Positions 1 to 64,000 of a DNA stretch of 64,000 nt are shown here, one piece after another. Within the stretch, counting starts at the first letter, position 1. Each line of letters starts with the position of its first letter. This DNA comes from Lentisphaeria bacterium (GTDB lineage Bacteria; Verrucomicrobiota; Lentisphaeria; JABSQK01; JAWLHB01), in NCBI GenBank assembly GCA_041690595.1, contig JAWLHB010000029.1, positions 1 to 64,000 on the forward strand, in the 5' to 3' direction. A model generated the notes under the pieces. That model saw only the letters and a program-made list of their open reading frames with translations, did not search any database and was not told the origin of the DNA. A program made the position numbers and the translations under genes.

Positions 1-1
1 C

Positions 2-1114
2 GCTCAAAACCTCGGCCAAAACCTCGGTCGTATCGAGGGGTCTGGGGAGGTGCGCCTCCCCAGCGGGGTCCGGGGCAGCGCCCCGCCGATCCTCTCCGCT
101 GCCCCGCCGCTCCTCTCCGTCTCCCCGCGTCTCCGCCTCTCCGTCTCCCCCTGGCTTGTCGGGATCTGGAGATCCGATCTCCGGAACCCGACAAGAAGCA
201 TCGAGGGGTCTGGGGAGGTGCGCCTCCCCAGCGGGGTCCGGGGCAGCGCCCCGCCGCTCCTCTCCGCTGCCCCGCCGATCCTCTCCGCCGCCCCGCCGCT
301 CCTCTCCATCTCCCCGCGTCTCCGCCTCTCCGTCTCTCCATAGCTTGTCGGGATCTGGAGATCCGATCTCCGGAACCCGACAAGAAGTATCGAGGGGTCT
401 GGGGAGGTGCGCCTCCCCAGCGGGGCCCGGGGCAGCGCCCCGCCGCTCCTCTGCGCTGCCCGTCCCGCCCCGCTTCTTCGCCACCTGCCGATACCCCTGC
501 GCCGTCGCACTACTCGTCAGCGTCACCTCCGCATCCTCCAGCTCCACCACTACCCGCACCGACTCATCCTCCGCCGTCCGCGACACTTGACGTTCCTTCA
601 CCCGCGCCTTCTCCTCCCAGCCGAAGCCCAGCACATGCACCAGCCAGCTTTCCGAATCCATCATCGTCTCCGAAGAACGGCGCTGCGCCACCTCCGCCAG
701 CACCTTCATATACTCCTTTGCCGCGCGCATCCGGTCATACAGGACCGGTTCTTGGATCAGGCCGCCCTCGCCATCCTTCACCCAGCGCACCCCCCGCACC
801 GCCGCAGCCGACCGATCCACCTCACCATTTGCCGACATCACATCCGCCATCGACGTCATCGCCATGGCTCCCAGCATTCCTGCGATCTCCATCATCGACG
901 GAAGCCGCGGCCCCTCCTGAGCTTCCAGCGTACCCATCTCCTCACCTATCAACTCCCGCACCAGCAACTGCACCCGCCCATCCTGCAGCAACTCCGACGC
1001 TCGCGCCTTTGCGAACGACTCCGCATAACCTGCCCGCAGTGCCGCCTTTGCCGCGCAAAAATCCTTCACATACTCCCCCGCGAACCGCCGCATCCGCTTG
1101 CTCAGTCCCCTCAT
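2..1114 (-). CDS. Terminase small subunit-like protein (N-terminal TerS HTH) with a repeat-derived low-complexity C-terminal extension; 3' end lies outside the window
   Basis: Hand translation of the minus frame from ATG at 1114 (GGAGG 8 nt upstream) is stop-free to the window edge, which is why the ORF track omits it. It begins MRGLSKRMRRFAGEYVKDFCAAKAALRAGYAESFAKARASELLQDGRVQ, matching the L-x-KQ-x-F-x-EY-x-D-x-NA-x-AA-x-RAGYS pattern of phage TerS. Confidence 0.7.
   Translation of the reverse strand, partial: MRGLSKRMRRFAGEYVKDFCAAKAALRAGYAESFAKARASELLQDGRVQLLVRELIGEEMGTLEAQEGPRLPSMMEIAGMLGAMAMTSMADVMSANGEVDRSAAAVRGVRWVKDGEGGLIQEPVLYDRMRAAKEYMKVLAEVAQRRSSETMMDSESWLVHVLGFGWEEKARVKERQVSRTAEDESVRVVVELEDAEVTLTSSATAQGYRQVAKKRGGTGSAEERRGAAPGPAGEAHLPRPLDTSCRVPEIGSPDPDKLWRDGEAETRGDGEERRGGGEDRRGSGEERRGAAPDPAGEAHLPRPLDASCRVPEIGSPDPDKPGGDGEAETRGDGEERRGSGEDRRGAAPDPAGEAHLPRPLDTTEVLAEVLS
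32..470. repeat. Composite tandem repeat, about 2.5 units (168 and 189 bp), containing a GC-rich hairpin block and a 41-bp palindrome
   Basis: ATCGAGGGGTCTGGGGAGGTGCGCCTCCCCAGCGGGG-CCGGGGCAGCGCCCCG starts at about 32, 200 and 389. The near-perfect palindrome CTTGTCGGGATCTGGAGATCCGATCTCCGGAACCCGACAAG lies at 155-195 and 344-384. Confidence 0.92.
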
Positions 1115-1173
1115 CTCCACATCCTCCCCTAAGTCAGTTCAACTCCCACGATCACCTAGTCCAACAATCACGA

Positions 1174-1201
1174 ACTATAGCACGTATAACTCAAAAGTCA
1201 A
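1174..1201 (-). promoter_or_regulatory. Sigma70-like promoter for the TerS-like gene
   Basis: Minus strand reads TTGACT-N16-TATAGT with TG-n immediately before the -10 (extended -10), about 60 bp upstream of the ATG at 1114. Confidence 0.55.
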
Positions 1202-1254
1202 GTTTAGAATGGAAACATACGTTGGACTCCCGACTTCAGGCCGATGACCTCAAG

Positions 1255-1585
1255 GTGGGAGGGGTTCTCCGAACCGCGACTTGGATATTGCCATCCCCCC
1301 ACCTGACCACAATTACCCATGGCTTCAGCCTCCAAAGGTCCGGCAACCTGGCAGCCGCTCCCCGAGCGGCGCAGCCCTCAATGTGGGAGGGGTTCTCCGA
1401 ACCGCGACTTGGATATTGCCATCCCCCCACCTGAACACAATTCCATCTACTTCAGCCTCCACAGGTCCGGCAATGTGGGAGGGGTTCTCCGAACCGCGAC
1501 TTTGATAGTGCCATTCCCCCACCTGACCACAATTACCCATGGCCTCAGCCTCCACAGCTCCGGCAACGTGGCAGGGGTTCTCCCC
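1255..1585. repeat. About 92-bp tandem repeat (3 full copies and 1 partial), REP-like head
   Basis: GTGGGAGGGGTTCTCCGAACCGCGACTT...CCCCCACCTGA-CACAATT...CAGCCTCCA starts at 1255, 1383 and 1475, with a partial copy at 1568. The first unit carries an extra GCCGCTC/GAGCGGC hairpin. Confidence 0.9.
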
Positions 1586-1610
1586 CCGCCTATCCTCCAC
1601 GCTCCTTCTT

Positions 1611-1840
1611 TGCGATCTCTGCGTACTTTGTGGTTAACCCCCTGAGCTGCCACCTCCGTGCCCGTCCACTTCGTCCACTTCGTCCACTTCGTCCACTTCG
1701 TCCATACCGTCCACTTCGTCCATACCGTCCATACCCCCACCTTGCCCCAACGGCGCCGCCCCCGCCCCGCCACTCCCCCCAGCTCCTTCTATGCGATCTC
1801 TGCGTTCTTTGTGGTTAACCCCCTGAGCTGCCATCTCCGT
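1611..1840. repeat. 49-bp direct repeats flanking a 9-bp microsatellite
   Basis: TGCGATCTCTGCGT-CTTTGTGGTTAACCCCCTGAGCTGCCA-CTCCGT at 1611-1659 and 1792-1840. Eight copies of CGTCCA(CTT/TAC) lie at 1663-1734. Confidence 0.9.
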
Positions 1841-1940
1841 CTCTCCGTGCCCAGACATTCTTCTCCATAAGTCCGAACCCACTGCAATGCTCCCGTTTGA
1901 GCTCAGTTTCACAGAAACCGGCGTCTCCTTTCGCTCTCTT

Positions 1941-2047
1941 GCCCCAACGGGGCTACGTCCCATAGCCCAGGGTTGTGCCGCCAAAGGCGGTGCTACCCTG
2001 GGTATACTGCCCGCCCACCCATCAACCCCAACCGGGCGTTGCGTCCA
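1941..2047. repeat. REP-like palindromic element
   Basis: Nested inverted repeats GCCCCAACGGGGC, CCCAGGGT...ACCCTGGG and CCGCC-AAA-GGCGG, followed by a degenerate CAACCCCAACCGGGCGTTG. Confidence 0.55.
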
Positions 2048-2250
2048 CGGCGCCGCCCCCTCCCCGCGTAAACTCTCACGTGGGAGGATGGCAATGCTCG
2101 CTGCATCATCATCCCATCGGCTTGCATCCCGTAGAGCCGTAGCTACTTTAGTGCCGAGAACTAGTAACATGAACTTACAGCAGGAGTAGCAAAGTAAGGG
2201 GCTAAGCATACCGGAAGGTATCCCAAAATCGCACCGTATGGGAGGTTGCC

Positions 2251-2508
2251 ATGAAGGGAGAAGTGTTCGCCAGAAATAAGCAGAATGGAATGTTGGCCAT
2301 TCGAACCGAAGAGGGCGTCTTTTCAATCATAGAGCCAATGGGTGACGATTTCGAACTTGGAGACAAGGTCAATTGGAGTGAGGCCGACGATTACCCTCTT
2401 GGAGCCGAGTATGTTCGGAACCTGACAAAAGATGAGCGCGTTGAGGTTTACTTTCAGAATCACTGCGTGACCCGCGAGAACTTGGAATGGCAACTGGGAG
2501 TTCGGTAG
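2251..2508 (+). CDS. Small hypothetical protein (85 aa), beta-rich and acidic
   Basis: GGAGG 5 nt upstream of the ATG; natural-looking composition; AT-richer than its flanks. Confidence 0.65.
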   Translation: MKGEVFARNKQNGMLAIRTEEGVFSIIEPMGDDFELGDKVNWSEADDYPLGAEYVRNLTKDERVEVYFQNHCVTRENLEWQLGVR

Positions 2509-2548
2509 TTATGATTGGCTTGAGCATTAACACGACACTATTGATGAC

Positions 2549-3733
2549 ATGAACATATCCTCCCTTACCGAATCTGACATTTGCGCCAAGTTCATCACGC
2601 CGGCCATTACCGCGGCGGGATGGGATGAGCATCTGCAGATTCGACGGGAGTTCAACTTCACGGATGGGCACATCATCGTGCGGGGCAACTTGCACACGCG
2701 TGGCAAGCGGAAGCGGGCTGACTATCTCCTCTCCCACCGGCCGAACCTGCCGCTGGCTATTATCGAGGCCAAGGACAATACCCACAGCCTTGGCGCCGGG
2801 ATGCAGCAGGCACTGGCTTATGCCGAGATTCTCGACGTGCCCTTCGTCTACGCCTCCAATGGCGATGCCTTCATCGAGCACGACCGGACTACTCATCAGG
2901 AACGCCAGCTACCTCTCGACTACTTCCCCTCTCCCCAGGAACTCTGGGACCGCTATCGGGCCGCCGGAAGCATCACCCCCGACGTGGAGAGGGTCATCAC
3001 CGAGCCCTACCACGTCGAGATCAGCGGCAAGCAGCCACGCTACTATCAGCGCATTGCCATCAATCGGACCATCGACGCCATCGCCCGGGGCCAAGACCGC
3101 GTGCTGCTCGTCTTGGCCACCGGCACCGGGAAGACCTACACCGCCTTTCAGATCATCTGGCGTCTCTGGAAGAGCGGCATCAAGAAGCGCGTGCTCTTCC
3201 TGGCCGATCGCAACATCCTGGTGGACCAGACCAAGACCAACGACTTCAAGCCCTTCGGTACGGCGATGACGAAAATCACCAACCGCATCGCTGATCCCGC
3301 CTATGAAGTCTATCTGGCCTTGTACCAGGCTATCACCGGTTCAGAGGAGAAGCAGAAGATCTTCCGGGACTTCTCCAAGGACTTCTTCGACCTCATCATC
3401 GTGGACGAATGCCATCGCGGCAGCGCCGCGGACGATTCCGCCTGGCGCGAGATTCTGGAGCATTTCGAGGGTGCCACTCAGATCGGCCTGACCGCCACCC
3501 CCAAAGAGACCAGGTATGTCTCCAGCAGCCACTACTTCGGCGACCCCATCTACACCTACTCCCTGAAGGCTGGCATCGACGACGGCTTCCTTGCCCCCTA
3601 CAAAGTACCGAAAGTCAATATCGACAAACAATTTCTGGCGAGCCCACCTGACCGTGAATTTGACCATAATCCTTTGATTTCTAAGCGGTTTCAGGTGGGA
3701 TCTATGGTCCCTCTACGGCTCTACAGTTCGTGA
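2549..3733 (+). pseudogene. hsdR: Type I restriction endonuclease R subunit (EcoAI/EcoEI-like), 3'-truncated
   Basis: Shows N-terminal [13 protein letters not shown], nuclease motif RADYLL...AIIEAK, Walker A ATGTGKT, DECH and TATP. Homology and GC-rich codon usage stop after [22 protein letters not shown] (about 3628). Helicase motifs IV-VI are absent, and no hsdM or hsdS is in the window. Confidence 0.85.
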
Positions 3734-3856
3734 ATATTGCCAATCTTTTGGATCTGTACTTGAATTACCGACCGGATAAGCGCAATATAGCTGCGGTTCA
3801 GCACGTATCCGCCACCGCAAACTTCAGCACCAAATCCTCATGCACGGAAAGAATCC

Positions 3857-4114
3857 ATGTCCGCACGAAGCAAGCGCGAGAAGTTCGAGAAGCTAGCCGA
3901 GAAGAGAACCACCGATATCATCCACAAGATGCGATTGTTGGGCAACCTTTCGAATCGCAGCAATTACGACTACGAGCCAGACCATGTCAAGCAGATTTTA
4001 TCTGCAATTGACGCTGAGCTTAAGGGGCTCAAGAAGCGGTTTGAGGATACCGATGACGAGGGTAGACCCTCCTTCTCATTCAAGACTACCAAGAAAGGGA
4101 AGTCGAAGGAATGA
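3857..4114 (+). CDS. Small basic helical hypothetical protein (85 aa), first gene of the island operon
   Basis: SKREKFEKLAEKRT...RLLGNLSNRSNYDY... reads like a conserved protein; ATGA overlap with the next gene. Confidence 0.8.
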   Translation: MSARSKREKFEKLAEKRTTDIIHKMRLLGNLSNRSNYDYEPDHVKQILSAIDAELKGLKKRFEDTDDEGRPSFSFKTTKKGKSKE

Positions 4115-6027
4115 CTATGTCCACCATACAGTGGTCTTTCTTCGAAATGCCACGACAGTTGATAAACCAAGGCTCAACTTCGGGGGAGTTCTTCAATTCA
4201 GAAAATGATGATAGCAGTGCTGATGCGCTTGTTCGGGAAGCAATTCAGAATTCATTAGATGCATCCCAGGTGCTGGAAAGCGGTGAAAGGAGCAAGGTTT
4301 CGGTCCGCATTCTCGTGTCTAGCCACAACCAGCATCTTTTACCCTCGAAGGCGGAAGATTATTTTTCAACGCTTTGGCCACATCTTCAATCAGACAGTAC
4401 AATTCGCGAGTTGCCAGACCGAAAATCACCTGTCTCATTCATCGCAATCGAGGACTTTGGAACCAAGGGGCTGCGGGGAAATCCCGCTCAAGAAAAGGAT
4501 GGGAAAGGAGATAGCGAGTTTTTCTATTTCTGGCGGAATGTTGGCAGGGGAATGAAGTCTGGCAATGAGCTTGGACGATGGGGTCTAGGTAAAACAGTAT
4601 TCCCAAATGCAAGTAAACTCCGCTCGTTTTTTGGTCTGACAGTGCGGCAGGGGGAAGAAGACGCCTTGCTGATGGGGCAGTCAGAGCTGGATATACACAG
4701 CTTTGATGGTAAGCGGTATTCACAGTATGGCTGGTGGGGGATCACCGAGGCAGATGGCTTTGTTCTCCCATTGCACGAAGGGAAGAGGGTTCAATCTTTC
4801 AGGAATGACTTTCATCTTCAACGCCAGCTAGAGCCGGGACTCTCTATTGTGGTTCCGTATTTGCAGGACGACCTGACACCCGAATCTATAGTTCGGTCTA
4901 TTATTCATCATTACTTCTTTCCAATTTTGGCGGATAAGCTTGAGGTGAAAGTAGAATTTCACGACCAGCTTGTGGAGATTAATGGAACTACCATTGAACA
5001 AGTTGCAGCCAAGTATTTCGAAGAAAAAGAAAACGAAAGTTTCAGAAGGGTGCTTGAGTTGACATTGTGGGCATTAACAAACCCAGAGGAAGAGAGGTCA
5101 ATCCTTAAGTTGTCGGGTGCTGGCAGTTCACCGAGGTGGAATGAGGCTCTATTTGAAGAACATTCTCTCGATAACTATAGAGCTTCCTTCTTCAACGGGA
5201 CGCCAATTGCAGTTCGAGCACCGCTGATAGTCCAACAAGATGGACATGAACCAAACGAATCATTCTTCGATATCTATATCAGGAGCGAGGAGTCCCAGCA
5301 TATTCCTGAAGAATACTATATTCGGCGAGGAGTGCGCATAACGGACATTCGTGCGCTTCGAGAGCGAGGGCTTATTGGCTTGGTTGTGATTGATGATGGT
5401 CCCCTTGTGTCAATGTTAGGGGATGCTGAAAATCCTGCGCACAGGGAATGGCAAAAACGTTCGCCAAAATTTAGGGGAAAGTATATCAGAGGCCCCAGTA
5501 CCTTAGATTTTGTTAAGAACTCTCTTAGAGAAATAGTCCGAATTCTTAATCAAACCGTTGGCGAAGTCGATAAGGAGCTCCTCAGTCATATCTTTTGGAT
5601 TGAACATCCAAAAGATGAAAAAGACAAGAAAGTCAAAAAGAAATCTGATACTGATGAGCCAGGCCCTGAAGTGCCAGACCCTCCTGAGCCACCAAAACCA
5701 AATCCGCGAGACTATTCAGTGCGTGTAGTTGACGATGGATTTTTGATTTCAAGCACAAGCAAATCTATCAACTACAGACTAAGCGTTAGGGTTGCTTATG
5801 ATACAAGAACAGGCAACCCATTTAGGAAGTATAGCGAGTTTGATTTTGATCTGAGTGAGTTGCCGATAGAAATCATTTGCAGCCATGCCAAGGTTCATGA
5901 TATATCAGGAAACAGGTTCATAATCGAACCAATACAAGATTCTTATCAAGTGAAGGTGACTGGCTTCGACAATGAGCGTGATATAATCGTAAAGGTCGAT
6001 AAGAGGATTAATACTGATGAAGCGTAG
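4111..6027 (+). CDS. GHKL (MutL/Hsp90/MORC-type) ATPase domain protein, 638 aa
   Basis: Bergerat-fold motifs: REAIQNSLDA (ExxxNxxDA), IEDFGTKGL (DxGxG) and GRWGLGK (GxxGxG). A Lys/Pro-rich linker precedes a C-terminal beta-rich domain. Confidence 0.85.
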   Translation: MTMSTIQWSFFEMPRQLINQGSTSGEFFNSENDDSSADALVREAIQNSLDASQVLESGERSKVSVRILVSSHNQHLLPSKAEDYFSTLWPHLQSDSTIRELPDRKSPVSFIAIEDFGTKGLRGNPAQEKDGKGDSEFFYFWRNVGRGMKSGNELGRWGLGKTVFPNASKLRSFFGLTVRQGEEDALLMGQSELDIHSFDGKRYSQYGWWGITEADGFVLPLHEGKRVQSFRNDFHLQRQLEPGLSIVVPYLQDDLTPESIVRSIIHHYFFPILADKLEVKVEFHDQLVEINGTTIEQVAAKYFEEKENESFRRVLELTLWALTNPEEERSILKLSGAGSSPRWNEALFEEHSLDNYRASFFNGTPIAVRAPLIVQQDGHEPNESFFDIYIRSEESQHIPEEYYIRRGVRITDIRALRERGLIGLVVIDDGPLVSMLGDAENPAHREWQKRSPKFRGKYIRGPSTLDFVKNSLREIVRILNQTVGEVDKELLSHIFWIEHPKDEKDKKVKKKSDTDEPGPEVPDPPEPPKPNPRDYSVRVVDDGFLISSTSKSINYRLSVRVAYDTRTGNPFRKYSEFDFDLSELPIEIICSHAKVHDISGNRFIIEPIQDSYQVKVTGFDNERDIIVKVDKRINTDEA

Positions 6028-6781
6028 AATCAATCATACTGGAAGGAAAAAAATATCCAGAAAGGATGTCGTACTTACGGTAATTCATCGAGGAAATGAG
6101 CCCTCTACGTTCGAGGCTATACTCGACCTCGACTCCTTGCAGCTACCACCAAATGCTCCAGTTTTTATTGAAGCGTACCACAGAACCAACTACATGAGGT
6201 TTTCGTACGGCACTACGGCTTTGCCTGGCCCCGAATCGCTTCCCTTACTGTCCGGCTTAGAGGGTACCGAACGCATCTACTTCAGGGTGAAGGTCGTAGA
6301 CCCTGAAAATACAGGTCGCATACTCGCTGAGGCAGACAGGCTTTCGCCTAAGGACGCCCAAGATTCGGATGAAAACAGAACATCGCTATTGCACTTCGAG
6401 TTGTGCGATTTAGGTCAAGAGGTATGGCGATTGAACCTGAATCGACAATGGCCAACGCTGGAAGTCAATAATAGACTTCCTGACGGGACATCATTGGCGA
6501 GGAGTGATTTGACATTTAGGGCACTTGTTTACCCTTCTGTTACTCGTCAAATCCTCACATATATTATGTTCTGTCGTAGTGAATCATGGGACGAAGAGGG
6601 CGATGACTGGGAGAGCCTATGGATTCAGTGGGCTATCAAGACACCAGGTGTAGGTTCGCCACCATCTCCTGAGGATGCTGAGGAAGAGAAGATGAATTGG
6701 GTTGATAGTGTTGTTAAGGCTCGAAGCAGGCGCGAGCTTAATCTTGACTCGTACTTAAAGGACTTGGGGGGTGATAAATGA
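6017..6781 (+). CDS. Hypothetical protein (254 aa)
   Basis: Long ORF in AT-rich DNA; overlaps the upstream stop by 11 bp and the downstream start by ATGA. Confidence 0.85.
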   Translation: MKRRINHTGRKKISRKDVVLTVIHRGNEPSTFEAILDLDSLQLPPNAPVFIEAYHRTNYMRFSYGTTALPGPESLPLLSGLEGTERIYFRVKVVDPENTGRILAEADRLSPKDAQDSDENRTSLLHFELCDLGQEVWRLNLNRQWPTLEVNNRLPDGTSLARSDLTFRALVYPSVTRQILTYIMFCRSESWDEEGDDWESLWIQWAIKTPGVGSPPSPEDAEEEKMNWVDSVVKARSRRELNLDSYLKDLGGDK

Positions 6782-7521
6782 AGTTAAGGAAATTTACTAA
6801 TCAGGGACTGGAGGAATTCATAAATATTCTCTTAATTGTAGAAGGAACAACTAGTACACCTGACCAACTATCATCGCTGCTTATTTCGCCTGCTCATACA
6901 GATATTATTTCTCCTGAGATTGAAGTTGAGAAAAAAACTTTTGGCAGCAGGCTGAAGGCAGCAGAATACCTGCGTGATACAATCAGAGGAGCTGAGATGG
7001 AAGAAGACCTTTTACAGGATGGCTCTCTTTGGGCTTGGCTATCTGCACTCTATTTCGAAGAGCTATGCAGTCGTGGCCGCGGCGGTGTCATGAAACCCGG
7101 TGATGTCAGCAGGTGGATACCTGATTCGGACTATAGAAATTACTACAGGCATTTACTTCGTGGTCCCTATAGTACGCTTGAAACATGCCATGATTCTCCT
7201 CATGATGCCGCCTTGCTACTCTACCAGCCACTGAGTAAACCAGGGGATTTCTACGAGCAGCTTGCCGCACGGCAAGAATTTATTACAAATCCAGCAATAG
7301 TGAAGACCGCAACGGCACTCTATTTTGACTTCGAAGCGGGTATGCACAAGAGGGGAGCACAGTCTCGAAAGCGAAAAGGTCATCACCGAAGGTTCATCGC
7401 AATTCTGGACCAGTTTGACCTGACTTATGACCTTTATTCGCTGAGTGCTGAATCTTTAATTGACATGCTGCCGGCAGAATTTGACAGATGGAAGTCAAAG
7501 GTAAATGGCCATGGCAAGTAG
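6778..7521 (+). CDS. Hypothetical protein (247 aa), helical and basic (LWAWLS, YYRHLL motifs)
   Basis: Long ORF; ATGA coupling and GGGGG SD-like sequence upstream. Confidence 0.85.
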   Translation: MKLRKFTNQGLEEFINILLIVEGTTSTPDQLSSLLISPAHTDIISPEIEVEKKTFGSRLKAAEYLRDTIRGAEMEEDLLQDGSLWAWLSALYFEELCSRGRGGVMKPGDVSRWIPDSDYRNYYRHLLRGPYSTLETCHDSPHDAALLLYQPLSKPGDFYEQLAARQEFITNPAIVKTATALYFDFEAGMHKRGAQSRKRKGHHRRFIAILDQFDLTYDLYSLSAESLIDMLPAEFDRWKSKVNGHGK

Positions 7522-7522
7522 C

Positions 7523-9076
7523 CTATAGCTGCTTTAAAATACTGTCTACAACTGCAGCTATTTGTCGCGATAGCAGGGGAGGTACAGCATTGCCAATCTG
7601 AGAATATTGGGCTGTCCTTCCGCCTGAGAACCAATAGTTGTCTGGAAATGTCTGGATTCTCGCGGCTTCACGCACGGTAAGGCTACGGCACTGAGTCGGG
7701 TCAGGATGAATGTAATAATGACCGTCTCGTGCGATATGACAGGTGATTGTAGTTGCAGGACCTCTCCAGAGCTGAACACGAAACCTATCGGCAAAGTTTC
7801 TTCCTGTTGACGCGGCCTCCTTTGCATTCTGGTGGTCTGGCAGTAGGGCAACAGGGAAGTTGCCTAAATATGCCGTACTCTTCTCTATTTCGGCATAGCA
7901 TGCAGCGAACAAATACCTGTGGAGGTCGGAAGGCATGTGCGCTCGTGCTCTGTGGTGCGTGATTCCTCCAATTCTGTTATCCAGATACCAATCTGGGTAG
8001 GCTTGTACCTTGCATAGCTTATTGAGAAAATGGTCATTACCACGGCCGAGCCGAGGAAGTCTCAAACGCTCCACAGTCTTTTCAATCTTTCGCGCGACAT
8101 TCAATTTTCCATTTGTTCTGCACTGCGTTAACCATTCGCTGGAAAGCGTTTCTTGCAGCGTATTGGCCCAATTAGTATTGCTGTCCTCCATCCCCGTCAC
8201 CCCACTTCGAAGCCTCGGTAACCCTTGAATGACATGCCGGACAGTGACTTGCTTCTCAGCCTCTGTCAGCGTGTGGCCATCTTTGAAATCAATATCGTCT
8301 CGAATGCCCAAAATGAATATTCGGTGCCGAGCCTGAGGAATTCCATAGTTTTCGGCACGTACGACGTAGTCTTCAGGAAGAAGGTCCGAGCTATTATCTT
8401 TGTCGACAGAGAGCGAGAAAAGCTTGTATGCATGCGCTGCATAGATGCCAGAATTGCCAATTGCCATCGCGGGGTTCTTGAGGTCTGACATCATTTGTTG
8501 GAAAATGGACTTGTTTTGAACTGTGGAGGACAAGAGGCCCTTTACATTCTCCATGACAAAAACTGGTGGCGAGTGTACAGAAATTGCGCGCAAGTACTGC
8601 TTGTAAAGGAAGTGCCTGTTGTCTTTCTCAGGCTTGTAGTCAACATCACCTTGCCTCCGCGCTCTGCCTGCGATTGAGTAAGCTTGGCATGGTGGACCTC
8701 CCAGCAGTACCCAGCTTGTCGCTTGGCCTACAGCCGTTTTGATTCTTTCGTCCACAGTGGCATTATCGACCTTACCCAGCTCGGCCAGCCAGGCTTTGTC
8801 GGCGGCTGCTTCTGCTTTGCTTTTGAACTTCCTGAATAGGTGTTTATGCGATATTTCCCCTCTGAGAAACTGATAGTACTCATCTGGGACCGAGGATTCC
8901 GGAAACTCGCGAAAAAAGCACCGCATCGTCAGGGTGAGGTGGGCTGACTCTTCTGCCTCAATCGCCAAGTTCACGCTAAAGGGCTTCTTGTCACCATCAC
9001 CATAGGCTGAGAAGCCTTCCCCGAGTCCGCCTGGACCAGCAAACAGGTCTACGACTGGAATGTTGTCTTGGCTCAT
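7523..9076 (-). CDS. dcm: DNA (cytosine-5)-methyltransferase, long form (517 aa)
   Basis: Motif I DLFAGPGG, IV GGPPCQ, VI MENV, VIII QARHR, IX RSLTVREAAR and X QIGNAVPP are all present. Confidence 0.96.
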   Translation of the reverse strand: MSQDNIPVVDLFAGPGGLGEGFSAYGDGDKKPFSVNLAIEAEESAHLTLTMRCFFREFPESSVPDEYYQFLRGEISHKHLFRKFKSKAEAAADKAWLAELGKVDNATVDERIKTAVGQATSWVLLGGPPCQAYSIAGRARRQGDVDYKPEKDNRHFLYKQYLRAISVHSPPVFVMENVKGLLSSTVQNKSIFQQMMSDLKNPAMAIGNSGIYAAHAYKLFSLSVDKDNSSDLLPEDYVVRAENYGIPQARHRIFILGIRDDIDFKDGHTLTEAEKQVTVRHVIQGLPRLRSGVTGMEDSNTNWANTLQETLSSEWLTQCRTNGKLNVARKIEKTVERLRLPRLGRGNDHFLNKLCKVQAYPDWYLDNRIGGITHHRARAHMPSDLHRYLFAACYAEIEKSTAYLGNFPVALLPDHQNAKEAASTGRNFADRFRVQLWRGPATTITCHIARDGHYYIHPDPTQCRSLTVREAARIQTFPDNYWFSGGRTAQYSQIGNAVPPLLSRQIAAVVDSILKQL

Positions 9077-9178
9077 ATATAGTTCATCTGTCAGTTAGTC
9101 TCGTTACCTCAAGGCAGCTTCAGACCTGCGGCAGCAGGGCAACCTATACTATTGCTCGTCTGGCGGCGCTTTCAAGCA

Positions 9179-9604
9179 ATGGACGTTCATAGCAAATCGC
9201 AGCGCAAGAAGAATATGGCAGCCATACGAGCTAAGGATACTAGCCCTGAGCTCAAGGTGCGCCGCCTTCTGCATAGCTTGGGGTATCGCTTCAGGCTCCA
9301 CAGAAAGAACCTGCCTGGTACTCCTGACATTGTTTTGCCAAAGTACCGAACCGTAGTCTTGGTTCATGGCTGCTATTGGCATCGCCATTCTGGGTGTCGA
9401 TACGCAACGACTCCTGCAACCCGGACACAGTTCTGGTTGGGCAAGTTTGCGGCGACCGTGGAGCGCGATTGCAGAAACCAAGGTCTTTTGCGTGAGCTTG
9501 GCTGGCACGTCATTGTTGTCTGGGAGTGCAAGACCAAGGATAGCGATAACCTTGCGATGTTCTTAGCGGACGCTCTGGAGGGCGACAACTCGATTAGCAG
9601 TTGA
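9179..9604 (+). CDS. vsr: Very short patch repair endonuclease
   Basis: MDVHSKSQRKKNMAAIRAKDTSPE, LPGTPDIV, VHGCYWHRH and GWHVIVVWEC; start reassigned to the ATG at 9179. Confidence 0.96.
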   Translation: MDVHSKSQRKKNMAAIRAKDTSPELKVRRLLHSLGYRFRLHRKNLPGTPDIVLPKYRTVVLVHGCYWHRHSGCRYATTPATRTQFWLGKFAATVERDCRNQGLLRELGWHVIVVWECKTKDSDNLAMFLADALEGDNSISS

Positions 9605-9642
9605 GCATGCCAAGGGCGTGGCGAGTACCTACAGGAGGAAGT

Positions 9643-9984
9643 CTACCTCACTGGCAGTGAGCTGCTGGCAACTTGTAGAGCCTCCAGGGCGGCATCAAGC
9701 TCCATTTGCCGCGCATCCAGCATCTCATCGGTGTCAGCAAGCGGCAGTCGGCAGTATAGCAGTAGCTGACCAACTTGCGGGGCTCGAACGTAGACCCTAA
9801 GCCGGTTCGGAATTGTCAGGAAGCTATGGCTATCCAGTAGCTTCTTGCCGAAATCCATTGCGGCCTGGGTTACCTTGCCTCCGTATTCAGGCAGGGCATC
9901 AGCTCGCACCTCGTCCTGGAAAAGCATTGAGGCGACAAAGCCGCGTTGCTCATGGTCGTAGGTGATTTGGATGTCGTTGAACAT
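9643..9984 (-). CDS. Hypothetical protein (113 aa)
   Basis: AGGAG upstream of the ATG at 9984 (MFNDIQITYD...); no recognisable motif. Confidence 0.55.
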   Translation of the reverse strand: MFNDIQITYDHEQRGFVASMLFQDEVRADALPEYGGKVTQAAMDFGKKLLDSHSFLTIPNRLRVYVRAPQVGQLLLYCRLPLADTDEMLDARQMELDAALEALQVASSSLPVR

Positions 9985-10629
9985 GCTCACTCTCCTTCTG
10001 TTTAGACTGTAGCTTTGCAAACGCTGGTATCCAATCTAGCACCGGTGTTTGAGAGATGCTAGTCGCATTGCCATGCTTTTTCGGAAGCTGGGGCTGATTG
10101 AGGGAATCCCGATAGAATTGGGCTTAGGACTTCCCTATGCTCCTCCATAGGCCAGTGAAGCCACCAGCAGACGCTGTTCTGCCGTAAGTCGTAGCATTCC
10201 CTTCAGGGCCGACGTAGAACATGAACTTCACCTCCGGTTCGAATTGGACTTTAGGCATAACATGAATGACTATATCTCCGACTTTAATACATATCAATAG
10301 GCAATCGGGATGCCAGAAAGAAAATGTCCTATTTTACTGAAGTTCGTTCGCTTTGGTAACCTATTGATGGCTTGGCGCATGCACTACTCACCACCACGGT
10401 CATGTTTTGCCTGAACACACTGTAAAGTCAAGCCTCCCTCTTCCATGCCATCCAATATGAGCGCGTTAAACACAGATTTTCTCAATACTAAACATACTAA
10501 GTGCCCACAGTAATACTGCCAATGGTCAAGACATATCAGATTGACATGGGGCGACAACTTAGCTGAAGCAAGCAACACCGTCAAACTCCCGACACCGCGC
10601 CTTCCTGACCATCCCTTCCAGACTTGCCG

Positions 10630-10988
10630 CTTCCCGTTGACTCTGAATAATTTGCGCCGTTGCTTCAGGCGATTCGTCAATGCCGACAAGGAAACGTCCG
10701 GGAGAGCGTCTCCGAGCTCACGTTGCATTGCGTAGTGGTCACTCAGACAGCAGCAGGACCGTTCACCACCTTTTCAGTGGCGCCAGGCTTGCCGTTCTGC
10801 CTGGACGTGGTCTGATAGCGGAGTGCACCTTCTGAGATGAGCGTTCTGAGGCTGTAGAGCAGCGTTTCGTCGGTGGCTCCTGCCAGTTCCTCGATGGCCA
10901 GCACCTTGTGGCGCAGCGCGTTCTTGTCCAGGTAGAAGAGGCACTTGGGGCTCAGGCTGGAGACTCGGACGATGCTTTCGGGCGGACC
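10630..10988 (-). pseudogene. Decayed fragment of the P-loop region of a mobile-element primase/helicase-like protein
   Basis: Hand translation gives PPESIVRVSSLSPKCLFYLDKNALRHKVLAIEE...YSLRTLISEGAL...VNGPAAV, then a stop (TGA at 10743-10745), then VTTTQCNVSSETLSRTF, then a frameshift into LVGIDESPEATAQIIQSQR. Confidence 0.6.
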
Positions 10989-11073
10989 TTAGAATCGGGG
11001 ATACCTTGGACGCTACCTTGAGCAAGTGTGGTGCTGGGGACTATTTTCGCAATGTTTTTGAAGGGGTAGGGTT

Positions 11074-11599
11074 ATGACGCAGTGGGTGGCGCTGGCGGTG
11101 CTGATCGTGGTAGTGATGGTGGTGGTGAAGCTCTTGGGGGCGGGGGAGAAGAAGAAGCTCCCGTATGAGCTGCGGTCGCCCTTGTTCAGCGCGGCCGAAC
11201 GCTCGTTGCTTGGGGTTCTCGATGGCGTCGTGGGGCCGGAGCTGCGGGTCTTCGGCAAGGTGCGACTTGCCGATCTGGTCACCACGCGCAAAGGACTCGA
11301 TGCGCGGAAGCGGCAGGCTGCCTTCAACAGGATCCAGTCGAAGCATGTCGATTTTTCTGCTTTGTCGGAGCGACACTCTGGAGCCGGTACTGGTCGTCGA
11401 GCTGGACGATGCTTCGCATGACCGGCCCGACCGCCGGGAACGCGATGGCTTCGTCGACGAACTCTTTGCATCGGTGGAGCTGCCGATTCTGCACCTTCGG
11501 GCGCGAAAGAGCTATGAACCGCATGAGATCCGCCGGCAGATCGAGGAGGCCCTGCGCATCGGTGAGCCTGTGCTGGCCGTCCCGAGCCAAAAGGCATAA
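11074..11599 (+). pseudogene. DUF2726-family (PD-(D/E)xK-like) protein with N-terminal membrane anchor, +1 frameshift
   Basis: LFSAAERS...KVRLADLV...IQSKHVDF in one frame continues as LLC...VVELDDASH...RRERDGFVD in another. The extra T lies in the run at 11352-11356. Confidence 0.85.
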
Positions 11600-11691
11600 C
11601 TAACCAACCTAGCGCGGCCGTCGGCCGCAACCAAAGGTTTTTTAGTCTCGGGATGACACTTCACGAACTTCAACATCTGACGATAGCAGGA

Positions 11692-11911
11692 TTACCACGA
11701 AGAGCACGAAGTTGCCAATAAGTAATGATAACGATATTTCCTGACTTTATGACGTTGCCACTGACCTAATATATTTTCTATATCCTTTCAACCCATTCTT
11801 CGTGCTCTTCGTGCTCTTCGTGGTTAAAATCTGCCAGGTTCTCTCTCCCACCTACCGTCATTTCTATAGCCTATCAATCCAATCTCCGTGTCTCTGTGCC
11901 TCCGTGGTTAA
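11692..11911. repeat. Inverted pair of 9-mer/GTGGT repeats plus a variant copy
   Basis: TTACCACGAAGAGCACGAAG (11692-11711) is inverted relative to CTTCGTGCTCTTCGTGCTCTTCGTGGTTAA (11798-11827). A variant CTCCGTGTCTCTGTGCCTCCGTGGTTAA lies at about 11884-11911. Confidence 0.8.
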
Positions 11912-12003
11912 ATATGCCCGGCTCTCTCTCCCGAACCCCTTTCACAGACATCAGGATGATTCCTATGCCTTTCTATGCCTAACCGTCATTCCTATAGCCC
12001 ATT

Positions 12004-12292
12004 AACCCAATCTTCGTGCTCTTCGTGCACTTAGTGGTTAAATATGTCCGGTTTGTTCTCCTATCAACCCAATCTTCGTGCTCTTCGTGCTCTTCGTGGT
12101 TAAATATGTCCGGTTTCTTCTCCCATCAACCCAATCTTCGCGCTCTTCGTTCTCTTCGTGGTTAAATCTGTCCGGTTCGTTCTCCCATCAACCCAATCTT
12201 CGCGCTCTTCGTGCTCTTCGTGGTTAAATCTGTCCGGTTTCTTCTCCCATCAACCCAATCTTCGTGGCTCTTCGTGCTCTTCGTGGTTAAAT
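12004..12292. repeat. 62-bp tandem repeat, about 4.7 copies
   Basis: AACCCAATCTTCG-GCTCTTCGTGCTCTTCGTGGTTAAAT-TGTCCGGTT--TTCTCC-ATC starts at 12004, 12066, 12128, 12190 and 12252. Confidence 0.95.
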
Positions 12293-12311
12293 CTTGGCTC
12301 TGCCCCGCCCC

Positions 12312-13073
12312 TTACTGCTTCGGCATCGCGAAGAGCGCGTCCGGGATATCGATGTTGTAGGCCACCGATTTGATGGTGGTCACGGCGGTCATGTGCGGCA
12401 GCTTCTGCTCCAGCTTGAAGGGCGCCTTCATGCCGTCGACGTCGCGATAGTCCGACATGGTGGTCTCCACCCGTACCGTCTCCGTCGGCGTCTGCTGCAC
12501 CTGGTCGGTGCGCACCATCAACCCGCTCTTCTGCTCATAGAAGTTGACCATCTCACTGGCCTCGCCTTTTGGCTTCAGGCGCAACACATAGACGGGGCTA
12601 TCGTTGAGGACGGTTTCCCCCATCAGCTCGGTCGTCTCGTAGCTCTCCCGCCAGTTGACCATGTGGGCGAAGTCGGCGGTGAAGGCAAAGTTTGCCAGCT
12701 CGACACCCTCCATCTTGCGCAGCCCGAGCAGGTCTTTGTTCCAGCCGGTTTCGCCATCGAAGCCCTGCTCGATGACCATGAGCCCAGGTATTTCCATGCG
12801 CGTATGCAGGCGGTTCGGCGCCTTCGCCTGCAGATGCATGTTGCCGCGAATATTCATCGCCGCCAAGCTGATCTCAGCCTCCATCGAGAGCGACTTCAGC
12901 TTCTCATACGCCTCTTTGCCGCCAGTGACTTCAACGAAGTGATCCAGAACCTTGGCAGCGGTCACCTTGCTGCTCTCCGGCAGAGGTTTCACCTCGCTGT
13001 AGCGGTCGTTCTGTGCATGGATCAGCAGGGTGCAGGCCAGCAGGGCTATCGTGTGAATGGCAAAGCGCTTCAT
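12312..13073 (-). CDS. Exported LolA-like / lipoprotein-sorting-type (DUF620-like) protein
   Basis: Signal peptide; QGFDGETGW, YRDVDG-x-K-x-PF and C-terminal N-x-DIPDALF patterns. Confidence 0.65.
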   Translation of the reverse strand: MKRFAIHTIALLACTLLIHAQNDRYSEVKPLPESSKVTAAKVLDHFVEVTGGKEAYEKLKSLSMEAEISLAAMNIRGNMHLQAKAPNRLHTRMEIPGLMVIEQGFDGETGWNKDLLGLRKMEGVELANFAFTADFAHMVNWRESYETTELMGETVLNDSPVYVLRLKPKGEASEMVNFYEQKSGLMVRTDQVQQTPTETVRVETTMSDYRDVDGMKAPFKLEQKLPHMTAVTTIKSVAYNIDIPDALFAMPKQ

Positions 13074-14371
13074 GGTGGGTCCTTCGGGTTGGTGGCTTTC
13101 AGGTCGAGCAGAGCGGCCGCGGCCGCCTGCAGAATGGCATCGCCGCGAGAGAGCAGCAGGTCGCGAGTCAGCTCCACCGGAAGATCCGGCAGTACGCCCC
13201 GACCCTCCAGAATAGTCCCCCCAGCCGTGACAAAATCCGCTACGGCATACTGGAGTTTGGCCCCATTCTCCAGCTCTATGATCATCGAGGGCATCACCGC
13301 CCCCAGCGTCTGGCGACCGACCACCAGCGCGCGCCCCACCTCCTGAAGCCCCGCGGCAAGGATCTCCGCCGTACTGCCCGTGCTCTCGTCCACAAGAATC
13401 GCCACCGGCCCAAGGTAAGGTGCCGGCTGCGGGAAGACCGGATAGCGGATCTCTCCATCCGGCATGCGGCTGACGCCCAGGCTCAACCGCTCCTCCACCA
13501 GCTTCCCCGCTATCGGTGACGCCAGCATCCCCATCCCCCCGGGATTGCCGCGCAGATCGAGGATCAGCCCCCGCTTCGTCCGGAGTCGATCGATCGCCGA
13601 ATTAAAGAGCGGTAAGACCGCCGGCATGAAGATCGAAAGATGAATATAACCCAGCTCTCCGTCAAGCTCACGCACCTCCACGCGTACCGTCAACGGCGGC
13701 AGATTGCCAACCTGGCTCGTCGTGCCCGGAGCTTCCAGCCCTTCAAGCACGTACTCGCGCGACTCCCCCTCGCCGTCCACCGCTACCAGCTCCACCGTCT
13801 CCCCCACGGGCGGCGACAGCAGGGCACTCACCCCGTCCGTCGCGAAATAGCGCTTCTGCGTAAGCCGTCCCGGATGGCGCTCCAACCGCTCCACGACCTC
13901 CCGCATCTGCACGCCACGCACGCTCACCAGCTCGAATCCAGGCCGGATGCCCGCCTTCGCCGCCGGTGACTCCGAATCGACCCGAACGACCAGCATCCGG
14001 TCATCCACCAGTTGAACCGTCATCCCGATGTAGCCACGGCCCATGTCAAACTCAGGCATCTCGTCCCCGGCGTCTTCGGGGCCTGGGGGCTCAATCATGT
14101 GGTGGGACAACCCCAACCGCTCCAGCATCTCGTTGAGCAGGTTGTAGAGGTCGTTGACCTCCTCCGTCGCCTGCAGGTCATCGGCAAATTCCCGGCGCAG
14201 CTCGATCCACTTCTCCCGCATATCGCCGGTGAGTCGTTCACCGATCTGGTCCACCACGCGCAGCCGGTCGACGACAGGCGCATCCTCCGTCACCGGCTCG
14301 GCGGCCAGCCCGAAGGCGACCGCGAGGGTGAGGATAAGCGTCAGCAGTCGTCGGCGGTGCTCATGTCGCAT
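13070..14371 (-). CDS. S41 family peptidase with PDZ domain
   Basis: Signal peptide, PDZ (SPAAKAGIRPG), LILDLRGNPGG, TGSTAEILA and GRGVLPD. Confidence 0.9.
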   Translation of the reverse strand: MRHEHRRRLLTLILTLAVAFGLAAEPVTEDAPVVDRLRVVDQIGERLTGDMREKWIELRREFADDLQATEEVNDLYNLLNEMLERLGLSHHMIEPPGPEDAGDEMPEFDMGRGYIGMTVQLVDDRMLVVRVDSESPAAKAGIRPGFELVSVRGVQMREVVERLERHPGRLTQKRYFATDGVSALLSPPVGETVELVAVDGEGESREYVLEGLEAPGTTSQVGNLPPLTVRVEVRELDGELGYIHLSIFMPAVLPLFNSAIDRLRTKRGLILDLRGNPGGMGMLASPIAGKLVEERLSLGVSRMPDGEIRYPVFPQPAPYLGPVAILVDESTGSTAEILAAGLQEVGRALVVGRQTLGAVMPSMIIELENGAKLQYAVADFVTAGGTILEGRGVLPDLPVELTRDLLLSRGDAILQAAAAALLDLKATNPKDPP

Positions 14372-15425
14372 CGGCAGGCACCTTCAACGCCAGTTGTCCG
14401 CAGGCACCATCCAGATCACGGCCGAGCGTCTTGCGTATCGTGGCGCTGATGCCATGGCTGATCAGGTAGTCCTTGAAGGCGCGAGCCGTGGTGCGTGAAC
14501 TCGCCTGCAGGTGCTGATCGGTCGGATTACACGGGATCAGATTGACCGTCAGGAGGTGCGGCGTATGGAACTGCCGCAGGTACTTCGCCAGCTCATCCGC
14601 ATGCCGCGAACTGTCATTCTTCCCGTCGATCAGGATGTATTCGATGAAGAGCTTGCGATTCGTCGTCTTGACGTAGTAGGCAATGGCTTCCGCCAGCAGC
14701 TCCAGCGTGAACTTCTTGTTGATCGGCATCATCTCCAGGCGCAGCTCGTCATTGGCGGCATGCAGGGAGAGCGCCAGATTCACCTGCGGATAGCGGTCGG
14801 CCATCTCCTTCATCGCCGGCACCAGCCCGCTGGTGGAGACGGAGAGGTGCCGCGCCCCGATCCCAAAGGTGCCGGGATTCATCAACTCATCCAGGCTGGC
14901 AAAGACCGCCTTCTTGTTCTGAAACGGCTCACCCATGCCCATGTAGACAACATTGGTCAGCGTCGCCTCGGGGATCTCCTCCGCCATGAACTGCCGCCAG
15001 AACAGCACCTGATCGCTGATCTCCTCATCCGTCAGGTTCCGCGTGAAACCGAGCTTGCCGGTAGCGCAGAACGAACACCCCAGCGCACAGCCGACCTGGC
15101 TGCTGATGCAGCACGACCAGAGTCCCGGCTTCGGGCAGAGCAGCACGGTCTCGATGCGCTTGCCATCCTCCAGACTGAGCAGCGCCTTGAAGGCCAGGCC
15201 GTCGCTCGATCGCAACAGCCGGTCGGTGGTTACGGTCATGGCCGTATACTGGGCCGTCAGCTTCGCGCGCAGATCCCTGGACAGGGTCGTGATCGACTCG
15301 AAGTCCTTGCGATGCAGGTTGAAAAAGCCATTCCGCAGCTGATCCGCGCGAAAGCGCGGCAGTTCCTGCTCTGTCACAATCTGTTGAATCTTCCGGTCAT
15401 TCACGTCGCTGTTTGCTCGCTTCAA
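14361..15425 (-). CDS. rlmN: 23S rRNA/tRNA m2A methyltransferase (radical SAM)
   Basis: CISSQVGCALGCSFC, MGMGEP and C-terminal GACGQL. Confidence 0.95.
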   Translation of the reverse strand: MKRANSDVNDRKIQQIVTEQELPRFRADQLRNGFFNLHRKDFESITTLSRDLRAKLTAQYTAMTVTTDRLLRSSDGLAFKALLSLEDGKRIETVLLCPKPGLWSCCISSQVGCALGCSFCATGKLGFTRNLTDEEISDQVLFWRQFMAEEIPEATLTNVVYMGMGEPFQNKKAVFASLDELMNPGTFGIGARHLSVSTSGLVPAMKEMADRYPQVNLALSLHAANDELRLEMMPINKKFTLELLAEAIAYYVKTTNRKLFIEYILIDGKNDSSRHADELAKYLRQFHTPHLLTVNLIPCNPTDQHLQASSRTTARAFKDYLISHGISATIRKTLGRDLDGACGQLALKVPADAT

Positions 15426-15509
15426 GTAATGAATTGCACGCTACCCCCCACCCTCCTTAATATGCGCCCGCACACCCCTTCGTTCAACTTGCCGCCACCA
15501 GGCGGTCCG

Positions 15510-16694
15510 CTACAGGCTCTGCGCGGCCGAATACGCCGAGGCCCACGCCCACTGAAAATTGTAGCCCCCCAGCCACCCCGTCACGTCTACCGCCTCTCCG
15601 ATGAAGTAGAGATTGCGGTACTTCCGGCACTCGAAGCTCTTCGACGACAGCTCGTCGGTGGAGACACCCCCGAGCGTCACCTCGGCGGTTCTATACCCCT
15701 CGGTTCCACCCGGCTTGAACTGCCAGTTGCCAAAATGGTCCGCAACCGTCTGCAACTCCTGTTTGCTCAGTTGCCCAAGCGCTTTGACCGGAAACCATTC
15801 CCCCGACACCCGCTCCACGAACCGGGACGGAAAATGCGAGGCGAGGAATCGCGACAGCGACTGACCGGGATTCTCCTCACGGGCAGCCGTGAAGAAATCC
15901 AGCGCGTCATGGTCCGGAAGCAGATTGATCGAGACGATCTCCCCCTCCCGCCAATACGAGGAAATCTGCAGAATCGCGGGACCGCTCAGACCGCGATGGG
16001 TGAAGAGCAGATTCTCCCGGAAGGAAGCCCGGCCAAGCGTGACCTCGACATCCAGCGAGATGCCGCTGAGCGGCAGAAAGCGTGCCTTGTCCGGTTCATT
16101 CCACGTAAAGGGCACCAGCCCCGCCCGGGGCGGCACCACTTCCAGCCCGAGACGATTGGCGCAACGCAGCGCAAAGTCGCTCGCCAGATTCGGGATCGAA
16201 AGGCCCCCACTCGCGACAACGACGGTATGGGCGACCAGCGGTGGAGCATCGGCAATGCGGATGAGAAACCGCCCGTCCTCCTGGTGCGTCAGCTCCTGCA
16301 CGTCATGGTCGCAGGCAAGGTGTACCCCGGCGGCAGTGCACTCGTCCAGCAGCATATCGAGAATATCCTGCGAGGTGCGGTCGCAGAAGAGCTGGCCAAG
16401 CTTCTTCTCGTGATACGGGATCCCATGCGCCTCGACCAGCGCCACAAAGTCTTCTGGCGTGTAACGCCGCAACGCCGAGATGCAGAAGTGCGGATTCCGC
16501 GAGAGAAAGCTCTTGCGCGGATCGGTCAGCAGATTGGTGAAGTTGCACCGTCCGCCACCGGCGATCAGGATCTTGCGCCCCGGCTTCCGCCCTTTCTCCA
16601 GCAGCAGGACGCGCCGGCCGCGCCTGGCGGCTTCGATGGCACAGAGCAACCCGCTCGCGCCCGCGCCGATAATGACGACGTCCGCTTCATTCAC
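15510..16694 (-). CDS. HI0933/BaiN-family NAD(P)/FAD-dependent oxidoreductase
   Basis: IIGAGASG, GGGRCNFTN, LFTHRGLSGPA, AEVTLGGV and GWLGGYNFQWAW. Confidence 0.92.
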   Translation of the reverse strand: MNEADVVIIGAGASGLLCAIEAARRGRRVLLLEKGRKPGRKILIAGGGRCNFTNLLTDPRKSFLSRNPHFCISALRRYTPEDFVALVEAHGIPYHEKKLGQLFCDRTSQDILDMLLDECTAAGVHLACDHDVQELTHQEDGRFLIRIADAPPLVAHTVVVASGGLSIPNLASDFALRCANRLGLEVVPPRAGLVPFTWNEPDKARFLPLSGISLDVEVTLGRASFRENLLFTHRGLSGPAILQISSYWREGEIVSINLLPDHDALDFFTAAREENPGQSLSRFLASHFPSRFVERVSGEWFPVKALGQLSKQELQTVADHFGNWQFKPGGTEGYRTAEVTLGGVSTDELSSKSFECRKYRNLYFIGEAVDVTGWLGGYNFQWAWASAYSAAQSL

Positions 16695-16706
16695 GGCTGG
16701 ACCCCG

Positions 16707-17684
16707 TCAGTAAGCGACCAGATCGCGCGCCTTGGCGGCGACCGTGGCGATAGTGGGAAAGCATTGTTCTTCGAGCTTCGGGTTGCAGGGAATAGCCTGC
16801 TCGGCGGCGCCCAGACGGGCGAAGGGGGCTTCCAGGTAGTCGAAGGCATGCTCCATGATCACCGCGGCGATCTCCGAACCGATGCCGCCAATGATCGGCG
16901 ATTCCTCCAGGCTCATGCCGCGCCCCGTCCGCTGGATGCTGCTGATGATGGCCTCCGTGTCCAGCGGCTTGACCGTGCGCAGGTCGATCACCTCGCAGTC
17001 GATTCCTTCAGCGGCAAGCTGCTCGGCGGCCTGCAGGGCGATGGGCACCTGGCGGCCATAAGCGACAATGGTCAGATCCGTGCCGCGGCGGACAATGCCG
17101 GCGCGACCGATGGCGCCGGGAGTCAGGATCTCCGGAACCATCCCCTTGCGGGCGTAAAGCGCCTTGTGTTCGATGAAGATCACCGGCTCGCGAAGCGCCA
17201 TGGCGCCAAGCAGAAGTGAAGCCGCATCCGCCGGATTGGATGGGCAGCAGATGGTGAGCCGCGGCACGTTCTGCAGCAGCCCTTCGAAACTTTGCGAATG
17301 GGTGGGACCATACGAACGACCGGCACCGGCGGGCGCCCGCACGATCATCGGCATCGCATACTCCGGTCCATAGATCTCACGCCACTTCACCGCCACATTG
17401 ATGATCCCGTCAAAGGCAAGCGCCAGGAAGTCCATGAACATGATCTCGACGATCGGATGGCTGCCCATGAGCGCCGCGCCAGCCGCGATGGAGACAAAGC
17501 CCGCCTCGCTGATGGGGGTATCGATGACCCGGTCAGACCCGAACTGATCGACAAATCCCGAGGTCGTCTTGAAAGCCCCGCCGTAGACCCCGATATCTTC
17601 GCCGATGAGGAAGGCCTCCGGCCGCTCCTGAAGGATCTGCGCCAGCGCCTCGCGTATGGCGGCGGACATGGAAAGCTCCCGCAT
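16707..17684 (-). CDS. TPP-dependent 2-oxoacid/acetoin dehydrogenase E1 beta subunit
   Basis: GEDIGVYGGAF, DTPISE, GPTHSQ and EVIDLRTVKPLD. Confidence 0.92.
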   Translation of the reverse strand: MRELSMSAAIREALAQILQERPEAFLIGEDIGVYGGAFKTTSGFVDQFGSDRVIDTPISEAGFVSIAAGAALMGSHPIVEIMFMDFLALAFDGIINVAVKWREIYGPEYAMPMIVRAPAGAGRSYGPTHSQSFEGLLQNVPRLTICCPSNPADAASLLLGAMALREPVIFIEHKALYARKGMVPEILTPGAIGRAGIVRRGTDLTIVAYGRQVPIALQAAEQLAAEGIDCEVIDLRTVKPLDTEAIISSIQRTGRGMSLEESPIIGGIGSEIAAVIMEHAFDYLEAPFARLGAAEQAIPCNPKLEEQCFPTIATVAAKARDLVAY

Positions 17685-18622
17685 CAGTAGCTCTCCTCTC
17701 GGGCAAACGCCTCGGCGGCCTTCAGACGGGAGCCAATTTCCTCCCGCAGCGCCGCTTCCCGCGCGTCATCCCACGCGACCTCTTCCTCAAGACGCCGCCG
17801 GCAACGCGCGAGCGGGTCGAGCGCCAGCCAGTGCGCCTCTTCTTCCCGCGAACGATAGACGCAGGGATCCCCCCGCGAATGACCGCTGACCCGGTAGGTA
17901 TCGAGTTCAAGCAGCACGGCATGAGGCTGCTCGGCAATGCCGCCGCGGATCTCCGCGACAAGCTCATGCACCGCCTCCACGTCATTGCCATCCACACGGT
18001 GCGCTTCCATGTTGTAAGCACTTGCCCGGTCCACCACGTGCGCCACAGGCGAGATCTTCCGAAAAGCCGTCGACATCGCATACTGGTTGTTCTCGCAGAC
18101 AAAGAGGACTGGAACCTTCCAGATGGCTGCCATATTCAGGCTCTCGTGAAAGATGCCCTCGCCAATGGCGCCGTCACCGAAGAAAACAACCGCCACGCCC
18201 GGCTCGCGGCGCAGCTTCTTGTGCAGCGCGCAGCCGACCGCCAGGGGAATCGTTCCCGCGGTGATCCCATGCGTGCCCATGAAGTTGAGATCACCGATCG
18301 CCATGTGCTGACTACCGCCGCGACCGCCTGCGTAGCCTCGCGGGCTGCCGAATATCTCCGCCATCACCCGCCCCGGATCGGCCCCGCGCGCCAGCAGATG
18401 GCCATGACCGCGATGGTTGCTGAAGAGGCAGTCCTCCGCCTTCAGCGCCTGGCAGACGCCCACCGCGCACGCTTCCTGCCCCACGCACAAATGCGTCGTG
18501 CCAGCGATCAGCCCCTGGAGAAACAACTCGTTGAGGCGGTGCTCGAAGGCCCGGATGAATGACATCTGAATATAGGCGTCGGTCAACTGCTCCGACTGCA
18601 TCATGATCGGTATCATCCTCAT
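17684..18622 (-). CDS. TPP-dependent dehydrogenase E1 alpha subunit
   Basis: GQEAC, HRGHGH, TPP motif FGDGA...ENN and TYRVSGHS; TGATG coupling to the beta gene. Confidence 0.92.
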   Translation of the reverse strand: MRMIPIMMQSEQLTDAYIQMSFIRAFEHRLNELFLQGLIAGTTHLCVGQEACAVGVCQALKAEDCLFSNHRGHGHLLARGADPGRVMAEIFGSPRGYAGGRGGSQHMAIGDLNFMGTHGITAGTIPLAVGCALHKKLRREPGVAVVFFGDGAIGEGIFHESLNMAAIWKVPVLFVCENNQYAMSTAFRKISPVAHVVDRASAYNMEAHRVDGNDVEAVHELVAEIRGGIAEQPHAVLLELDTYRVSGHSRGDPCVYRSREEEAHWLALDPLARCRRRLEEEVAWDDAREAALREEIGSRLKAAEAFAREESY

Positions 18623-18682
18623 CCTGACAAGGCATCAGGTGAAAAGTTCCGCCTGGACCAACGAAAAGAGCCTTTCACCCGG

Positions 18683-20800
18683 CTATGCCTCGCCATCCGC
18701 GATGTAGCGCCTGTAAAGCTCGCGGATGCTGTCGGGATCGCCAATGACGGTCAGCCGATCATTCTCCCGCAGATACGTATCCCCGCGCGGCACAATCACC
18801 CGGTCATCGCGCGTGATGACCGCGAGAAGGGCGGCGGCGGGCAGCTTGATCTCCCTCAGCGGACGATCCAGCAGTTCCTGCGTCTTGCTGCCCGCATGCA
18901 CCCAGAGAATCAGCACACCCTCCGCGTGAATCAGAATCTCCCGCAGCTCCAGCTCGTCATTCGCCTGGCGCCACTTCTCGATGAAGGTGGGCGTGTTGAT
19001 CTGTCGGGCAATATGCGCGAGCACCCGCAGATGCTGCCCCGGATTGTCAGTCGGGCTGATGAGAAAGAAGAAGGCATAGACCTCTTCGGTACTGCCCGGC
19101 TCATGGTCGACATCGAGAGGGTAGCCCTGCCGGTAGCGCACCAGAACGAGGTGCGAGCCGTCCAGCCCATCCAACCGCAGGTGCGGCAACGCCACGCCAT
19201 TCTTCACCAGCTTGTAGGTACTGTTGAGCCCTTGCAGAAAGAGTTCCGTGTGCTGCTCGATATCGATCTCGCATACCTTGTTGAAGGCTTGCACCGCAAG
19301 CAACGAGATCTGATTCAGCGGCATCGGCTCCTTGATATCGATGACCGGCGCACTCGCAATGATCTGCTCGAATGGATCGCTGTGCCGCAGCTCCTGCTCA
19401 CGAAGGATCTCCTCCAGCTCATGCTCCACGCCTTCGTGGCGCTGTCGCCCGAGATGCTCGAACCACGAATAGATCGCCCCTTGCCGTATGACCTTCCGGT
19501 GCGCATACTTGTAGTACCAGACCACGGCCAGCGCCGACACTACCAGCGTCATCGTGATGGCCGCATGGCCCAGATACGTGATGAGCAGAGCCGAGGCGAG
19601 TATCCCCAACAGCTGCATCCACGGATACAGGGGCGAACGATACGCGGGATCGTAGAACTCGATCCGGCTCTCACGCATCACGATCACCGTTACATTCACC
19701 AGCATGAAGACCAGCAATTGGAAGGCGCTGGCCAGCTTCGCAATGCCGCTCTCCGTCAGAAAGGCGATCGCAACAACCATCAATCCGCCTGTCAACAGGA
19801 TGGCAATCGTCGGCGTCTTGTAACGGCCGATACGTGCAAAAACCGGCGATATCAGTCGGTCACGTGCCATCGCCAGAGGATAACGCGAGGCGGCCATCAC
19901 GCCCGCATTTCCCGTGGAGGCGAAAGCCGCGGTTGCCGCTGCCACAATCAGGAAAAGCCCCAGCGCCGGAGGCATCCACAGCATCACCTCCTTACCAGCC
20001 GTCGCCACCGGTGTCAAATCGTCGCGCAGACTCTCCGGCGGCAACACCGCGATCATGATGAAGACCCCGATTACATAGATGATCGATGTCGAGATGATCG
20101 ACAGCATCATCCCCAGCGGAATGTTGCGCGCCGGATTCTTCACTTCCTCCGCCACGCTCGCGATCTTGGTCAGCCCAGCATAACTCACGAAGACAAAGCC
20201 CACCGAGCCCAGAAGACCTTCCAGGCCAAAGGGCATGAAAGGCGTCAGGCGCGCTTTGACACCGCCCTCCACCACCCCTTCCATCATGACGGTCTGGATA
20301 CCCTGGATGATGAAGAGCGCCATCACACTCACCAGCAGTGTCACCAGGATACGCTGCAGCGTGGTCGTCTCTTTCGCCCCGAAGATGTTGATGGCAACGA
20401 AGGCAACCGTCAGGGCGATCGCCATCGGCTTGATCGGAACCTCGACATACAGCGCCAGATAAGCCCCCATACCCACCAGCGCAAAGGCGCTCTTCAAAGT
20501 CAGCGCCAGGTAAGAGCCCATGCCCCCAATGGTACCGAAGACAGGTCCCAGGGCACGATCCAGAAAGAAATAGTCGCCGCCCGCACGCGGCATCGCGGTC
20601 GCCAGCTCCGCCATGCTGAACATCGCCGGCAGCATGAGAATGCCCGCCAGAAAGTAGGCGAGAAAAACCGACGGTCCCGTCTGCGCCGCGGCCAATCCAG
20701 GCAGCAGAAAGAAACCGGAGCTGAACATGGCTCCGGTGCAGATGCTGTACACGTCGAACAGACCGAGTTCTTTCTTGAGACGCTCTACGGGTGGGGGCAT
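18683..20800 (-). CDS. APC-family amino acid permease fused to PTS EIIA (fructose/Ntr type) and RCK_C (TrkA-C) domains
   Basis: TM1 CTGAMFSSGFF and about 12 TM segments, then NGVALPHLR...HLRVLAHIA (EIIA), then LREIKLP...IVPRGDTYLRENDRLTVIG (RCK_C). Start taken at MPPPVER. Confidence 0.88.
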   Translation of the reverse strand: MPPPVERLKKELGLFDVYSICTGAMFSSGFFLLPGLAAAQTGPSVFLAYFLAGILMLPAMFSMAELATAMPRAGGDYFFLDRALGPVFGTIGGMGSYLALTLKSAFALVGMGAYLALYVEVPIKPMAIALTVAFVAINIFGAKETTTLQRILVTLLVSVMALFIIQGIQTVMMEGVVEGGVKARLTPFMPFGLEGLLGSVGFVFVSYAGLTKIASVAEEVKNPARNIPLGMMLSIISTSIIYVIGVFIMIAVLPPESLRDDLTPVATAGKEVMLWMPPALGLFLIVAAATAAFASTGNAGVMAASRYPLAMARDRLISPVFARIGRYKTPTIAILLTGGLMVVAIAFLTESGIAKLASAFQLLVFMLVNVTVIVMRESRIEFYDPAYRSPLYPWMQLLGILASALLITYLGHAAITMTLVVSALAVVWYYKYAHRKVIRQGAIYSWFEHLGRQRHEGVEHELEEILREQELRHSDPFEQIIASAPVIDIKEPMPLNQISLLAVQAFNKVCEIDIEQHTELFLQGLNSTYKLVKNGVALPHLRLDGLDGSHLVLVRYRQGYPLDVDHEPGSTEEVYAFFFLISPTDNPGQHLRVLAHIARQINTPTFIEKWRQANDELELREILIHAEGVLILWVHAGSKTQELLDRPLREIKLPAAALLAVITRDDRVIVPRGDTYLRENDRLTVIGDPDSIRELYRRYIADGEA

Positions 20801-20916
20801 AGTGACTTTGTTTGAGGATGTATGACTGCTCGGCCACGTGTACTGGAAAGGCATCTTAAGGTAAGCGCACTTCAAGCAGAGTGCAACAAGTCAGCCTCGG
20901 AGATTCGTCAAAACCA

Positions 20917-22395
20917 TTAAGGCTCAACAATGACATTGTCGCAAGGGCTATCGTACCAGGTGGGGTCCGGCTCCGGCGGAGCCGCCTTCCTCGTCCAGGC
21001 GCCGACCAGCGCCTGCTCCTCCTGAGCGCGCGACAGGCGACGGATGACAAAGTCGGGATCCCAGTCGCGCAGCACCAGCTCGCGAAGCTCGGCCGCCAGC
21101 GACGCATATCGCGGATCGTCCACAACATTATGCAACTCGCCGGGATCATCCTTCAGATTAAAAAGCTCGTCCTTCATCCCGTGATAGTATCCGTACTTCC
21201 ACGCTCCTCGCCGCACAAACCGGCAGGGAACCACCGGCGTACGCGCCGAGCCACGATTGGCCTGTTCGCAGAAGACGGTGTCGTGCCATTCGCCATCCCC
21301 ATCGAGCACCGCACGGAAGCTCCGGCCGGAGGCTGCCGGCAGCGGCGCCAGCCCCGCCAGATCCAGAAGGGTCGGCCCGATATCGATAAGGCTGACATTC
21401 CGCGCTTCGCTCCGCCCTTCAGGTAGTCGCCCCGGCGCACTGACGATCAGCGGCACGCGCGTGGCGCCATCGTAAAAGGTGCTCTTCCACCACAGACCAT
21501 GCTCGCCCAGCATCTCACCGTGATCGGACGTGTAGACGACGATCGTATTCCCGGCAAGACCGCTCTCCTCGAGAGCATCCAGCACCCCGCCGATCAGCCG
21601 GTCCATATAGGTGCACATCCCGTAGTAGGCCACGCGCGTTCGCCACTGGGCCTCCAGCGGCGGCACGGGATCGACCTGGCTGGCTCGGGCCCACTCCCGC
21701 ACATGCGGATGCAGCCGCTCGTCCGCGGGTGGCAGATCATCCCGCGAAATCCTCTCCGCGTAATACGCGAATTCCTCCGGCGGACAGACAAAGGGGCAAT
21801 GCGGCAGCACCAGCCCCATCACCGCCATGAAGGGCTCCTCCGACCGACTCCGAGCATGCTCGCGCAGCCACTGCGCGGTGACCCGTGTCACCTCCTCGTC
21901 GTAAGCCTGATAACCCGTGCGGCCGGGACCACTCTTGACGATGCCCGGCAGGCTGCAGCCTGGCGTGTCGACGAGCGAACCAAGGACCTCCCCCAGCTTC
22001 CAGCCCGCTGCCAGATAGACGGAGCCGGGCACATCCGGCACCGGCCTTTCAAGAAAACCATGCCGCTGGTCATGCCCCACGAAATGCATGCGGCCGATAA
22101 GCGCAGTGCGATAGTCACCGGCGGTAAAGGCATGCGCAAAAGTGGGAATGTCGCTGCTCAACTGCCTCTCGTTCGTCCATACCTCGGCCTCATGCGGATG
22201 ACGCCCCGTCATGAAGGCCATCCGGCTTGGCCCGCACAGGGGAAATGGGCAGTAGGCATTCGTCAGCCTCACGCCGCGCCCTGCCAGCTGATCCAATGCC
22301 GGCGTCCGCACGATGGGATCGCCGGCGCAGCCCATGATACCGGCATGATGCTGGTCGCTCATGATCAAGAGTATGTTCGGACGCTCCATCGCCAT
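20917..22395 (-). CDS. Cys-type sulfatase (choline-sulfatase-like), no signal peptide
   Basis: PNILLIMSDQH, CGPSR, GRMHF and SDHGEMLGEHG. Confidence 0.93.
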   Translation of the reverse strand: MAMERPNILLIMSDQHHAGIMGCAGDPIVRTPALDQLAGRGVRLTNAYCPFPLCGPSRMAFMTGRHPHEAEVWTNERQLSSDIPTFAHAFTAGDYRTALIGRMHFVGHDQRHGFLERPVPDVPGSVYLAAGWKLGEVLGSLVDTPGCSLPGIVKSGPGRTGYQAYDEEVTRVTAQWLREHARSRSEEPFMAVMGLVLPHCPFVCPPEEFAYYAERISRDDLPPADERLHPHVREWARASQVDPVPPLEAQWRTRVAYYGMCTYMDRLIGGVLDALEESGLAGNTIVVYTSDHGEMLGEHGLWWKSTFYDGATRVPLIVSAPGRLPEGRSEARNVSLIDIGPTLLDLAGLAPLPAASGRSFRAVLDGDGEWHDTVFCEQANRGSARTPVVPCRFVRRGAWKYGYYHGMKDELFNLKDDPGELHNVVDDPRYASLAAELRELVLRDWDPDFVIRRLSRAQEEQALVGAWTRKAAPPEPDPTWYDSPCDNVIVEP

Positions 22396-22542
22396 CTTCG
22401 GTCACCTTTTGCATGTAGTTGGTTTTGCCGCTTTACCCTATTCCACAAATAAGGCTGGCGCCACTGTTTGACCTCCGCGAAATAGAGGCAACCGTAAGTC
22501 AGGCAATCTTCATTCACCGCCGCACAGCCGGGAGTACAACGC

Positions 22543-24135
22543 ATGCAGGAAGTCACCAACTCTATCAGCACCTCGAGCGCGCGCCTCAGGACAGGCACAG
22601 GCTTTGCCTTCGTCCAGGATGGCGCCAGGGCAATGATCTGCCACGACGGCCAGGCGATTCTGGTATTCGAACGCAACATCTTCTATGCCGGCCACTTCAG
22701 GGCCAACGATCAGGTGATGAAACCCGGCGGTGAAGTTGAGGTCGCCTGGGTCCCCCTCTTCTCGCTCCCGCGTGGAGAAGCCGCCGTCACCGAGGTGGAG
22801 TACCAACTGCTCGCCGAAGGTGACGAGCTTGCTCTCCGGCTGATCCCCACCCAGACCCGCGTCGGCCGACGTCCGCTCGCCTTCGTCAGCGAGATCGTCA
22901 CCTTCCACGTCAAACTGGAGAATGGCTCCTTTGTCTGGCGTCAGACCTATGAAGCGACCTTCCACAAAGATGTCGATACGACGCCGGATGCCATGCCCTT
23001 CTTCCACTTCTACCGCACCCATCTGCCGGACAACCAACCTTGTGTCATGGTTCAATACGCCGACCCTCTGCCGCGCGGCGCATCCGGACCGGCTGTCCCG
23101 ATGACCCACGACTGGATCGGCCAGATCGAGCCCTACAACGGCCCGGACAATTACCGTCACAACTGGCAACGCCGCTATGACCGCATCATCTTCCAGGATC
23201 CGGACGGCACCTTCGCCTGGTCCGATCTCACCAAACGCAAGTGGCACTACCTCACCAACGACAACCGTCGTTCCCGCCCCTGCAAAGCCAATGGCTATCT
23301 GTATGTGCTCAAGCCGGACGGCGAAGCGCTGGAGTACCTCACCGAGGCCCCGTCGCACTACCACCACGTCTGCGAGTGGGGCATGGACTTCCACTTCTGG
23401 TGCGATATGGGCCCCTTCATGCGTGGCGCGATCATTCCTGCCGGTACCCTCATCACCGCCGCCACAACCGCCCGTCTGGTCGACAGTACGACAACCGCGC
23501 CGCTGCTGGCAAGCGCGCGAGCCATCGAACTGACTCCGGCCGAGCGAGCGATCGCTGATCGTCCTGCCTACGAAGAGCCGGTCAATACCTTCGCGGTATC
23601 GGCGCTCGATCGCATCGACTCCCTCTGGTGGGAAGCGACCAGCGAGGGCTGTTTCTGGGAGCGGCAAGGCGGCTATTCTCCCGGCCACGGCTGCCTGGGT
23701 ATCCGCACGGCCTACTCCCCCGTCGGCAGCTGGGAAGCAGGCGGCATCGGCCCGTCGCAGTGGGCTAACCCCTTCGTGCCCGGCGGTCGCTACCGGCTCT
23801 CCGCCTGGGTGAAAGTGGATGACCTGGTGCCCGATCCATCACAGACGCAGGGCCCGCAACTGAACGCCGTCTTCATGCACTACGATGGTCCCGCCTCCGG
23901 ATCGCCGGTGCGCAAGGTCGATTGTGGTTGGAGCGCCAGTCTCGTTCGTATCGATCGCCCCCTGCCAACGTCGATCCCGTGGACGCGCGTCGAACTGATC
24001 ACGTCCCCATGCCCCTCCAATGTCCTGCACATGACCCTGACCCTGCGCATGCACGGGCGCGGCATCGCCCGCTTCTCCGATGTGCGCTGGCAACTCCTTG
24101 AACCCGACTATCAGGAAAGTGGAATCAACGTATGA
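22543..24135 (+). CDS. Hypothetical protein with a probable C-terminal carbohydrate-binding-like beta sandwich
   Basis: GGAG SD and GC3-rich codons; PGGRYRLSAWVKV...WTRVEL...FSDVR pattern. Confidence 0.75.
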   Translation: MQEVTNSISTSSARLRTGTGFAFVQDGARAMICHDGQAILVFERNIFYAGHFRANDQVMKPGGEVEVAWVPLFSLPRGEAAVTEVEYQLLAEGDELALRLIPTQTRVGRRPLAFVSEIVTFHVKLENGSFVWRQTYEATFHKDVDTTPDAMPFFHFYRTHLPDNQPCVMVQYADPLPRGASGPAVPMTHDWIGQIEPYNGPDNYRHNWQRRYDRIIFQDPDGTFAWSDLTKRKWHYLTNDNRRSRPCKANGYLYVLKPDGEALEYLTEAPSHYHHVCEWGMDFHFWCDMGPFMRGAIIPAGTLITAATTARLVDSTTTAPLLASARAIELTPAERAIADRPAYEEPVNTFAVSALDRIDSLWWEATSEGCFWERQGGYSPGHGCLGIRTAYSPVGSWEAGGIGPSQWANPFVPGGRYRLSAWVKVDDLVPDPSQTQGPQLNAVFMHYDGPASGSPVRKVDCGWSASLVRIDRPLPTSIPWTRVELITSPCPSNVLHMTLTLRMHGRGIARFSDVRWQLLEPDYQESGINV

Positions 24136-26003
24136 CAACCTGGAATCTCCCGAAGACGCTGGTGCTCTCCGCGGCCGCCCCACAACGCACCCGGTGCTTC
24201 GCCTACGCCTGCGCGGAGATGTCTCGCTTGCTCGGCCGCCTCGGCATCGATCCGCAACCCGGCGATGCCGCCACCGCCGATCACTACCGCCTCCAGCTTG
24301 GTGACGGCACCTTCGGCGGCGTTGTCACCACCATTCGCCATGACGGCTATGAGCTGCAGGTGAAGGAAGGGGGCGCCTGCCTCTGCGCGCCCTCAGCCAA
24401 GGGACTCCTCAATGCCGTCTACGACTTGGCGGAACGCCTGGGTTTCCGCTTTCTCATGCCTGGCGAAGGTGGCGAATGGCCGCCGGAAAGCGGCCGATCG
24501 CCGTCACTGCCAATCGGCATCTGGCGCCGGGAGCCCCGCTTCTCCCACCGCGGCGTCTTCGGTGGCATCAATGTCCCCCCCTACTCCCGGGAGGAATGGC
24601 TGCGCTTCTTCGCCAAGCTGCGCTTCAACGCCCAGTCCAGCAACGAAGAGGATGCGGCCCTCGCCGAAGAACTCGGCATTCGGCTGGAGATTGGCGGCCA
24701 CGGCATGGCCAGCCTCCTGCCCCGGGAACTCTTCGCTGAACGCCCCGAACTCTTCCGCATGTTCCAGCCCGAAGATTTCGGCGGTAAGCGGCAGCCCGAT
24801 GCCAACTTCTGTCCCACACATCCCGAGACGGCAAAGCTGGTCAGCCAGGGCTTTCAGCGCCAGGTCGAGTCCCTGCGGGGTGTCTATGCGGTCCACGCCT
24901 GGGCCGACGATCTACCGGCCGGCGGCTGGTGCATGTGCTCACGCTGCCGCAGCTTCACCCCCAGCGACCAGTCCATGCTGGCCATGAATCTGCAGGCCGA
25001 TGTCGTGGCCGATACTCAACCCGGCATGCGCGTGCCGGCCATCGCCTACCACGATACCCTCTTTCCTGGCTGCCAGATTCCGCCCGCCCCCCAGTGCTTC
25101 CTGCTCTACGCGCCCCGCGAGCGTTGCTATGCCCATGCTCTCGACGACCCCGCCTGCCCCAAGAATCGCTGGCACCTTCAGGCACTTCATGAGTGGATGG
25201 CATGCTTCAAGGACCATACCGATGCCCATACCTTCGAGTACTACTTCGACCAGATCCTCTATCGCGGGCTCTACTTCTTCCTGCCCGACGTCATCATCCG
25301 CGACATGGCGGTCTATGAACAGGCCGGCATTGCCAGCCACATGTCGCTGCAGGTCGGCGGCGCGCTGCTCGCACCCGATTACAACATGCTGGTCTTTGCC
25401 CGCGCCCATTGGGACAGCGAGCTGACGACCGAAGCCGCCATCACCCAACTTGCCGAGCAGCTTTCTCCCCAACAGCCCGCCCCGTGGCAACGTTATCTCT
25501 CCGCCCGGAGCCAGGCCTGCGCCGCCGCCTGCTCCGTCTGCGAAGTTCCCAACGCCATCTACTTCGATTATCGCTTCATGCCGGAGATCACCGGCCCCTT
25601 CGGCGATGTCATGGTGACACGGCAGGCGGACAGCGCACGGGCCCTGCAACAGGCTGCCGCAACCCTCTCGGATGCCGCGCCAGCCATACCGCCACACCAG
25701 CGCAACCTGATGCTGCAGGAAGTGAATCGGGCCCGTTTCGAAGCTGAAGACCTGCTCGCCATGAGCCGGCATCAGGCTGGACTCAATGGCATTTCACGGT
25801 ATCTGGCCAGCCGCGATCCCGCTCTGCTGCCACCAGCTCTGGAGCATCTGCGGCAGGCGCTCCAGCAACTCGAAAAAGCCGCCGCCATGGCTCGCGAAAT
25901 CGGCATGCCGGAGAGCGCCTACTACCACGCCTTCAATCGCGATTGGACGGCACCGGAAATCCGCGCCAAACTACAAGTCTACGAGACCGCCGTCGCCACC
26001 TGA
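24132..26003 (+). CDS. DUF4838-like putative glycoside hydrolase
   Basis: GH20/GH67-like N-domain (DGYEL...GLLNAVY...LG-x-RF), EPRFSHRG, NFCPTHP, WCMCSRC and AYHDT; ATGA coupling. Confidence 0.75.
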   Translation: MTTWNLPKTLVLSAAAPQRTRCFAYACAEMSRLLGRLGIDPQPGDAATADHYRLQLGDGTFGGVVTTIRHDGYELQVKEGGACLCAPSAKGLLNAVYDLAERLGFRFLMPGEGGEWPPESGRSPSLPIGIWRREPRFSHRGVFGGINVPPYSREEWLRFFAKLRFNAQSSNEEDAALAEELGIRLEIGGHGMASLLPRELFAERPELFRMFQPEDFGGKRQPDANFCPTHPETAKLVSQGFQRQVESLRGVYAVHAWADDLPAGGWCMCSRCRSFTPSDQSMLAMNLQADVVADTQPGMRVPAIAYHDTLFPGCQIPPAPQCFLLYAPRERCYAHALDDPACPKNRWHLQALHEWMACFKDHTDAHTFEYYFDQILYRGLYFFLPDVIIRDMAVYEQAGIASHMSLQVGGALLAPDYNMLVFARAHWDSELTTEAAITQLAEQLSPQQPAPWQRYLSARSQACAAACSVCEVPNAIYFDYRFMPEITGPFGDVMVTRQADSARALQQAAATLSDAAPAIPPHQRNLMLQEVNRARFEAEDLLAMSRHQAGLNGISRYLASRDPALLPPALEHLRQALQQLEKAAAMAREIGMPESAYYHAFNRDWTAPEIRAKLQVYETAVAT

Positions 26004-26150
26004 GGCCGGCGCCACAGCGCCCTCGATATATGCCATTATCTGCAAACCACGGTTGCAACAACCCACCCCCGGCACTACCTTCACCTCCACATCCCGGCGA
26101 TATCGTTCGCCCTGTTACAGGCCACCCTCTTACCTCCCTCGTCCATTACG

Positions 26151-27545
26151 TTGGAAAGCATCGCGCAACGAAATATCCTGATCCTTGGCCTGGGCGATAG
26201 CGGTCTGGCTGCCTCTGAGCTCGCTCTTTTTCACGGGGCAACCGTCACCGCGCTGGACGGCGATACCAGCGATGGATTGCTGGAGCGTGCCAGTCGGCTG
26301 ACGAATCGCGGCGTCCACGTCATGCTCGACTATTGCACCACGTCTTGGCAGCAACGGGTGGACCTTGCCGTCATCAGTCCCGGCATTTCACCTGAGAGCG
26401 AGCTGGGCCTCCTGGCCGCCGCTCTGCCTTGCCCAGTCATCAGTGAGTTGGAGTTTGCCTTCCGATTCTGCTCATGCCCCATCCTCGCCGTAACCGGTAC
26501 CAATGGCAAGACAACCACGGTCGAACTCACCGTGCACTGCCTCAAGGGCGCCGGCCTCAAGGTCATGGCTGCCGGCAACATCGGCACCCCCCTTTCCGAG
26601 GCTGCACGCAAGAGCGCTGGTCTGGACTTTATCGTCGCCGAGGTCAGCTCCTTCCAACTCGAGCGCATCGAGCAGTTTACGCCCATAGCCGCTGCCCTCC
26701 TCAACATCAGCAGTGATCATCTCGACCGCTACCCGGACGAAGCCGCCTACCTGGCAACCAAGCTCCGGCTCTTCGCCAATATGACCTCCAATGAGCGCAT
26801 TATCCTCAACCGAAAGCTGCTCGACCGCGAGGAAATCCGCAAGGCCCTGCCGACCGGTGGGCACGGCCCCATCACCTTCGATGTCAACGGCGATGGCGGC
26901 GGAGCGAACTACTTCCTCGCGGAAGATGGCATGATTTGTCAAAAAATAGGCGATCAGGTGGAACCAGTTGTGGCGCGGAGCGATCTTAAGCTGACAGGCG
27001 ATCACAACGTCGAAAATGTATGCGCGGCGCTTGCCCTGTGTCACTTGGCAGGTGTGGACATGAAGACAAGTGCGCGGCTGGTGAAGCGCTTCGCTCCAAA
27101 TGCTCATCGACTTGAACTGGTTACGGTTCATGGGGGGGTGAAGTACATCAACGATTCCAAAGCGACCAATCCGGATGCGTTGATCCAGGCGTTGCGGACC
27201 TGCCAGGCCAATGGACCAAGGCGCAATGGAAAAATTGTGCTGATTGCCGGCGGTAAAGATAAACGAATGGACTTCTCTCCGGTGAAGCCGTATCTTGCAC
27301 AATGGGTTCGGGCGGTCGTTCTGATCGGCGAGACCAAGGAACAGCTGGCCACACTTTGGGGCGATGACGTCCCATGCATGAAATTCACGTCCATGGCTGC
27401 CTGCGTCGATGCCGCCATCGACCTCGCACAGACCGGTGATACCGTCCTGCTCTCGCCGGGATGCGCCAGCCAGGATATGTTTACCAACTACGCCGATCGC
27501 GGCAACACTTTCAGCCAGGAAGTCAAAAGGAGGCTTGGAGAATAA
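26151..27545 (+). CDS. murD: UDP-N-acetylmuramoyl-L-alanine--D-glutamate ligase
   Basis: ILGLGDSG, AVTGTNGKTTT, EVSSFQL, DHLDRY, NDSKATN and LLSPGCASQD; TTG start. Confidence 0.95.
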   Translation: MESIAQRNILILGLGDSGLAASELALFHGATVTALDGDTSDGLLERASRLTNRGVHVMLDYCTTSWQQRVDLAVISPGISPESELGLLAAALPCPVISELEFAFRFCSCPILAVTGTNGKTTTVELTVHCLKGAGLKVMAAGNIGTPLSEAARKSAGLDFIVAEVSSFQLERIEQFTPIAAALLNISSDHLDRYPDEAAYLATKLRLFANMTSNERIILNRKLLDREEIRKALPTGGHGPITFDVNGDGGGANYFLAEDGMICQKIGDQVEPVVARSDLKLTGDHNVENVCAALALCHLAGVDMKTSARLVKRFAPNAHRLELVTVHGGVKYINDSKATNPDALIQALRTCQANGPRRNGKIVLIAGGKDKRMDFSPVKPYLAQWVRAVVLIGETKEQLATLWGDDVPCMKFTSMAACVDAAIDLAQTGDTVLLSPGCASQDMFTNYADRGNTFSQEVKRRLGE

Positions 27546-28696
27546 TGAAACGGCACACACTCATCAACGTCCTGAAAAAAACCGGCGTGGCGACCATGTC
27601 GGCACTGGCGCTGGGAGCCGGCGTCACCGGCTGTGCCAGCAAATCGGGCATTCTGGGCGCACCCGGCGTGCCACCACCCGTGACCGCCCCCACATCCAAT
27701 AATCAAACCCAGTTTCACTCCCCGACCCCCGCCTACACGGGCGTCACCACCATGCCCAGTATCGAGGATATCGACATTCGCCAGCCCGCCAATGACGGAG
27801 GGCCGATTATCGATGTACCCGATACCGTGCAACCCAGCACCGTCATTGCGCCCCCGCCAATCGCCGAGCCGCCCGTGACTGACCTCGTCGTTGAACCGCC
27901 GACTACCGCGAAAGCGCCGGCACTTCCAGTCGCCGAGCCTCCGCCGCTCACCTACAAGGTGGAGAAGAACGACAATCTGTGGAAGATAGGACGCATGTAC
28001 GGCGTCTCGATGCAGGAAATCGCGGCCGTCAACAACCGCGACCTCAATGCCGTCCTGGCCGAAGGAACCGTCCTCAAGCTGCCCCCCGGCGCCCGCTTCG
28101 TCCCCGAATCGGAACGTCCCCCCATCAAGAAGCCCGTACAGGTCAAGCGTCCTGCTCCTCCCCCCGCCGAGCCATCGACCACAAAATACGCTGCCTCCAA
28201 GCCCGTTCCCTCCGGCGGCAAGTATACCGTGCAACCTGGCGACACCCTGTCTGAGATTGCCAAGATGTTCGGCCTCTCCGTCAAGGGCATCATGGACATG
28301 AATGAACTCAAGGATTCCAAGATCTTTCCGAAGCAAACCCTGATCGTGGGAGCCGGTACCACGGCCGCTACTCAGCAGACACCCCCCACCGCCACTCAGC
28401 AGAAAACACCTTCCGCCGCTGCCGACGCGACCGGCGAGAATGCCACCCCCGGTCTCCCAGACGAGGATCTGGGAGCGACTGCTATCGAAGAAGGCGAAGC
28501 CATCGAAGGTGAGACCGCCGCGACCGATTCGAACGTGCGCGTCTACCCGCACTGGTGCCTCAAGGGCGATACCCTGGAAAGCATTGCCGAGATGTACGAA
28601 ACGAAGGTGGATTGGATTCTCAAATCCAACCCCGGCATCACGAGCGAGACGGATCTGGAAGGCAAGAAGCTCGACGTACCCGTCGTCAACAAGTAA
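27545..28696 (+). CDS. LysM-domain lipoprotein (3 LysM domains, Pro-rich linkers)
   Basis: Lipobox-like VTGC; YKVEKNDNLWKIG, YTVQPGDTLSEIA and KGDTLESIA; TAATG overlap with murD. Confidence 0.88.
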   Translation: MKRHTLINVLKKTGVATMSALALGAGVTGCASKSGILGAPGVPPPVTAPTSNNQTQFHSPTPAYTGVTTMPSIEDIDIRQPANDGGPIIDVPDTVQPSTVIAPPPIAEPPVTDLVVEPPTTAKAPALPVAEPPPLTYKVEKNDNLWKIGRMYGVSMQEIAAVNNRDLNAVLAEGTVLKLPPGARFVPESERPPIKKPVQVKRPAPPPAEPSTTKYAASKPVPSGGKYTVQPGDTLSEIAKMFGLSVKGIMDMNELKDSKIFPKQTLIVGAGTTAATQQTPPTATQQKTPSAAADATGENATPGLPDEDLGATAIEEGEAIEGETAATDSNVRVYPHWCLKGDTLESIAEMYETKVDWILKSNPGITSETDLEGKKLDVPVVNK

Positions 28697-28717
28697 GCAG
28701 TCCATTCAGCAGCTTTC

Positions 28718-28759
28718 AGCGCCACCGATGCCGGCCAGGTATCGGTGGCGCTTTTCTTT
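28718..28759 (+). terminator. Rho-independent terminator after the LysM gene
   Basis: AGCGCCACCGATGCC-loop-GGTATCGGTGGCGCT followed by TTTCTTT. Confidence 0.8.
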
Positions 28760-28804
28760 GCCGCCGCATGGTAGGCCCGCACAGTGCAAAAAAGCGGCGA
28801 TCTA

Positions 28805-28833
28805 TTGATTCGCAGACGCGATTCCTGTATAGT
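28805..28833 (+). promoter_or_regulatory. Sigma70-like promoter
   Basis: TTGATT-N17-TATAGT, 57 bp upstream of the ATG at 28891. Confidence 0.5.
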
Positions 28834-28890
28834 TGATCTCTTCCAAAGCAGGGACTCGGAAAGACCAACCCCCAGTCGATTGATCCAGCC

Positions 28891-29598
28891 ATGACCAGCG
28901 CGACCAATACATGTGCGTGCCGCAGCATGGAAAAGCCCATCGGAAAGTGTTTCCGCTGCGGCAATCAGCTGTGTGAGCGATGCGTGACCTTCATTTCCGG
29001 GCAGGCTATATGTTCAACCTGTGCCCGCGATCATGAAGAGACCATCGTTCAGGAAGTGAGCAAGGCGCGGCGAAAGATCGATATTCAGGCTGGTGGCGAA
29101 GCCATGCCCCTCGACGAACTGACCATCAAGCGACGCCACCAGCTGCGCAAGCTCTGGCGCACCATCAGCAAGTGTTTCGAACAGGCCTGTCTGATTCTGG
29201 TCGCGGTCGGCTTCATCTTCGGCCTCGTCTTCTTCTCGCATATCATGGATTTTGCGGCGAGTTACGCGCTGTCGGCGGCGGCGACGAACCGTCAGAATCC
29301 ATTGGCAAAGCTCGTCATCGCGGCCAGCGCCAGAATCGATTCCACCTACAGGCGTTACAATCCCGCCATTGGCCACTATCTCAGCTTCATCCAGCTTTAT
29401 CCCAAGGATGAAAATCTGCCCAGCTACTACTATCAGGTCGGGCTATGCTTTCTCTACAAGAAAGACTACCGCCTGGCCAGGCATTTCATCACCGAGTTCA
29501 CCCAGCGCGCACCAGACCATGCCGCTCATCGCGAAGCCCTGAATAAACTCGACATTATCGATCGTTTCCTCGCGCTCAGGGAAGTATCCGCGGACTGA
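28891..29598 (+). CDS. B-box-like zinc finger + transmembrane + TPR-like protein
   Basis: CxC...CFRC...LCERC...ICSTC; one TM segment; FIQLYP...YYQVGLCF...A..F TPR-like tail. Confidence 0.7.
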   Translation: MTSATNTCACRSMEKPIGKCFRCGNQLCERCVTFISGQAICSTCARDHEETIVQEVSKARRKIDIQAGGEAMPLDELTIKRRHQLRKLWRTISKCFEQACLILVAVGFIFGLVFFSHIMDFAASYALSAAATNRQNPLAKLVIAASARIDSTYRRYNPAIGHYLSFIQLYPKDENLPSYYYQVGLCFLYKKDYRLARHFITEFTQRAPDHAAHREALNKLDIIDRFLALREVSAD

Positions 29599-29660
29599 GC
29601 CCACGACGCCCTCTCGCTTTCCCCCACAAAAAACCTGCAACCCCCAAAAGGAGTTACATC

Positions 29661-30251
29661 ATGTCCACACTCGTCACAAAGGAAGCACCCGACTTCACTG
29701 CCGCCGCCGTCATGGGCGATGGCAGCATCAACGAGGAATTCCGGCTCTCCTCACTGCGCGGACAGCACGTCATCCTCTACTTCTACCCCCTCGACTTCAC
29801 CTTCGTTTGCCCGTCGGAGATCATTGCCTTCGACAAGAAGCTGAAGGAATTCGAAGCGCGCAATTGTCAGGTTGTCGGTGTCTCCGTCGACTCGCAGTAC
29901 ACCCATTTCGCCTGGCGCAATACGCCGCGGAACCAGGGCGGCATTGGCGAGATCAAGTACCCACTGGTCGCCGACCTCGACAAGAGCATCGCGCGTAAAT
30001 ACGGCGTTCTCTTCAATGAGGCCGTCGCCCTTCGCGGTCTCTTCCTGATCGACAAGCAAGGCATCGTGCGCAGTGCCGTCATCAACGATCTGCCCCTCGG
30101 CCGTAGCGTCGATGAAGCGCTTCGCCTCGTCGATGCGCTGCAGTTCTTCGAAGAGAATGGCGAAGTCTGCCCCGCCAACTGGAAGAAGGGTGAAGAAGGG
30201 ATGGTTCCCACTGCCGCCGGCGTTGCCAAGTATCTCGCCAAGCATGGCTGA
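29661..30251 (+). CDS. ahpC: 2-Cys peroxiredoxin (AhpC/TsaA)
   Basis: FYPLDFTFVCPSE and GEVCPANW; AGGAG SD. Confidence 0.95.
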   Translation: MSTLVTKEAPDFTAAAVMGDGSINEEFRLSSLRGQHVILYFYPLDFTFVCPSEIIAFDKKLKEFEARNCQVVGVSVDSQYTHFAWRNTPRNQGGIGEIKYPLVADLDKSIARKYGVLFNEAVALRGLFLIDKQGIVRSAVINDLPLGRSVDEALRLVDALQFFEENGEVCPANWKKGEEGMVPTAAGVAKYLAKHG

Positions 30252-30280
30252 GTCCGATTAGTGACGCGCCAGCGTTCTAC

Positions 30281-30315
30281 GCCCCCGTTGCCGATCTCGG
30301 TAACGGGGGCTTTTT
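30281..30315 (+). terminator. Rho-independent terminator between convergent ahpC and ftsW
   Basis: GCCCCCGTTGCCGA-TC-TCGGTAACGGGGGC followed by TTTTT. Confidence 0.85.
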
Positions 30316-31546
30316 ACTGCTCCGAACCTGGCCTGGCATAGGTAACCAGGACCGGGTCGCGGTGGATCGGCTCGATGGTCACTTCCTGGATTTCGCCCGG
30401 CTGCGACGCCACACGCGCCACCCCGATCAGCAAGCCGATTCCCAACCAGGTCGCCAGCATGCTCGAGCCGCCATAGCTGATGAGCGGCGCTGTCACGCCG
30501 GTTGTCGGCAACAGGCCGCTCACCACGCCAAGATTGGCAAATCCATGCATGCCCAGGGAGAATCCTACCCCGAACCCAAGGAGCATTCCTTCCCGGTCCG
30601 CTGCGGTTATCCCGATGGCGAAGGCAAATCCCATCAGCAGCAGGTACAGCACGATCACCGTCAGTAGCCCAAAATATCCAAGCTCTTCACCGACAATCGC
30701 CAGAATGAAGTCCGTGTGCGCCTCGGGAAGGTAATACTCCTTCATGGTGCTTCGGTTGAACCCCACGCCCCGCCAGCTTCCCGAGCCTAACGCCAGTTGC
30801 GAATGATAGAGTTGGTAGCCGCCTTTCTTGGCATAAAGCTCCGGATTCCGGTATGTGGTCAAACGCCCCAAACGCTCCTTGCTTACGTACGTCACCGCCA
30901 GCAGCAGCGCCAGACCGGCGACGACAAAGATCAGAAAGTAGCGAAGCCGGATGCCGGCCACGAAGAGCATGGCCAGGACAACCGAGCCCGTGATCGCCGT
31001 GATGCTCAGACTCCCCCCCAGCAGCACGACCACCAGAACGCCACCCACCAGCGCCAGCGGTCGCAGCAGCCCCCTGCGCCAGTCATCCACATAGCGCGGA
31101 TTGGCGCTGTAGTAGTGGGCCAGAAAGAGGATGAGCAGGATCTTGGCAAACTCCGAAGGTTGAACCGTAAAGGGTCCGAAGTCCAGCCAGCGCCAGGCGC
31201 CACCGCGGGCGCCGCTGCCAATGATCGGAATGCTCCCCAGCCAGGCACTCGAGATGCCGGCCTTCTTCAGGACGATCTCCAGCGCATGCCCCAACGCCAG
31301 GAGGCAAAGGGGCACCGCCACCGCCAGTAACAGCCACAGACTCCAGCGCCCAAGCCGGCGATAGCCGACCAGGTTGATGGCGCACGCGCCGCACACACCG
31401 CCAACAATCCAGATGAACTGGCGCGTGAGCAGCCTTTCCGCCGCCATGTGTGCCGTGGTGGAGTAGAGCATGGCGATGCCGAAGGCCGTGAGCAGCGCCA
31501 CGGTCATCATCAGGCCATAAGGCGCTATGCGGCGCAAGGCATTCAT
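30314..31546 (-). CDS. ftsW: SEDS-family peptidoglycan glycosyltransferase (FtsW/RodA)
   Basis: GAWRW, QPSEFAK, GYQ, YLPEAHTDFI, PTTGVTAPLISYGGSS; start uncertain (31546-31612). Confidence 0.88.
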   Translation of the reverse strand: MNALRRIAPYGLMMTVALLTAFGIAMLYSTTAHMAAERLLTRQFIWIVGGVCGACAINLVGYRRLGRWSLWLLLAVAVPLCLLALGHALEIVLKKAGISSAWLGSIPIIGSGARGGAWRWLDFGPFTVQPSEFAKILLILFLAHYYSANPRYVDDWRRGLLRPLALVGGVLVVVLLGGSLSITAITGSVVLAMLFVAGIRLRYFLIFVVAGLALLLAVTYVSKERLGRLTTYRNPELYAKKGGYQLYHSQLALGSGSWRGVGFNRSTMKEYYLPEAHTDFILAIVGEELGYFGLLTVIVLYLLLMGFAFAIGITAADREGMLLGFGVGFSLGMHGFANLGVVSGLLPTTGVTAPLISYGGSSMLATWLGIGLLIGVARVASQPGEIQEVTIEPIHRDPVLVTYARPGSEQ

Positions 31547-31631
31547 GAGGCATTCATCCGAAAGGCGAATTTCACCGCCGGTGACGCCGCGCCCTCGCGG
31601 CATGCGGGGCACGGGCCGCCACCTTCACGTA

Positions 31632-32717
31632 CTACTTGGCGTCAGCGACTTCTTCGGCCTTCTCCTCGGCCGCCGGCTCTTTGACCGGCCCCCTGCGGAT
31701 GCCCGTCTTCTCGTATATCATGGTCAACAACTTTTCCGCCAGCTCCGCATTATCCTGAATGGTCACCTTCGACTGCTCGCGTCCCTGGCCGAGATGCTCT
31801 TCATCCAGAGAATACCAAGAGCCGCGCTTGTTGAGGATGCCCAGTTCCAGCGCCACGTCGAGAATTGATCCGGCGCGGGAAATGCCCTCGGAATACATGA
31901 TGTCGAACTCAGCCTTCTTGAAAGGAGGAGCCATCTTGTTCTTGACGACCTTCACCCGCACGCGGTTGCCAGTGATCTCGCCATTGGCCTCCTTGATCGC
32001 TTCGCTGCGCCGAATGTCGATGCGAACGGAGCTGTAAAACTTCAGCGCGTTACCGCCCGTTGTCGTCTCGGGATTGCCGAACATGACGCCGATCTTCTCA
32101 CGCATCTGGTTGGTGAAGATCAGGCAGGTCTTGCTCCGGCTCACCGCACCCGTCAGCTTCCGCAATGCCTGCGACATCAAACGCGCCTGCAGGCCGACGT
32201 GCGAATCGCCCATCTGCCCCTCGATTTCCGCCCGCGGCACCAGAGCAGCCACGGAGTCGACCACCAATACATCCAGTGCATTGCTTCGAACCAGCGTCTC
32301 CGCGATATTCAAGGCATCCTCACCACAGTCCGGCTGCGAGATGAGCAGATCACGCGTGTTGACCCCGATGACCTTCGCATAAGCCGGATCCATCGCGTGT
32401 TCACTGTCGATGAAGGCGGCAAGTCCACCGGCCTTCTGCGCGTTGGCGATGATGTGCAGACAAACCGTGGTCTTGCCGGAAGATTCCGGTCCATAGATTT
32501 CGCAGATTCGACCGCGCGGGACGCCGCCGATACCGAGCGCCAGATCGAGGGACAAAGCGCCGGTGCTGATGGTTGCCACCTGCTTGATCGGCTCGTCGCC
32601 GAGGCGCATGACTGTCCCTGTTCCGTATTCCTTCTCGATCTGCCCCAGGGCGATCTGCAGGCTCTTCTCGCGCATCTTGTCGGTCTGTTCGCCGCCGTTG
32701 TCTTTAGCCGCTGCCAT
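31632..32717 (-). CDS. recA: Recombinase A
   Basis: [30 protein letters not shown] and [11 protein letters not shown]. Confidence 0.99.
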
Positions 32718-32732
32718 GTTGTAGCTCCTTCG

Positions 32733-33986
32733 CTATCCTGTCGTTGCTGTTGCTTGAAAAGTGATGATGTGGCGGCGCAACTGGTCGATGGCGCTGCTCA
32801 CGGTTCGTTCCCGTACCCCTTGCCGGTCATACGGGTAGAGATGATGGGTGACAAGAAGGTCGCCCCGCACGCACGTGCCGATCCACACAGTACCTACCGG
32901 CTTCTCCGCCGTTCCACCGCCGGGGCCGGCAATCCCCGTGACCGAAATAGCCGCGTCGGTGGCAAAGCGCTCAGCCGCCCCCAGTACCATCTCGCCGGCT
33001 ACCTCTTCACTCACCGCACCATGTTCCGCCAGCGTTGCCGCCTTGACCCCGAGCAAACGTTCCTTCAGCTCGTTCGAATAGGTCACGGCACCGCCGACAT
33101 AGACATCCGAGACTCCCGCCAGCTCCGTCAGCCGCCAGCCAATGCCTCCGCCCGTGCAGGACTCCGCTGAGGAGAGGCGCCAGCCACGGGTTCGCAGCTC
33201 TTCGATCACCGATTCGATCGGCGTGACTTCGCCAAGTTGAAGATCGCCACCGAATTCCGCCTGCATGCACAGGGTCGCCTGCTCCAGCAATGCCACCTCG
33301 GCAATCGGCACCGTCAACCGGACCAGGCAACTGCCCCAGCGCGTACAGTACGATGGAACCACCCGCGGCAAGCCTATCAGGGCCGCCATCGTGCGATGCT
33401 CCACCGTCGACTCCGGAGTGCCGAAGACGGTCAGGTTCAACCGCTTTTCACGCGGCTTCAACCATGCCTGCAATCGCGGGAGTACGTTCTGGCGAAACAT
33501 GGGCTGTAATTCGCGCGGCGGCCCCGGCAGCATCACCAGCGCCACTGCTCCGTCATGCCACCAGACGCCCGGCGCGGTGCCCCAGTCATTGCGAACCGGT
33601 TCGGCGCCAATCGGCATGCACGCCTGCCGCTCGCAAGCGCGTGGCTTCGGCTCGACCCGTCGCTGCATGTACTTTGTCCGAATTTCGGCCACCACGGCTT
33701 CATCTATTGTCAGTTCGACACCGAGCGCCGCCGCTGCCACCTCTTTGGTGAGATCATCCGAAGTCGGGCCCAATCCACCGATGGTAATGACCGCTTCCGC
33801 CTCTCGCATCGCCTGGCTGAAGACGGCCTGCATCACCTCGGGTGTGTCGCCAATGCAGATCTCCCGATCGATCTGCAGACCGACGCGGTTCAGCTCCTGG
33901 CCAATGAATGCCAGGTTGGTGTTGATCGTTTCGCCAAGCAGCAGCTCCGTTCCGATCGAAATGACTGTTATCCCCTCTCGCTTCAC
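32733..33986 (-). CDS. cinA: CinA/PncC nicotinamide mononucleotide deamidase-related protein
   Basis: IGTELLLG, GGLGPTSDDLT, PGPPRE, AESCTGG and ITGIAGP-like VTGIAGPGGG; lies directly upstream of recA. Confidence 0.93.
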   Translation of the reverse strand: MKREGITVISIGTELLLGETINTNLAFIGQELNRVGLQIDREICIGDTPEVMQAVFSQAMREAEAVITIGGLGPTSDDLTKEVAAAALGVELTIDEAVVAEIRTKYMQRRVEPKPRACERQACMPIGAEPVRNDWGTAPGVWWHDGAVALVMLPGPPRELQPMFRQNVLPRLQAWLKPREKRLNLTVFGTPESTVEHRTMAALIGLPRVVPSYCTRWGSCLVRLTVPIAEVALLEQATLCMQAEFGGDLQLGEVTPIESVIEELRTRGWRLSSAESCTGGGIGWRLTELAGVSDVYVGGAVTYSNELKERLLGVKAATLAEHGAVSEEVAGEMVLGAAERFATDAAISVTGIAGPGGGTAEKPVGTVWIGTCVRGDLLVTHHLYPYDRQGVRERTVSSAIDQLRRHIITFQATATTG

Positions 33987-34206
33987 TGCCGCACCGCCTC
34001 ATCTGCTGCCGACTGTCGCCGACTGTTACTCAACCCATGGAACCCGCACGTGTAAACTATGGACGCCACCCCGAAAATCAAGTCCGGTACCGGCAAAAGG
34101 CGTCATCGTGGCTGCACCAGATAGTCTAGTATAGAATAGCGAGTTGCAAGGGCTTTGCAACCGCCGCCGGAAGAAAAAAGCGGAGCCTTGGAGGTGGGCG
34201 CGACGG

Positions 34207-35583
34207 CTACCGCCAGTCGCCGCGCAGAAGGCGCTGCCGGAACGCTCCGAGCAGGAGAGCCGGTGGGCTGACGGTCTCGTTGATGAAGCTGTCCAGTTCA
34301 TGGGCCAACTGATGGCAGGATGCATAGCGCTGGGCAGGCCCTTTCTTCAAAGCCTTCGCCAGAATCTGCTGCAGCCGCATCGGAAAATCGCTGCTCAGTT
34401 TTCGCGGCTCGGGCGGTCGTTCGAATTGAATCTGCTGCGCCAACTGGGCAATGGTCTGGCCGTCAAACGGGCGGCACCCCACCAGGAACTCATAGGCAAC
34501 GATACCAAAGGAGAAGATGTCCGCCGCGGAATCGATCTTCGGAGAGCGGAACGCTTCCGGAGACATGTAGGCTGGCGAACCGATCAGGTGCAGGTCGATC
34601 GTCAACTCCGAGCCCGGCACCAGCGCGATCCCGAAATCGGTGATCTTGACGTGCAGCTTGCTGTCGACGATGATGTTCCCCGGTTTGATGTCGCGATGGC
34701 AGATGTTCTTGTCATGAATGGCGGCCAGCGCGGCGGCCACCTGACGCAGGATGTACGCCTTCTCGCGATAGTCAAAACCATTCGCCGCTTCATTGCCAAG
34801 AAAATGCTGCAGCGTATTGCCGGAGACATGCTCCATGACGATATAGGGCGCCTGACGGTCCGGCGCCATGCCGAACTCGACGATCTCCACGATGTTCTCG
34901 TGCTTCACGCTCGCCGCCACCTCCGCCTCGCGAAAGAAACGTTCGAGCAGCGCCTGGCGGTTCTTGTTGCTGATCTTGTCCAGCTTCATGATCTTGAGGG
35001 CGAAGTCGCGATTTGCCGGATCGTTTTCACGCTGCGCCAGATAGACGGTGGCCATGCTTCCTTCGCCAAGAACCCGGTTGATCCGGTAGCCTGCGACGCT
35101 GTAATGCTCGAGTCGGTCCGGGTCGTCGACCACCTGCGTTCGGACCATGCCGTCATTGCGATCGCGAGCCTGCTTGCTGATCAGGGTCTTCTCCAGAAGT
35201 CGCTGGCGTTCGACCGCATAGCGCATCGCCTGGACGAGCCGATGACCGTTGACCTGTCCTTTCACCAGGAAATCCTGAGCGCCATCGCGGACGGCGCTGA
35301 GCGCGACACCGTCATCTTCCAGGCCGGTCAAGACCACCACCGGAACATCCGGATGCGCGTCGTGCAGCGTGTGGAAGGTCTGCAGTCCCTTGGCGTCCGG
35401 CAACGACAGGTCGAGCAGGACAAGATCGACATTCTCCTCGCGCAGCCGCCGCATTCCTTCGCCCAGCGTACCGTCGCAGACGATGACGACATCGGAAGCT
35501 TCCGCGTCCCGCAGGTGTTCCTGGAGCAGTCGGGCATCACCAGGATTGTCTTCAATCAGCAGTACGCGTAAAGGCTCGGACAT
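34207..35583 (-). CDS. Response-regulator receiver fused to a Hanks-type Ser/Thr kinase
   Basis: REC: LIEDN, LLDLSLPD, VLTG, FLVK. Kinase: LGEGSMA, ALK, HRDIKPGN, DFG, YMSPE. Confidence 0.92.
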   Translation of the reverse strand: MSEPLRVLLIEDNPGDARLLQEHLRDAEASDVVIVCDGTLGEGMRRLREENVDLVLLDLSLPDAKGLQTFHTLHDAHPDVPVVVLTGLEDDGVALSAVRDGAQDFLVKGQVNGHRLVQAMRYAVERQRLLEKTLISKQARDRNDGMVRTQVVDDPDRLEHYSVAGYRINRVLGEGSMATVYLAQRENDPANRDFALKIMKLDKISNKNRQALLERFFREAEVAASVKHENIVEIVEFGMAPDRQAPYIVMEHVSGNTLQHFLGNEAANGFDYREKAYILRQVAAALAAIHDKNICHRDIKPGNIIVDSKLHVKITDFGIALVPGSELTIDLHLIGSPAYMSPEAFRSPKIDSAADIFSFGIVAYEFLVGCRPFDGQTIAQLAQQIQFERPPEPRKLSSDFPMRLQQILAKALKKGPAQRYASCHQLAHELDSFINETVSPPALLLGAFRQRLLRGDWR

Positions 35584-35702
35584 GCTTGCTTCCACTTCCC
35601 ATTATTGCACGATAGCTACACCACCCACCACGCTATCACTATATGAAAATGGCTGACATAAGTCAACGTCAATCTCAGGAAGTGGATTGGTTCGCCGCCT
35701 GT

Positions 35703-36647
35703 TCACGGCACGTTCGGCTCCGTCGATTCTCCAGATGCACGTTTCTCCAGTTGTTCGAGCTGGCTGTGCGCCGTCCGCACATGCCACTTGGCCGCACCCT
35801 TGATATTGGCGATCTTCTCCAGTTGCGCTCGCGCCAGATCATTCTCATCCCGCCGCACGTGAATCAAGCCCAGATAGAGTATGGATTCTGCCAGGCTGCG
35901 CCGATTGTCGGGCATCTCGGTTGCCGCAAGCAACGCCTTCCGCGCTTTATCATAATCGTTTTCACTGAACCAGGTGAGACCGATACGGTGCTGTGCCAGC
36001 GCCAACTGGTCGGGGGGCACCCCCTCCATGACCAGGACGCTCTCGTATGCTTCGCGGGCGTTGGCATACTTGCTCTGCGTATAGAAGCAATTGCCGAGTT
36101 GCATGATGCTCTGTACTCGCAACTGCAACGGCACGTCGTCGATGCCAAGCGCCTGGATGATTGCCTGTTGGGCCTTCTCATGCTGATCTTCGCGCGCATG
36201 GGATTCGGCCATCCGCAGCCACGCCGTGCAATGGTAAGGTGGCGCCATACCCGCATCGTCCACCACCTCCTGGCAGGCCTGTCGGGCACGCGCTTCGTCG
36301 TTCAGGCGCACCGCGGCGGACTCTATGCCCATTTGCGCCTGGTAAACATGATTCGCGGAAACAGTCTTCAACTTCAGCACCTGCTCGAAGGCCGTCAGCG
36401 CCTGCTGATGGTCATGACTGGCCCGATGGCAGTTGCCCATGTGCAGGTACGCCACCGCGCGTTCGGCATCATTCTCGCTCACCCTCAGTGCCTGCCGCAG
36501 GTCCAGCAGCGCTCCCGCCCACTCCCGCTTGCAGTACTTGTCCCGGGCGGCGGCAATGGCGCTCTCATACGATTCCGGATCGGCACCGGCGCTCATCGCG
36601 CCGACCATCAGACACGTGGCCAGAAGAGATAGGAAAGCTTTGGGCAT
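35703..36647 (-). CDS. Exported TPR-repeat protein
   Basis: Signal peptide MPKAFLSLLATCL...; repeated AYLHMGNC / QLGNCFY / RIGLTW / YLGLIH helices. Confidence 0.85.
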   Translation of the reverse strand: MPKAFLSLLATCLMVGAMSAGADPESYESAIAAARDKYCKREWAGALLDLRQALRVSENDAERAVAYLHMGNCHRASHDHQQALTAFEQVLKLKTVSANHVYQAQMGIESAAVRLNDEARARQACQEVVDDAGMAPPYHCTAWLRMAESHAREDQHEKAQQAIIQALGIDDVPLQLRVQSIMQLGNCFYTQSKYANAREAYESVLVMEGVPPDQLALAQHRIGLTWFSENDYDKARKALLAATEMPDNRRSLAESILYLGLIHVRRDENDLARAQLEKIANIKGAAKWHVRTAHSQLEQLEKRASGESTEPNVP

Positions 36648-36809
36648 GGCTGTATTACGCTGGTATAGCCTTTCGGTGACGACGTTCCCGAGCAGTGCCA
36701 CGGCGATGCAACACTGTTCGATTCTCAGCGTTAGACGCCGCCGCCAGCCGCGGGTTGCATCACTCGACAACAATGACGCCCACCCTTCCTGAACCGCTTC
36801 GCGCGACGG

Positions 36810-38159
36810 CTATTCATACTCCCATTTGTGTAGCCATGGATCCTTGGTTTCAGCCTGGAATCGCTTCAACCTGGCGCAGAATTCAGCCACCAACCGGCGG
36901 TTGGCGGGATCGTCGGCAAGGTTCTCTATCTCGGCGGGATCATTCTCCAGATCGTAGAGCTCGAAGCGAGGGCGATGTAGGTAAGCTTCGATCGTACGCG
37001 CGCCGAAGAGCTCGCGCCCGTCGCGCAATGCGCCCTGCCAGGTGGAGGAATCCCACAGGTCGCTGGCGAAGCTGTATGTCAGCGGATGGGCGATGTTCCA
37101 GATGAACTTGTGCCGTTGCGTACGCACCACGCGCATGGGGTAATAGTTGGTGATCTCGTGGAACGTGTGCGACGCGTAGATCTCCTCCCGCCACTCGGTC
37201 GGATGCGGGGTCGCGAGGATCTGCTTGAACGATGCACCATGAAAGCTTCCCGGCATGGTCGGCACGCCGGCGAAATCCAGAATGGTCGGCGTCAGATCAA
37301 GCCAGCTGACAAGGCCGTCGCAGGTGCCGCCCCGGTTGCCGTGAAAGGGGCTGCTGACAATGCAGGGAAGCTTCATGCCCGGTTCGTACAAGGTGGTCTT
37401 GGAGGCGGGGAAAGCGGCCCCATTGTCGGAGATATAGATGATGATCGTATTCTCCAGTTTGCCCGCGGCCTCGAGAATGTCCAGCAGCCGGCCCACCCCA
37501 CGATCCAGGCGGGCGATGGACTGATAGTACTGGGCAAGCTCCGCCCGCACTTCCGCGGAATCCGGAAGAAAGGGTGGCACGATGACGTCATCATCGTCAA
37601 AATATTCTTCTGCATCTTCGGGATACGCGCTCTCCGGATTGCCAAAGCGGTTGGGCTTGGTCGGATGCGATGCGAGAACTCCGCCGCCGCGATGCGGATT
37701 GTGCGAGCACCAATAGAGGAAGAAGGGCTCCTCCCCATCGATCACGCCACGGCAATGTTCGGACATGCGCACGTCGTCGCGATCGTACTCGTCCCCCAGA
37801 TCGGTCGCGAAGGGGTAAACGGAAAGCGGCGCAAAGTGCTTCTTGCCGATGCAGGCCGTATGATAGCCGGCTTCATTCAGCAGCCGAGGCAGGCTGATGG
37901 TATCCTCAAAGGCACGAAAATGATGCGCACCGTGCGTATGGCCGTAGGTGCCATTGGCATGATTGTGCTTGCCGGTGAGAATAGTGGAACGACTCGCCGC
38001 GCAGGAAGCCGTCGTGCAGAAGGAGGTGGTGAAGCGCACCCCGCGCTCGGCAAGACGATCCAGATGCGGCGTCTTGACGGCTGGATTGCCGTAGCAGCCG
38101 AGCGCTTCCCGCCCGTGATCATCCGCCACCATGAGTACAACATTGGGCCTGGTGGACAT
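36810..38159 (-). CDS. Cys-type sulfatase, sulfamidase (N-sulfoglucosamine sulfohydrolase)-like
   Basis: ADDHG, CAASR, SDNG-x-x-FP-x-x-K-x-TLYE and HTFHE...YPMR. Confidence 0.9.
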   Translation of the reverse strand: MSTRPNVVLMVADDHGREALGCYGNPAVKTPHLDRLAERGVRFTTSFCTTASCAASRSTILTGKHNHANGTYGHTHGAHHFRAFEDTISLPRLLNEAGYHTACIGKKHFAPLSVYPFATDLGDEYDRDDVRMSEHCRGVIDGEEPFFLYWCSHNPHRGGGVLASHPTKPNRFGNPESAYPEDAEEYFDDDDVIVPPFLPDSAEVRAELAQYYQSIARLDRGVGRLLDILEAAGKLENTIIIYISDNGAAFPASKTTLYEPGMKLPCIVSSPFHGNRGGTCDGLVSWLDLTPTILDFAGVPTMPGSFHGASFKQILATPHPTEWREEIYASHTFHEITNYYPMRVVRTQRHKFIWNIAHPLTYSFASDLWDSSTWQGALRDGRELFGARTIEAYLHRPRFELYDLENDPAEIENLADDPANRRLVAEFCARLKRFQAETKDPWLHKWEYE

Positions 38160-38300
38160 TCTATCTCCCCTGTGATGATGATGAATCGTGCTGAGCTACC
38201 ATAACCGCGCCGAACCTTCAGTCAAACCTTGCGCATGACGTGCGCAGTCGATATGTTTACCCGCCTCTGCAATTCTCTATACATATGGAGCTGACAACTC

Positions 38301-41300
38301 ATGCTTTCATGGCGACGCATTGCGACCATCTCGGTCGCCTTCTGCATTCACGCCCTGGCGACGGATACCGCCTTCTGGAAACCTTATGTCGCCGATGACC
38401 AGGCGGTGCTGCTGCTTCAAGGCGATCCTGCTTCCCCCCTGCCTGGTCGCTTCGGCAAAGGATACGTCTTCACTGGCGGCGACGGCTTGACCGTACCGCT
38501 GGAGGAGTTGTACCAGTCGGGACAGCTTTCAATCGAGGCATGGGTGAAGCTCACGGCCTACTCTCCGCGGGAGGGCATCATTCTCCAGCGCCAGCCCTTG
38601 GAGTTGCAGAGCCGGGGCTTCTCGCTGAGCATCACGCCTGATGGCGCTCTTCGCCTCACCGTCACCAGCATGCTCGGCGACACCAGCGTCATCGAAAGCG
38701 AAGCGGGAAGAGTCCCGCTCGGACAGTGGGTGCACCTCGCCGGGGTCAGCGTCACCTCCCACTACAGCGTCCTCTACGTCAACGGCTTAGAGATCGCCCG
38801 CGAGTCATTGGCGACTAATCGGGGTTTGCGCGGCGCCCGACGTGACGAGCTTGTGCCGGCACCACTGCTGATCGGCAAGGGGTTGCGCGGGCTCCTGGAC
38901 GACGTGCGCGTGCACCGCAATGTCAGCAAGCTCTGGCCGCTGCCGGAACGCGGCTGGCTGGAGCGAATCGAACGGGAAGGGCTGGCGCCTCTCGCATCGG
39001 TTCTGCCGCCCCCCAACCATCCGCGCCTCTACTTCTCCTTCAACGGCCCCGACGGAGCGGTCGACAGTGCTGAAGCCCCGGATGATGTCAAGGTGCAGGT
39101 GACTGGCAAGCGCGTCAGCGGCGTCGAGGGTCAGGCACTGCGTGGCACGCTCAGCCTCTCCTTCACGGAGTCGATCAGCCTGGATTCCGGCGGCTCGCTT
39201 ACCTTCTGGTTCCGCCCCGTCGCCATCAACAACTACTCCGACCGCAACGTCAACCTGCTGACCAGCCCTGCCTTCTCCGCCTATATCTTCAATGGGGGTG
39301 GCCCTCCCCGCCCTCTGAGCATGTACTGGTACGATGAAGAGCGTAACGTGCACATGTACAGTGATCAACTCCACACGGAACTGCATCCGGGTGCCTGGGT
39401 GCATGCCACCTTTACCTGGGATGTTCACGGCGTCACGATGTACCTCGATGGCAGAGAAGCCGCGGCGACTGGAGAGTCACTCTCTCGACCGGAGAATGGG
39501 GGCCTCCTGCCCGGGCTCGCCTTCAACTCCCGCGAATTCTTCGGCGATCTTGACGAAGTCATGCTCTTCGACCGTCGGCTGACCAGCGCCGAGGCGGCCA
39601 ATCTCTACCAGCGCTATGCCGATCCGGACGCAGTGCGTACTGACCTCAAACCGGTGGCCCTCAAGCTGGATGGCTGGTATATGCAAAGCGAGAATCGCCT
39701 GCGCGTTCGCGTGCATGGGCCGGCAAATGCCCGAGGGACTCTGACCTTGACCCTGCTCAATGATCAGGATCAACTGGTCCTCCAGAACCAGCAGCCTTAC
39801 TCCTCCGATCTGCAACCGCTGCAAATACCGAACCTGCCGGACGGCTCCTATGCCTTGACGGCGTCCCTGCAAACCGACGACAGGAGCATGTCGAGCGACA
39901 CCTTCCGCTTTGAACGGCGCCACTTCCCGTGGGAAGGCAACACGCTGGGTATGAGCAGGCGCGTCTATCCGCCCTTCACGCCGATTCGCGTCGACGGACG
40001 CGAGGTCTCCGTCGTGCAGCGCACATGTACCATCAATGGTTTCGGACTGTGGGACAGCGTCATCAGCGATGGCGAGGAGCTGCTGGCGTCTCCCATGCGC
40101 CTCGTCTGCCGCACCAGCGATGGCCGGCAGGACGATTGGGTGTTCGGCGACGGCCGGCTGATCGCCGCGGCGGAAGACGTCGTGGCGTGGAGCATGTCCG
40201 CCGAGCATCCAGCCGTGCGCGTGGAGAGCCTTTCAGAGGTCGAGATGGACGGCATGATGCGGGTCACCATGACCCTGCGGCCAGGACAACAGGTGCAGGA
40301 GATCGAAAGCATGTGGCTGGAAATCCCCCTGCGGGAATCGATGGTCACGCTCATGCATGAGGACACCGCCTCGCACCGCGGCAACTATTCGGGTCTCCTG
40401 CCGACAGGAGAAGGAATTGTCTGGGCCTCCGCCAACAGCCATCGCCCTTCGTCCTGGCTCAATGCTTTCACCGGCTATGTGTGGCTGGGGCGCGAGCAGC
40501 GGGGATTGGCCTGGTTCGCCGAAAACGATCGCGGCTGGATCACCCATAAGGACGGCGGCGAACGTTCGCTGCAGACCATCAGCCGCGAGGACGGTAAGGT
40601 CATCCTGCGCATTCACTTGGTGAATCGCCCGGCAATCATCGACGAGCCGCGCGAACTTGTCTTTGGCCTGCAGGCGTCGCCCACAAAGCCGATGCCGGAG
40701 AATTGGCGGATGAAAGCGCACGAACTGCCGGACTGCGGCATCTCCGTGCATCCGTGGGGTGGGCTCTCCTGCGCCTACAAGTTTCCGCATGAGGATCGCT
40801 GGGAGGTCGTCGACAAGGTGATCGAGAACCAGAAGAGCGGCACCGTCGATGGCGAGTGGTTCAGGCAGTATCAGGAAGCACATGACATTCCACCCGTTCA
40901 CGGCATCCGGTCATGGGTGACCGATGTTGCTCGCTTCGCGACACAGCGGCAACGTCCGGTTCTGGTCTACTTCGAAGAAATGAAGGCGCTGACCACCCGT
41001 CCGGAGTGGCGCGTCTTTCAGGACGAATGGAGTCTCGTTCGCCTGAGCAACCGCACCTGGCCGGATGACTCCATCTTCCGCCTGGGAACCGAAGTCAACC
41101 CCGGCATCATGGTCAACTTCATCGACAGTTATCGCGACTATGGCGCCTGGTATGGCAACGAATGGCTCAAGCGCGGCATCAGCCCATACTGGGACAACAC
41201 CTACCTCAAGCTCAGCGTCAATCCTTGGACCTCGTCGGCGTATGAAACCGCCGACGGGCGTATTCAGCCGGCGACGACGCTGTGGAATCAGCGGGCCTAC

Positions 41301-43028
41301 ATGAAGCGCTTCTGGAACCTCATGCACGAATGGCGACTGAAACAGCCCGATCCCCTCGAATTCGTCGCCCACATGACCAACACCAATCTCCTTCCGCTCT
41401 TCTCCTGGTGCACCGTCAGCTACAATCTCGAGATGAGTAAATCTCAGTATGCCAAGCGTTTCGCCCATCTCTATGATCCGGCTGCCCCCTACGATCCCGG
41501 TTTCATCCGCGCCGAACTTCTCGGCCAGAAGGTGGGCAACCACCCGTATCTGGTCTTCGGCCTCTTCCAATATCAACTGCCGGATGGAATCGTGCGCGGC
41601 TTGCCGGAGGAGATCTTCAATGGAGAGCGCGAATGGGCCATGCGCATGGTGCATGAGATCAACCGCGGCGGGCCCGCCAGCCATCGGGTCGTCACCTCCA
41701 TGCTCGAAAAGGCTGTATTCGGTTTCGGTTATGGCAGCGACGAGGTCGACGTGCACACCTATTGGCAGGAACCCGCCGCCCTGACCGCCTCGCACCCCGA
41801 CCTCAAGTGGATCCTGTTGACCCGACCAAAGGAAAAGGAGGCGCTTCTGGTCCTCCAAAGCTGGTCGACCGATAACATCGATACGACCCTGAGCTTCGAT
41901 CCCGCGGTTATCGGCTTTCTGCCGGGCCCCAATGTTATCGACGAGCGCAGCGGCACACAGCGTCCCACCGGCCCGCAATTGGCGCTGCGGGTCGATGGTC
42001 CTTACGCCATGCAGGTGCTCCGCCTTTCTCCGCGCGCCATGTACACCGGCAACGTCGTGTTGACGGATGATTTCACCCACGGCCCCTCACGCGCCTGGGA
42101 CTACGTCTCCGTTCCTGCCGTCGCGCCGGAGGGGGCTTTGCGCTTTACGCGCAACACGACTTCCTGGATGGGCGCCCAGCGCCTCGCCCGCTGGTCCGGC
42201 GTCGAGCATTGGCAGGATGTGGAGCTTTCCCTGCGTTTCCGTCTTGCGGCGATGCCCGCGGCGACCCTTCAGCCTTTTTCACTCTGCCTGCGCGGCGAGA
42301 TCCCACCGTGGAGCCGGCATGGCCTCTCCCATACCATCATCCGCGATGGCTGGTGGCTCAACCTCAGCGTCGATGGCGAGACTTCATCCTGGCGGTTCAA
42401 CTCCGCCATCCGCGACGACAAGGAGTGGCGTCAACGTCAAAGCAGCGCCGCCGCACCCGCCGACACGCAATGGCACCATCTGCGCCTCCGCCTGCAAGGG
42501 GACGCGGCAACCGTCTGGCTCGACGACAAGCAGATCCTCGAAGGCACCGAACTGCCGCTCAGCGGGCGGGCACTTGCTCTCCATGCCGCCGATAATCTGG
42601 ATGCCATTGAGTTCCTGGAGATCGACGACATCGTTATGCGCCAGCTCAACCCCACGCCGCCTTCCGTTCCCGCCGTCAAGACAGCGGCGTCGGCCCCAGC
42701 CGTCAGAGCCGCTTCCACTGAATCGCCGGCGCTGCGGGAACTCAAGGCAGCTGGGCTGTTCGATGCCGACAAGTATCGCAACATCGAGACGCTCGGCTAT
42801 TTCAGCCGGCCGGACCACAACGCCCGCAGCCTCATCGCCATGCATGCTGCCGAGAAACACCCACTCTGGAAGCGGCTCATCCGCGAGACTCTGTACGACC
42901 TTCCCCGGCAGCGCGAAGCCTATCAACGCGAGATGAGCGACATCGGCCAGAACCCCGAGCGCCTCCTTCTTTACGATCAGGCCGCCCGCCTCATCGAAGA
43001 GTGGATACAGGCCAACCCAGCGCCATGA
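38301..43028 (+). CDS. Large exported LamG-repeat protein with a putative glycoside hydrolase (DUF6067-like) core
   Basis: Signal peptide; LamG motifs (SIEAWVK...WVHLA...LYVNG; GSLTFWF...WVHATFTW...YLDG...LDE); central EMDGMM, FGLQASPTKP and YWDN. Confidence 0.8.
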   Translation: MLSWRRIATISVAFCIHALATDTAFWKPYVADDQAVLLLQGDPASPLPGRFGKGYVFTGGDGLTVPLEELYQSGQLSIEAWVKLTAYSPREGIILQRQPLELQSRGFSLSITPDGALRLTVTSMLGDTSVIESEAGRVPLGQWVHLAGVSVTSHYSVLYVNGLEIARESLATNRGLRGARRDELVPAPLLIGKGLRGLLDDVRVHRNVSKLWPLPERGWLERIEREGLAPLASVLPPPNHPRLYFSFNGPDGAVDSAEAPDDVKVQVTGKRVSGVEGQALRGTLSLSFTESISLDSGGSLTFWFRPVAINNYSDRNVNLLTSPAFSAYIFNGGGPPRPLSMYWYDEERNVHMYSDQLHTELHPGAWVHATFTWDVHGVTMYLDGREAAATGESLSRPENGGLLPGLAFNSREFFGDLDEVMLFDRRLTSAEAANLYQRYADPDAVRTDLKPVALKLDGWYMQSENRLRVRVHGPANARGTLTLTLLNDQDQLVLQNQQPYSSDLQPLQIPNLPDGSYALTASLQTDDRSMSSDTFRFERRHFPWEGNTLGMSRRVYPPFTPIRVDGREVSVVQRTCTINGFGLWDSVISDGEELLASPMRLVCRTSDGRQDDWVFGDGRLIAAAEDVVAWSMSAEHPAVRVESLSEVEMDGMMRVTMTLRPGQQVQEIESMWLEIPLRESMVTLMHEDTASHRGNYSGLLPTGEGIVWASANSHRPSSWLNAFTGYVWLGREQRGLAWFAENDRGWITHKDGGERSLQTISREDGKVILRIHLVNRPAIIDEPRELVFGLQASPTKPMPENWRMKAHELPDCGISVHPWGGLSCAYKFPHEDRWEVVDKVIENQKSGTVDGEWFRQYQEAHDIPPVHGIRSWVTDVARFATQRQRPVLVYFEEMKALTTRPEWRVFQDEWSLVRLSNRTWPDDSIFRLGTEVNPGIMVNFIDSYRDYGAWYGNEWLKRGISPYWDNTYLKLSVNPWTSSAYETADGRIQPATTLWNQRAYMKRFWNLMHEWRLKQPDPLEFVAHMTNTNLLPLFSWCTVSYNLEMSKSQYAKRFAHLYDPAAPYDPGFIRAELLGQKVGNHPYLVFGLFQYQLPDGIVRGLPEEIFNGEREWAMRMVHEINRGGPASHRVVTSMLEKAVFGFGYGSDEVDVHTYWQEPAALTASHPDLKWILLTRPKEKEALLVLQSWSTDNIDTTLSFDPAVIGFLPGPNVIDERSGTQRPTGPQLALRVDGPYAMQVLRLSPRAMYTGNVVLTDDFTHGPSRAWDYVSVPAVAPEGALRFTRNTTSWMGAQRLARWSGVEHWQDVELSLRFRLAAMPAATLQPFSLCLRGEIPPWSRHGLSHTIIRDGWWLNLSVDGETSSWRFNSAIRDDKEWRQRQSSAAAPADTQWHHLRLRLQGDAATVWLDDKQILEGTELPLSGRALALHAADNLDAIEFLEIDDIVMRQLNPTPPSVPAVKTAASAPAVRAASTESPALRELKAAGLFDADKYRNIETLGYFSRPDHNARSLIAMHAAEKHPLWKRLIRETLYDLPRQREAYQREMSDIGQNPERLLLYDQAARLIEEWIQANPAP

Positions 43029-43132
43029 ATGCGCACCCGGCTGGATTTAGCCCCAGCGGTGGTTGATATGATTGAGAAAACGGATACTGTTAACCTCTTT
43101 GATTCTGCCCCGAATCTACCAGCGGATTTTCC

Positions 43133-43933
43133 ATGAAACCCACACCTGCCATCGACCCCATCTGGGAGCGCATTCGCCTCGAGGCGGCTGAGGAAGCCGA
43201 CGCGGAGCCGCTGCTTGCCAGTCATCTCCATGCGACCATCCTCAACCACAAGTCTCTCGAAAACGCCCTCAGCTTTCACTTGGCCAACAAGCTCTCCAGC
43301 CCGACGCTGCAGGCTATCTGCCTGATGGAACTCTTCAGCGAGGCGATGGAATCGGACAGCTGGATTGTGGAGGCGATTCGCGCCGACCTGCAAGCCGTGA
43401 TCGATCGCGATCCAGCCTGCGACCGCATGTCGGTGCCGCTCCTCTTCTTCAAGGGATATCACGCGATCCAATCGTACCGCATCGCGCACTGGCTCTGGGA
43501 GCGCGGGCGTCGCGTCCTGGCGCTGACCTTGCAGAGCCGCATATCGGAGGTGCTGTCAGTGGATTTCCATCCGGCGGCGCGCATCGGCAAGGGGCTGCTT
43601 CTCGATCACGCCACGGGGGTGGTGGTGGGCGAGACCGCCGTGATCGGCAACAATGTTTCCATGCTGCATGCCGTTACTCTGGGCGGCACGGGAAAAGAAC
43701 GCGGCGACCGGCATCCGAAAATTGGCGACGGTGTGCTGATCGGTGCGGGGGCCAAGCTGCTCGGCAATATCAAGATCGGCGAATGCGCCAAGATCGGTGC
43801 CGGCAGCGTCGTCCTCAATGATGTACCGCCTCACAGCACCGCCGTTGGCGTTCCCGCCCGCGTCGTCGGCCTGGCCCGCTCCAATCAGCCCGCGATGGAA
43901 ATGGATCACCGCGTCTGCGACGACAGCGACTAA
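43133..43933 (+). CDS. cysE: Serine O-acetyltransferase
   Basis: RDPA, KGYHA, DFHPAA, DHATG, VTLGGTGK and DRHPKIG. Confidence 0.96.
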   Translation: MKPTPAIDPIWERIRLEAAEEADAEPLLASHLHATILNHKSLENALSFHLANKLSSPTLQAICLMELFSEAMESDSWIVEAIRADLQAVIDRDPACDRMSVPLLFFKGYHAIQSYRIAHWLWERGRRVLALTLQSRISEVLSVDFHPAARIGKGLLLDHATGVVVGETAVIGNNVSMLHAVTLGGTGKERGDRHPKIGDGVLIGAGAKLLGNIKIGECAKIGAGSVVLNDVPPHSTAVGVPARVVGLARSNQPAMEMDHRVCDDSD

Positions 43934-43953
43934 TGCGACCGGAGTGCGAGATC

Positions 43954-44631
43954 ATGTCCGATACCAGCGCCAGCCTTCCCGTCCACAGGCATGTGAAGGG
44001 CGGCCTCTTCATCACCTTCGAAGGCGTTGACTGCTCCGGCAAGTCCACTCAGGTCAAACTCCTCAGTCAGACTCTGAGACGCGATGGATATGACGTCCTG
44101 GAGACTCGCGAACCCGGCGGCACCGAGCTGGGCGAGCGCCTTCGCGACGTCCTCAAGCACGGCATCGAGAACGAAGCCGTCTGCGATCAGGCGGAACTCT
44201 TCCTCTTCTGCGCCAGCCGAGTACAGCTCGTGCGAAATATCATCCAACCGCATCTGGAGAAGGATGGCGTGGTCATCTGCGATCGCTTTGCCGATTCGAC
44301 CACCGCCTATCAGGGCTATGGCCGCGGCTTCGACCTGCACATGATCGAGGAACTCCATCAGATCGCAACCTGCGGGCGCTGGCCAGACCTCACCTTCATG
44401 CTTGACCTCACCGTCGAACAGATGGAGCAACGCGGGCAGATGCGCCTCGATTCCCTGGTCGTTCAGGATCGCTTCGAGGATGAATCGCGGGACTATCGGG
44501 AAGCCGTGCGCCAAGGCTATCTGGAACTGGCCAGGCGGTATCCGCGGCGCATGCGCCTTATCGATGCCAACGAAAGTCGCGAGACCATTCAACGAATGAT
44601 CCGGGAGATTGTCGACCATGCCCTTGCGTGA
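43954..44631 (+). CDS. tmk: Thymidylate kinase
   Basis: FITFEGVDCSGKSTQ, TREPGGT and CDRFADSTTAYQG. Confidence 0.96.
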   Translation: MSDTSASLPVHRHVKGGLFITFEGVDCSGKSTQVKLLSQTLRRDGYDVLETREPGGTELGERLRDVLKHGIENEAVCDQAELFLFCASRVQLVRNIIQPHLEKDGVVICDRFADSTTAYQGYGRGFDLHMIEELHQIATCGRWPDLTFMLDLTVEQMEQRGQMRLDSLVVQDRFEDESRDYREAVRQGYLELARRYPRRMRLIDANESRETIQRMIREIVDHALA

Positions 44632-45646
44632 TCTCCCGCAACGCTACACGCCCCTGATCACCCGCCTGCTGCAGGCGCGGCGCGGAGGGCGAATCGCCCA
44701 CGCTTATCTTCTGACCGGTGACAATCTCGACCTGCTGCAGGCGCTCGCCACCGGATGGCTTCAGGCTGTCATGTGCAGGCAGTTGACCGGCGACGGCGAT
44801 GCCTGCGGCGCCTGCCGTACGTGCCGACAGCTTGGCGAGGGCCACTATCCATACCTTGAGCTGCGACGCCCCGAATCCAAGAGCCGCGTCATCAAGATCG
44901 AACACATACGCGACATGGAGCGCCGTCTCTACCTGAAGACGGAGGGGCAGATGAAGGTCGGCATGATCCTCAGCGCCGACCGCATGACCGAGGAAGCCCA
45001 GAATGCTTTCCTCAAGACGCTGGAAGAGCCGCCCGCCAATACCATGCTTCTCCTCCTGTCGATCAACCCAAACGCCCTGCTCCCGACGATCCGCTCACGC
45101 TGCCAGAGCATTGCCATCATGGACAATCGCATGACCTACGATCTCGAGGACCAGGCGCTCTTCTTCGTCACGGTTGCCAAGCTTCAGCGCAGCGCCGGCG
45201 TCAATGTCGGCATCGAAGTGGCCGAGTTTCTCCTTGCCGCCTTCAAGCAACTGCAGGCCGAAGCAGCCACCGCCACCAAGGAACAGGTCGAGGCACTCAA
45301 GTCCCAGTATCAGGAAGCAGATCCCGCCGAAAAGAAGCGACTCGATGCCGAGGCCGAAGGCATTATCGCCAGCGAATACCTGGAGCGGCGGGAGACGCTG
45401 CTCAGCGCCATCAACAGCTGGTTTTCCATCCAGTACATGCGCGCCAACGGCGTCCAGGACAGCAGCCTGCCCAATCAGGAGATTCTCAGTGCCTTTGTCG
45501 GCATTTCGCCGCCGCCCCCCCCTCCCCTTGCGGATGCCCTGAGGGCTCTGCGACTGACTGAGGAACTCTCCAGGCAGCTACGTTTCAACGTCGATGAAGC
45601 ACTGGCTATTCAGGACTACTGCCAACAGGTCTGCGCCAAGGTGTGA
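44618..45646 (+). CDS. holB: DNA polymerase III delta-prime subunit
   Basis: HAYLL, CGACRTC zinc module, AQNAFLKTLEEPP and LLPTIRSRCQ; follows tmk. Confidence 0.92.
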   Translation: MPLRDLPQRYTPLITRLLQARRGGRIAHAYLLTGDNLDLLQALATGWLQAVMCRQLTGDGDACGACRTCRQLGEGHYPYLELRRPESKSRVIKIEHIRDMERRLYLKTEGQMKVGMILSADRMTEEAQNAFLKTLEEPPANTMLLLLSINPNALLPTIRSRCQSIAIMDNRMTYDLEDQALFFVTVAKLQRSAGVNVGIEVAEFLLAAFKQLQAEAATATKEQVEALKSQYQEADPAEKKRLDAEAEGIIASEYLERRETLLSAINSWFSIQYMRANGVQDSSLPNQEILSAFVGISPPPPPPLADALRALRLTEELSRQLRFNVDEALAIQDYCQQVCAKV

Positions 45647-46113
45647 CGGCTGTGACAGTCATTCCCAATGACTGGGACAAAATGCCACCTCTCCTGCCCA
45701 ACGGACCTCTTCTCAACAAAACTGCTGACAAGTTATTAACAGGCAGTGGCCGACGGTAACCAAACCGGCCACGATACGTAAGCCGTTGAGTATGCTGCAC
45801 TTACGACACTTTGATTTTTTTATTGGAGATTTTCCCAGAAATCTGCTTGCAAAGCCCTTGAGTTCTGAACAGGCAGATCCCAGCCGTACAGGACAGGCGC
45901 GGACGGCTGCTTCACAGGGCCTTCCAGTACCAGCTTGGCCGTGGTTACAACAGACCGAAGAAGGGAACTTTGGGCGAAGGTTGGGAGCGGCACTCGCGGC
46001 GCTTTTCCGTTCATCGCCGATCACCATGATGAAGCATGCAAGTGCCCCAGCGGCATTTTGCCGCCGTCGCGTGAAATGATCCAGTCCGAATGCCAAACGA
46101 AGGGTGAACTCCC

Positions 46114-47535
46114 ATGCCAGAATCCACTCGCCCCCATCTGCTTCTGCTCATGTCCGACCAGCACAATCCGGCCATCAGCGGGTATGCCGGCGACCCGCGG
46201 GTAGTCACCCCGACTCTCGATGCGCTGGCATCGGCGGGTACAACCTTCGCCACCTGCTACAGCAATCATCCGCTCTGTGTACCGTCACGCATGTCACTTC
46301 TGACATCCCGGCACAGCCACCAGTTAGGGATCTGGGGCAACAGCGACGCGCTGTCGAGCAATGTGCCGACGCTGGCGCATAGTCTGGGCATTGCCGGTTA
46401 TCGCACGGTTCTGGCTGGCCGGATGCACTTCATCGGCGGCGATCAGTACCACGGCTTTCAGGAGCGCCTGGTGGGGGATGTGAGCAGCGGCAATCTGGGC
46501 GTGAACCGCGCGGAGTATCGTTCCCGCGGTTTCTTTGGAATCGCTGAAGCGCTCTTCAATGCAGGCCCCGGCCTGGCACACGATCTCAACTACGATACGG
46601 CGGTCGCGATGGACGCCTGTCGGCTCATTCGCGATCACGACGAAAGTGGCGATCCTCGTCCCCTCTGCCTGATGGTCTCCCTCTATTCTCCACACGACCC
46701 GTATCGCGTCCATGAACGCTACTATCGCCCGTACGCGGAAAACGCCGACTTGCCTGCCGACTGCCCCCCGGCGTCGCTGCACCCACTCAACCGCCAGATA
46801 ATTGAGGGCAACCACTTCGATGAAGCGACCGAGGCGCAGGTGAAAGCCGCACGTGCTGCCTATCGCGGCAAAGTCACCTTCATGGATGAGCTTTTTGGTG
46901 CCGTCGTCGAGACGTGGCGGGAGAGTCGCCTGGGCGAGGATGCCGCCATTGCCTACTTCAGCGATCATGGCGAGATGCTTGGCGAACACGGACTGTGGGG
47001 AAAGAGCACCTTTTATGAAGCGTCCGCCCTGGTCCCACTGATCCTGCATGCACCGGGACGGATCCCCGCCGGGCGCCGAATCCAGGAACCAGTCAGCCTG
47101 CTCGACCTGGTCCCGACTCTCCTCGATCTTGTCGATGCCGAGGCCTTGCCGGACCAGCGGGGGCAATCTCTGCTCCCTCCTCTTGCCGGAGAGGGAGCTT
47201 GGCCGGAAGTGATCTACAGCGAGCTTACCTGCGGGGGAAATCCCAGCCGCATGGTGCGGCGCGGCCCGTGGAAACTCAACACCTACGATGGCCATGCCCC
47301 TGAACTCTTCAATCTGCTGGATGATCCCGGCGAACTGCATGATCGGGCCGCGGACCCCGCTTCTTCCGCCATCCTGCGGGAGCTTCTCGATCTGGTGACA
47401 GCCGATGGCTGGTCCCCAGCCGCGATCCGCTCGACCATGGCCGAGCGGCGGGGCGACTACGAATTCCTTGCCCGGTGGACGCAGGCAGTCAATCCCCGGG
47501 ACTGGGTGCAATGGGGAATTCCCGCCCCCTTGTAG
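46114..47535 (+). CDS. Cys-type sulfatase (choline-sulfatase-like)
   Basis: MSDQH, CVPSR, GRMHF and SDHGEMLGEHG. Confidence 0.93.
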   Translation: MPESTRPHLLLLMSDQHNPAISGYAGDPRVVTPTLDALASAGTTFATCYSNHPLCVPSRMSLLTSRHSHQLGIWGNSDALSSNVPTLAHSLGIAGYRTVLAGRMHFIGGDQYHGFQERLVGDVSSGNLGVNRAEYRSRGFFGIAEALFNAGPGLAHDLNYDTAVAMDACRLIRDHDESGDPRPLCLMVSLYSPHDPYRVHERYYRPYAENADLPADCPPASLHPLNRQIIEGNHFDEATEAQVKAARAAYRGKVTFMDELFGAVVETWRESRLGEDAAIAYFSDHGEMLGEHGLWGKSTFYEASALVPLILHAPGRIPAGRRIQEPVSLLDLVPTLLDLVDAEALPDQRGQSLLPPLAGEGAWPEVIYSELTCGGNPSRMVRRGPWKLNTYDGHAPELFNLLDDPGELHDRAADPASSAILRELLDLVTADGWSPAAIRSTMAERRGDYEFLARWTQAVNPRDWVQWGIPAPL

Positions 47536-47926
47536 TTCCGTTCGCCCTTGACGTAGCGATCGCTCGGCGGCTATATCCATTTTGGCCGCCAACGCTTCAG
47601 TATCTCCTGCCTCGTCTCACCATCACGAGCAACCGCGGCATTCGGCGTGCAACGGTATCGACAGAAAGCAGTGAAGCCACCCATTTCGTAGCACATGCTG
47701 CGATTCCGGTACGTGGTAAGCATGATACCAGCGCCGACTGACACTGCCGTTTTCGGAAGCCCATGTCATGCTGCGATTCCAGTGCGTGGCACGGTACCGG
47801 GGCCAGCCGACAGCTGAACAAGGGCTCCTCGGTAGCTTCCATCCACCCATATCATTTTCGACATCGATTTGAAGCACGCCTTGATCTCGGTATCTTACTA
47901 CTAAACCTTTTAAACTCTAGGATCTC

Positions 47927-48667
47927 ATGCACATAACCCCAGACGGAATAATCGGTGAGTGGACCCGAGTAGTGGCGTCGAGAGCGAGACTGAGGCTGCT
48001 CTCGATGCTGGCGAAAGAGGTCGACTTGCCGCATAAGTCGCTGGCCGGACGACTCGGGTGTACGCCGGCTGCACTCAGTATTGAATTGCGACTACTCCTG
48101 CGCTTCCACTTGGTCGAACGACAGATGCGAGACAATCGCGTTCATTGGGTAAGACCAAGTCACCACGACGATTGCCCGGAACACCTCGCCATGCTGAACG
48201 ATTGGCTCTATGAGGTGCTCGCATCGAGTTCGGATGAGGATGTCGCGCGGGATCGCCTGCATGATCTGGTATTCGCGAGCGCTACCGTCTTCACCTGCCC
48301 GCGCCGGACCGCCCTGCTGCGCCTGCTCCACCAGGCCGGCGGCAGCATGCCGCTGCCTGAACTGCGGGTACGGCTGAAAATGTCATTTCCAACGCTCGCA
48401 CACCACCTCGACAAGCTGGTGCGGCGGAAGATCGTCAGGCTCCACCACCCAGCCGGACATCGCCACAGCGTCTGCACGTTGTGCCTCCACAAGGCGCCGC
48501 CACTCCTGCAGGCGCTGTATGGCCTGGTCATGTTCGCTCAACGGCAGGAAGAGCCTCGGCCACCCTCTTCCCCGCCTGTCAACTTTCTCTCACCGGTGGC
48601 GATCGACGATTTCCCGCCCCACGATGAATCGGTCCACGACGACACTTCCCATAATCAACTGGAATAG
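47927..48667 (+). CDS. Tandem winged-helix (ArsR/MarR-like) DNA-binding protein
   Basis: Two similar units: RARLRLLSML...SLAGRLG...LSIELRLL...LV and PRRTALLRLL...ELRVRLKMS...LAHHLDKL...IV. Confidence 0.6.
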   Translation: MHITPDGIIGEWTRVVASRARLRLLSMLAKEVDLPHKSLAGRLGCTPAALSIELRLLLRFHLVERQMRDNRVHWVRPSHHDDCPEHLAMLNDWLYEVLASSSDEDVARDRLHDLVFASATVFTCPRRTALLRLLHQAGGSMPLPELRVRLKMSFPTLAHHLDKLVRRKIVRLHHPAGHRHSVCTLCLHKAPPLLQALYGLVMFAQRQEEPRPPSSPPVNFLSPVAIDDFPPHDESVHDDTSHNQLE

Positions 48668-48723
48668 GCAGCTTGCTCCTGAAGCCTCCAGGAACCAATC
48701 GCGGCGTGTTGCGTCTTAAGACC

Positions 48724-51000
48724 ATGCGGACATGGCTCAATCAATATCTCCTCGCGCTGATTCTCGGCGCAAGCCTGACAGTTAGCGCCCAGGAGCGCCA
48801 AGTCTGGCTTGCGAACGTCAGCTCTACCGCGGAGATGCAGACGGTGGCCCTGCCGGCTGGAAGCTGGGGACTGCCGACTGACGGCACGAGCTGGTGGCGC
48901 GACCTCACGGGCCAAATCGCCGACCCGATCCGTTGCGATGAAAGCGGCGTTTATCTTCGTGCCGCCTTGCCGCCCATGAGCGTGATCGCCCTTCGCCTTG
49001 CACCGGCGACGGATGCCGGAACAATCGATGACGGTGCCCCACCACAGCAGTCGTCCCCCTTTGTGGGACTGGTCAGGGAAGAGAATGGTCAGTTCGCGGG
49101 CCGCCATGGTCCATTCACCATCACCGTTCGCGATGACAATGCCGATCAGGCTCCGGATATGTTGGGTGATCGCTGGCTCATACAAGAAGGCCATCGTGCC
49201 TGCCTCGGCTTCACGTTTTTCGCCCCTATCACGGATCCCCTGAGGCGAGCCCATGCGGTGCATGTCTCGGTGGATGCGGATGCGAGCGGCACGATTGAGG
49301 AGCAGGAGTGGCAGCGGCCTCGCTGGCGTCTGGAAGATCGCAGCGGCGGGGGCGCTTTCCTGCATGGCAATCTGTTGACTGGCGGCGATGCCGTCGCGAC
49401 TACTGTCTCCCACGCACCAGAAGGTTCGCCTGATGGCCGGTGGTGGGATTCCGTAGCGACAGTATACGATCTCGATAACGATGGTGACGGCGACCTGATG
49501 GTGGAGGAACGCCATATCCATCAACAGAATCGGCTGACGACGCATCGGGTTCATGCCGATACCGGGGATGACAAAGCGGCTTTCACGGTCCGGATCGATC
49601 CGGTCAATTCCACGCTCTATTTCCAATCCACTGCCGCCATACAAGGCGATTACCTGCCACTTCGTCAGGGAGCGCTGCAGGCAGAGCGGGAAGAATGGCT
49701 TGTCAACGAGCTCTGGACCTATCGGATCGACGACCAGTCGGCGGCCTTGACTCAGCTTGGCGGCTCCGGTTTTCAAGCTGGTCTGGCACCGCCGATCCAG
49801 AGCATTCAACTGGGAGACAAGTGGGGTCACGCTCCTCCGCTCAATACTCGGCTGATTCCCTCACAATGGAAAGGGGATGCCCTCTCCATTACCACGCACT
49901 GGCCGCATCTTGCGCATCAGTATCAGTCGTTCAAGATCGTCGGCCGGGACGATGGGCAGACCGCTCGCCACGAAAAGATCCTTCCCGGCACACCACCTTG
50001 GCTTTACTGGTCTCCCGCGCTCGATGGCTATCATGCGGGCGGCGCCATCAGCGGCGTATCCAGCAACGGCATGCATTATTATGACGAGGATGGAAACGGC
50101 TTCATCGATCACTATGTCTATCGCGACGTCCACGAGAACCAGCAACGGGTTCGTTCCCTTTACGTTCTACCCGCAACCAGGGAACTGATGCTCCGTCAGG
50201 GGGATAAGGCCGTCGTCTGGCGCGAGGAGATCGACATGAAGAAGCTTGCCGTCACCCCCGACAATCTGGCGAAGCTGGAGTTGGGAACCAGCCGCGGTGA
50301 GCCACTGGTGATGAGGCTCGCGTTGGACAGGAATGGCCGCCTGCCCGGCTATCCAGCCACCGCGGTTCAGAAGCCAGGCATTCCCTTGCTGATGGATGGA
50401 TGGCATGCCAACAGAAAGCTGGTAGCCGAGTCAACGCCGATTGGACTTCTGCACGCGCTTCCGCCGCTGGACAGGCACGGCTTTACCACCATCGATCAGG
50501 TGACGCCGCTGGAAAACACCTCACTTCCGCCTGATGGAGTCGTCGTGATGACCCATTTCGCCCGCGGACCGGGAGAGGAAGAGATGCGCCTGCTGCGCGC
50601 CTGGGTAGCCATGGGCGGCACCCTGATTCTCGCACCGGCAGAGAGCACCGAGCCGCAGCGAATCGCCATGAATGCCGTACTGGAAGCACTTGGCGTAAAG
50701 GCACGATACAGCCGCGAGCGGACCGTACCGATAGACGCCCTTACAGATACGACAGGCCGCCTGCTCGATGGCTCGACCCTCCCTGCACTTGGCGGATTCG
50801 CCGTGACCGGCGCGGACCGGCCACTTCTCCTGCATGACAAGCATGTCCTTCTTGGCTGGCACTCCCTTTCCGCCGGCCGAATCTATCTCGCTGGCTTTCC
50901 CTTCATGAGCAATCTCTTTTATGAGCCAGACAGTGCCACGTCGCATCTGCGGCTTCTGAGCAATTTTCTCGCCATGCTGAAGGAAGAGGTACAACGGTGA
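48724..51000 (+). CDS. Exported hypothetical protein with DxDxDG-type Ca-binding motifs
   Basis: Signal peptide MRTWLNQYLLALILG...; DADASGTIE, DLDNDGDGD and DEDGNGFID; C-terminal LRAWVAMGGTLIL (class I GATase-like). Confidence 0.75.
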   Translation: MRTWLNQYLLALILGASLTVSAQERQVWLANVSSTAEMQTVALPAGSWGLPTDGTSWWRDLTGQIADPIRCDESGVYLRAALPPMSVIALRLAPATDAGTIDDGAPPQQSSPFVGLVREENGQFAGRHGPFTITVRDDNADQAPDMLGDRWLIQEGHRACLGFTFFAPITDPLRRAHAVHVSVDADASGTIEEQEWQRPRWRLEDRSGGGAFLHGNLLTGGDAVATTVSHAPEGSPDGRWWDSVATVYDLDNDGDGDLMVEERHIHQQNRLTTHRVHADTGDDKAAFTVRIDPVNSTLYFQSTAAIQGDYLPLRQGALQAEREEWLVNELWTYRIDDQSAALTQLGGSGFQAGLAPPIQSIQLGDKWGHAPPLNTRLIPSQWKGDALSITTHWPHLAHQYQSFKIVGRDDGQTARHEKILPGTPPWLYWSPALDGYHAGGAISGVSSNGMHYYDEDGNGFIDHYVYRDVHENQQRVRSLYVLPATRELMLRQGDKAVVWREEIDMKKLAVTPDNLAKLELGTSRGEPLVMRLALDRNGRLPGYPATAVQKPGIPLLMDGWHANRKLVAESTPIGLLHALPPLDRHGFTTIDQVTPLENTSLPPDGVVVMTHFARGPGEEEMRLLRAWVAMGGTLILAPAESTEPQRIAMNAVLEALGVKARYSRERTVPIDALTDTTGRLLDGSTLPALGGFAVTGADRPLLLHDKHVLLGWHSLSAGRIYLAGFPFMSNLFYEPDSATSHLRLLSNFLAMLKEEVQR

Positions 51001-52277
51001 AACTGCTTCTCTTCATCCTGCTGCTCCTGCCGTCTTCCCTCGTTGCGCAAAGCGGAACCAGTTGGGAAAGCAATCTGGCGGAGCGGTGGCAGGTCGTGAA
51101 CGTGAGCAATGGCCATATCCACATCGGGCTTGCACCGCAGCTTGGCGGCCGGCTGATCGCGCTGCAAAGGCAGGGCGGGGAGCAGAACCTGCTGCATCTC
51201 CAGGACAATGCCTACCTTCACCTGACAGCCGACGACGTGCCTGCTCACCTGCCTCTGCCCCGACCTGGAGGCATGTGGGATGTGGTGTCTCCCTTCCGTC
51301 TTGCCGAACTTGATCCTCTTCAACCAACGCGGGTTCAGGTACTTGACGACCCGATTCGCATTCGCACGGAAGCAAACATCGAGAGCATCCGCCACGAGCG
51401 GATCTTCAAGTTGCTGCCAAGTTCCAGCATCATGATCATGGAGTCCACCCTGAGCAATGAAAGCGAAGGCTGGGCAAGACTCGGGCTCACCGCGCAAGCG
51501 GACTTCGTCCCGCGGCCAGCGGGGCCTCTCGATGAGGCGGCAACGGAGTTGGTGCTCCTTGACGCGGAAAAGCGGAGCATTCTCATACTCCGGATCCCGG
51601 AAGGCGAGGGTTATTTCCAAGAGGTCACCGCCGTGCCTCCGATTGTTCCGAATCCCGCTCCTTTCAGCGTAGGCATACAACAGGAGCCGCGCCTGGTCGC
51701 ACCCGGCGACAAGCTGAGCTTTCACTACGAGTGTCTCCTCTATCGCGGCCTGACCGCCATCGACCTGCGGCACGACGATATCCTCTTGCAGGTCGACTTG
51801 GATCGACCTGCTTACCGTGCCGGCGAGACCATCCTCGTAAGTGTTGGCGCGGCACGGCCGACCATGGGGCCAGTCTTCGATGTCAGCATGAAGGCCGGCG
51901 AGTTTGCGCGCGATATCACCTTCAGCTCACCCCAGCCCGGAGTGAGCCAATGGTTTGAATGGCGGCTGCCTGACGGTTTCGCGGCGGACGGCGAGTACCC
52001 GGTGACCCTCTCTGCTTTTGGCCAGAGACACACCATCATTGCACACGTAGCGAGTGAACGCTTCGCCGCGCTGGATGAGCAGTTGGAGATCGCCAACCGG
52101 ATCATCGGCGAGATTGCCGCGGCAGGTACACTTGCCAAGCGAACGGAGGCCGCGATGGGGCGCGCGCGGCTCGCGGCAATTCGCAATCTGGTGGAGGCCA
52201 GAGAGATCGACCAGGCCGATACGCAGGTTGTCATGCTGCTCGACGACCTGACACGCTGGCGCAACGAAGCTCGCTGA
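50997..52277 (+). CDS. Exported hypothetical protein (galactose-mutarotase-like N-terminus)
   Basis: Signal peptide; SNGHI-x-I-x-LAPQLGGRLI...NLL; GTGA coupling. Confidence 0.7.
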   Translation: MKLLLFILLLLPSSLVAQSGTSWESNLAERWQVVNVSNGHIHIGLAPQLGGRLIALQRQGGEQNLLHLQDNAYLHLTADDVPAHLPLPRPGGMWDVVSPFRLAELDPLQPTRVQVLDDPIRIRTEANIESIRHERIFKLLPSSSIMIMESTLSNESEGWARLGLTAQADFVPRPAGPLDEAATELVLLDAEKRSILILRIPEGEGYFQEVTAVPPIVPNPAPFSVGIQQEPRLVAPGDKLSFHYECLLYRGLTAIDLRHDDILLQVDLDRPAYRAGETILVSVGAARPTMGPVFDVSMKAGEFARDITFSSPQPGVSQWFEWRLPDGFAADGEYPVTLSAFGQRHTIIAHVASERFAALDEQLEIANRIIGEIAAAGTLAKRTEAAMGRARLAAIRNLVEAREIDQADTQVVMLLDDLTRWRNEAR

Positions 52278-52296
52278 GCCAAAGCTTCAGGCTGGC

Positions 52297-54471
52297 TCAC
52301 CCCGGCGTAAAACCAGCGCGTTGAAGCAGCCCTCCCGGGTCGCGCAAACGGCCGCTATCGATCATCGGCGCGACACCGGCTTCCCAGTCTGCCGCGAGAA
52401 GCAGAGGGACCCGCACCTGGTTGTCGTACGGTGCAACGGTACATGCGCCGGTGACATGATCGAGGCGCGCTCCAGCCACGGCATCGAAATACCCCCAGAC
52501 GACAATACCTCGCGGATAGGTCATCAGATTGTTGCCGTTGAAGGTCTCGAAGAAGAGATGCGCCCCCTGCGTGTTGACCACCACCTGAAACTCCCAGTAG
52601 CGGTCCATCAGTGCCCGGAGATCGACGCCACGATAGAGGGCGCTCAGGTCTCGCAGCAGGTTCATGGAGATCCAGCCGATGCGGCAGGTAGCCTTGATAT
52701 CGCCGCCCTCCCCCACCATCGCTCCCGGCATGTCACCCTCGAAGTCGCTGTGGCGGCAGCCATACTTGTCGAGGCAGCGCTCGGTTGCCACCCGCAGATC
52801 CATGGTGAGCTGCTCTTCGCTGATATCGAGGCGGCGGCCGATCATGTCCAGCAGCGTCAGGCCATTGATCGTGTAGATGTGCGCGGCATCCCAGCCGGGC
52901 AGAACGCCATCCTTGAAGGTCTCGCCGGTCCACTCGTTCTTCACTCCTTCGGCACTGGCATCGAGCAAGGTCACGAAATGGTCATCCAGCCAGGCGCGCT
53001 CGCGCAAGGCATCGGCGATGATGGCGGCGGCTTCACGATAGCGCGCGACGACGCCGGTGGTGTCGCCGGCGTGAGCCAGCATATCCGCGCCTGTCTCGAA
53101 GGCAGCCATGGCTTTTACCGCCAGGTAAACCTGCTCCTTGCCGAACTGCACTGCCGGCGAGGCATCGTCGATGGTGTTGGAGGTGCCCAGGTCGGGAACG
53201 CCGTTGCCGGTGGTATCGCAGGCCAGAACGAAGTCGAGCGCCTGGCGCAGGATGCCGGCGTGCCGGTGCACTCGCGAATCATCGCCCGAGCGGCGCCAGT
53301 AGGCATAGCTCATCAGGACGTAATTGGTGTTTTCCTCGACCGGCATCGGGTGGTTGTAACGGGTCGTGTCGATGTCGCTCATCTGGCCGATGTCATGCAT
53401 GAAGACAACCGTGCCCTTGGCGCGATCGCCGATAATCTGGTCACCGGGCACCACGAAGTCCGGCCATTCATCCAGCTCCATGGCCAGCAATTCCGGCCAG
53501 ACAGCCAGATAGAAGGGTGTCTGCGTGTATTCCACATCGACAGTGGAATGGAAGTAGCAGCTCCCTTCCCAGACGGTGAACCAGTCGCGTTCACTGCCCC
53601 GGCACCACCAGGTATTGGCCAGCCATGCGTGCAGTGTCAGCGCCATCAGATTCGAGGTGCTGCGGGAGAGGTTGTGCGATGCCATAATCCCGTCAACCCG
53701 GGCAGCGTTCTCCTTCAGCGCCAGAGGTTCCCGCCGCACCCAGTCGATCACCTCCCGCAGCGAGGCAAAGTTCTCGGTGTACTTGAAGGGGGCGGGTTCA
53801 CCATGCACCCGCATCATCGGCTCACTCCATGTGCACCATGAGAGATGAATGCTGGCATCTTCCAGTTCGGAAGGAGGACGCGAGAGGCAGACTTTGCCAT
53901 CGCGCACCTCTCCTCGATGCACAACCCAGGCATCTTCCTGCTGAATTGGCCGCCGGTTCTCCGTGTCGCTCCGATCGTGATACGCATTGACCGTAAAGCT
54001 CCAGCGAAGCATCTGATCCAGCTGGTCGACATCGCCGAAATCCGGGCAGACCAGCGCGAGAGAGATCTCCACGTTGCCTCGGATGGGAAGCTGGGGGGTC
54101 CAGCGGAACTGTGCGCTGAGGCGCTTCACCCGCAGTTCCAGGTCGAGAACTGGAGAGGTGGAGAAGGCGGGGTCACGTGGGCGAAAGGGAGACTTGACGG
54201 TGAGTTCCAGCTTCAGCGCCGACTCGGGATCGATCCCGGTCAGGGTCAGACCGCATGGGGAGATATCCTGATCGCAGAAGGAGAAGGCTTCGCCCTCGGC
54301 GCGGAGCGGCAGCCAGCGGGTCGTGCCATTGACGGTAAGACCAGCCTGCAGTTCGCAGGGAATCTCCTGAAAGGCGCCGCAGCGGACCACGTATGCCCGC
54401 TTTTCAGCCGGATGAATAAAGAGACCATGGCGGCTCCCCAGAACCATTACCGCATCGGACATCAGCTGCAT
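52297..54471 (-). CDS. GtaA/DUF4965-like six-hairpin glycosidase-superfamily protein
   Basis: STVDV-x-Y...PELL, HDIG...MPVEEN and YLAVK motifs. Confidence 0.7.
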   Translation of the reverse strand: MQLMSDAVMVLGSRHGLFIHPAEKRAYVVRCGAFQEIPCELQAGLTVNGTTRWLPLRAEGEAFSFCDQDISPCGLTLTGIDPESALKLELTVKSPFRPRDPAFSTSPVLDLELRVKRLSAQFRWTPQLPIRGNVEISLALVCPDFGDVDQLDQMLRWSFTVNAYHDRSDTENRRPIQQEDAWVVHRGEVRDGKVCLSRPPSELEDASIHLSWCTWSEPMMRVHGEPAPFKYTENFASLREVIDWVRREPLALKENAARVDGIMASHNLSRSTSNLMALTLHAWLANTWWCRGSERDWFTVWEGSCYFHSTVDVEYTQTPFYLAVWPELLAMELDEWPDFVVPGDQIIGDRAKGTVVFMHDIGQMSDIDTTRYNHPMPVEENTNYVLMSYAYWRRSGDDSRVHRHAGILRQALDFVLACDTTGNGVPDLGTSNTIDDASPAVQFGKEQVYLAVKAMAAFETGADMLAHAGDTTGVVARYREAAAIIADALRERAWLDDHFVTLLDASAEGVKNEWTGETFKDGVLPGWDAAHIYTINGLTLLDMIGRRLDISEEQLTMDLRVATERCLDKYGCRHSDFEGDMPGAMVGEGGDIKATCRIGWISMNLLRDLSALYRGVDLRALMDRYWEFQVVVNTQGAHLFFETFNGNNLMTYPRGIVVWGYFDAVAGARLDHVTGACTVAPYDNQVRVPLLLAADWEAGVAPMIDSGRLRDPGGLLQRAGFTPG

Positions 54472-54560
54472 GAGACCTTCTCCCGTTGATGAATGGATGA
54501 CACACGGCACACCATATACCCGCCCCGCATTCTCGCCAGCCGGCGCAACACTCCTTTCGC

Positions 54561-56183
54561 TTACTTCTTCAACGGTCTGCCCAGGAGGTCCAGATCCTCC
54601 AGACGGAAGGGAATTTCGAAGGTGCGGACATTGTCGTGCAGCACCAGTTCGAGGCGAAGAGCGCCGATGCTCTCAGCCGGCAACAGGTAGACGAGCTGAA
54701 GGCGGTTGTTGAAGTGCATGGTCGACGTCTGCTGAGTCTTCAGCTGAATGCCGGCTGGCGTATAGAAGTTGAGTTCCTTGAGCGGCGCCGGCAACTTCTC
54801 GGCGAAGTTCAGGTGAAGCTCCTTGCGGTTTTCGTCCCACTTGCTATCGCGAAGCTCGTCTATGGTCAAGCCGAAATGTTCGCCGAAGGTGCCCGGCTTG
54901 ATCTCGGCTGTCCCCAGATCGATGGCGGTGGTGCCTTGGGCGATTTTGTAGGTGACCGCCCCGGCGATCGCGCGAAGGCCGGAGGCATCCGGGGGCGGCG
55001 GAGCCAGCGCGGCCTCGAACACCAGGGTGCGCCGGTCGTGAGACAAAGCCTTCTGTGCATAGCGCCGGATCTTCTCGTCCAGCAGGCTGATACCCTCCAT
55101 GGTAATCGCTTCGGTAATCTCTGTCTTCGCCACCTCCAGAACGGCACCGCTGAAGGTGCCGATCAGCGACAGTGTATAGCCTGGCTTCGACTGGTTGAAG
55201 GGCATGGCGCCAAGCTCCTGATCCGCCTCCTGCACGAGCTGGACCCCGCCCACTCTCAGCGCGGAGAAGCCCTCGCCAGTCGCCGGCGGCAAAGCTTCCT
55301 CGCCCAGGCCGACCCCCATGACCATCGCTTCCATGCCGAGTTGTGCCGCCAGCACTTCCTGCTCATAGTCGAATTGCGGCTGGAGATTGCCGCGCAGGGT
55401 GATACGAGCGGGTCCTGGGTTGCCGAAAAGCTGCTGGTTGAGCGCGGTCAATCCCAGCGCATCATTGGGCTTCTCGCCTTTGCGAACACGCTCTTCCCAC
55501 CAACTGAGGTCGCGAGTGATCGCCTTCAGCGCCGCGACCATCTCCTTGCCGTCATAGAGCAGGCGCACCGAACGCGGCGTCTCCGCCTCCTGAAAAATGA
55601 CAGATTCCTCAGGAGCCGCCGGTAATTCCACGACATACTCCTCGCGCAGGCTCCGCAGAATCTCACTGACCGCGCCAAACTGCCGGTCGAAAAGCTCTCT
55701 GGCAGCCACGGCCTCCTGCTCGACCTGCTCCGCGGACAGGTTGGCGGGCGGCTGACCTTCGGTCTTCTTTCCCGCGCTGCCCAACGTGAGCACCAGCCCG
55801 TCATCGCCAGCCTGCACCTTCCAGTCGCGCATGCCGTTGATCTGCACATTGGGTGAAGCGGTGATCCGGACCAACTCCAGGTTCGGGAAATAGGCAGTCC
55901 CGGAGAAGACAACCTTCTTCTGATCATCGCTCAGGTGGAATGCTACATCGCGCCATGCGTCGATCCCGTCTGAGTGCTTCAGCAGAGAACCAGCGTACTC
56001 TTTTGCCAGGATTTCGGGCGCAGCATTCCGGTTCTGCTGCAGAAATTCATCGCTGAGCGAATGCACAACGCTGTAAACCATCTTGCCCGAACCGTCCGGA
56101 TTGAGGGTAATCGTCTGTTTCGTCTCGTCGCAGCCGACAAGTGCCAGGAGCAGCAGGGGCAGCAGCATCAGGAATCTGTACAT
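54561..56183 (-). CDS. Hypothetical lipoprotein
   Basis: MYRFLMLLPLLLLALVGC lipobox, then TITLNPDGSGK. Confidence 0.8.
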   Translation of the reverse strand: MYRFLMLLPLLLLALVGCDETKQTITLNPDGSGKMVYSVVHSLSDEFLQQNRNAAPEILAKEYAGSLLKHSDGIDAWRDVAFHLSDDQKKVVFSGTAYFPNLELVRITASPNVQINGMRDWKVQAGDDGLVLTLGSAGKKTEGQPPANLSAEQVEQEAVAARELFDRQFGAVSEILRSLREEYVVELPAAPEESVIFQEAETPRSVRLLYDGKEMVAALKAITRDLSWWEERVRKGEKPNDALGLTALNQQLFGNPGPARITLRGNLQPQFDYEQEVLAAQLGMEAMVMGVGLGEEALPPATGEGFSALRVGGVQLVQEADQELGAMPFNQSKPGYTLSLIGTFSGAVLEVAKTEITEAITMEGISLLDEKIRRYAQKALSHDRRTLVFEAALAPPPPDASGLRAIAGAVTYKIAQGTTAIDLGTAEIKPGTFGEHFGLTIDELRDSKWDENRKELHLNFAEKLPAPLKELNFYTPAGIQLKTQQTSTMHFNNRLQLVYLLPAESIGALRLELVLHDNVRTFEIPFRLEDLDLLGRPLKK

Positions 56184-56342
56184 GCGGAAAGCCTCACCAG
56201 AGTAGATGGTTGGGGAAAACGAAATAGCATCGCCGAATATACCACCCATTGATGGCCTGCACAGCCGAAAGAAGAGCAGATCCCTTGCATTGGGACACCA
56301 ATGGACTATGATAGACACCTGCAGACATGGAGGCAGCAGCCG

Positions 56343-57041
56343 ATGCCTGATGAGATCATGACCCTTAGCGAAGTCGCGGACTATCTGAAGGTGGCCGAGA
56401 AAACCGTGCAGCGGATGATCGGCCGTGCGGAGATCCCGTGCGCCAAAGTCGGCGGTCAGTGGCGTTTCATGCGGCGGGTGATCGACCAGTGGCTGATCGG
56501 GCGCATGGGCGCCGGCACTGAATCCGCTACCGCGGCACCGGCTTCCCGGAACGCATCCCCGCCCTTATCGGAGCTGACCCGGAGAGCCTGGATCCTTCCC
56601 GAGTTGGAGCCGGGCGAGCCGCGGGAGCTGCTGGATGCCCTTATCGCTCCTTGGTGTGCCGAAGGCATTATTCAAAACCGCGCCGCCTATCTGAATGGCC
56701 TGCTGGCGCGGGAAAGCATGACGACGACGGTGATCGGCGAAGGCATTGCCGTGCCGCATCTGCGCCAACCGGACGAGAATCCGGCGGCCGGTCCCTTGCT
56801 GGCTATCGGGCGCTGCCCTGCCGGCACGACCTTCGGGACAAGTGACGACTCAATCGTTCATCTCTTTTTTCTGCCGATGACCCGGAGCGAAGTCGTCCAT
56901 GTGCGCCTGCTTGCCCAACTGGCCCGCCTTGCCCGGCAGGAATCCTTCCGGCACGGCTGCCTGACCGCCACCAGTGCAGCCGACCTCCTCGAGCACCTCA
57001 TCCTGCATGAACGCCAGCAGACAAATCCGACACCCGGCTGA
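56343..57041 (+). CDS. Excisionase-type HTH fused to PTS EIIA (PtsN-like)
   Basis: MTLSEVADYLKV...IPCAKVGGQWRF; ARESMTTTVIGEGIAVPH...HVRLLAQLARL. Confidence 0.9.
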   Translation: MPDEIMTLSEVADYLKVAEKTVQRMIGRAEIPCAKVGGQWRFMRRVIDQWLIGRMGAGTESATAAPASRNASPPLSELTRRAWILPELEPGEPRELLDALIAPWCAEGIIQNRAAYLNGLLARESMTTTVIGEGIAVPHLRQPDENPAAGPLLAIGRCPAGTTFGTSDDSIVHLFFLPMTRSEVVHVRLLAQLARLARQESFRHGCLTATSAADLLEHLILHERQQTNPTPG

Positions 57042-57056
57042 ACACGCGAGGATTCG

Positions 57057-58313
57057 ATGGACCTACCGGTAATGGCATTTCTGGCAATGGTCCTCTTCAG
57101 TGCCATTGTGGCCCAGACGCTGGCACGCCGCTTCAACTTCCCAACGGTTACCGCCTACGTGATTATCGGAGCCTTGTTGGGTGGCTCCTTTCTGGGTCAG
57201 CACTCACCCTTCCGCGACACCTTCCTGCTTTCGCATGACACCCTGCTGAAGTTCCAGGTCGTCAGTGACCTGGCGCTTGGGCTGGTGGCCTTTTCCATTG
57301 GTGCGGAGTTGGAATGGCGGCGACTGCGGAAGCTGGGTGCGAGTATCCTCGCGATTACCCTTGGGGAATCCCTTGGCGCCTTCTTTCTGGTTACCGTCGC
57401 CGTCGGCATCGTTCTGGGCAGCACCGGCAACTGGCCGATGGCACTGGTTCTTGGCGCCATTGCCTCGGCTACCGCCCCGGCAGCCACGGTCAGCGTACTG
57501 CGTCAGTATCGCGCTAAAGGCCCGCTGACTGATACCATCCTGGCGGTGGTGGGCATCGACGATGCCATCGCCCTGATCATCTACCAGTTTGCCGCGACGA
57601 TGGCGCACGTGGCGTACGGGGAAGTGCAGGGAGGAGTATGGCTGATGATCCTCCTGCCTTTGGTGGAGGTGGGTATCTCCCTGCTGGTCGGCTTCCTCTG
57701 CGGACTGGCTGCCTGGTGGATGCTGATGCGCAGCCGCACGGGGGATCCACTGCTCTTTGCCAGTGTTACGGCCATTGTCTTCACCCTGGCCGTGGCCGCC
57801 CTCATCAACGACCTCTCCACACTGCGCTGTTCACCCCTGTTGACGGTGATGGCGATGGCCGCGACCCTGGTCAACCGGAGTCCCATGCTCAAGAATCGGG
57901 TCGAGCAGGTGATCCGCAGCTTTGTGCCGCTCTTTTTCGCCTTCTTCTTCATCCTCGGCGGTGCGCATCTCGACCTGCTTGCCCTGCCGGCTGTGGGCCT
58001 GGTTGCACTGGTCTATCTGGTGGCGCGGACGGGAGGAAAGGTAGGCGGGGCCATGCTTGGCGCCAAAGTTGGACGTGCCGATCCCGTCGTCCGCAAGTAT
58101 ATTGGGTACAGTCTCATACCCCAGGTGGGCGTGGCGGTGGCACTGGCCTACTCGGTGAGCGTCGATTTCGCGGCCCACCCGAAACTGGTATCTCTGGCGA
58201 TGAATGTGCTGCTCTTCACGACTCTGGTCACCGAGATCATCGGTCCGCTGATGACCCGTTACGCGCTGCTCAAATCCGGCGAGGGTCAGACGGACATACC
58301 GGCGCGACGCTGA
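57057..58313 (+). CDS. Cation:proton antiporter (CPA family)
   Basis: About 12 TM segments; AFSIGAEL, ATAPAAT, VGIDDA, PQVGVAVALA and EIIGP. Confidence 0.9.
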   Translation: MDLPVMAFLAMVLFSAIVAQTLARRFNFPTVTAYVIIGALLGGSFLGQHSPFRDTFLLSHDTLLKFQVVSDLALGLVAFSIGAELEWRRLRKLGASILAITLGESLGAFFLVTVAVGIVLGSTGNWPMALVLGAIASATAPAATVSVLRQYRAKGPLTDTILAVVGIDDAIALIIYQFAATMAHVAYGEVQGGVWLMILLPLVEVGISLLVGFLCGLAAWWMLMRSRTGDPLLFASVTAIVFTLAVAALINDLSTLRCSPLLTVMAMAATLVNRSPMLKNRVEQVIRSFVPLFFAFFFILGGAHLDLLALPAVGLVALVYLVARTGGKVGGAMLGAKVGRADPVVRKYIGYSLIPQVGVAVALAYSVSVDFAAHPKLVSLAMNVLLFTTLVTEIIGPLMTRYALLKSGEGQTDIPARR

Positions 58314-58381
58314 CGGGCACATTTTTCGGCAAATGGTGTCTATAGTAAGTACCATCAACAGCCAAAACCACGCGATTCATT

Positions 58382-59365
58382 ATGAGCGTACAGTTCAAAG
58401 ATTATTACCAGATTCTGGGCCTCGAACGCGGGGCCAGCGACGATGACATACGCAAGAGCTATCGCAAGCTTGCCCGCAAGTACCATCCCGATGTGAGCAA
58501 GGATGCCAAGGCGGAAGACCGCTTCAAGGAGGTCAGCGAGGCGTATGAGGTCTTGCGCGACCCGGAGAAGCGTCGCAAGTACGACCAGCTCGGTCACAAC
58601 TGGAAGCAGGGGCAGGACTTCCGGCCCCCGCCGGGCTTCCAGGGAGGCGCCTTCAATTTCGGCAACGGGAGCGAAGACTTCCAGTCCTTCGGTGGCTTCA
58701 GCGACTTCTTCGAGACCCTCTTCGGCGGTGCCGCGCGCGGCCAGGGCGGCGGAGCGCGATCCCCCTTCGGCGGCGCCAGTGGCTTTACCCAACATGCGCA
58801 ACGCGCTACCAAGGGCGAGGATCACCAACTCGAGATCGAGGTGAGCCTGGAGGAGGCCGCCAACGGCAGCACCCGGGTGCTGCAGATCGAGCGCCCCGTC
58901 ATGACGCCGCAGGGCGCCCGCGGCGAACGCCAGAGTGTCAACGTACGCATTCCCAAAGGAGTCAGCCACGGCGCCCGCATTCGCCTGGCCGGGCAGGGGC
59001 AGCCCAGCGCCCGGGGCGGCGAATCGGGAGACCTCTTCCTGCGCGTCAAGCTGCTCCCGCATCCGCGCTTCGAAGTCGATGGACACGACCTGAAGTGCAC
59101 GGTGGAGATCTCTCCCTGGGAAGCCGCCCTCGGCGCCAAGGTGACGGTTCCCACTCTCGACGGCCAGGTCAACATGACAGTGCCGCCCGGCAGCTCGAGC
59201 GGCCGGTCGTTACGCTTGCGCGGTAAAGGTTTGCCGCGGCGTCGCGGCGAGCCGGGCGATCTTTTTGTCAACCTGCGCATTGTCGTACCGGAAAGCCTTT
59301 CGAGCCGGGAGCGCGAGCTTTTCGAACAGCTTGGCCAGGAGTCCGCCTTCCGCCCTCGGCGCTGA
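58382..59365 (+). CDS. cbpA: Class B J-domain chaperone (CbpA/DnaJ-like)
   Basis: [11 protein letters not shown] and a G/F-rich region without zinc fingers; ISPWEAALG...VPTLDG. Confidence 0.88.
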
Positions 59366-59397
59366 GGCCGCGGATAGTCAAAGCGCCTCCCGCCAGC

Positions 59398-59425
59398 TTG
59401 AAAAACTTGATCGAAAGAGTATAGT
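59398..59425 (+). promoter_or_regulatory. Sigma70-like promoter for the desaturase
   Basis: TTGAAA-N16-TATAGT. Confidence 0.45.
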
Positions 59426-59555
59426 ATTTGATGCGGTATCTCGGGGTGCGGCACTGCTGCCAGGTAGGCGAGCAGTGTACGCAGGACTGAACCAGACTCA
59501 TCCCGCGGCGCATGCCGTAGAGGTGGGTTATCACTCTACGGTAGACGAGCACGAT

Positions 59556-60599
59556 ATGACAGACTCAACAGAATCCGGTAGCATCCGGACATCGGTGTCG
59601 ACAGACTGGCAGGAGGTAGTGAAGCAGCTACAGCAGCCCTGCAACAAGCGGGCACTCTGGCAGACGTTTAACACCCTGATACCTTATGCGGCCATGTGGG
59701 TGGCTTTGTATCTCACGCTGGGGATTTCCATCTGGCTGACCATCGGCCTGGCGGTCCTCACGGGACCGTTCCTGGTACGCATATTTATCCTCTTTCACGA
59801 TTGCGGGCACAACTCGTTCTTTTCGTCCGCCAAGGCAAACACGTTTCTGGCAAACTGCCTGGCGCCGCTCATCTTTGTCTCCAGCCAGCATTGGCGCTGG
59901 GAGCACTGGCGGCATCATGCCACCTCCGGCGATCTCGATCGCCGGGGCACCGGTGACGTCTGGACCATGACCGTGAGCGAATACATGGCCTCGCCGCGCT
60001 GGAAGCGGCTCTGCTACCGGCTCGCTCGCAATCCACTGCTGATGCTGACCGTCGGCCCACCGCTGCTCTTCCTGGTGTGGCAGCGCTTTCCGGCCAAGGC
60101 ATCTCCCAAGCAGGCGCGACGTTCCGTCTTTCAGTTGAATGTGACCTTGCTGGTCATCGCGGTAATCATGAGCCTGATCTTCGGCTTCTGGAACTACGTG
60201 CTGATTCAGTTCACGATGATGCTGGTAGCGGGCATGATCGGTGTCTGGCTCTTCTACCTGCAACATCAGTTCGAGGGTGTCTATTGGAAGCGGTCGACGG
60301 AATGGGACCAGAAGCTGGCGGCGCTGCAGGGCAGTTCGTTCTTCGACCTTCCGGCGGTTCTGCGTTGGTTCACTGGCAGCATCGGCTTCCATCACATTCA
60401 CCACCTGGGTCCGCGCATACCGAATTACTTCCTGAAGCGTTGCCATGAATCGCATCCCATCTTCCAGAACGTCCCCAGGCTGACCCTGTGGACGAGCCTC
60501 AAGTCGTGCAGTTTGCGCTTGTGGGACGAAGAGCAGGAGCAGCTGGTGAGCTATCGCCGGGTGCGTGAGTTGCGGCGCCAGCAGACGGCGGCGCAATAG
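59556..60599 (+). CDS. des: Membrane fatty acid desaturase (Bacillus Des-like)
   Basis: His boxes HDCGH, HWRHH and HHIHH; GTGDVWTMTV; start reassigned to MTDSTE. Confidence 0.88.
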   Translation: MTDSTESGSIRTSVSTDWQEVVKQLQQPCNKRALWQTFNTLIPYAAMWVALYLTLGISIWLTIGLAVLTGPFLVRIFILFHDCGHNSFFSSAKANTFLANCLAPLIFVSSQHWRWEHWRHHATSGDLDRRGTGDVWTMTVSEYMASPRWKRLCYRLARNPLLMLTVGPPLLFLVWQRFPAKASPKQARRSVFQLNVTLLVIAVIMSLIFGFWNYVLIQFTMMLVAGMIGVWLFYLQHQFEGVYWKRSTEWDQKLAALQGSSFFDLPAVLRWFTGSIGFHHIHHLGPRIPNYFLKRCHESHPIFQNVPRLTLWTSLKSCSLRLWDEEQEQLVSYRRVRELRRQQTAAQ

Positions 60600-60609
60600 G
60601 CGACATCCG

Positions 60610-62034
60610 TCACGTGGCGCGGTTCTCAGCTTTGTTGATGTAGGTGAGGCGGCGCTTGTGGCGCCCGACCTGAGCTGTCAGCGCTTCGCCATCCCAGCCA
60701 TCGGCATGGGCAAGCGCCGCCAGTTCCGCCAGTATGTCCTGATGGACATCGCTTTCTCCAAGGTTGACCTCTTCATGCGGATCCGCCTGGAGATCGTACA
60801 GCGTTGGCGGGAAGCCGGGGGCGAAGGATGCTTTCCAGCGATTCCGACGTACCATGCGCATGGTCACCCGGGTGCCGCCACAGGCATAATCGGCGATAAT
60901 CGCACGTTCAGGCCATGAACTCGAGGGATCGTCCAGCAGCGGCAGCAGTGACTTTCCAGGCAGATCGTCGAAGGCATCCTGCTGATCGGTCAACGCGAGC
61001 ATGGTCGGCATCCAGTCGATCGAGGAGACCGGCGCGAGGCAATGCGCACCGGCATGTGGGCATGCGGGGGGCGCGATGATCAGCGGCACGCGTACGCTCT
61101 CTTCAAAGAAATTGAGCTTCGACCAGAAGCCGTGCTCGCCCATGTTGTCGCCGTGATCCGACGTATAAACGATCCAGGTGTTCTCCGCGACGCCGAGAGC
61201 AGTCAGCTCATCGATCAGGCGGCCGATCATGGCGTCGAGGCAGGTGATCATCCCATAGTAGGCACGACGGGCTCGGCGCACTTCCTCGGCGGAGACGCCA
61301 TCGCTCGTCAGTCCCAGCCACTTGCGATTGTCCCGCAACTGGGGTGGCACAAGCTCCTCCCACGACGATCCATCCGGCGGCGGACGCGGCATGGTCACAT
61401 CCTCATCCTCGTACAGATCGAACCAGGGCTGGTGGATGGCGTAGGGGAAGTGCGGCAGGATATAGCCCACCGTGAGCGCCCATGGCGACTTCAATGTACT
61501 GAGATGCCGAAGCTCGGTCAGGGCCGACTCCGTAACGCCGTCATCGTACTGCTCCAGGTAATTTGGCGCATCGACCGGCCCGGCATTCCGCACCGCATCC
61601 ACCATTACGTGATCGTCCGCCTGTGGCTCGCTCCAGTGGCCATAGGTGAAAGGCGTCAGCAGTTTCTCGTCATGCAGCTCCTGGTGGACGCGCCGCTGGA
61701 AGCCGTGGTGACGGTCCGGCCCCACAAAATGCATGCGTCCGGCGATTGAGGTTGTATAGCCGGCCTGGCGCAGCACGTGGGGCCAGGTGGGCAGATCGCT
61801 ATGGAGGGGCGAGCCCAGTTCCCAAACGCCATGCTCCGGCGTCAGATGCCCCGTCATGAAGCCCGCCCGCGAGGGGGTACACATGGGATAGGAGCAATAA
61901 GCATTGTCGAAGCAGACACCCGCTCTCCGCAGGCGATCGAGATTGGGCGTGCGCAGCCGAGGGTGAGCCATGCCCCCCAGCCAGCCAGGCGCGTGCTGGT
62001 CCGACATGATCATGAGTATGTTTGGCGTCGACAA
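60610..62034 (-). CDS. Cys-type sulfatase (choline-sulfatase-like)
   Basis: PNILMIMSDQH, CTPSR, GRMHF and SDHGDNMGEHG; start at TTG 62034 or GTG 62052. Confidence 0.93.
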   Translation of the reverse strand: MSTPNILMIMSDQHAPGWLGGMAHPRLRTPNLDRLRRAGVCFDNAYCSYPMCTPSRAGFMTGHLTPEHGVWELGSPLHSDLPTWPHVLRQAGYTTSIAGRMHFVGPDRHHGFQRRVHQELHDEKLLTPFTYGHWSEPQADDHVMVDAVRNAGPVDAPNYLEQYDDGVTESALTELRHLSTLKSPWALTVGYILPHFPYAIHQPWFDLYEDEDVTMPRPPPDGSSWEELVPPQLRDNRKWLGLTSDGVSAEEVRRARRAYYGMITCLDAMIGRLIDELTALGVAENTWIVYTSDHGDNMGEHGFWSKLNFFEESVRVPLIIAPPACPHAGAHCLAPVSSIDWMPTMLALTDQQDAFDDLPGKSLLPLLDDPSSSWPERAIIADYACGGTRVTMRMVRRNRWKASFAPGFPPTLYDLQADPHEEVNLGESDVHQDILAELAALAHADGWDGEALTAQVGRHKRRLTYINKAENRAT

Positions 62035-62052
62035 AACAGCAACTCCACCCAC

Positions 62053-63102
62053 TTATGGTTGATCGATATCCCAGATGGTGACGTCCTCGATCCGCACACG
62101 TTCTTCTTCGCCGGCGTGACGGACGTGCACCTGGCCCTGCCCCTTCCGGATATGCACGGCGTTGTCGTGACTGTGCAGTCTGCCACCCGGCGCGACCTCG
62201 ATCAACGCGTCGCCGTTGTTCGAATTGAACTGGTTGCCGCGGACGATCAACTGGCCTTGCCAGCGGGCGGGAAGCCGATGCGGACCCACGGTGATGACAG
62301 TGTCACCGCCACCTTCGAAGTAGCAGCCTTCGACGGTGCCGACGATCAGGTCGAGGAGGTGAATCGCACTGCCAGGGGAATGTTCGAAATCACTGTCACG
62401 GATGTTGACTGGGCTGCCTTCGATGCGGATGCCTGCATCCAGGATCTGGCGAAACTGCGAGGCGTAGACGTTGATCAGGTTACTGCGATCCAGCCGCTCC
62501 TTGGGCGAGCGGCCAAGGATGCCGACGGCGACATGGCTGAACCGGCAGTCGTCGAAGGTGGCAATCTGGATCGGCTTTCCCCAGATGCCTACCTGCAGGT
62601 GACTGAAGGAGCAGTGGCGGAAGGTGAAGCCGCCAAAGCCGCGCGGATGGCCGATCAGGCCGCCATAGGCCTGGCTGAAGCCGATTCCCACCCAGGTCAT
62701 GTTGTAGACGATACCGGAGACCTCGAAGAGGCCACGACCGGGAGGGGCTTCGAGATCCGCCGCGTGGCGATCGGCCACCGCTGCCGGAGGCGCCTGCGGC
62801 CATCCTTTCCCCTCCTCCGGCGTTGACCCATGAAACTGCACGTTGGCGCTGTGCGGCACCGTGGAAGCAACCGTCACGCCATTGAGACCATCCAGTGAGA
62901 CCGGCGATGCCAGGAGATACCTGCCGGGCTCGATGAGCAGTACCTTGTCCCCCGCGGCCGCATCCAGCAATGCTTTCCGCAGCAGTGCTGAGACATCGTT
63001 CTTGCCAGTCGCGTCCGGTTCGTACGTGGCGAAATGGGTCGCCTGTCCGGCGGTGGCCACCAAGCAGGCGAGGATCGTCAAGGTCATGCGGAAGGATTTC
63101 AT
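62053..63102 (-). CDS. Exported right-handed beta-helix (pectin-lyase-like) protein
   Basis: Signal peptide; DATGKNDVSALLRKAL...LLIEPGRY; repeated F..C.F stacks. Confidence 0.75.
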   Translation of the reverse strand: MKSFRMTLTILACLVATAGQATHFATYEPDATGKNDVSALLRKALLDAAAGDKVLLIEPGRYLLASPVSLDGLNGVTVASTVPHSANVQFHGSTPEEGKGWPQAPPAAVADRHAADLEAPPGRGLFEVSGIVYNMTWVGIGFSQAYGGLIGHPRGFGGFTFRHCSFSHLQVGIWGKPIQIATFDDCRFSHVAVGILGRSPKERLDRSNLINVYASQFRQILDAGIRIEGSPVNIRDSDFEHSPGSAIHLLDLIVGTVEGCYFEGGGDTVITVGPHRLPARWQGQLIVRGNQFNSNNGDALIEVAPGGRLHSHDNAVHIRKGQGQVHVRHAGEEERVRIEDVTIWDIDQP

Positions 63103-63107
63103 GATAC

Positions 63108-64000
63108 TCACGAGGATTTGGAGTCAGCGGCTTTGAGGATGGTATCGATGACATCGCGGATGGTGATGCCCTCACTCTCGGCATGGAAATTGAGCTGAAT
63201 GCGGTGGCCGATCACCTCGGCCAGGATCGCATCGACATCTTCGCGGCGAACGAGGTAGCTGCCGTGAAGGACGGCGCGAACCTTGGCGCCGATGATCAGG
63301 TACTGCACGGCGCGGGGGCCCGCTCCCCAGGTCACCCGCTGCCGAATCCAGGCGGGCGCCTCCGGCAGCCCCGGTCGCGTCATCCGCACCAGCCGGACCA
63401 CATGATCGTAGATATGCTCCGGTACGGGTACCCGGCGGACCAGTCGCTGATACTCCAGGATCTCTTCGCCGGAGACGACCTTCCGCAAGCTTTCGCGTGG
63501 TTCGCCAGTCGTGGCGCGCGCTATCTCCAGCTCCTCTTCGCGATTGGGATAGTCGACGTTGATGAGGAACATGAAGCGATCGAGCTGAGCCTCGGGCAGA
63601 GGGTACGTGCCTTCCTGCTCGATCGGGTTCTGTGTGGCGAGGACGAAGAAGGGTGGCGGCAGCTTGAAGGTTCGGCCACCGGCGGTTACCTGCAATTCCT
63701 GCATGGTCTCGAGCAGGGCCGCCTGGGTCTTCGGCGGGGTGCGGTTGATTTCGTCGGCGAGAATGATGTTGGCAAAGACGGGTCCCTTCATGAACTCGAA
63801 GACGCGCCGGCCGCTCTCGGTCTCCTGCACGATGTCGGAGCCGGTGATGTCGGTGGGCATCAGGTCGGGGGTGAACTGAATGCGGCTGAAGTCGAGCGCC
63901 ATGGCGTCGGCCAACGAATGAACCATGAGCGTCTTGGCGAGACCGGGGACGCCCATGAGCAGGCCATGCCCTCGGGCCAGGATGCAGATCATGATCTTTT
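63108..64000 (-). CDS. moxR: MoxR-family AAA+ ATPase (5' end outside the window)
   Basis: GVPGLAKT, RIQFTPDLMP, LADEINRTPPKTQAALLE and ATQNPIEQEGTYPLPEAQLDRF. Confidence 0.95.
   Translation of the reverse strand, partial: KIMICILARGHGLLMGVPGLAKTLMVHSLADAMALDFSRIQFTPDLMPTDITGSDIVQETESGRRVFEFMKGPVFANIILADEINRTPPKTQAALLETMQELQVTAGGRTFKLPPPFFVLATQNPIEQEGTYPLPEAQLDRFMFLINVDYPNREEELEIARATTGEPRESLRKVVSGEEILEYQRLVRRVPVPEHIYDHVVRLVRMTRPGLPEAPAWIRQRVTWGAGPRAVQYLIIGAKVRAVLHGSYLVRREDVDAILAEVIGHRIQLNFHAESEGITIRDVIDTILKAADSKSS

Follow-up and report, generated by a model that had tools for sequence, protein, structure and literature searches.

Two described groups stand close to the locus analyzed here. 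The paraMORC2 proteins are GHKL+S5 ATPases with a strongly conserved ExxxH motif late in the module; they are mostly cyanobacterial and Gram-positive, laterally mobile and linked to C5 methylases and Vsr, in neighborhoods that also contain SFII helicases and REases (Iyer, Abhiman and Aravind 2008, PMC2292703). PDC-M33 is a PADLOC candidate for phage defense from the PDC collection that Payne et al. published in 2024 (bioRxiv 10.1101/2024.01.29.577857), with model lengths of 627 (A), 289 (B) and 247 to 346 (C) positions, C being DUF6339/PF19866. PDC genes come from within BREX, DISARM or type I RM loci, and M33 does not appear by name in the main text of the preprint. A literature search on PDC-M33 and DUF6339 found no paper, and neither did one on the three genes that form the core of the present locus. 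Other related systems are Mza, which also has a GHKL ATPase, class II DISARM, and Tiamat, an anti-phage GHL ATPase often located near methylases. In the Tiamat preprint (bioRxiv 10.64898/2026.09.30.754977), an RM-like model is proposed for this single ATPase-DNase protein, which its authors set apart from MORC/paraMORC.

We analyzed a 64,000-nucleotide stretch of a Lentisphaeria genome (the window). An earlier note had proposed that it carries an undescribed six-gene defense system in which 5mC marks self and a GHKL complex acts on unmodified DNA. The reading that we favor, tentatively and at somewhat under an even chance, is that the core is an ATP-gated, DNA-acting defense module triggered by a structure of the invader, with 5mC as an optional self-mark.

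Layout and origin of the locus

The cassette follows a truncated type I restriction gene and comprises six genes, listed here with that gene:

2549..3628, + strand: hsdR of an EcoAI-type type I system, 5′ half (NF046051, positions 1-356 of the 768-position model, E 6e-184)
3857..4114, + strand: g1, basic (pI 9.7) accessory protein of 85 aa, without a family in model scans
4111..6027, + strand: g2, GHKL+S5 ATPase of 638 aa with ExxxH, from motifs and predicted fold
6017..6781, + strand: g3, conserved core subunit of 254 aa in the PDC-M33B position (106/107 loci)
6778..7521, + strand: g4, mainly helical core subunit of 247 aa, remote full-length homolog of DUF6339/PDC-M33C
7523..9076, − strand: long C5 MTase of 517 aa, intact, DrmMII-like subfamily (PF00145, E 4e-44; PDLC02649, E 1.3e-92)
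9179..9604, + strand: Vsr very-short-patch repair endonuclease of 141 aa (TIGR00632, E 4e-42, above cut-off; PF03852)

All six cassette ORFs are open, and the arrangement described in the earlier note, four coupled plus-strand genes meeting a convergent MTase with a divergent vsr beyond it, is present in full. Specifically, the g1/g2, g2/g3 and g3/g4 overlaps are ATGA, 11 bp and ATGA, the g4 stop lies 1 bp from that of the MTase, and the MTase is intact as claimed, with FAGPGG, GPPCQ, ENV and QIGNAV motifs. The start of vsr is most likely ATG 9179 rather than TTG 9152, because the Pfam Vsr match starts at residue 1 there.

The note was also right that hsdR is broken and that the cassette lies in AT-richer DNA. 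Similarity of hsdR to a 794-aa relative stops at window position 3628, where the cassette starts; its frame extends to 3733 through unrelated sequence, and tblastn found no match to the C-terminal part in the 97%-complete assembly. GC content is 45-48% in g2-g4, 50% in the MTase and 53% in vsr, compared to 59% in hsdR and 61.5% in the genome. The cassette thus appears to have been horizontally acquired and to have replaced the 3′ half of hsdR, and its foreign GC content and insertion at a truncated gene were counted in favor of a mobile module. No terminal repeats were found bounding the cassette, Rfam gave no match in window 1-16000, and promoter and terminator scans remained at chance level.

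A conserved trio related to PDC-M33 and paraMORC2

We compared the window with homologous and comparison loci from other genomes (L004-L194), using two sets, the 80 best of 443 matches and the 80 best of 431, which are biased toward the query alignment. Among the matches listed, g3 and g4 lie downstream of g2 in 106 of the 107 de-duplicated loci with room downstream, so the operon is not a chance arrangement. Gaps are ≤20 bp in 90/97 and 91/97 complete trios, and pairwise identities correlate between the proteins (r 0.91-0.95). The conserved unit is three genes, g2-g3-g4 (the trio), inherited together. The proposed six-gene system therefore survives in part: the full layout recurs elsewhere (L074, L149), but the obligate unit is the trio, as only 7 of 136 loci have a g1 homolog immediately 5′ of g2 and 21 of 54 have a C5 MTase no more than 5 kb away (both among the matches listed). 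Homologs of g1 also precede the ATPase in L178, L179 and the PDC-M33 loci L183 and L184; g1 is possibly an optional regulator or DNA-binding subunit.

The family is large and patchy. Scoring of 8000 candidates gave 2472 ATPase matches, and the g4 family amounts to 1973 clusters at 50% identity. The trio is scattered over many phyla and one archaeon, with a strong match in 6 of the 301 genomes from the host's phylum and presence in 2 of 201 genomes of one phylum sample, one being the center genome. A single-sequence search for the locus gave no match; no relative was found in viral contigs, and none of g4 in phage records.

That the 638-aa protein is a GHKL ATPase, as the note held, is confirmed by both motifs and predicted fold. 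The AF2 model of g2 (pLDDT 89) contains a Bergerat fold and then an S5 transducer, followed by a disordered linker (~490-530) and a C-terminal beta-sandwich (~530-636). Foldseek matched it to TopoVI-B (E 1e-10), and residues ~14-483 superpose on SMCHD1 with a Z of 15.3 and an rmsd of 3.9 over 310 aligned residues (VIA); GRP94, TopoVI-B and MutL also align, and little separates the four best superpositions. The N-box (ExxxN), DxGxG and glycine-rich lid motifs are all present in the g2 family (116 sequences), with E43 kept in 113, N47 in 116, D115 in 116, G117 in 111, G120 in 116 and each of the lid glycines G155/G158/G160 in 116/116. ExxxH (E440, H444) is kept in 116/116 and is also found in the ATPases of L183, L184 and L185. 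Motifs and model together show an intact GHKL+S5 engine in g2. Pfam and NCBIfam models miss it as GHKL, PDB sequence searches with g2, A1, A2 and A3 returned nothing significant, and the ATPase tree gives weak support to the window's own place. An interpretation of long N-terminal extensions in g2 as g3 fusions was abandoned after inspection, and a likeness of the g2 C-terminal domain to the N-terminal half of g3 was rejected (probability 4%).

From its ExxxH motif, on which the assignment rests, g2 would be paraMORC2-like. The trio shares with paraMORC2 this S5 motif, the association with methylase and Vsr, and lateral mobility; it differs in that its clade is mostly from Gram-negative phyla and that its clustered neighbors contain no widely recurring family of helicases or REases. 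No Tiamat model matches g2.

The likeness to PDC-M33 includes the layout of the trio. PDC-M33 likewise consists of three adjacent co-oriented genes, whose A-B-C order and sizes are matched by g2-g3-g4; ExxxH is common to both, and a g1-type gene precedes PDC-M33 loci L183 and L184. The PDC-M33A model matches g2 weakly (E 1.9e-22; residues 6-308, model positions 3-290 of 627), covering the ATPase half only, whereas the true member L183 is matched over its full length at 3.9e-193. For g4, profile-profile alignment to the M33C/DUF6339 family is full length (HHalign 91.8%, E 7e-7, 229 columns); a single-sequence comparison with the third gene of L185 found no homology. Comparison of g3 with PDC-M33B showed colinear similarity (best HHalign E 0.006, probability 6%), which reached no significance in local, global or half-domain runs. 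However, 0/90 g3 sequences match the B model (PADLOC) and 0/87 g4 sequences match the C model or DUF6339 (PADLOC, Pfam), so PDC-M33 models would not call the trio, and its family, in contrast to PDC-M33, includes a large clade without a methylase. Sequence comparison thus points to a remote sister of PDC-M33 carrying the paraMORC2 motif, and the claim that the system is undescribed in kind is not supported. That g2-g3-g4, as part of a paraMORC2/PDC-M33 superfamily, make up a self-contained defense module driven by ATP is the core of the favored reading and shares its probability. The trio connects the 2008 paraMORC2 prediction with a catalogued candidate, and its large family is invisible to the PADLOC B and C models and to Pfam. 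Systems of this kind have thus been catalogued before, and a role of the trio in defense is a prediction from genes and folds.

The two smaller subunits, excluded as paralogs of each other on comparison, are less readily placed. The g3 family (90 members) has no meaningful PADLOC, Pfam or PDB match, and the ESM Atlas returned only unnamed clusters for g3 and leads that were all sub-0.9 for g4. Searched with Foldseek at E≤0.001, the g4 AF2 model (pLDDT 94) matched nothing in PDB or BFVD, and its best VIA superposition among 48,161 chains had a Z of 4.0 and an rmsd of 3.8 over 69 aligned residues. No nuclease or DNA-binding fold was recognized in this predicted structure. The missing match does not prove a new fold, but the mechanism of g4 could be new, because a confident model has no recognized structural relative. 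Profile scans of g1-g4 found no Mza or DISARM-core model and, in line with the earlier note, no REase, Z1 or AIPR model.

Methylase partners and a methylase-free clade

Vsr is present in 19 of the 21 MTase-linked loci (among the matches listed). The window layout, g1-g2-g3-g4 facing a long C5 MTase that is followed by vsr, is seen again in L074 and L149, flanked by unrelated genes and without a recognized REase, which supports a real, mobile and defense-like cassette; variants occur in L110, L117, L150 and L151, and the MTases of these loci fall together with that of the window. Mza and class II DISARM both work with this long C5 MTase subfamily and with vsr. However, MzaB-E (MutL-like, Z1, DUF4420, AIPR) and drmA, drmB and drmC are unmatched in the 10 window proteins scanned, while the Mza models of the same library do find Mza in L192-L194. 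Seven other loci of the window's MTase subfamily include three with MzaB-E, one with MzaE and two with DrmA/B; the trio occupies the position of those systems' effector modules. As the window, L074 and L149 MTases have no other recognized effector, the trio is their likely partner.

These data bear on a reading that we consider unlikely but that suits the window's lineage, namely a cognate RM system in which the MTase marks a motif and g1-g4 restrict unmethylated DNA. Indeed, the tree unites the window MTase and six further MTases linked to trios (SH-aLRT 92, unstarred), whose loci have several gene orders and no recognized REase in the examined flanks; g1 is mostly MTase-linked; and outside one clade, a C5 MTase lies ≤5 kb away in 36 of 40 loci (six long-branch rows left out), so methylation may be essential there. 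Against it, the C5 methylases found with the trio are of several unrelated kinds, and some trios have none: trio-linked MTases spread over at least six deep lineages (that of L035 lies outside the window's long subfamily), several are accompanied by an REase belonging to them (L008, EcoRII-C; L127 and L184, REase_II), and no nuclease was recognized in the trio.

The same core moreover persists in one clade of 33 loci without a nearby C5 MTase (among the matches listed), which this reading would have to ascribe to secondary loss or change. The group was delimited after the tree had been seen, and a shuffle test of the grouping, being circular, was not used. Of its trios, 29/33 are intact, and dN/dS values of 0.07-0.27 in seven unsaturated pairs indicate purifying selection. 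No C5 MTase was found anywhere in 12 of 15 genomes of this clade; the rate of 3/15 compares with 45/201 in the background, a comparison across different E thresholds, one phylum and MAGs of uncertain completeness. A type IV (5mC-dependent) role for the clade received no support, the C5 MTase frequency being that of the background. At least 12 of the 33 loci have RM, toxin-antitoxin or defense neighbors, and ~20 have no defense gene among the scanned neighbors. Because this clade keeps the trio under purifying selection with no C5 MTase close by, a strict rule in which 5mC marks self and unmodified DNA is attacked cannot hold family-wide, although it may apply in the window's lineage. The methylase link is real, but since a large branch stays intact without one, methylation is probably optional rather than central to the mechanism: this engine can exchange its methylase, and one clade lacks it.

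Proposed mechanism and remaining alternatives

In the favored reading of a structure-triggered defense module, the trio would move between genomes, often landing beside or inside RM/defense loci. By analogy with MutL, TopoVI-B and MORC, g2 would dimerize on ATP binding to form a clamp, with g3 and g4 as partner subunits. Incoming DNA would trigger the complex by its structure (ends, overhangs or replication intermediates) rather than by one fixed unmethylated sequence, and the complex would block invader DNA by trapping it or by cutting it, if g3 or g4 has a nuclease activity that escaped recognition. As an accessory open to exchange, the methylase would reduce self-reactivity or make discrimination sharper, as reported for class 1 DISARM, and Vsr would mend methylase-caused T:G damage. 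Loss of the methylases reportedly causes no autoimmunity in class 1 DISARM, and a 5′ overhang is reported to trigger DrmAB. The idea of a structural trigger was taken from this helicase system, which is unrelated to the trio.

PrrC and PARIS are guard-type systems that fire on phage infection or RM inhibition. The trio might likewise be an independent module, probably for abortive infection, that hitchhikes with RM loci of whatever type, methylation being irrelevant. It adjoins type I RM (L014, L107 and the window), type III RM (L038), McrBC (L029), EcoRII-type RM (L008) and PLD/SNF2 helicases (L004, L023), much as PDC systems are embedded in RM, BREX or DISARM. No toxin-like effector domain was found, however, the GHKL+S5 engine suggests DNA handling, and the likely partnership with the window, L074 and L149 MTases speaks against an independent module; we regard this explanation as improbable, on a par with cognate RM.

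Somewhat more doubtful still is a bacterial MORC/SMCHD1-like machine that would entrap or compact foreign DNA by ATP-driven action without cutting it, together with two subunits of uncharacterized fold, and with an ancestral 5mC dependence shed in one large clade. Were it true, one engine would exist in nature both gated by methylation and free of it, and prokaryotes would offer a model of how eukaryotic MORCs silence invaders. A comparison of MTase-linked with MTase-free trios bears directly on an earlier idea, that MORC-like ATPases of prokaryotes are readers of methylation.

Returning to defense as the favored function, we consider a non-defense role in DNA maintenance, either as a MutL-like accessory of Vsr repair or as a machine domesticated for DNA topology or repair, the MTase-free clade being the main candidate, to be very unlikely: MutL works with Vsr (Iyer 2008) and vsr is frequent at MTase-linked loci, but vsr is unmatched in MTase-free loci, the spread is very patchy, GC content in the window is foreign and defense neighbors are frequent. 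A Desulfobacterales subclade of the MTase-free loci does hold the trio in conserved housekeeping synteny, which fits domestication.

The cassette and its setting

Our analyses recovered the six genes of the earlier note at their positions, with g1 to g4 overlapping by ATGA, 11 bp and ATGA and a convergent C5 cytosine methyltransferase (MTase) gene 1 bp away; vsr, the repair endonuclease gene, probably starts at ATG 9179. These genes and the flanking features are:

2251-2508, +, small ORF flanking the cassette, 85 aa, no family
3857-4114, +, g1, 85 aa
4111-6027, +, g2, 638-aa ATPase
6017-6781, +, g3, 254 aa
6778-7521, +, g4, 247 aa
7523-9076, -, C5 MTase
9179 (probable start)-9604, +, vsr
9643-10020, -, small ORF flanking the cassette, 125 aa, no family
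11074-11421, +, short DUF2726 gene, beyond the cassette

The cassette has a GC content of 45-53%, versus 61.5% for the genome. Similarity of the EcoAI-type hsdR to a 794-aa relative stops at window position 3628, where the cassette starts; the remaining part of hsdR had no match anywhere in the assembly, and g2-g4 DNA had none among 20 relatives. The simplest reading is that the cassette represents a horizontal insertion or replacement. The window also contains, at 11766-12307 and about 1250-2075, a 62-bp tandem array and several dispersed intergenic repeat families that recur many times across the rest of the genome; these are probably REP- or MITE-like elements.

The g2-g3-g4 trio and its relation to PDC-M33

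Homologous loci were sampled by taking the top 80 matches from each of two sets, 443 in genomes and 431 in metagenomes, and in these 160 loci tblastn detected g3 in 147, g4 in 138, a C5 MTase in 34, vsr in 30 and g1 in 7. When loci were de-duplicated at 90% and downstream room was required, g3 and g4 lay downstream of g2 in 106 of 107, and a C5 MTase lay within 5 kb in 21 of the 54 loci whose flanks extended that far; for a distance of 3 kb the count was 17 of 62. Thus, although all six genes of the proposed "six-gene system" are real, the obligate unit is the g2-g3-g4 trio, whose members show parallel divergence across 97 trios (r 0.91-0.95). Hosts of the matches include Planctomycetota, Nitrospirota, Nitrospinota, Thermodesulfobacteriota, Pseudomonadota, Bacteroidota, Myxococcota, a cyanobacterium and Methanoregula. 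At one locus (L023:11902-14019) a Mutator-family transposase interrupts g3. In a deltaproteobacterial/Desulfobacterales subclade (L046, L080, L118, L119, L121, L125, L126) the trio sits in conserved housekeeping synteny, with upstream TPR, NUDIX and ABM genes, which suggests vertical inheritance.

The g2 protein matched no Pfam or NCBIfam model and has 2472 homologues among 8000 scored candidates. Its AF2 model (pLDDT 89) resembles TopoVI-B, Hsp90 and MORC2 in Foldseek; by VIA on the predicted structure, residues about 14-483 match SMCHD1, GRP94, TopoVI-B and MutL, and residues about 530-636 form a separate beta-sandwich with generic matches only (Z<=7). The family retains the catalytic motifs, and E440-x3-H444 is present without exception (116/116 sequences); ExxxH within the S5 domain is given as a hallmark of the GHKL family paraMORC2 in the available text of Iyer et al. 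2008 (PMC2292703). In some homologues (L020:9170-11887, from Nitrospinaceae; P0065, P0083, P0097) the N terminus is extended by about 240-270 aa, with a long acidic linker. The loci L060, L062, L068, L075, L076, L122, L128 and L141 encode an additional, distinct GHKL protein (HATPase_c_3 type) close to the trio and the C5 MTase that accompanies it.

The g4 protein, confidently modeled (pLDDT 94), matched no known nuclease family; among its polar residues, H125, R205, Q212, D218 and E234 are nearly invariant. Two homologues bear a C-terminal zinc ribbon beyond a linker, and in one an unassigned domain of about 130 aa precedes the g4 part (P0123, P0264, P0169).

The phage defence candidate PDC-M33 (genes A-B-C) offers the closest comparison: g2 matches PDC-M33A weakly, and the true loci L183 and L184 match the trio in their A-B-C layout, are preceded by the same g1 gene and share ExxxH. 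Their C gene is DUF6339, and a g4 alignment (237 sequences) matched the M33C alignment (49 sequences) over 229 columns at 91.8% and E 7e-7, with cross-controls at 0.2-0.3%; the g3-M33B comparison was colinear and not significant. A Trp and two Arg are prominent among the positions that g4 shares with DUF6339, a set that does not suggest a metal-nuclease site common to both. Given the profile match and shared layout, but no match of any g3 or g4 member to the B, C or DUF6339 models, the trio is a remote sister of PDC-M33 and, by these models, not a member. The system can therefore no longer be called undescribed in kind, a related candidate being already catalogued. Payne et al. 2024 describe the 145 PDCs as candidates, drawn from genes that lie inside BREX, DISARM or type I RM, and the available main text does not mention M33 by name. 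Our search, which most subscription journals lay beyond, found no papers on PDC-M33, DUF6339 or the trio itself. A PDC-M33-like trio with HTH and AIPR genes is present on Enterococcus plasmid NZ_CP102071.1 (L185:6695-11458), with no methylase annotated within the 13 kb viewed.

The methylase and candidate mechanisms

The window MTase is intact and DrmMII-like. Its subfamily (E<=1e-60) occurs in 8/300 other genomes of the phylum, one of which (G011) has it linked to a trio; the other seven loci contain MzaB-E (3), MzaE (1) or DrmA/B (2) or are a 2-kb contig (1), and no trio genes were seen there. In a tree of 43 MTases the window's enzyme clusters with six trio-linked MTases (SH-aLRT 92), and the available flanks of the loci in this group contain no recognised REase. 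Two loci (L074, L149) repeat the g1-g4/convergent MTase/vsr arrangement amid unrelated genes, and at least five further MTase lineages pair with trios, some bringing their own REase. A strict cognate RM system in the window's lineage is unlikely. The proposed link to methylation is borne out by the recurring layout, but the methylase is exchangeable and is absent from the flanks of a clade of 33 loci.

That clade, with support of 99 in both ATPase trees (79 and 73 sequences), has no C5 MTase in flanks of >=5 kb (26 loci) or >=2.5 kb (7 loci) on each side; outside it, 36/40 loci have one. PF00145 was found in 3/15 of its genomes (positive control 9/14) versus 45/201 in a phylum sample; these genomes are mostly MAGs, in which a single absence is not proof. 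With L178 and L179 as outgroup, methylase loss is the simpler history, but the root and deep branches are weak. Trios are intact in 29/33 of the loci, and dN/dS is 0.07-0.27 in seven unsaturated pairs, an eighth being saturated. At least 12/33 loci have RM, toxin-antitoxin or defence neighbors, and about 20/33 have no defence-type neighbor among the subset of genes scanned. A guard module hitchhiking with RM loci is improbable.

Our data show that the GHKL engine is intact, that the trio is obligate and mobile, and that the methylase is exchangeable or absent. A repair or housekeeping role is very doubtful. We tentatively favor, at slightly below an even chance, an ATP-gated DNA clamp in which g3 and g4 would be two partner subunits, the structure of invader DNA the trigger and 5mC an optional self-mark. 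The trigger and optional mark follow the precedent of class 1 DISARM, for which the available text describes no autoimmunity upon methylase loss and a DrmAB responsive to a 5' overhang (10.1101/2021.12.28.474362; PMC9142583).
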